Shown here piece after piece: positions 1 through 23,660 of a stretch of 23,660 nucleotides of DNA. Numbering within the stretch: the first letter of the stretch is position 1; each line of letters opens with the position of its first letter. The position numbers and the translations under genes are program-made. Location of the stretch: IMG/VR virus record IMGVR_UViG_3300015195_000004, positions 65,050 to 88,709 of that record; one strand, given 5' to 3'. The notes beneath the pieces were generated by a model. It saw only the letters and a program-made list of their open reading frames with translations, searched no databases and was not told the origin of the DNA. The DNA is from a virus.

Positions 1-133
1 GTATAAGTAAGGTGCCGGAATCTGTAATAGTATATTCTATGCCTTTATTTAATTCCCTACGTCTGATTAATCCATTTTGCAGCAATACTTTAATATGCTC
101 TTTGATTAAAGATATAATAGCAAAATTCGGCAT
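1..133 (-). CDS. Winged helix-turn-helix fragment; runs off the window; possibly the frameshifted continuation of 90..260
   Basis: Manual translation from ATG 133: MPNFAIISLIKEHIKVLLQNGLIRRRELNKGIEYTITDSGTLLI. Matches the wHTH pattern LxxxGLI...Y.IT..G. Confidence 0.5.
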   Translation of the reverse strand, partial: MPNFAIISLIKEHIKVLLQNGLIRRRELNKGIEYTITDSGTLLI

Positions 134-260
134 TTTTAGGATCAAGTCCTAAAGCTTCTATAATATAAGAGTATAGGGATTTATTAACTCCTAATGCCTC
201 GGCAGAGTGTATAGCCATAAGGGTGTTGGTGTGATTAATCTCATCATAGTTTATTGTCAT
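90..260 (-). CDS. Hypothetical protein (56 aa), possibly the N-terminal half of a wHTH protein
   Basis: ATG 260 overlaps the upstream TAA (TAATG coupling). Manual translation MTINYDEINHTNTLMAIHSAEALGVNKSLYSYIIEALGLDPKNAEFCYYIFNQRAY. Confidence 0.5.
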   Translation of the reverse strand: MTINYDEINHTNTLMAIHSAEALGVNKSLYSYIIEALGLDPKNAEFCYYIFNQRAY

Positions 261-667
261 TAAAAAAGCTCAGGATGTGTAATTATGAATTTGGCGACTA
301 CAGCATGAAGATTTCCGGCATTGACTAGCCATGAGGACTTTAAGTTATTTGCAGCATCATCACGTAAGGACTCTTCCTCTACTGTGAAGCCGTATTCTGA
401 AGGTTCGGAAGTAAATGCTGTAGGTTCGTTATTAGATACAGTACAGTGAGAATGACTAAAAGGCTTAAATATGGTGCCCCGATCTAGGGGGTTAATAGGT
501 GAGGCTAGTTCATCCTTTGTCCAATACTCTCCTGTGTTATCAAGGCCTTCCATACGAAACCATTCTCCATGATTATCTCCTGGGGGCTCCTCAATAGTGG
601 AAATTATTTGAACCGTTCCTTCATAAGGTGATTTTAGAATCTTTACTTTATCCCCTACTTTAAACAC
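260..667 (-). CDS. Hypothetical phage protein with N-terminal SH3/KOW-like motif
   Basis: ORF track 260..682. A more likely start is GTG 667, giving MFKVGDKVKI, a common phage small beta-barrel start that overlaps the upstream stop. Confidence 0.7.
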   Translation of the reverse strand: MFKVGDKVKILKSPYEGTVQIISTIEEPPGDNHGEWFRMEGLDNTGEYWTKDELASPINPLDRGTIFKPFSHSHCTVSNNEPTAFTSEPSEYGFTVEEESLRDDAANNLKSSWLVNAGNLHAVVAKFIITHPELF

Positions 668-851
668 GATACAAATCCTCATGAGATTGAAATTTCTTTT
701 TAACTGTGGTAATTGCCTCTTCTAGGTCAACTTTTAGTATGCCACCATACCCAGCATCCCAAGACTGAAGCAACCTTAATGCTCCAGCAAAAGTAGTTAA
801 ATCGGGAACAGCATTTCCACTAAATGCTCCAAAGTCTTCAGGTAGGTTCAT
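660..851 (-). CDS. Hypothetical protein (63 aa)
   Basis: ORF track 660..881. Start moved to ATG 851, which follows AAAGGGG and lies downstream of the minus-strand promoter. Confidence 0.7.
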   Translation of the reverse strand: MNLPEDFGAFSGNAVPDLTTFAGALRLLQSWDAGYGGILKVDLEEAITTVKKKFQSHEDLYRV

Positions 852-871
852 ACAGTACCCCTTTCTTATAT

Positions 872-900
872 AATATAACATAAGGAATTCAATAAGTCAA
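872..900 (-). promoter_or_regulatory. Sigma70-like promoter (leftward)
   Basis: TTGACT(900-895)-N17-TATATT(877-872), with extended -10 TG. Confidence 0.75.
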
Positions 901-943
901 GTGGGGAGATTTGTAAAGTTTTTAGAAATGTTGCCAAAACCCC

Positions 944-972
944 TTGACAGGCTATTTTGACTATGGTACATT
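944..972 (+). promoter_or_regulatory. Sigma70-like promoter driving the putative ncRNA
   Basis: TTGACA(944-949)-N17-TACATT(967-972), with extended TG. No credible + strand ORF follows. Confidence 0.75.
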
Positions 973-976
973 GCTT

Positions 977-1350
977 GGGATTCTTGTTATGTTAATACAT
1001 AGGGAAGTCTGAGAGACAAAAGTCTCATAGGTTTGCAAGGATTAGGCGAAAGACGAAACTCAGCCAGGCTCATACGGCTCACTGAGACTACCCCGGCAGC
1101 TAGGAATAAACCTAGTACCCCAAAATCCGGTCTACTTAGGTAGGTTGAGGAAGGATTAGGGAGCCTGTAATTACCCATAGAAAGATTGGGACGGGCGGGG
1201 GCAACAGGATAGGGAATTTACCGGCCCTATTCCTTAAGGGAAGGCTCTGCCCAAAATCTAAACCCTCAGCGGTCTACTGAGATGTGAATGAGGTCCGCGA
1301 TGGCCGAATTAAGTTCCTTCTAGTCCGAAGGACAGTTTCTTAAGAATCTC
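977..1350 (+). ncRNA. Putative large structured non-coding RNA (~374 nt), family unknown
   Basis: Begins at the predicted TSS. 5' GGGATTCTTG (977-986) pairs with TAAGAATCTC (1341-1350), followed by a T-rich tail. Many internal stems. Visibly more GC-rich than flanking DNA. No plausible ORF on this strand. Confidence 0.6.
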
Positions 1351-1476
1351 TTTCTGTCTTGTTTTAGGTAAGTGATTAAACATTCTTACTAGGTTTTGGT
1401 GATTTAGTGCCTCCAGATCGTTCATAGAGGTTTCTAAGGGTTCTAGTTCATCATAAGGCCAGCCAGTAGTACTCAT
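1309..1476 (-). CDS. Microprotein (55 aa)
   Basis: Manual translation MSTTGWPYDELEPLETSMNDLEALNHQNLVRMFNHLPKTRQKEILKKLSFGLEGT. ATGA overlap with the upstream ORF. Confidence 0.55.
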   Translation of the reverse strand: MSTTGWPYDELEPLETSMNDLEALNHQNLVRMFNHLPKTRQKEILKKLSFGLEGT

Positions 1477-1616
1477 TTCTTTACCTTAATCTTTCCTTTA
1501 TGTATTATTATTTTACTGCTATATGTAGTTAATGCCATCGGGGCATTATATGTAGCATATACTCCATAATTAGGTATAGGGGATACAATTGGTAAGGGTG
1601 TAGGAGGGAGCGGCAT
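1473..1616 (-). CDS. Microprotein (47 aa; Pro-rich N-terminus, basic C-terminus)
   Basis: Manual translation MPLPPTPLPIVSPIPNYGVYATYNAPMALTTYSSKIIIHKGKIKVKK. TAA-T-ATG junction upstream, ATGA overlap downstream. Confidence 0.5.
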   Translation of the reverse strand: MPLPPTPLPIVSPIPNYGVYATYNAPMALTTYSSKIIIHKGKIKVKK

Positions 1617-1617
1617 A

Positions 1618-1698
1618 TTATTTATATGTCTTTCTGATAAATGCCCGGATTTTGGCTATATAAGCATTCCATTCTGCTAGATTAGTAATCGGTTCCAT
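1618..1698 (-). CDS. Microprotein (26 aa, amphipathic helix)
   Basis: Manual translation MEPITNLAEWNAYIAKIRAFIRKTYK. TAA-T-ATG junctions on both sides. Confidence 0.5.
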   Translation of the reverse strand: MEPITNLAEWNAYIAKIRAFIRKTYK

Positions 1699-1699
1699 A

Positions 1700-1849
1700 T
1701 TACCCTACCTTATTGCCGCAGGAAGTACACCTGGCCGTGCTTGTGTCCTTGCCTGCAAGTAAGTTCCCCAGACGCCTGCCTAGTCCATATACTGTGTCCT
1801 GGTACTCATTTTTACATGAGCAGGAGATGATTTTTGTTCCTTGAGACAC
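1700..1849 (-). CDS. Small zinc-ribbon-like protein (49 aa)
   Basis: GTG start. MSQGTKIISCSCKNEYQDTVYGLGRRLGNLLAGKDTSTARCTSCGNKVG has CxC...CxxCG. First gene after promoter 1913-1941. Confidence 0.7.
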   Translation of the reverse strand: MSQGTKIISCSCKNEYQDTVYGLGRRLGNLLAGKDTSTARCTSCGNKVG

Positions 1850-1912
1850 GTTGGTTAACTCTCTTTCTGGTGGTTATTAATCCACTGTTTTCTTAGATTT
1901 AGTGTTTATCTT

Positions 1913-1941
1913 ATCTTACCTGAATAAACTATAAAAGTCAA
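1913..1941 (-). promoter_or_regulatory. Sigma70-like promoter (leftward; microprotein operon)
   Basis: TTGACT(1941-1936)-N17-TAAGAT(1918-1913). Confidence 0.65.
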
Positions 1942-1953
1942 GCAGTTCTTTGT

Positions 1954-1982
1954 TTGACAGAGTGTAAAATCTGTGATACTAT
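1954..1982 (+). promoter_or_regulatory. Sigma70-like promoter (rightward; start of the replication region)
   Basis: TTGACA(1954-1959)-N17-TACTAT(1977-1982), with extended TG. ATG at 1990 suggests a leaderless mRNA. Confidence 0.75.
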
Positions 1983-1989
1983 GAAGACT

Positions 1990-2190
1990 ATGGTTGATTC
2001 AAAAGGTAGAACAGTAGAGCAATTAAATAAGATTGCAGCATCTAAAGTAATGGCCGACACTTTGGAATTCTGGAGTCCTTTTCAGTTTCTTAGTAAGCCC
2101 TCACCTAGGCCAAAGAAGTATCCTAAAGACTTTACAAAACTATTAAATGAAGAACTTAGTGACGGAAGTTTGAATCATAATGATATTTGA
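1990..2190 (+). CDS. Hypothetical protein
   Basis: ORF track 1954..2190. The TTG at 1954 is the promoter -35 box, so ATG 1990 is preferred. Confidence 0.65.
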   Translation: MVDSKGRTVEQLNKIAASKVMADTLEFWSPFQFLSKPSPRPKKYPKDFTKLLNEELSDGSLNHNDI

Positions 2191-2416
2191 ACTTAGATTC
2201 CTACAGGGTGATGTTGATATACAGACTTTCTCCACACTAGATTTAGCTGAAAAAGAACTGCCTCTTAGGTATCTTATTAGGTCTAAGGTTATGATGCCTC
2301 TAATTGTTGAGCCGTTCCAAAAATGGACAGGTACATTTCTTTATACGAAGAAGAATGAACCTTTTGCGACAATTACTGAAGTAAAAGAAAAGATTGACAA
2401 AACCAAAAAGGTATGA
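2180..2416 (+). CDS. Hypothetical protein
   Basis: 78-aa ORF overlapping the previous gene; operon context. Confidence 0.65.
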   Translation: MIFELRFLQGDVDIQTFSTLDLAEKELPLRYLIRSKVMMPLIVEPFQKWTGTFLYTKKNEPFATITEVKEKIDKTKKV

Positions 2417-2422
2417 GATACT
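2394..2422 (+). promoter_or_regulatory. Sigma70-like promoter
   Basis: TTGACA(2394-2399)-N17-GATACT(2417-2422), with TG. Confidence 0.6.
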
Positions 2423-2453
2423 ACCCTCCACACTCGTTAAAAGGATAATTTAA

Positions 2454-2726
2454 ATGATCATTAAAACCGAAAATGCTTCGCATAAACATGTGAAAAGTAT
2501 CACTCTTCAGGACCTTGTAGATTATGCTTATGAACAAAAACTTGATCCTAGAGATGTACACATAATGTACCAAAGTACGGCCCACGAATCACGAACTTTT
2601 TTTGAGCCTTCACATGTGGACATAGTTTCTTCAACAAATAAGCATCATACGATGTATATTAATTGTTCTGATAGAATGATACTGCGAAAAAATGCTGGTC
2701 GTCCTTTAATTGGAGTTAAGTGGTAG
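2454..2726 (+). CDS. Hypothetical protein
   Basis: 90-aa ORF preceded by SD-like AAAGGA. Confidence 0.7.
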   Translation: MIIKTENASHKHVKSITLQDLVDYAYEQKLDPRDVHIMYQSTAHESRTFFEPSHVDIVSSTNKHHTMYINCSDRMILRKNAGRPLIGVKW

Positions 2727-2921
2727 ATGATGTTAAAAAAAGGCGATTTAGTTAAGTTCCATCATGATTCACCCCTTAGAGGGTTCTTTGGGAATGAAAA
2801 TTCAGCCTTTAAAGTTATGTATGCAGAAGATGAGATAGTTTGTATAAATACTATTGATCCTGATACGTTAAGAGGACAGTATAGAGAACTTCCTGCAAAT
2901 AATTTTCTGAAAGTTGTGTAG
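2727..2921 (+). CDS. Hypothetical small SH3/KOW-like protein
   Basis: Starts LKKGDLVKF; abuts the previous stop (TAG-ATG). Confidence 0.7.
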   Translation: MMLKKGDLVKFHHDSPLRGFFGNENSAFKVMYAEDEIVCINTIDPDTLRGQYRELPANNFLKVV

Positions 2922-3071
2922 ATGAAGCCTACAAATTATTTGCATAAAGATTGGCTTGTGTTAAGTCGTGCGTGTTATGATTTTATTAAACAGGTAACTA
3001 AAATATACCACGCACGAAACTGGGCTGATGGGCTAGTAACCAGACTAAATCTAACGATTATAGATGATTAG
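2922..3071 (+). CDS. Hypothetical protein (49 aa)
   Basis: Not in the ORF track. MKPTNYLHKDWLVLSRACYDFIKQVTKIYHARNWADGLVTRLNLTIIDD; TAG-ATG junction, fills the gap before the HNH gene. Confidence 0.55.
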   Translation: MKPTNYLHKDWLVLSRACYDFIKQVTKIYHARNWADGLVTRLNLTIIDD

Positions 3072-3083
3072 GATATACAATAA

Positions 3084-3557
3084 ATGAATGTCCGTTCTCC
3101 CGAAGAAAGGTTCTGGGAAAAGGTAAATATTCCTGATGACAGGAATCTTTGTTGGCTCTGGACAGCGTGTGTAAATCCTGCTGGATATGGAGTTTTTGCA
3201 TTAAGTAGGACCAAGCAAACAATTGCTAGTCGATATTCTTATTTATTAAATACAGGCTCAATTCCTAAAGATATGTTTATATTACATAAATGTGATAATC
3301 CTCCATGCGTAAACCCAGAACACCTGTTCGTGGGTACTCAAAAAGACAATATGATGGATAAGGTTAATAAAGGAAGAGGCACTAAAGGAGAACAAGTTGG
3401 CTCTTCTAAACTGTTAGAAAAGGAAGTTTTAGAAATAAAAAATAGTTTTAAGGATAATCCTGTATTCGGGGCTCAAATAAAATTAGCCAGGACGTATAAA
3501 GTAGACGTTAAGACAATCCAAAGAATACTAACTAACCAGATATGGAAGCATGTGTAA
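3084..3557 (+). CDS. HNH homing endonuclease (HNH_3 type) with C-terminal HTH
   Basis: RFWEKV...CWLWT...GYG...LHKCDNPPCVNPEHLFVGTQKDN; C-terminal KLARTYKVDVKTIQRI...WKHV. Confidence 0.92.
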   Translation: MNVRSPEERFWEKVNIPDDRNLCWLWTACVNPAGYGVFALSRTKQTIASRYSYLLNTGSIPKDMFILHKCDNPPCVNPEHLFVGTQKDNMMDKVNKGRGTKGEQVGSSKLLEKEVLEIKNSFKDNPVFGAQIKLARTYKVDVKTIQRILTNQIWKHV

Positions 3558-5429
3558 GTGATGAATGTAAGAAGTAGTTTAATATCTTGGGGATTAATTC
3601 CTGCCCACCAGACCCCAAACTCTTCAGGAGAATTCATCCTGCAGTGTCCCGAATGTAAGCATGATCCGGCAAAGTGCTTCGTTAACGGCGGAGGAAAAGG
3701 AATTTCCTGTAAGCACTGCTCTTACAGCCCTTCATGGAGGAAATTTGCATTAAGGTATCAGCCCCCAAGCAAAGAAGACGAAGCATTAGAAACATTTGTT
3801 AAGGCGTGTGAAGAGAGATTGCTTCAAGATCACGAACTTATTGCATACTTAACAGAACGAGGGCTTACCAAAGATACTATTAAATCACAACGCTTAGGTT
3901 ATTGCGACCCTAGGATGTATAAAGCTTCTGAGATTGATGTTAAGGTTCATTTGGCTTACGAAGATTCGTTCTCTTGGGAACTAGAGAATAGGATCACAAT
4001 TCCATACACAGAAGATTCAATAGTTCTCACAGTCAGAGGAAAATCATATCCTGATCTTGAGGCAAAGCCCAAATATAAATCCCTTAAGGGCAGCAAATCC
4101 TTACCTTATATTCCTTCAAAACTTGATACTGATTTACCAGTTATACTTGTTGAAGGGGAACTTGATTCTATCATTCTTCGTCAAAACGGGATACAAGCTA
4201 TAGGCATTCCTGGAGCAGGGAACTTTAAACCTGACTGGACCTCTCATCTGAAGCATTTATATATTGCCTTTGACGGCGACGAAGCGGGCCAAAAGGGTGC
4301 AGACAAAGTAATTAAGCAGATTCTTGAGATTCGCCGCATTGATCTTCCTGAAGGTTACGATGTTGGAGAGTATATCTCTACATTCGGAGTAGAGTCTTTT
4401 AAATCACTAATTGATAAATCCGTTTTTTACCTTCAAGGTAAACCGCAGACTGATGACAAACTCTCTTCTTTAGTTGATGCATTCTTGGATTGGGCTTGGA
4501 GCAACCACGGCACAATCGGTCCTAAAATCCTATGGGCTCCGAGGCTTAATGAGGTATTTTCCGGTTGGTCTCCTGGGCTGTACCTATTAGGTGCAAGAGA
4601 ATCATTTGGGAAGACTAAGCTTTTAACTAAAGCTATTTATGCAGCAGCAGCAGAGAATCCAGAAGACACAATAGCAGTCTATGTTTCTCTAGATGACCCT
4701 CTTCACTCATCATTAGCAGGATTCATTGCCCTTCATACCCAAATAGATATTAATGATGTTAGAAGTCCTAGGAATAAACTAGAACATGACACTATTAAAC
4801 TAGCAAATTACCTAGAATTTGTTGAGACCTTTAAACACATGAAGAACCTTATTGTACGGGATGGCTCACATGGAAAAAGGATTAGCACATTAAAGTACTT
4901 CTTAAAATCCCTTAGGGCAAAGTACCCAGACAAGAAAATCGTCTGTGCAGTAGATAGTTTATCCAAATTAGTCCCAGATAGGGAGAAGGATGAGCAGCAT
5001 TTTGATGCCGCCTCTATGGGGAATGTAAAGGCTTACCTTGCCACTTCCGTTAAGGATATGGCAGTCAGGTACGAAATAGCTCTAATCTCTCCCACAGACC
5101 TCAGAAAGACCCTTCCTGGCGTACCTCCTACTATTGCCGACCTATCAGGCGCAGCAGAGTTAGGTTATGAGGCTGATGTAGTGATGATCCTGGATAATGA
5201 AATGCAGACGGTAGGCAGTACAAGCAAGCTAACCTGGATGGATGAAGAGAATGGGAATAAACTAGAGCCTATTATTGAACTTAGGGTTCCGAAGAATAAG
5301 ATAACCGGGTCAGACAGGCAACATCTAATGTTTAAACTACTTTCTAGGCAATCTGATTTACAGGAACTAAGTCTAGAAGAGCAGCGTTATTATGAATCAT
5401 TAAAATATAGTAGTGAAAACTCTCATTAA
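3558..5429 (+). CDS. DNA primase-helicase (Zn finger + TOPRIM + DnaB-like SF4 helicase)
   Basis: CPEC...CKHC; YLTERGL; VEGELD; AFDGDEAG; Walker A GARESFGKT; Walker B AVDSL; DLSGAAELGYEADVV; KNK. Confidence 0.92.
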   Translation: MMNVRSSLISWGLIPAHQTPNSSGEFILQCPECKHDPAKCFVNGGGKGISCKHCSYSPSWRKFALRYQPPSKEDEALETFVKACEERLLQDHELIAYLTERGLTKDTIKSQRLGYCDPRMYKASEIDVKVHLAYEDSFSWELENRITIPYTEDSIVLTVRGKSYPDLEAKPKYKSLKGSKSLPYIPSKLDTDLPVILVEGELDSIILRQNGIQAIGIPGAGNFKPDWTSHLKHLYIAFDGDEAGQKGADKVIKQILEIRRIDLPEGYDVGEYISTFGVESFKSLIDKSVFYLQGKPQTDDKLSSLVDAFLDWAWSNHGTIGPKILWAPRLNEVFSGWSPGLYLLGARESFGKTKLLTKAIYAAAAENPEDTIAVYVSLDDPLHSSLAGFIALHTQIDINDVRSPRNKLEHDTIKLANYLEFVETFKHMKNLIVRDGSHGKRISTLKYFLKSLRAKYPDKKIVCAVDSLSKLVPDREKDEQHFDAASMGNVKAYLATSVKDMAVRYEIALISPTDLRKTLPGVPPTIADLSGAAELGYEADVVMILDNEMQTVGSTSKLTWMDEENGNKLEPIIELRVPKNKITGSDRQHLMFKLLSRQSDLQELSLEEQRYYESLKYSSENSH

Positions 5430-5433
5430 GGTG

Positions 5434-5462
5434 TTGACAACCTCTTTAGAATGTGATAGTAT
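5434..5462 (+). promoter_or_regulatory. Sigma70-like promoter
   Basis: TTGACA(5434-5439)-N17-TAGTAT(5457-5462), with TG. ATG at 5472. Confidence 0.75.
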
Positions 5463-5471
5463 AGTAAGACT

Positions 5472-5630
5472 ATGAACGATTTTACTGTTGAAACCTCTGA
5501 TATTGGTACTTACTTAAAGTTTTCAGATGAAGCTATAGTTAAAACAAAGTCAGTTGAAACCCCTGCTCCTGTACAAATTAATGTAGATTATGATAATTTT
5601 GGCAATTTGGTAGGAATTGAGATTGTTTAA
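5472..5630 (+). CDS. DUF2283-like small protein (52 aa)
   Basis: Not in the ORF track. MNDFTVETSDIGTYLKFSDEAIVKTKSVETPAPVQINVDYDNFGNLVGIEIV; the YLKF...VDYD..GNLVGIEI pattern fits DUF2283. Confidence 0.75.
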   Translation: MNDFTVETSDIGTYLKFSDEAIVKTKSVETPAPVQINVDYDNFGNLVGIEIV

Positions 5631-5704
5631 TGAGTAAAGGTCAAATATTTCTAGTAGCGTTTTCTTTAGGTATATTAACTGCCTTATTCTGTGTGTCTTT
5701 ATGA
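5630..5704 (+). CDS. Hydrophobic micropeptide (24 aa, single TM)
   Basis: MSKGQIFLVAFSLGILTALFCVSL; TAATG overlap upstream and ATGA overlap downstream. Confidence 0.5.
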   Translation: MSKGQIFLVAFSLGILTALFCVSL

Positions 5705-7674
5705 GTGATAAGATATATTATTCAGTAAGTACGCTTCGCCAAATGTCTGTCTGCCCTGCCCGCGTGTTTTTTAAAGGGCTTGCAAAAAAGGGTTTAATTA
5801 AAACAGACCCCTCTTTACCATTTATTTTTGGCATTGCTGCTCATGAAGGAGTAGAGGCCCTTCTTAAAAATGGTGAATCTTCTAAAGTTGTGGCAAACAA
5901 GTATGTTAAAGATAATCTTCTTGACAAATACACAGTTAAGAACCTACAAGAAGTAGACATTAGTACAGAAGATATTCAGGGAAAACAGGCCCATTTAGAT
6001 AAGTGCCTTGACAACTTTGAGAATAAGATAATGCCGCGCCTAGTAGAAGCAAACCCAAGCATGGATTGGGCTGATAGGGTAGAAGTTAGGTACGAGGCAC
6101 CTTATCGTAACGGGGTTATGGTAGGCGTGATTGACCTTGATATGGATCATTCTGTCATGGACTGGAAAGGTCTAGCACTAGACACCCCAATTCCAACTGT
6201 AACCGGATGGAAGAATATGAAGGAATTGCAAGTCGGAGATGAGATATTCGGAAGTAATGGGCACCCTTGTTTGGTAACAGCTAAATCTGAAATCCACAGC
6301 AAAAAATGCTATAAAATTACTTTTGATGATAAAACATCTATTATTTGTGATTCAGACCATAAATGGGTTACCTATAACAACATAACCAAGCTCGGAAATC
6401 AGGACCACACAAAATTCCGACGCAATAAAAGAACACTAACTACAGAAGAGATAAAAGACACCCTATTAGATTCAAAAGGTAAACATCACCACAGAATACT
6501 TAATCCGGGACCACTTGTTTTGTCGGATAAACAATTGTCAATTGACCCGTATGTACTAGGGTTATGGCTAGGTGATGGTAGTTCTAGAGATAGCAGAATC
6601 TGTAGTGCAGACCCAGAAATTTTTGATATTATAAAATCTAAGGGTTATGCTTTGGGTATCCCAGAAATAAAAACAAACGAAAAAACTGGAGTAGTTACAG
6701 AAGTTATATCTATAATAGGGCTACAAGCCGACCTTATGTCGTTTAATCTGTTAGACAATAAGCATATTCCAAACGAATACTTGAGAGGTTCATATAATCA
6801 GAGATTAGAACTACTTCAAGGATTAATGGATTCTGATGGGACATATAACCAAGTAAGGTCACAAGCTGTATTTTGTAACAATAATGCAAATTTAGCTTAC
6901 GGCGTACTAGAACTAGTTTTAAGCTTGGGCAGTAAAGGCAGAGTTTTCCATGTAAATAAACATGGTTTTGGGCTTACAATAGAATCGTGTGATACTGCAT
7001 TTACTCCTGTAGGATTTAATCCATTTAAATTGTCTCGGAAAAAAGAACTAGTTAAGGTTCAGACTATGAAAACAGGAAACTGTGCTATGTCATTCAGGCG
7101 TCTGATTATGAAAATAGAAGAAATAGCTTCTGTAGAAACTCAGTGTATTATGGTGGATTCAGAAGACAGCACTTATCTTTGTGGGCAACAAATGGTACCT
7201 ACTCATAATAGCGGCAAGGCTATACCTTATATGTCTAGTCTAATGATTGACCCGCAGCCTCCCACATACCACTTCCTAAAGACCCAAACCCAAGGCTCTG
7301 CTCCCTCTAGGTTCTCTTTTGTTTACTTAATTGGTAAACCTACAAGACAGATACAGGATGGAGTCTATAAAAGCGGTCCTCGTAAAGGCCAGCCCAAAAT
7401 GGCATTAGATTATGAGAACGGCCTACAGTTTAAGTTTGATGTTCTACAGGATGAAGCTAAAGTAGCTAAGATGTTCAATGATTATATTGATCCTTGGGCC
7501 GAGATGTATGAAGCAGGCATTATATATAAAAACCCAGGTTATAATGGAATGAACTGTAAGGGTTGCAGCTATCGCACCGCTTGCCAAAAAGAAGATTATC
7601 AACTACCCAAGAGGCCAGACCTGGCAACAAAAGACCCTAACGGAATAGACGTAGACCTACTAGGAGGAGAATAG
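5701..7674 (+). CDS. PD-(D/E)XK nuclease (Cas4/RecB/AddB-like), intein-containing
   Basis: N-terminal SVSTL...CP; FGIAAH; VEV...GVIDL...DWK|SGK; C-terminal CKGCSYRTAC completes a 1+3 Cys Fe-S staple. Predicted spliced product is 310 aa. Confidence 0.88.
   Translation: MSDKIYYSVSTLRQMSVCPARVFFKGLAKKGLIKTDPSLPFIFGIAAHEGVEALLKNGESSKVVANKYVKDNLLDKYTVKNLQEVDISTEDIQGKQAHLDKCLDNFENKIMPRLVEANPSMDWADRVEVRYEAPYRNGVMVGVIDLDMDHSVMDWKGLALDTPIPTVTGWKNMKELQVGDEIFGSNGHPCLVTAKSEIHSKKCYKITFDDKTSIICDSDHKWVTYNNITKLGNQDHTKFRRNKRTLTTEEIKDTLLDSKGKHHHRILNPGPLVLSDKQLSIDPYVLGLWLGDGSSRDSRICSADPEIFDIIKSKGYALGIPEIKTNEKTGVVTEVISIIGLQADLMSFNLLDNKHIPNEYLRGSYNQRLELLQGLMDSDGTYNQVRSQAVFCNNNANLAYGVLELVLSLGSKGRVFHVNKHGFGLTIESCDTAFTPVGFNPFKLSRKKELVKVQTMKTGNCAMSFRRLIMKIEEIASVETQCIMVDSEDSTYLCGQQMVPTHNSGKAIPYMSSLMIDPQPPTYHFLKTQTQGSAPSRFSFVYLIGKPTRQIQDGVYKSGPRKGQPKMALDYENGLQFKFDVLQDEAKVAKMFNDYIDPWAEMYEAGIIYKNPGYNGMNCKGCSYRTACQKEDYQLPKRPDLATKDPNGIDVDLLGGE
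6169..7209 (+). mobile_element. Intein (347 aa) with LAGLIDADG homing endonuclease, class 3-type
   Basis: Block A GLALDTPIPTVTGWKNMKELQVGD; block B CDSDHKW; LAGLIDADG motifs LGLWLGDGS and LQGLMDSDG; block F TQCIMVD; block G VPTHN followed by +1 Ser. Confidence 0.92.
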
Positions 7675-7677
7675 TAT

Positions 7678-7890
7678 ATGAATAGTGCAGCATTTAGTGA
7701 TTATTCGAGAGCTAAGGCAATGAGGGAAGTTAAGGCCCTTAAACTGCTCCAGTTATTTGAATCTAATAAACTTATTCACATAATTGAGGACAACCTGGAA
7801 ACAGAAAATACTTGGGATGGCCACATTCCTGTAATTAACAAAATTTGTTTTACAAAAGACATTGAAGATTATCTTAAGGATACAGACTAG
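7678..7890 (+). CDS. Hypothetical protein
   Basis: 70-aa ORF with GGAG upstream; operon context. Confidence 0.65.
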   Translation: MNSAAFSDYSRAKAMREVKALKLLQLFESNKLIHIIEDNLETENTWDGHIPVINKICFTKDIEDYLKDTD

Positions 7891-7891
7891 A

Positions 7892-8245
7892 ATGCTATCC
7901 AGGGGGGAAGAGTTGTTATTAACTATCCTTGGATTACAGTTCCCACATTATACTATAATCCCACAGAAAACGATTAAAGTAGGATACAAATCCCTCTACC
8001 TAGACTATTACATCCCACAGTTAAAGATGGCATTTGAATTCGACGGGCAACAGCATTTTCAGTTTATTTCCTTCTTTCACAAAACGCTGAAAGGCTTCCA
8101 AAATAGTCTTAAAAGAGATTCTATGAAGGATAAGTACTGCCGAGAAAATGGCATTACACTTGTGCATATACCGGACAATGGTAAACTAACCCTAGAAAAA
8201 GTAAGGAATATTATATCAAAAATACCAATATACGAAAGTGAGTAA
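7892..8245 (+). CDS. DUF559/Vsr-like restriction-endonuclease-fold protein
   Basis: SRGEELL...YLDYYIP...AFEFDGQQH...RDSMKDKYCRENGITLVHI. Start moved to ATG 7892, just after the previous TAG. Confidence 0.85.
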   Translation: MLSRGEELLLTILGLQFPHYTIIPQKTIKVGYKSLYLDYYIPQLKMAFEFDGQQHFQFISFFHKTLKGFQNSLKRDSMKDKYCRENGITLVHIPDNGKLTLEKVRNIISKIPIYESE

Positions 8246-8251
8246 AACACA

Positions 8252-8938
8252 ATGAATAAACTACTCTCGCTAATGTCTTTAATTAGCATAATTACCCTCG
8301 GATTTATGAACCCAGCATCGGCTGCTTATCAATATGAGTCCTGGTCCGGTTTTACCGCAGGAACAATTTTTTTAGACGGACATATCTACGGTAATTGGAA
8401 AGATCAATTTAATGGAGGCGGCACTACGGAGGTATTTAATCCGGGTACACTTATCACCACTAAGTGTCTATCGGAGTGGCCTGCATATGTTTACGGTTCT
8501 ACCCGGTCAACTATGGTAACATCTACTACAGCCTTTAGTTCTAATAATTTCTATGCATATTCTACGTTTGTAACTTTGTCCCAGAACAGACCTAGCCCAA
8601 ATAGCTGGGAAATGGGATGGTTTGTGTGGGACTATACAGATAATGCCCATTTTTATAATGTAATTCTAAGAACTGATGGATGGGAACTGGACAAAGAGGA
8701 CCCGGCGTATCCAGGTAATCAGCGATTTCTTACCTCAGGTTTTAGTCCGACGTTTGCATTAGATAGTGTAAATACAATAAGTGTTACACAAAGCTCTAAT
8801 GTTATTACAGTGAACGTGAATGGTAATTACTTAACTAGCTATACCGATATGCAAAGACCATACTATGGTGGAAAAATCGGACTATATGATGAAGATTCTC
8901 ATGTAGCCTGGGGAGTAACTGCTGCAAGCTCTAACTAG
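8252..8938 (+). CDS. Secreted ConA-like lectin/glucanase (beta-sandwich) domain protein
   Basis: Sec signal peptide ending ASA-A. Aromatic/Ser/Thr-rich beta protein with ITVNVNG and GKIGLYDED. Paralogous to the C-terminal domain of 8999..10594. Confidence 0.7.
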   Translation: MNKLLSLMSLISIITLGFMNPASAAYQYESWSGFTAGTIFLDGHIYGNWKDQFNGGGTTEVFNPGTLITTKCLSEWPAYVYGSTRSTMVTSTTAFSSNNFYAYSTFVTLSQNRPSPNSWEMGWFVWDYTDNAHFYNVILRTDGWELDKEDPAYPGNQRFLTSGFSPTFALDSVNTISVTQSSNVITVNVNGNYLTSYTDMQRPYYGGKIGLYDEDSHVAWGVTAASSN

Positions 8939-8963
8939 AAGCAAGCAAGGCCTAATTTGACTG

Positions 8964-8992
8964 GTGACAAACCAAGAGAGAAAGGGTAGACT
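8964..8992 (+). promoter_or_regulatory. Putative leaderless promoter of the lipoprotein gene
   Basis: GTGACA(8964-8969)-N17-TAGACT(8987-8992)-N6-ATG(8999). Confidence 0.5.
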
Positions 8993-8998
8993 AGAAAA

Positions 8999-10594
8999 AT
9001 GAAAAATACACTAAAACTAGCTACCCTTATATTAGGGGTAGTACTTATATCCTGTGGTGGAAAATCCATCACCCCTACCCCTCCTAATAGTATTAATAAA
9101 ACCGCCTCATTTATCCCTCCGTCTTGGATATGGGGTGTAACTACAGATAATGTAGTGAATAACACATTGTCACAAACCACAGCACTTTCATCATTCTCAA
9201 AAAGAACAATGATTAGAACTGTGTTTGACCAGCCCAAAAATGGATCACCTGTAGCATCAGATTATTTAGCTTCAGTTACATCAGTTTCTGCAGTTTCAGA
9301 CATTTTAGGCCTATTGATTGATTCTAGTGACATGCCTAATTCAAGTCTTTCTTATGTACAATCTAGAGTTTCGTCCTATTTATCTGCACTAGGAAGTAAA
9401 GTTGCAGTATGGGAAGTCGGCAATGAAATTAATGGTAATTGGCTTGGGTCAGGAGTTATTCCAAAAGTAGAAGCTATGTATGATGCAGTAAAAGCTGCTG
9501 GAAAGCCTGCAGCAATTACCTTTTACTATGAAAACCCGATAACCCCAGGATATGATATGTTACCCTGGATTGATGCTAATATTCCTGCAGGTAATCGTAT
9601 GCGAACAGGACTTGATTACGCATTTGTAAGTTATTATGAAGACCAAAACGGTGGCCATCAGCTTACGCAAACCGAACTAAATACAATATTCTCTGGGTTA
9701 CACGCTAGATTCCCTAATGCTAAACTTGGATTTGGTGAATGTGGTTATGGTGGGACAATTCCACCAGCAGGAAGTGGAGATGTCACCAGGGCAGCACTAC
9801 TTAATAGATTCTATGGATATAGAGTCCCTACAGTCCCGGCATTTATAGGAGGTAATTTTTACTGGAACTGGAATTACACCTCTGTACCAAAAAGCAAGCC
9901 TGATTGGACAGTCCTTAATACTCAGTTCCAAAATAACCCAGCCCCCTCACCTACTCCTACTGTAGCACCAACTGCGACACCCACAGTAGTTCCTACATCT
10001 ACACCATCAGCATCTCCTACTGGAACCCCTTGGATTGATGGGCAAACATATGGTCCTTGGTATGACCAATATGGGGGATATGGAGTAATCCAAACAGTAG
10101 GAGCAAATATATCACTAACTCCGCGTTATACTGCTGGTAGTACAGAAGCAAGTCTAATAACTACTTCAGCAGCCTTCGGGGACTTTACTGCACAAACCAC
10201 AATGACAACTGTATCACAGAACAGACAGCCTAATCCTAATGCGTGGGAAGCTGCTTGGTTCCTGTGGCACTACACAGACGATAACCACTTCTATTCACTA
10301 GTTCTTCATACTGATGGTTCAGGATGGGAATTAGGAAAAGAAGACCCAGCATATCCAGGATCACAACGATTCCTAGCAACACCAACAACTCCCAGTTTCC
10401 CAATGGGAAGCCCTTATACAGTCAAAGTAATTCAGTCAGGTGCGACAATGTCTATATATGTCAACGGGGCATTCTTAATCACTTATGTAGATACAGAACG
10501 CCCATACTACTCTGGAAAAATTGGTCTTTACACAGAAGATGCCCACGTAGTATTCACACCACTTACCATAAATAATCTAACCCTATCTTGGTAA
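8999..10594 (+). CDS. Lipoprotein: glycoside hydrolase clan-A-like TIM barrel + Pro/Thr linker + ConA-like domain
   Basis: Lipobox LISC (Cys19). WEVGNEING is the candidate acid/base, FGECG the candidate nucleophile, plus GGNFYW. PT linker, then a C-terminal beta-sandwich. Confidence 0.75.
   Translation: MKNTLKLATLILGVVLISCGGKSITPTPPNSINKTASFIPPSWIWGVTTDNVVNNTLSQTTALSSFSKRTMIRTVFDQPKNGSPVASDYLASVTSVSAVSDILGLLIDSSDMPNSSLSYVQSRVSSYLSALGSKVAVWEVGNEINGNWLGSGVIPKVEAMYDAVKAAGKPAAITFYYENPITPGYDMLPWIDANIPAGNRMRTGLDYAFVSYYEDQNGGHQLTQTELNTIFSGLHARFPNAKLGFGECGYGGTIPPAGSGDVTRAALLNRFYGYRVPTVPAFIGGNFYWNWNYTSVPKSKPDWTVLNTQFQNNPAPSPTPTVAPTATPTVVPTSTPSASPTGTPWIDGQTYGPWYDQYGGYGVIQTVGANISLTPRYTAGSTEASLITTSAAFGDFTAQTTMTTVSQNRQPNPNAWEAAWFLWHYTDDNHFYSLVLHTDGSGWELGKEDPAYPGSQRFLATPTTPSFPMGSPYTVKVIQSGATMSIYVNGAFLITYVDTERPYYSGKIGLYTEDAHVVFTPLTINNLTLSW
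9938..10030 (+). repeat. Pro/Thr-rich low-complexity linker
   Basis: Encodes PAPSPTPTVAPTATPTVVPTSTPSASPTGTP. Confidence 0.8.
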
Positions 10595-10606
10595 AATAAG
10601 TCCGAT

Positions 10607-10634
10607 GGGCTGTATCTAAACAATACGGCCCTTT
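10607..10634 (+). terminator. Stem-loop, possible intrinsic terminator
   Basis: GGGCTGTAT-ctaaaca-ATACGGCCC (9 bp with one G-U), followed by only TTT; lies 12 nt after the lipoprotein stop. Confidence 0.5.
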
Positions 10635-10655
10635 AGGATCAGAAAGAAGAAAACA

Positions 10656-11303
10656 TTGATTAATTTATTTCTAGCAGTATTATTATTTATAACCCCACAA
10701 CAAGAAGTTCGTTCTTCTTCACATAGTATAGTCAAAGTTAATCGAAACACTGATACTATTTGTACAGGGTTTATTATTAACACCCCCGGCACTGTTAATA
10801 CATATGTGATGACTGCCAAACACTGTAGAGACCCTATCACAAAAACTGACACAGGACTTCCTACGGCTATTATACAGCAAAATGGACACATTTCATTTGT
10901 GAATAATGTATTTAGCTCAGAATCACAAGATATTATGTTACTAGAAATAGATAAATTGCCTCTAAATGGATTTATATTATCTTCAGATAGAATGCAACCT
11001 GGTGGTCAATATTACACAATTAGCCACCCTATTAATTATGAGTATATCTATTCACCTATTATTGGCTCTAGTGTGTTTAAGGAGTCTATAAAGACAGAAT
11101 ACCGTTCGGTAGATGTTGGCTATGATAATGTAATAATTTGCCCAGGATGCGCCGAAGGTACTTCAGGTGCTCCTATTATATCAGATGGAAAGGTATTTGG
11201 TATTCTATTGGCGAAGTCTACCAGTATTCCGTCGGTCTTATTCTCTACCTCAAGTATTAACATATTAAGATTTATGACCGCATTGAAAGGTATTATACAT
11301 TAA
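10656..11303 (+). CDS. Exported trypsin-like (S1) serine protease
   Basis: Hydrophobic N-terminus; CTGF; TAKHC (His); DIMLL (Asp); GTSGAP (Ser). Confidence 0.88.
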   Translation: MINLFLAVLLFITPQQEVRSSSHSIVKVNRNTDTICTGFIINTPGTVNTYVMTAKHCRDPITKTDTGLPTAIIQQNGHISFVNNVFSSESQDIMLLEIDKLPLNGFILSSDRMQPGGQYYTISHPINYEYIYSPIIGSSVFKESIKTEYRSVDVGYDNVIICPGCAEGTSGAPIISDGKVFGILLAKSTSIPSVLFSTSSINILRFMTALKGIIH

Positions 11304-12425
11304 GTGGCAAAGCCTAAAAAAGAAAAATCAACAGAACCTGCAATTACAGATAAAGCAGCAGCCTTTAATATTCTGCAACTAAAACACAAAGGCATTGGGA
11401 AGAAGCAAGAGGTACATGCAGTAATGCCTTCGGAATGCCTCCAGTCCCCATCTGCTCAGTGGAATATTATGACTAATGACGGAGGGTTCCGTCCAGGTAG
11501 TATTATTGAACTGTACGGGCACTTTGGCACTTTAAAAACTACATTAAGTCTTGAATTGTGTCGGATTGCCCAACAGTGGAAACCGGACCTTTCTGTGGCC
11601 TACTATGACCCTGAGCAAAGCGTTGACCTGTATGTTGCAGAGACAGATATGGGAATTGATAGGTTGCAGTTTGATGACGGAAGGCCTCGCTTTGATTACT
11701 GGCCGGGACACGAAGACGGAATCCCCACGCTAGAGGAGATTCTAGATCGTATTTATGATGTTGCAGCAAGCGGCATCTATTCCTTTATTGTTCTAGACTC
11801 AGTAGCTGCATGCATGACTCTTTGGGAGAAAGAATCCGAGAGCGTTTCCGATGCTAAGTGGGGAGGTCCTAGCATCCTCATGAGCAAAGCTATGAAGAGA
11901 ATTAAATCTGTTTGTGCCAAAACCGGCACCATTCTCTTATGTGTTAATCAACTTAGGACTAAGACTATAATGACCCCACAAGGTCAGAAATCAGTTGAGG
12001 AACCAGGAAGCGGCTTTGCTCTACGATATGCTGCAAGCCACAGATTCAAGCTCTCTTGGGCCAAGAAGGATGCAGAAGGAGACGATTCCTGCTTAAGGAT
12101 TCAGGCTGATAAAGTGAAGTATGGTCGGTCCTGGGGTGTAGTGGAAATTCCAATTACACTTGGCAAAGGAATTAATCAAGAAGCAGATTTAGTTATTGCC
12201 GCCGAGGCTCAAGGAGTTATAACCAAAAAGGGCTCATGGTACACATTCCAAGAAGAGATGATCGGCCAGGGCATTAGTAAGGTAGCTGCTAATCTGAAAA
12301 GTATGCCACAGATGGCAGATTTAATAAAAGAAATGACATATAAGGAAGCCCTAAGTAAACTCCCCTTGACAAGCAGTAACGAAGGTGATAATCTGTCTAT
12401 AGAATCAGAAGTTGAGGATAATTAA
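11304..12425 (+). CDS. recA: RecA/UvsX-like recombinase
   Basis: GGFRPGSIIELYGHFGTLKTT; DPEQ; IVLDSVAA; NQLR; GFALRYAAS; GVITKKGSWY; IGQG. Confidence 0.9.
   Translation: MAKPKKEKSTEPAITDKAAAFNILQLKHKGIGKKQEVHAVMPSECLQSPSAQWNIMTNDGGFRPGSIIELYGHFGTLKTTLSLELCRIAQQWKPDLSVAYYDPEQSVDLYVAETDMGIDRLQFDDGRPRFDYWPGHEDGIPTLEEILDRIYDVAASGIYSFIVLDSVAACMTLWEKESESVSDAKWGGPSILMSKAMKRIKSVCAKTGTILLCVNQLRTKTIMTPQGQKSVEEPGSGFALRYAASHRFKLSWAKKDAEGDDSCLRIQADKVKYGRSWGVVEIPITLGKGINQEADLVIAAEAQGVITKKGSWYTFQEEMIGQGISKVAANLKSMPQMADLIKEMTYKEALSKLPLTSSNEGDNLSIESEVEDN
12366..12394 (+). promoter_or_regulatory. Sigma70-like promoter inside the recA 3' end
   Basis: TTGACA(12366-12371)-N17-TAATCT(12389-12394), with TG. Confidence 0.55.
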
Positions 12426-12659
12426 ATGACTGAACACATTACCTTAAAAATACTTAATTCGTCTCTATTACAAACATTTGGCGATATTAATAATACTGCC
12501 ATTGAACTTAATAAAACAGTTAGGTATTTAAGTGTTAATGGTTCAGATTATACTTGCGGCACTTTGACTGTAACTGGATTAGGACTACTGCCTATAAATA
12601 TAGATGTAGTTAAAGATGAAACGGTTCCAATAGGCTTTGTTAAGGTAATATTTAACTAA
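12426..12659 (+). CDS. Hypothetical protein
   Basis: 77-aa ORF; TAA-ATG junction; GAGGA upstream. Confidence 0.65.
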   Translation: MTEHITLKILNSSLLQTFGDINNTAIELNKTVRYLSVNGSDYTCGTLTVTGLGLLPINIDVVKDETVPIGFVKVIFN

Positions 12660-13045
12660 TGAGGAATCTAGATTACCCTGAATATGTCGTCAAGTTTATT
12701 CTAGAATCTTGGGACGATGTTCAAGAACTTAGATTGAAGTTAACTACTACAATGACTACTGTCGATTATATCTATCCAAAGGCCGAATGGTTTCTACAAG
12801 AGGGTAATACACTCACAAAGAGAGAGCCGCAAAATTCTAGGATTCCTCATAATTCTAACAACTTAATCGAAAACCTGTGTGTTATGTTATGCGACATTGA
12901 ACAAGCACAGAGGAGAATGTTAACAAAAGCAGAAGAAATATCACTAATGGCGGTCTGTACTTTCAAGGACCGGGAGTTTACTCCAGAAATTAAAGAAACG
13001 GCAGCTATTGCACTCAATAAAATGGTGCAGTACTTAAACAGATAA
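12659..13045 (+). CDS. Hypothetical protein (weak resemblance to phage sigma region-4-like/activator proteins)
   Basis: 128-aa coupled ORF; C-terminal DIEQAQRRMLT..E...ALNKMVQYLN. Confidence 0.6.
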   Translation: MRNLDYPEYVVKFILESWDDVQELRLKLTTTMTTVDYIYPKAEWFLQEGNTLTKREPQNSRIPHNSNNLIENLCVMLCDIEQAQRRMLTKAEEISLMAVCTFKDREFTPEIKETAAIALNKMVQYLNR

Positions 13046-13692
13046 TGATTATTATACCACGAACTGATTATATAGAATACACAAACTCAGGGCGTTCTTT
13101 AAGTAAAGAATTCTACTGCCTGTCTTTAAAGAAGAAGTTTGAAGTAATTGCCCAAATGGAGTTGGAGGAGTTGATTCCTAGAGACTATAAGCTTCTAGAT
13201 AAACTAATTTTGGCAGTACTTCAGCACAGCCCTAAGTCTTCTATTAAGGATCATCCTGTGAATAAGGAACGTAAGATTAGGCCTGAAGCTAAGGCGGCAG
13301 ACCTTAATGAACTAAACCTAAATATACAATTAGCTATGGATGAAGAAATTAATACACACGAAGACGCGGTTGATTTGCGAATAAACAATGTATTAATACA
13401 GCGTAGAGCTAAAAAAGCAGAAGATGTACTTAATAAAGACTGGTCTGAAGAAGTTACATATACACAAGAACAGATTGATGTTCTTAAAGGTACTGAATGC
13501 ACCAGGAAACGCCCTATAGATGACAGAGGGTTTAGTATAGCTGAAGGTTCAGTATTCAATCACTGCCAAACTTATGAAGAATTAATGTCTCAGGCTGGAG
13601 CAATACTTACCCGTCCTGAAATGTATTTCGGCACTAAAGATAGTTATGAAGATGAACCAGATTATGTAAAAGCTAAGGAAATACTTAATTAA
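13045..13692 (+). CDS. Hypothetical protein
   Basis: 215-aa ORF with TAATG coupling at both ends. Confidence 0.75.
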   Translation: MIIIPRTDYIEYTNSGRSLSKEFYCLSLKKKFEVIAQMELEELIPRDYKLLDKLILAVLQHSPKSSIKDHPVNKERKIRPEAKAADLNELNLNIQLAMDEEINTHEDAVDLRINNVLIQRRAKKAEDVLNKDWSEEVTYTQEQIDVLKGTECTRKRPIDDRGFSIAEGSVFNHCQTYEELMSQAGAILTRPEMYFGTKDSYEDEPDYVKAKEILN

Positions 13693-14468
13693 TGTCAGTT
13701 GCAACTACCAGTAACTATAAGATACTCTTTTATGACATCGAAACGTCTCCTAACCTTGGATGGATTTGGGGTAAGTGGGAACAAAACGCAATGGGGTTTG
13801 AATCTGAATGGTACATCCTATCCTTCAGTTACAAGTTCGCAGGCGAGAAGAAGATACACACCTACTCCCTTCCTGACTTCAAAGGCTATGATAAGGACCC
13901 AGAGAATGACAAAGAGATTTGTGCGAAGTTATGGGAGATTATGGATAGTGCTGATCTAGTTGTAGGGCACAATTCTGATAATTTTGACAATAAAAAAGCT
14001 AGTGCGCGATTCTTCTTCCACAACTTCCCACCGCCGTCTCCTTACAAAACTGTGGATACCTTAAAGATTGCTAGGCGACACTTTGCATTTACATCAAATA
14101 AGCTAACTGACTTGTGCCAACATTTAGGTATCGGGAAAAAGGTAAAGACTGGCGGATTCGATCTTTGGCTTGGATGTATAAACGGCGATGCTAAATCTTG
14201 GGCATTGATGCGTAAGTATAACGCTATGGATATAACCCTTCTAGAAGGGCTCTATGAACGGCTTAAGTGTTGGGCCACTAATCACCCCAATATCAACTTG
14301 CAGGCATCTAAGGACCACCAGTGCCCCGTCTGTGCCTCTACTAAAACTGTCCGCAGAGGATGGAGTAACCTCATATCCTATAGGGCAGAAAGATGGAGAT
14401 GCTCAGATTGTGGGAAATGGTCCCAGGGCAAGCGGGAAAAAATTAAATCCCAGTTGTTGAAAGCATAA
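13692..14468 (+). CDS. DEDD/RNase H-like 3'-5' exonuclease (RNase_H_2 type) with C-terminal Zn ribbon
   Basis: FYDIET; GHNSDNFD; DTLK; YNAMD; CPVC...CSDCG. Confidence 0.88.
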   Translation: MSVATTSNYKILFYDIETSPNLGWIWGKWEQNAMGFESEWYILSFSYKFAGEKKIHTYSLPDFKGYDKDPENDKEICAKLWEIMDSADLVVGHNSDNFDNKKASARFFFHNFPPPSPYKTVDTLKIARRHFAFTSNKLTDLCQHLGIGKKVKTGGFDLWLGCINGDAKSWALMRKYNAMDITLLEGLYERLKCWATNHPNINLQASKDHQCPVCASTKTVRRGWSNLISYRAERWRCSDCGKWSQGKREKIKSQLLKA

Positions 14469-14470
14469 TA

Positions 14471-14653
14471 ATGTTCTTTAATACAGACTTCACTAATCAC
14501 CTCTGTTATATGTGTCAGCAAACCTGTAATGTCTCTGATTCACGAGAACTGCATATAGCAGATAAGCAGTTGGAATTTCATTCTTCCTGCTTGGACCTGT
14601 ATATAAGCCTAATGAGGATAGGTCTTGTAGACAAAGAAAAGCCTCAGACTTAG
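14471..14653 (+). CDS. Small Zn-finger-like protein
   Basis: CYMC...FHSSC. Confidence 0.6.
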   Translation: MFFNTDFTNHLCYMCQQTCNVSDSRELHIADKQLEFHSSCLDLYISLMRIGLVDKEKPQT

Positions 14654-14682
14654 TTGACAAACCCACAGAAATATAGCATAAT
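14654..14682 (+). promoter_or_regulatory. Sigma70-like promoter
   Basis: TTGACA(14654-14659)-N17-CATAAT(14677-14682). Confidence 0.7.
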
Positions 14683-14692
14683 AGAGGATAAT

Positions 14693-14887
14693 ATGAATAA
14701 AGAAACAATTCAGATTTTGTTACCTGCTACAGTAGCACCATTAATCGAAGAAACGGGCATGGGTTTCGTTAAATTTTCAATAACAGAATCATATAAAGTA
14801 GATAATGAGGCAACGGCTAGTTGTTTAGAAAGAGTTGCCGAATTCCTAAGAGCTTCTAAAAATACGAATGGAGAACCAGTAACTTGA
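14693..14887 (+). CDS. Hypothetical protein
   Basis: The ORF track start at 14654 is the -35 TTG; ATG 14693 follows GAGGA. Confidence 0.65.
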   Translation: MNKETIQILLPATVAPLIEETGMGFVKFSITESYKVDNEATASCLERVAEFLRASKNTNGEPVT

Positions 14888-15663
14888 ATCTAGAAAATCT
14901 AGTAAACAGTCTTAGTCCTAACGATTTTAAGTCGGACCCTTTTGGACGTACGGATAAGAATAAAGTAGCATTACAAGTCCTCAAAGACCCAGGTATTGCC
15001 ATTCGTAAGCTTTATAGCCTTGGGGTTCCATTTGCGATAACGATAGTTAATTCGGGCCGCACAGGACAAGGAATTGCATATGTATCAGTTAATGTGGCAC
15101 TAACTATTGGCAGTCAAACATATACAATGCCCGGATCATCAGAAGGCGAAACTCCCAACCACGGCATTGCTGGAGTACAGCTTCAGGCAATTAATAATGC
15201 CCTTCTTCGTAACTTCCGCATGGCGGAGTTTCAATATGGAGAAATTGAAGATTCTACACCTATTGTTTCAGTAATTCCCCCTAACCTCATCCAGGTAGCT
15301 ACGCCTGCTCCTCAGGTTGTAGTTAATGTGCCCATTCCTACCACACAAGCCCCACAATCGGCTGTACAGGAAGCTCCAGCACCAGTAGCACATACATCAA
15401 ATGGACGCTTCGGAGCGAAGCCAGCAGGCCTTACACCAGCAAGCAAGGGCAAGTCAGGCAAACCCTTCCCAGAGTGGACTGGAGAACTAAAGTTTAAGTC
15501 CGGTAAACATATCGGAGTAATGTATAAAGATGTTCCAATTGACTACTTGCAATTCTTAGCTAATACAGCAACGCCGCTAGAAACGGCCATTAAGGAGCTA
15601 AATAGACGTTTGGTCGCTCAAGGAACACCAGAAGTAGAACTACAGAACCAACAGGCTTGGTAA
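14884..15663 (+). CDS. Rad52/Sak-like ssDNA-annealing protein with Pro-rich linker and C-terminal DUF3820/ExoX-C-like domain
   Basis: Helix-beta-beta-beta-helix N-terminal pattern ending AINNALLRNFRMAEFQY; P/A/Q linker; C-terminal LKFKSGKHIGVMYKDVPIDYLQFL. Confidence 0.55.
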   Translation: MNLENLVNSLSPNDFKSDPFGRTDKNKVALQVLKDPGIAIRKLYSLGVPFAITIVNSGRTGQGIAYVSVNVALTIGSQTYTMPGSSEGETPNHGIAGVQLQAINNALLRNFRMAEFQYGEIEDSTPIVSVIPPNLIQVATPAPQVVVNVPIPTTQAPQSAVQEAPAPVAHTSNGRFGAKPAGLTPASKGKSGKPFPEWTGELKFKSGKHIGVMYKDVPIDYLQFLANTATPLETAIKELNRRLVAQGTPEVELQNQQAW

Positions 15664-15668
15664 ACTAA

Positions 15669-16319
15669 ATGAAAGTTCTGGACAATGGACATCTAGAAGT
15701 TGTTGACTCTATGGGCAATGATCTTACAACAGTTAATGCCGCAAGAGTTTCAATGGGGAAATCTTCAGACGAATTCTCAGAAAAAGATGCTAAACTCATT
15801 AAATATTTAGCAGAACACAATCACACATCCCCTTTTAGGCATTCTTTTATTAGTTTTAGGTGGAAGGCCCCTATTTCGGTCCAAAGACAGGTATTTACTC
15901 ACCACCAAGGCATTTCTTCTAATAGCGAAAGTTCTAGATATATTGAAATAAATGAAGAATTTTATGTCCCTGAAATAATGCGTTCGCAATCTAAGAATAA
16001 TAAACAAGGCTCAGGAGAACCTTTAGACACAATTAGTCATATTTTATCTAAATGTATGTACTTAAAAGCGTGTGAAACTTCTTTTCAACAATACACGAAA
16101 ATGTTAGACTATGGAGTAGCTAGGGAACAGGCGAGAGATGTTCTTCCTATGTGTACATATGTGTCCTGGTACTGGACTGCTAGCCTTCAGGCTATAGCAC
16201 ACTTTATTAACCTAAGAAGCGGCGAAGGTTCACAATGGGAAATAAATCAATATGCCGATGCTATGAAGATATTGACACATGAACTATTTCCTATAAGTTT
16301 GGAGGCATTACTAAAGTGA
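15669..16319 (+). CDS. thyX: Flavin-dependent thymidylate synthase
   Basis: VNAARVS; HTSPFRH; APISVQRQ...SESSRY; GVAREQARDVLP; HFINLR; QWEI. Confidence 0.93.
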   Translation: MKVLDNGHLEVVDSMGNDLTTVNAARVSMGKSSDEFSEKDAKLIKYLAEHNHTSPFRHSFISFRWKAPISVQRQVFTHHQGISSNSESSRYIEINEEFYVPEIMRSQSKNNKQGSGEPLDTISHILSKCMYLKACETSFQQYTKMLDYGVAREQARDVLPMCTYVSWYWTASLQAIAHFINLRSGEGSQWEINQYADAMKILTHELFPISLEALLK

Positions 16320-16519
16320 TTTATAATTTTAAGGAAAGATTCTTTATTAAACACTTAGAAGACTTATTAGGTAACTTGTCAGTAAGATCATTTAACTACG
16401 GCCATGCCAGTATAACCCACCATTCAGTTGACCTCTTAGTATTGAATGCAGTAGAAGACTTAGTAGAATTAATTAGACAGTATAAAGAATATCAAGAAGA
16501 CACGTATGGTAAGAATTAA
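16316..16519 (+). CDS. Hypothetical protein
   Basis: 67-aa ORF; GTGA overlap with thyX. Confidence 0.6.
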   Translation: MIYNFKERFFIKHLEDLLGNLSVRSFNYGHASITHHSVDLLVLNAVEDLVELIRQYKEYQEDTYGKN

Positions 16520-16521
16520 CT

Positions 16522-17073
16522 ATGAGAATTCTAGGAATTGATCCTGGCAAAACAAATATGGCCTTATGTTTATTGACAGATGCCCCTTCTTCATTTGGAG
16601 AATTTACATTCCAAACTTGGAAACTTAAGGCTATAGATCATGATATTAATGCATTCCGGTTGCATGATTTAGATATGCAATTAAATAGCTGTATCCCCAA
16701 AGATATTGACTTGATTGTACACGAAGGAATAGCATTTGGAGAGAAGTTTGGTGTTGCTGAATCGGGAATGGTACAGTATATCATACAATCTAATGCAATA
16801 GAGAATAATATCAAATTTATAACCATCGCTTCTGCAACGATGAAGAGATTTCTACAGATTGTAACTCCAAAAGGTGGCAAATCTAAAGGCAAGACCGATC
16901 TTGCTTTAGCAGTTTATAAAAAGTGGCAACTTGATTTCCCTTCTCAAGATGAAACAGATTCCTTTATTCTTGCACAACTCGGTATGGCTGTACTTAAGAA
17001 CGAATTTATATTAACTGCGCCGAAGAAAGCTGTAAAGAAATCTCGTAAAAAGATGGAGAAGGTACTTGAGTAA
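16522..17073 (+). CDS. ruvC: RuvC-like Holliday junction resolvase
   Basis: MRILGIDPG; IVHEG; ATMKRF; GK; DETDS. Confidence 0.85.
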   Translation: MRILGIDPGKTNMALCLLTDAPSSFGEFTFQTWKLKAIDHDINAFRLHDLDMQLNSCIPKDIDLIVHEGIAFGEKFGVAESGMVQYIIQSNAIENNIKFITIASATMKRFLQIVTPKGGKSKGKTDLALAVYKKWQLDFPSQDETDSFILAQLGMAVLKNEFILTAPKKAVKKSRKKMEKVLE

Positions 17074-19197
17074 ATGGAGGCATTTGCTATGATAACGAGT
17101 GAGCTAGTGCCTTTACCTGGGTTTGATTTGCCTATAAAGAAAACCAGCAAAAAGAGAGAACCTAAAGAGAAGGTTATTTCTACTGATCCTAAGAAGAAAA
17201 AGGGATTAATTTTCACCCTCAACAAGCCTACTAAAGCTAAACTAGAAAGTACTGAAAAAGAGGTTTTGGAGAGCTTTGGTGGCACTTTACCACCAAACTA
17301 TCACATTGTACAGACTCTGCATGAACTAGGCCTCCTAGCCCGTTCTATAGCTCAATGGGGGTACATGAGTTGGGATACTGAGACAAGCGGACTAGACCCT
17401 TGGAGAGATGAGCTATACTGCGTTTCCTTATGGGTTAATGGAGAAGGATACCTAATTAATTTTAGTCATCCTGATTTGCCGAAAATTGATAAAGAGACAT
17501 TTAAACTGATTGTGGGTTCTTACTTTTCTGATGGCACAGGACAATACACTTTTAACGGGAAATTTGACGGGCACTTCCTAGAAGAACAGGCTTCTATACC
17601 TGTTGGATATATTAATTTTGATTCTTACGCAGCTTCTTGGTTCTTAGACGAGAATCTTCCTTCCGGCAAGCGTAAGCTAAAGCCCTTATGTGAATCGTGG
17701 TTAGGCGAGAAGACCTTAGGCACCTATACTGATGCCTTTGGTAACTTAGCCTGGATTCTAGTGCCTGGTAAGTTGGCAGCATACTATGCTATTAAAGACG
17801 CAGAACTGCATTATAAACTAGCAATGTATTCAGAAGAAGAAATGAAGAAGCATCCTAAGTCTCATAAGAATTTTCATGAAGTAGAGATGCCGATTTATAA
17901 CATATTCTTTGAAACTGAGCGTGATGGATTACCTATTGTTGAAGAGGAATTAGATAAACTACAAGAATTCTTAGGCAATAAGGTAATTGCTCTTAAAGCT
18001 GAGATGAACGCTATGCTCCAGGCTGAAGGCATTACTCCTCCTGAGAACTGGGCATCTAATGACCAAGTAGCAGAAATCTTCTATGGTCCTCTGAAACTAC
18101 CAGTACTGAAGAAAACAGCCAAATCTGGTAAGCCTGCTTTAGATAAGCCCACATACGAAAAACTAGAGGCCTATCATCCCATTGTTCCCTTATTCATGGA
18201 CTATAAGAATACAGAGAAACAGCACGGGACCTTTGTAGGTGGCATTAAGAATGCTATGGTAGACGGTAAGATACATCCCGGACTTAAAACCACAGGTGCT
18301 GAATCGACTCGTTCTTCTTCAGGAGACCCCTTTAATATGCAGAATGTGCCTGCTAAGGGTGACAGGGGAGGGGAAATAAGAAATGTATTTACATGCCCAG
18401 AAGATTATTATATTGTATCTATAGATTATTCAGGACAAGAACTAAGGATTCAGGCTTGCTTATCTGGAGACCCTGCTCTAACAAATTCTGCATTATCTAA
18501 TACATATTATTCAGAAACTGCCGCACTAGCGTATGGGGGGCATCATACAGACTATACTAAGCATGGAGAAAAGGGACTATTAAGAGATAAGGGTAAGGCC
18601 TGTATTTTAGCAAAAAATTACGGTGCCAGGGCCAAGAAACTTGCAGCTATATTAGGTATTTCGATTGATAGAACAGAGAAGTTTGAGGCAGACTTTGCTA
18701 AAAAATACTGGAAATATGACAAATGGGTAGAATCTGAGAAAACTAAATCCCACAATCAACCCCTAGAGAACTTTGACGGCAGGCAACGCAGGTGTGATTA
18801 TTCTCAGTTTGATAAGACATTCCAGATTTGGGGGTTAGAAAGATCAGCCATTAGTTTTCTCGTGCAGGGTAGTGCTGCCGGGCAACTTAAGCGAGCACAG
18901 CTTCTTTGTTATAATCATTTAAAGAAAAAGGTATATAAATCTAAGGTAAAGTTCCCCATTCATGATGAAATTATGTTCTGGATACACAAGGATGAACTAT
19001 TCGATACACTAATTATTCAGGAAATTCAATATATAATGCAAAACTGTTGCCCAGAGTTAACTATCGAATTTCAGACAACTGTCGAAATCCAAAAACGCTG
19101 GGGAAAAGTAATACACTTAGAATCTCCTGATCCGACATTAATTATAGAGCAGGAAATCATCGAAACACCCCTTGACCCCTCTCTAGAAGTGTGGTAG
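17074..19197 (+). CDS. polA: Family A DNA polymerase with 3'-5' exonuclease
   Basis: WDTETSGL; FNGKFD; YAIKDA; NMQNVP; motif A DYSGQELR; motif B RDKGKACILAKNYG; VQGSAA; motif C IHDEI. Confidence 0.95.
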   Translation: MEAFAMITSELVPLPGFDLPIKKTSKKREPKEKVISTDPKKKKGLIFTLNKPTKAKLESTEKEVLESFGGTLPPNYHIVQTLHELGLLARSIAQWGYMSWDTETSGLDPWRDELYCVSLWVNGEGYLINFSHPDLPKIDKETFKLIVGSYFSDGTGQYTFNGKFDGHFLEEQASIPVGYINFDSYAASWFLDENLPSGKRKLKPLCESWLGEKTLGTYTDAFGNLAWILVPGKLAAYYAIKDAELHYKLAMYSEEEMKKHPKSHKNFHEVEMPIYNIFFETERDGLPIVEEELDKLQEFLGNKVIALKAEMNAMLQAEGITPPENWASNDQVAEIFYGPLKLPVLKKTAKSGKPALDKPTYEKLEAYHPIVPLFMDYKNTEKQHGTFVGGIKNAMVDGKIHPGLKTTGAESTRSSSGDPFNMQNVPAKGDRGGEIRNVFTCPEDYYIVSIDYSGQELRIQACLSGDPALTNSALSNTYYSETAALAYGGHHTDYTKHGEKGLLRDKGKACILAKNYGARAKKLAAILGISIDRTEKFEADFAKKYWKYDKWVESEKTKSHNQPLENFDGRQRRCDYSQFDKTFQIWGLERSAISFLVQGSAAGQLKRAQLLCYNHLKKKVYKSKVKFPIHDEIMFWIHKDELFDTLIIQEIQYIMQNCCPELTIEFQTTVEIQKRWGKVIHLESPDPTLIIEQEIIETPLDPSLEVW

Positions 19198-19200
19198 TAT
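19172..19200 (+). promoter_or_regulatory. Sigma70-like promoter, leaderless geometry
   Basis: TTGACC(19172-19177)-N17-TAGTAT(19195-19200), with TG; ATG 6 nt later. Confidence 0.65.
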
Positions 19201-19206
19201 AGGAAT

Positions 19207-19317
19207 ATGAAGAATGTTAGAGACCATAATCCTTATGACATCCACTGGTCAATATTTGACCTCCTAGCATTTTTAACTGTAATTATATACGCTTCTTATA
19301 CTTTAGGACACAAATGA
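19207..19317 (+). CDS. Small membrane peptide (36 aa)
   Basis: Not in the ORF track. MKNVRDHNPYDIHWSIFDLLAFLTVIIYASYTLGHK; ATGA overlap with the next gene. Confidence 0.55.
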   Translation: MKNVRDHNPYDIHWSIFDLLAFLTVIIYASYTLGHK

Positions 19318-19508
19318 CAAATATAAAGATAGACGACAAAGACCTCTGTGCTGTTATGTGTGGTGGATGCCATATGTTTTATTTAGGTAATACTGGGCTA
19401 GATTCAGACCCTGTAAAATGTGTCACATACCAAGACTTAGAGGATTTAGGAAAAATCTATATTTGTTCAATGTGCTGGGCCTCCCCTCATGAAAGAAAGT
19501 TGAATTAA
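19314..19508 (+). CDS. Small Cys-rich (Zn-finger-like) protein
   Basis: CGGC...CSMC. Confidence 0.65.
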   Translation: MTNIKIDDKDLCAVMCGGCHMFYLGNTGLDSDPVKCVTYQDLEDLGKIYICSMCWASPHERKLN

Positions 19509-19509
19509 T

Positions 19510-20148
19510 ATGAATGAAGAACAGCCAGTAATTTATGATATTATCCCCGCAGAACCCGTTCCAGGAATCGAGTACGATTCTCGTAAAAGGGCAAAGGCTA
19601 TTAGAGAGGCTCAAGTAAGGTCTAGTATTCGTATGCGCGAAGGATTTCGAGTAATAACCAATCCTAATGATCCTCGCTTGCACTGCCCTAATAAAGTAGT
19701 TAAGAACCCCCAGGACTTTGAAGTAGTTGAAATGTCCCGTACCTTGGTTGCCCTACACCTCATAGCAGGAGGCGTAGGTTTGGCTGCACCGCAAATAGGC
19801 TGGAATGTTAAGGCCTGTGCGATAGCCCTTATGGATGAAAAGGGTCTTCCAACTCACAACACAGTAGTTCTTTATAATCCTCGGATCATAGCGGCAACTT
19901 CTGTGGAAGATGACAACATTGAATATCAGGAGGAAGGGTGCCTCTCAGTCCCAGGAGTAACGGCTGAAGTGTGCCGCCTGAAAAGCCTACAATTCATTGC
20001 GAGCACATTCCAGAAGCCTAAAGAAGAATATTATACTGCTACTGGTTTGTTTGCCCGTTGCCTAGCCCATGAAGTGGGGCACCTTAAAGGGAAACTATTC
20101 CTTGATGAGGCCTATGTTAGGAATGTGAAGAGAGAAGAAGCAAAATGA
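19510..20148 (+). CDS. def: Peptide deformylase
   Basis: All three PDF motifs: GVGLAAPQIG, EGCLS, HEVGH. Confidence 0.95.
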   Translation: MNEEQPVIYDIIPAEPVPGIEYDSRKRAKAIREAQVRSSIRMREGFRVITNPNDPRLHCPNKVVKNPQDFEVVEMSRTLVALHLIAGGVGLAAPQIGWNVKACAIALMDEKGLPTHNTVVLYNPRIIAATSVEDDNIEYQEEGCLSVPGVTAEVCRLKSLQFIASTFQKPKEEYYTATGLFARCLAHEVGHLKGKLFLDEAYVRNVKREEAK

Positions 20149-20363
20149 GAAGTGTGTGGTGCGGGACCTGCAGGAAAGATTATAATTTTCCAGGAACAGA
20201 ATATCCATCTATTTGGATTGACCGACATATTGCAGAGCATGAACGTGAATTTAAGACCAATGAAGAAGATTACCAGCATATGAGAGACCTAAAGCCTCTG
20301 CACTCTAAGGCCGACATACTTAATAAAGCACACCAAATGATTAATCAAAAGGATTCAAAATGA
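20145..20363 (+). CDS. Small C2H2-like Zn-finger protein
   Basis: CGTC...HIAEH. Confidence 0.6.
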   Translation: MRSVWCGTCRKDYNFPGTEYPSIWIDRHIAEHEREFKTNEEDYQHMRDLKPLHSKADILNKAHQMINQKDSK

Positions 20364-20674
20364 GCATTCCTTGTAATAACTACCCACGTGAGGGATATTA
20401 TGCCCCTAAGGCTCCTGAAGGATTAAAAGATACTGATGTATCTAAGTTTAGTTTTGCTGGAACAAGAACTAGGGAACTACCAGGAGACATTGCCTATGAT
20501 TCCTCTCTGCAAGAGGACTTGATGGCTAATCTAGAGAATCTCTTTGATGACGCATACAGTATTGGTGAATGGAATAACCACATGCCTTCACTAGACAAAG
20601 AAAAGATACTTAAAGAATATTGTGAATCTATACAGAATGTAATATTGTTAGCAGTTAGGAATAATCTACCTTGA
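20360..20674 (+). CDS. Hypothetical protein
   Basis: 104-aa ORF with ATGA/TTGA overlaps. Confidence 0.7.
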   Translation: MSIPCNNYPREGYYAPKAPEGLKDTDVSKFSFAGTRTRELPGDIAYDSSLQEDLMANLENLFDDAYSIGEWNNHMPSLDKEKILKEYCESIQNVILLAVRNNLP

Positions 20675-21486
20675 GTAATATTATAGGCACTCCAAAGAAC
20701 AGAACCTCTATCCTAGCAGATATGGAAGTTATTGCCCAAACGCACTTTGGTAAAGAGTTAGACACTAAGTTCTTCCCTTTTTTAGCTGAGATAGTTCGTT
20801 ATCTGCCTGCAACTACATTTAATGCCATTTCTGATTCCGATACTGGAGTAGTTAGCTTCTCAGGTCCTGTTGAGTATAAAGGCGAAGAGACTGAGGATTC
20901 AGTAACTCCTCTTATTGAGGATATTTTAGTTGTCCATCAAAATGCACCTCTTCATATCCCCCTGTCTATCCTCTTCTCCTCTACAGGAGGAGATTTAGAC
21001 GGCGGGTTAGCTATTATGGGAGCTATTCAGTACGCTAGACATGGAGGAAGACAAGTACATATTCATGTAACAGGTTCTGCTATGTCAATGGGGCACCAAA
21101 TATTACAATCTGCCGATCTTCGTACCATGGAGCCTAATGCATGTTTAATGCTACATGAAATGGCGTGGAATATTGGCAATAGTACAGTAACTGAGCATGC
21201 TATGGAAGCGGCAGCAGGGCTCAAACTGATGAAGACCTTTATTGAACTTTGGACCATAAGAACCGGCAAACCGTATGAATATTGGGCAGAGAAGATTAAA
21301 CACAAGGATGCTTATTATTCCGCTAAAGAGGCTTTGGAAGAAGGGCTAATAGACCAAATTATAGAATGGAAGCCCTATAAAGCCCCTCTTTATGTTCCAG
21401 TTCCGGTAAAGGTTAAGAAGCCTAGGATTCCTAAAGTGAAGAAGGCCGAAGTAGTTAATATAGGTACCGATGTTGGAACCATTTGA
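20671..21486 (+). CDS. clpP: ClpP-like serine protease
   Basis: STGGDLDGG; GSAMSMG (Ser); LMLHE (His); KDAYYSAKEALEEGLIDQI (Asp). Confidence 0.88.
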   Translation: MSNIIGTPKNRTSILADMEVIAQTHFGKELDTKFFPFLAEIVRYLPATTFNAISDSDTGVVSFSGPVEYKGEETEDSVTPLIEDILVVHQNAPLHIPLSILFSSTGGDLDGGLAIMGAIQYARHGGRQVHIHVTGSAMSMGHQILQSADLRTMEPNACLMLHEMAWNIGNSTVTEHAMEAAAGLKLMKTFIELWTIRTGKPYEYWAEKIKHKDAYYSAKEALEEGLIDQIIEWKPYKAPLYVPVPVKVKKPRIPKVKKAEVVNIGTDVGTI

Positions 21487-21589
21487 TTCCAGACCAGATT
21501 CTTATGTATATCAAGAGCCGGAATTACAAATTGGTTGGTCAGAGGCAAGCGCCTTTGATGATGCTTTCCCAGGATATGATGAGCTATGA
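21470..21589 (+). CDS. Acidic microprotein (39 aa)
   Basis: MLEPFDSRPDSYVYQEPELQIGWSEASAFDDAFPGYDEL fills the gap after clpP. Confidence 0.45.
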   Translation: MLEPFDSRPDSYVYQEPELQIGWSEASAFDDAFPGYDEL

Positions 21590-21645
21590 TAATTTCTTGC
21601 TGGCGTTGCGCCAGAGGATTAGGATGCAACAGGCATAATGATTAG
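21586..21645 (+). CDS. Possible Cys-rich micropeptide (19 aa)
   Basis: MIISCWRCARGLGCNRHND; ATGA overlap upstream and overlaps the next start. Confidence 0.3.
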   Translation: MIISCWRCARGLGCNRHND

Positions 21646-21979
21646 CATAATAAATCTTCATAATAATAGGCAATTAGGAATAAATGAGTTTTATGTCGGC
21701 AGGGCTTGCAAACATCGTCCAGAACTGATAGGATCAGTATTAAGTAACCAATTCTTTATCTATTCTAGAGAAACTAATATAGAAAAATATGAAGAGTGGA
21801 TCAGAATTAAGATAGAACAGAAAAATTCTACAATTATTGATGCTTTAGAAGAATTATATCAAAAAGCATTATTATCTGACATCCGCCTTGCATGCTGGTG
21901 TGAACCGGAAGATTGCCATTGTAGAATTATAAAAGAGATTTTAGAAGTTGCTTTGGAGGCACAGAATGACCAAGGATAG
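21638..21979 (+). CDS. DUF4326 domain protein
   Basis: FYVGR...GSVLSNQF...YEEW...LACWCEPEDCH. Confidence 0.85.
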   Translation: MISIINLHNNRQLGINEFYVGRACKHRPELIGSVLSNQFFIYSRETNIEKYEEWIRIKIEQKNSTIIDALEELYQKALLSDIRLACWCEPEDCHCRIIKEILEVALEAQNDQG

Positions 21980-22505
21980 AGACAAGACTTATGATCTAGA
22001 TGATCTTATAGAGGACCTTGAGAAAAAGGACCCTTGGTATGAAGAAGTTTGGCATTGGGTTAAGTACAGGCCTATTGGATTCTATCGTGATGTAAAATTT
22101 GAAGTCAAGAATTGGCTTCAGAGAGCCCTCTGGGGGTACTCGACATACGACTGTTGGAATTACTATGGGAATACCTCTGCCCGTGCTGTAAAGTGCCTTA
22201 CATGGCTCAGAGACAAGGGTCATGGAGCTAAGGTTGCTGGAGAGTGGTCTGCTATTCAGTCTATGGATGGAGACAGAACAGAGTGGATTGAAGAAATCAA
22301 CAAAATGTTATTTTTTCATGGTGTTTGTGCCGGGCTAGAAAGACCAAAAGATAAGCAGTTTGAGGCATCATATAAAACTAGAAAAGGTATCCACACATAT
22401 ACAGTAACTCATTATGATAGGTATAACTTAACTCCTGATGAGGAAGAAGAATATAAAATTGGGAAATGGGCGTACTTACGAAGTTTTGAACGCCTATGGG
22501 ATTGA
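21966..22505 (+). CDS. Hypothetical phage protein
   Basis: ORF track 21948..22505; ATG 21966 follows GGAGG. Trp-rich; ends FERLWD. Confidence 0.75.
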   Translation: MTKDRDKTYDLDDLIEDLEKKDPWYEEVWHWVKYRPIGFYRDVKFEVKNWLQRALWGYSTYDCWNYYGNTSARAVKCLTWLRDKGHGAKVAGEWSAIQSMDGDRTEWIEEINKMLFFHGVCAGLERPKDKQFEASYKTRKGIHTYTVTHYDRYNLTPDEEEEYKIGKWAYLRSFERLWD

Positions 22506-22511
22506 TGATTA

Positions 22512-23660
22512 ATGTTATTTGAACCACAAGGAATCGGAAAAACGATCTTTACCTCTCGTTATGCATTTCATCCAGAAGAGACGTACGAAGGGGCTTCTAA
22601 TAGAGTAGCTTCCTGCATTGCTGCTGGAGAAACAGACTATAAACGATACCATCAGGAATTCTTTGACATTCTTTCACAGGGGCTATTTTCTCCTGGGGGA
22701 AGGATTATGAGAAGTGCTGGACGAGCAGTTCCTGCCATGATTAATTGCTTTACCAACCTCGCGGAAGACTCGCGCGAAGGCTGGGCGAAGATGGTAGGCG
22801 ACAACATCGTTATAGCCGGAACTGGTGGAGGATTGGGTACTAATTACAGTCCTATCAGACACAGAGGAGCAGAGATTAGGGGCACTGGTGGATTTGCCAC
22901 AGGTGCAGTCTCAATCATGCGAATAGAGAATGCAGCTTTAACTGAGATTAAAGACGGCGGCGGCAGACGTGCAGCTAGAATGATGTGTCTTAATATAGAC
23001 CATCCTGATATTGAAGAGTTTCTTCATGCTAAATTAGACCTAAAAGAATTAACCAATGCCAACATCTCTGTCTGGTTTAATACTGATCCCGAACTGTTTT
23101 TTGAAAAAGTAAGAAACGATTTGCCTCATGATTTAATATTTCAGGGGAAAGTAGTCAAGTCGGTCTCTGCCAGGAATTTGTGGAGCAAGATTGTTAGTCA
23201 CAGTTTAATGAACGGTGAGCCAGGAGTACTAAATGGGTACTTAGCAAATGATGTAATGAGTAATATCTCTTATACAGGTAAAGTAGTATGCACTACCAAT
23301 CCCTGCGGCGAGATACCTATGCAGCCCTACTCTACATGCTGTTTGGGGGCACTAGTTCTACCTGCGTTCATAAAACCAGGCAAGGAGTCTTCAAGTTTTA
23401 ATACTAGAATTGACTGGGAAAAGCTTCACCACGTAGTCACCACCTCTGTAAGGTTCTTAGATGATGTCTTAAGTGTTACTTATTATCCAACTGAGGAGAT
23501 TAAGAAAGAGTCTGCGTTAACTAGGCGCATTGGTCTAGGTATTATGGGCCTGCATTACATGCTTATAAATTTAGGAGTTAAATATTCTTCCCCAGAGGCT
23601 TTGGAAGTTTGTGACAAGGTAGGGGCGTTTGTTAAACATGCTGCATATGATGCTAGTACT
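22512..23660 (+). CDS. nrdJ: Ribonucleotide reductase catalytic subunit, probably class II (AdoCbl-dependent); partial, runs off the window
   Basis: Not in the ORF track (no stop in window). Manual translation: MLFEPQG...SRY...FSPGGRI...MINCF...GGGLG...GGGRRAA...HPDIEEF...GEPG...TNPCGEIP...CCLG...RRIGLGIMG. No ATP cone. Confidence 0.85.
   Translation, partial: MLFEPQGIGKTIFTSRYAFHPEETYEGASNRVASCIAAGETDYKRYHQEFFDILSQGLFSPGGRIMRSAGRAVPAMINCFTNLAEDSREGWAKMVGDNIVIAGTGGGLGTNYSPIRHRGAEIRGTGGFATGAVSIMRIENAALTEIKDGGGRRAARMMCLNIDHPDIEEFLHAKLDLKELTNANISVWFNTDPELFFEKVRNDLPHDLIFQGKVVKSVSARNLWSKIVSHSLMNGEPGVLNGYLANDVMSNISYTGKVVCTTNPCGEIPMQPYSTCCLGALVLPAFIKPGKESSSFNTRIDWEKLHHVVTTSVRFLDDVLSVTYYPTEEIKKESALTRRIGLGIMGLHYMLINLGVKYSSPEALEVCDKVGAFVKHAAYDAST

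Follow-up and report, generated by a model that had tools for sequence, protein, structure and literature searches.

A predicted promoter-driven non-coding RNA with an internal duplication between divergent operons of a phage genome

At the meeting point of a leftward block of small genes and a rightward replication block, a phage genome appears to encode a non-coding RNA in which a ~115-base unit is present in two diverged versions. A dedicated promoter, a raised GC content, a repeat that is not random and similar units in related phages make a stand-alone non-coding transcript without an Rfam match the likely product of this locus. The duplication is solid and a fold common to both copies is plausible, judging from the modelled structures; that the product is a functional folded RNA we consider moderately probable. 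An earlier note on this DNA had drawn positions 977-1350 as one 374-nt fold with a pseudoknot, which the present analysis does not support, and the duplication is absent from that note.

The window, i.e. the whole stretch of DNA analysed here (23,660 nucleotides), lies at the end of a virus record of 88.7 kb (IMGVR_UViG_3300015195_000004), of which it makes up 23.7 kb. As the last 120 bases of the record are repeated near its start, the genome is probably whole and circular. Among its products are a primase-helicase, a family A polymerase, a RecA-like protein, a thymidylate synthase, a ribonucleotide reductase, a terminase and a member of the integrase family; neither a tRNA nor a tmRNA gene was found in it. 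Cultured phages are remote, their primases and polymerases being 22-30% identical among the matches listed. The window also contains, at 5701-7674, a gene for a Cas4-like exonuclease with what appears to be an intein (residues about 156-504); the insert is missing from the homologs in two relatives described below (L033 and L034). At 8252-10594 it encodes two secreted-looking proteins with a common glycoside-hydrolase-like C-terminal domain, which appear to be accessory because one contig of sequencing run X1 skips 8240-10645.

Promoter and extent of the predicted transcript

The features of the locus are as follows, in window coordinates.

872-900, minus strand: divergent promoter of the left small-gene operon
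944-972, plus strand: sigma-70-type promoter with an extended -10 TG (TTGACA-17-TG-TACATT, 10 of 12 consensus bases)
979-1365, plus strand: predicted non-coding transcript (a sequence-based prediction, with an uncertain 3' end at 1335-1365)
977-986, plus strand: 5' arm of the closing helix, pairing with 1341-1350 (predicted pair probability 0.6-0.96)
988-1001, plus strand: 5-bp hairpin
1002-1036, plus strand: long interrupted hairpin (z -3.3, 0/200 shuffles, picked after viewing)
1037-1150, plus strand: module A, with head word 1037-1046, word 1119-1127 and tail word 1128-1139
1059-1086, followed by AC, and 1099-1116, plus strand: hairpins of module A
1151-1293, plus strand: module B, with head word 1151-1160, word 1250-1258 and tail word 1270-1281
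1174-1190, followed by AC, and 1193-1252, plus strand: hairpin and long stem of module B, the latter enclosing a hairpin at 1208-1231
1264-1282, minus strand: weak terminator-like site of the convergent operon (3 such sites found, 2.2 expected)
1309-1476, minus strand: conserved hydrophilic 55-aa ORF, whose last 14 codons overlap the proposed RNA
1315-1332, plus strand: hairpin across the 1318/1319 junction, where contigs of close relatives leave the RNA sequence
1913-1941, minus strand: promoter of the convergent small-gene operon (49-aa, 47-aa and 55-aa ORFs)

The near-consensus promoter on which the earlier note based its transcript is indeed present at 944-972. No other of the genome's 22 strict promoters lies as far from a same-strand ORF (1008 nt), and 18 of the 22 have such an ORF within 100 nt; no same-strand gene flanks or covers 977-1318. 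In seven of these promoters, genome-wide, a start codon is found at the seventh or eighth base past the -10 box, which suggests that many mRNAs of this phage are leaderless and may give a hint at the host group. These apparently leaderless genes make 979-980 a more likely 5' end for the RNA than the 977 predicted earlier. Transcription by the host polymerase, from 979 to about 1335-1365 and early in infection, is in our view very probable. A search of sequencing runs listed none that contains the RNA.

The region is also richer in GC than its flanks, as had been noted, with 48.5% at 977-1318 compared to 36% at 601-976 and 37% at 1319-1500. A value this high is reached by 49 of 1768 genome windows, the overlapping windows of the locus itself included, and thus belongs to the top 3%.

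The overlapping 55-aa gene and the junction at 1319

Although described as ORF-free, the region includes at its right-hand end part of the minus-strand 55-aa ORF (1476-1309), which is conserved in two other sequences, is preceded by a purine-rich site and covers the final 42 bases of the RNA (1309-1350). Codons therefore make up the 3' arm of the closing stem, the loop of the last hairpin and the greater part of that hairpin. Both other sequences of the 55-aa protein are two residues shorter at the end. A protein atlas gave no usable match to this ORF, and a viral-contig match (L001) was discarded as false. A 63-aa minus-strand ORF at 987-1178 encodes a hydrophobic stretch; it has neither a ribosome-binding site nor a PHROG match and was treated as a probable shadow frame. 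A 13-nt stretch at 1387-1399, on the same strand within the 55-aa ORF, is complementary to 10-mers of both modules (1108-1117 and 1251-1260), possibly by chance.

Close relatives were found in two DNA runs of one study, with contigs 85-99% like the window that fill 23 and 24 of 30 bins over bases 1-15000. Two contigs of run X1 match the window from 1319 rightwards, one over 193 nt with 3 differences and the other over 33 nt with 1, and carry unlike sequence leftwards of this point (median 255 letters). Their consensus has a stop codon where P0001, one of the other sequences of the 55-aa protein, ends. Since these relatives keep the ORF and differ to the left of 1319, the body of the RNA looks like a variable cassette that meets the last codons of the ORF, the evidence being two low-depth contigs of a single run. 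With other sequence in this slot in two close relatives, the RNA is not kept across strains. Bases 694-1304 were without cover in three DNA runs; at their depth of 2-5 such a hole proves nothing, and the loose ends at 1319 alone were used.

The arrangement of the two convergent transcripts raises the question of a cis-acting role, in which the plus-strand transcript would damp the convergent operon by duplex formation or polymerase collision, folds and repeats being secondary. The promoters at 944 (plus) and 1941 (minus) are head to head, and the predicted transcript would share some 40-110 bases with the operon's 3' end, from the minus-strand terminator-like site at 1282-1264 to about 1365. 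A convergent antisense RNA over the 3' end of a small gene is the geometry of type I toxin-antitoxin systems, and RatA/txpA, SR4/bsrG and SR5/bsrE, with 3'-end overlaps of 114-123 nt (PMC8464778), offer a precedent that resembles this locus in its predicted convergent transcription and its 3' overlap with a gene of about 55 codons. In contrast to type I toxins, however, the 55-aa protein is hydrophilic and has no hydrophobic or transmembrane segment (best 19-residue hydropathy -0.40), so that a type I membrane toxin was rejected. The RNA is also larger than such antitoxins, most of it, including both head words, lies outside the overlap, and the two X1 contigs retain the ORF beside other sequence. 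We regard antisense action or transcription interference as unlikely to be the main role of the locus.

Folding and internal duplication

All ten pairings named in the earlier note were found at the positions given there. The description of the molecule as highly structured did not hold: the 374 nt of 977-1350 have a minimum free energy of -118.2 and a z-score of -1.40, with 8 of 100 shuffles equally stable, and the comparison with shuffles that the note had itself proposed thus goes against the molecule as a whole. For 977-1318 alone the z-score is -0.44, the best 120-nt window within it reaching -2.0, and the hairpin at 1002-1036 is the only locally significant fold of the RNA. The 10-bp closing helix is present as a pairing, but its 3' arm lies in codons of another gene, and shuffling the downstream sequence gave a helix of at least 10 bp with the 5' end in 26 of 300 cases. 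Likewise, the stems CTCAG/CTGAG (1059-1086) and GTTGAGG/CCTCAGC (1144-1150/1264-1270) match in their bases but are hardly populated in the predicted ensemble (probabilities of 0.05 and about 0). The pseudoknot proposed between the last loop and 1086-1090 is at chance level, a 5-mer complement of the loop occurring in 62% of shuffles. Both the closing stem and the last hairpin take some of their bases from the adjacent gene; they are probably incidental, or of recent origin.

The 6-mer CUGAGA, which we take to be a T-loop-type word, is found three times in the RNA (window 1009, 1082 and 1277). GGA motifs are not enriched in the manner of CsrB (12 observed, 11.5 expected), and a search for trans targets within the phage genome gave a longest match of 15 nt, in the same sense as the mRNA.

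The RNA contains two diverged copies of the ~115-base unit, A at 1037-1150 and B at 1151-1293. Both contain the same three exact words in the same order, one of 10 nt (1037 and 1151), one of 9 nt (1119 and 1250) and another of 9 nt that extends to 11 matches out of 12 (1128 and 1270). This ordered chain was reached by none of 3000 shuffles and by no other among 884 genome windows. By local alignment, A and B are not significantly similar (168 of 2000 shuffles score as well) and Tandem Repeats Finder found nothing; the preservation of exact words amid sequence that cannot be aligned suggests selection on the motifs.

Folded separately, the two modules adopt an identical centroid layout: the first two words pair to form a closing helix, and this is accompanied by a hairpin with AC after it and by an interrupted stem, capped by a hairpin that has AAU at the start of its loop. 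When 18 pairs were aligned by eye between A and B, 2 changed on both sides, 1 changed on one side and 1 was broken. The two-hairpin layout was not found in 3000 shuffles of the interior of module B, a count that is inflated because the descriptor was defined after viewing. The module energies are no better than those of shuffles (z -0.9 and -0.2), and in the full-length ensemble the probability of the module-closing helices is close to 0.

The repeated words could also be sites of an initiator protein in the DNA, or the G-rich tract at 1188-1202 could prime replication through an R-loop, which would make the locus an element of a replication origin. Its place, flanked by divergent operons and with the primase-helicase gene 2.2 kb downstream, and the adjacent AT-rich stretch at 891-976 fit such a role. 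Yet an origin would be expected to be conserved in close relatives, of which two contigs differ here; the cumulative GC-skew minimum lies about 11 kb away, at genome position 54868; and three different words spaced 114-142 nt apart are not iterons. An origin element is thus a very unlikely explanation in our estimate.

Known RNA families and units in related phages

The covariance models of Rfam 15, including GOLLD, ROOL, OLE, tmRNA, SRP, 6S, introns and ribozymes, gave no match in the window at the gathering threshold, and only chance matches were seen at E-values up to 10 (best 13.2 bits). No likeness to E. coli 16S, 23S or 5S rRNA or tmRNA exceeded that of shuffles. A tmRNA was also sought through a tRNA-like domain with T arm and CCA and through a tag frame, and was rejected. 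No domain of an RNA partner was detected among 89 proteins with Pfam or among 30 with PHROGs.

RNase P RNA was considered because of a length of about 375 nt, paired ends, a few look-alike words and, by eye, a multi-hairpin junction like that of the S domain. Aligned globally to E. coli rnpB, the RNA outscored each of 300 shuffles; the score against 16 RNase P RNAs was nevertheless matched by 39 of 640 GC-matched control windows, and is thus ordinary among natural sequences. An HMM of 79 RNase P RNAs had no match at the locus, regions CR-I to CR-V were not detected by the profile, and the 5' word lacks a P4 partner near the 3' end. A covariance model of our own for the S domain, run with filters off, gave 7.1 bits (E 0.18) and ranked 966-1109 second in the window. 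RF00010, RF00011, RF00373 and RF00028 did not match the locus.

Two consensus words for P7, the helix with a bulged A, of group I introns occur in order at 1084-1090 and 1321-1326, as they do in 1.1% of shuffles, but the 3' word lies in codons of the 55-aa ORF, about 230 nt from its partner. The P3-P9 core of RF00028 was negative and no same-strand gene is interrupted. A group II intron, permuted forms included, was rejected, the domain 5 match covering the upper hairpin only (E 5.3) and no GUGYG being found by eye. The P7-like words, the rnpB alignment and the rank of the S-domain match could be traces of a degenerate or permuted ribozyme, a relic of RNase P, group I or group II; given the control windows, the negative Rfam and HMM profiles, the codons under the 3' word and the poor domain 5 match, we consider such a relic most unlikely.

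GOLLD and ROOL, large RNAs of phages and prophages (PMC12286853), are likewise phage-borne, stand-alone and ORF-free RNAs of several hundred bases without an assigned function. The RNA studied here is shorter than these (659 nt for ROOL and more than 800 nt for GOLLD in that paper), has no Rfam match, belongs to a genome without tRNA genes and folds unexceptionally.

The earlier note had proposed to collect homologs, and none was found in any collection searched. In cultured phages, blastn gave no true homolog and a single 35-nt match (E 0.5); plasmids and the complete records of three related phages were also negative. Four RNA patterns matched 0, 3, 26 and 76 loci in viral contigs, all of which were judged to be chance by reading and by nhmmer, and one pattern matched 119 loci in 53 of 64 parts of the metagenome contigs, none confirmed by nhmmer. 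Exact patterns miss diverged copies, so these searches indicate rarity and not absence. The primase alone, against viral contigs, and a primase alignment, against GTDB genomes and metagenomes, yielded no relative. The literature searched contained nothing describing the 977-1350 RNA; in three files from the supplements of PMC10690425, a study of 10,006 candidate viral RNAs, two of the repeated words were absent in both DNA and RNA spelling. A new class would need homologs and covariation, and as none was found this part of the earlier proposal, like the ribozyme, is unsupported; what stands of the proposal is the likely stand-alone RNA.

An alignment of the primase identified three relatives (41-50% identical). 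Two of the three have promoter-driven ORF-free units between divergent operons upstream of the primase gene: three units in L033 (z -2.3, -4.2 and -4.8) and two in L034 (z -2.1 and -1.0), L032 having short leaders only at the junction. None of 10 units from relatives could be aligned to the 977-1350 RNA (p 0.10-0.95). These units raise the prior for real RNAs in this slot and are no evidence for the 977-1350 fold.

The L033 units (7156-7312, 7342-7700 and 7737-7960) lie back to back, two of them strongly folded and all without an Rfam match, and are better candidates for new RNAs than the one studied here. L033 also carries, at 18152-18251 with its own promoter at 18019, a 100-nt RNA that resembles the tRNA-like domain of tmRNA without the message part, with a G3-U70 acceptor pair, presumably the alanine identity pair, a tmRNA-type T loop, a CCA end and a single long stem where that part would be. 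The alpha_tmRNA model scored it below threshold (E 0.07). It could be a decoy of SmpB or of alanyl-tRNA synthetase, and its presence indicates that mimic-like RNAs occur in this phage clade. Compared by eye, L034 4049-4097 and L033 7535-7585 (approximate) have short words in common around what may be an H-type pseudoknot, the stems of which differ. A viral scan with this shared pattern gave 17 loci, of which 15 could not be aligned to those two or to the 977-1350 RNA, and no third member was found. In L156 (15152-15480), a promoter is directly followed by a tRNA (38 bits) whose anticodon loop is enlarged, and then by about 250 nt of ORF-free, hairpin-rich sequence. The genome studied here has a second promoter-driven non-coding unit of ~200 nt (L036, genome positions 44560-44785, minus strand), which ends in ACCA, has a folding z-score of +0.3 and has one 11-mer in common with the 5' hairpin of the 977-1350 RNA and another with L034 3627.

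Folding at shuffle level and the lack of homologs would also be expected of a decaying or functionless cassette, i.e. an insert with its own promoter, an ancient duplication and stems due to chance, which a variable slot would tolerate. The junction within the last codons of the ORF, of which the two other protein sequences end two residues earlier, points in the same direction. Against this, the exact words are preserved amid unalignable sequence, the strong promoter is intact and has no other purpose, and a relative has strongly folded units at the equivalent junction. We hold decay to be as unlikely as antisense action.

The reading that fits best, given short exact words in two copies, partly unpaired, within a strain-variable cassette, is a non-coding RNA of 340-390 bases with a duplicated protein-binding domain that serves as a two-site decoy of a host protein; no host target was found, and we put this full reading forward tentatively, at somewhat less than an even chance. 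RNA anti-CRISPRs are reportedly phage non-coding RNAs for which a decoy role has been proposed. The analogy used here is pseudo-ToxI of phage PhiTE, a phage decoy RNA that gains unit copies (PMC3475682), which the present RNA resembles in being a phage non-coding RNA with a proposed decoy role and a gain of repeat units; its own units differ from those of pseudo-ToxI in that they are ~115-140 nt long, diverged and without a match in any Rfam family.

The steps that we infer for the two-site decoy, namely transcription, a common fold, protein binding and the decoy role, would run as follows. Host RNA polymerase would make the RNA early from the promoter at 944-972, and its two diverged copies would fold alike, each with a closing helix, a hairpin, AC, a second stem with a distal hairpin and an A-rich linker. 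Each copy would then bind a host RNA-binding protein, and the turnover of an arms race would exchange the cassette between strains. A wider proposal, which we regard as distinctly unlikely, is that the clade maintains an RNA island between its divergent operons, with fast-swapping folded RNAs that mimic those of the host, and that the present locus founds a new family in which a duplicated four-way junction binds a host defence or RNA-processing protein at two sites and neutralises it.

If the RNA is merely an antisense transcript or a decaying cassette, the locus is an ordinary one. As a natural two-copy domain, the RNA provides a built-in test of which bases matter. RNA-based counter-defence of phages is known from few cases, and if this clade does swap several promoter-driven folded RNAs at one site, that site would be a place to find more of them.
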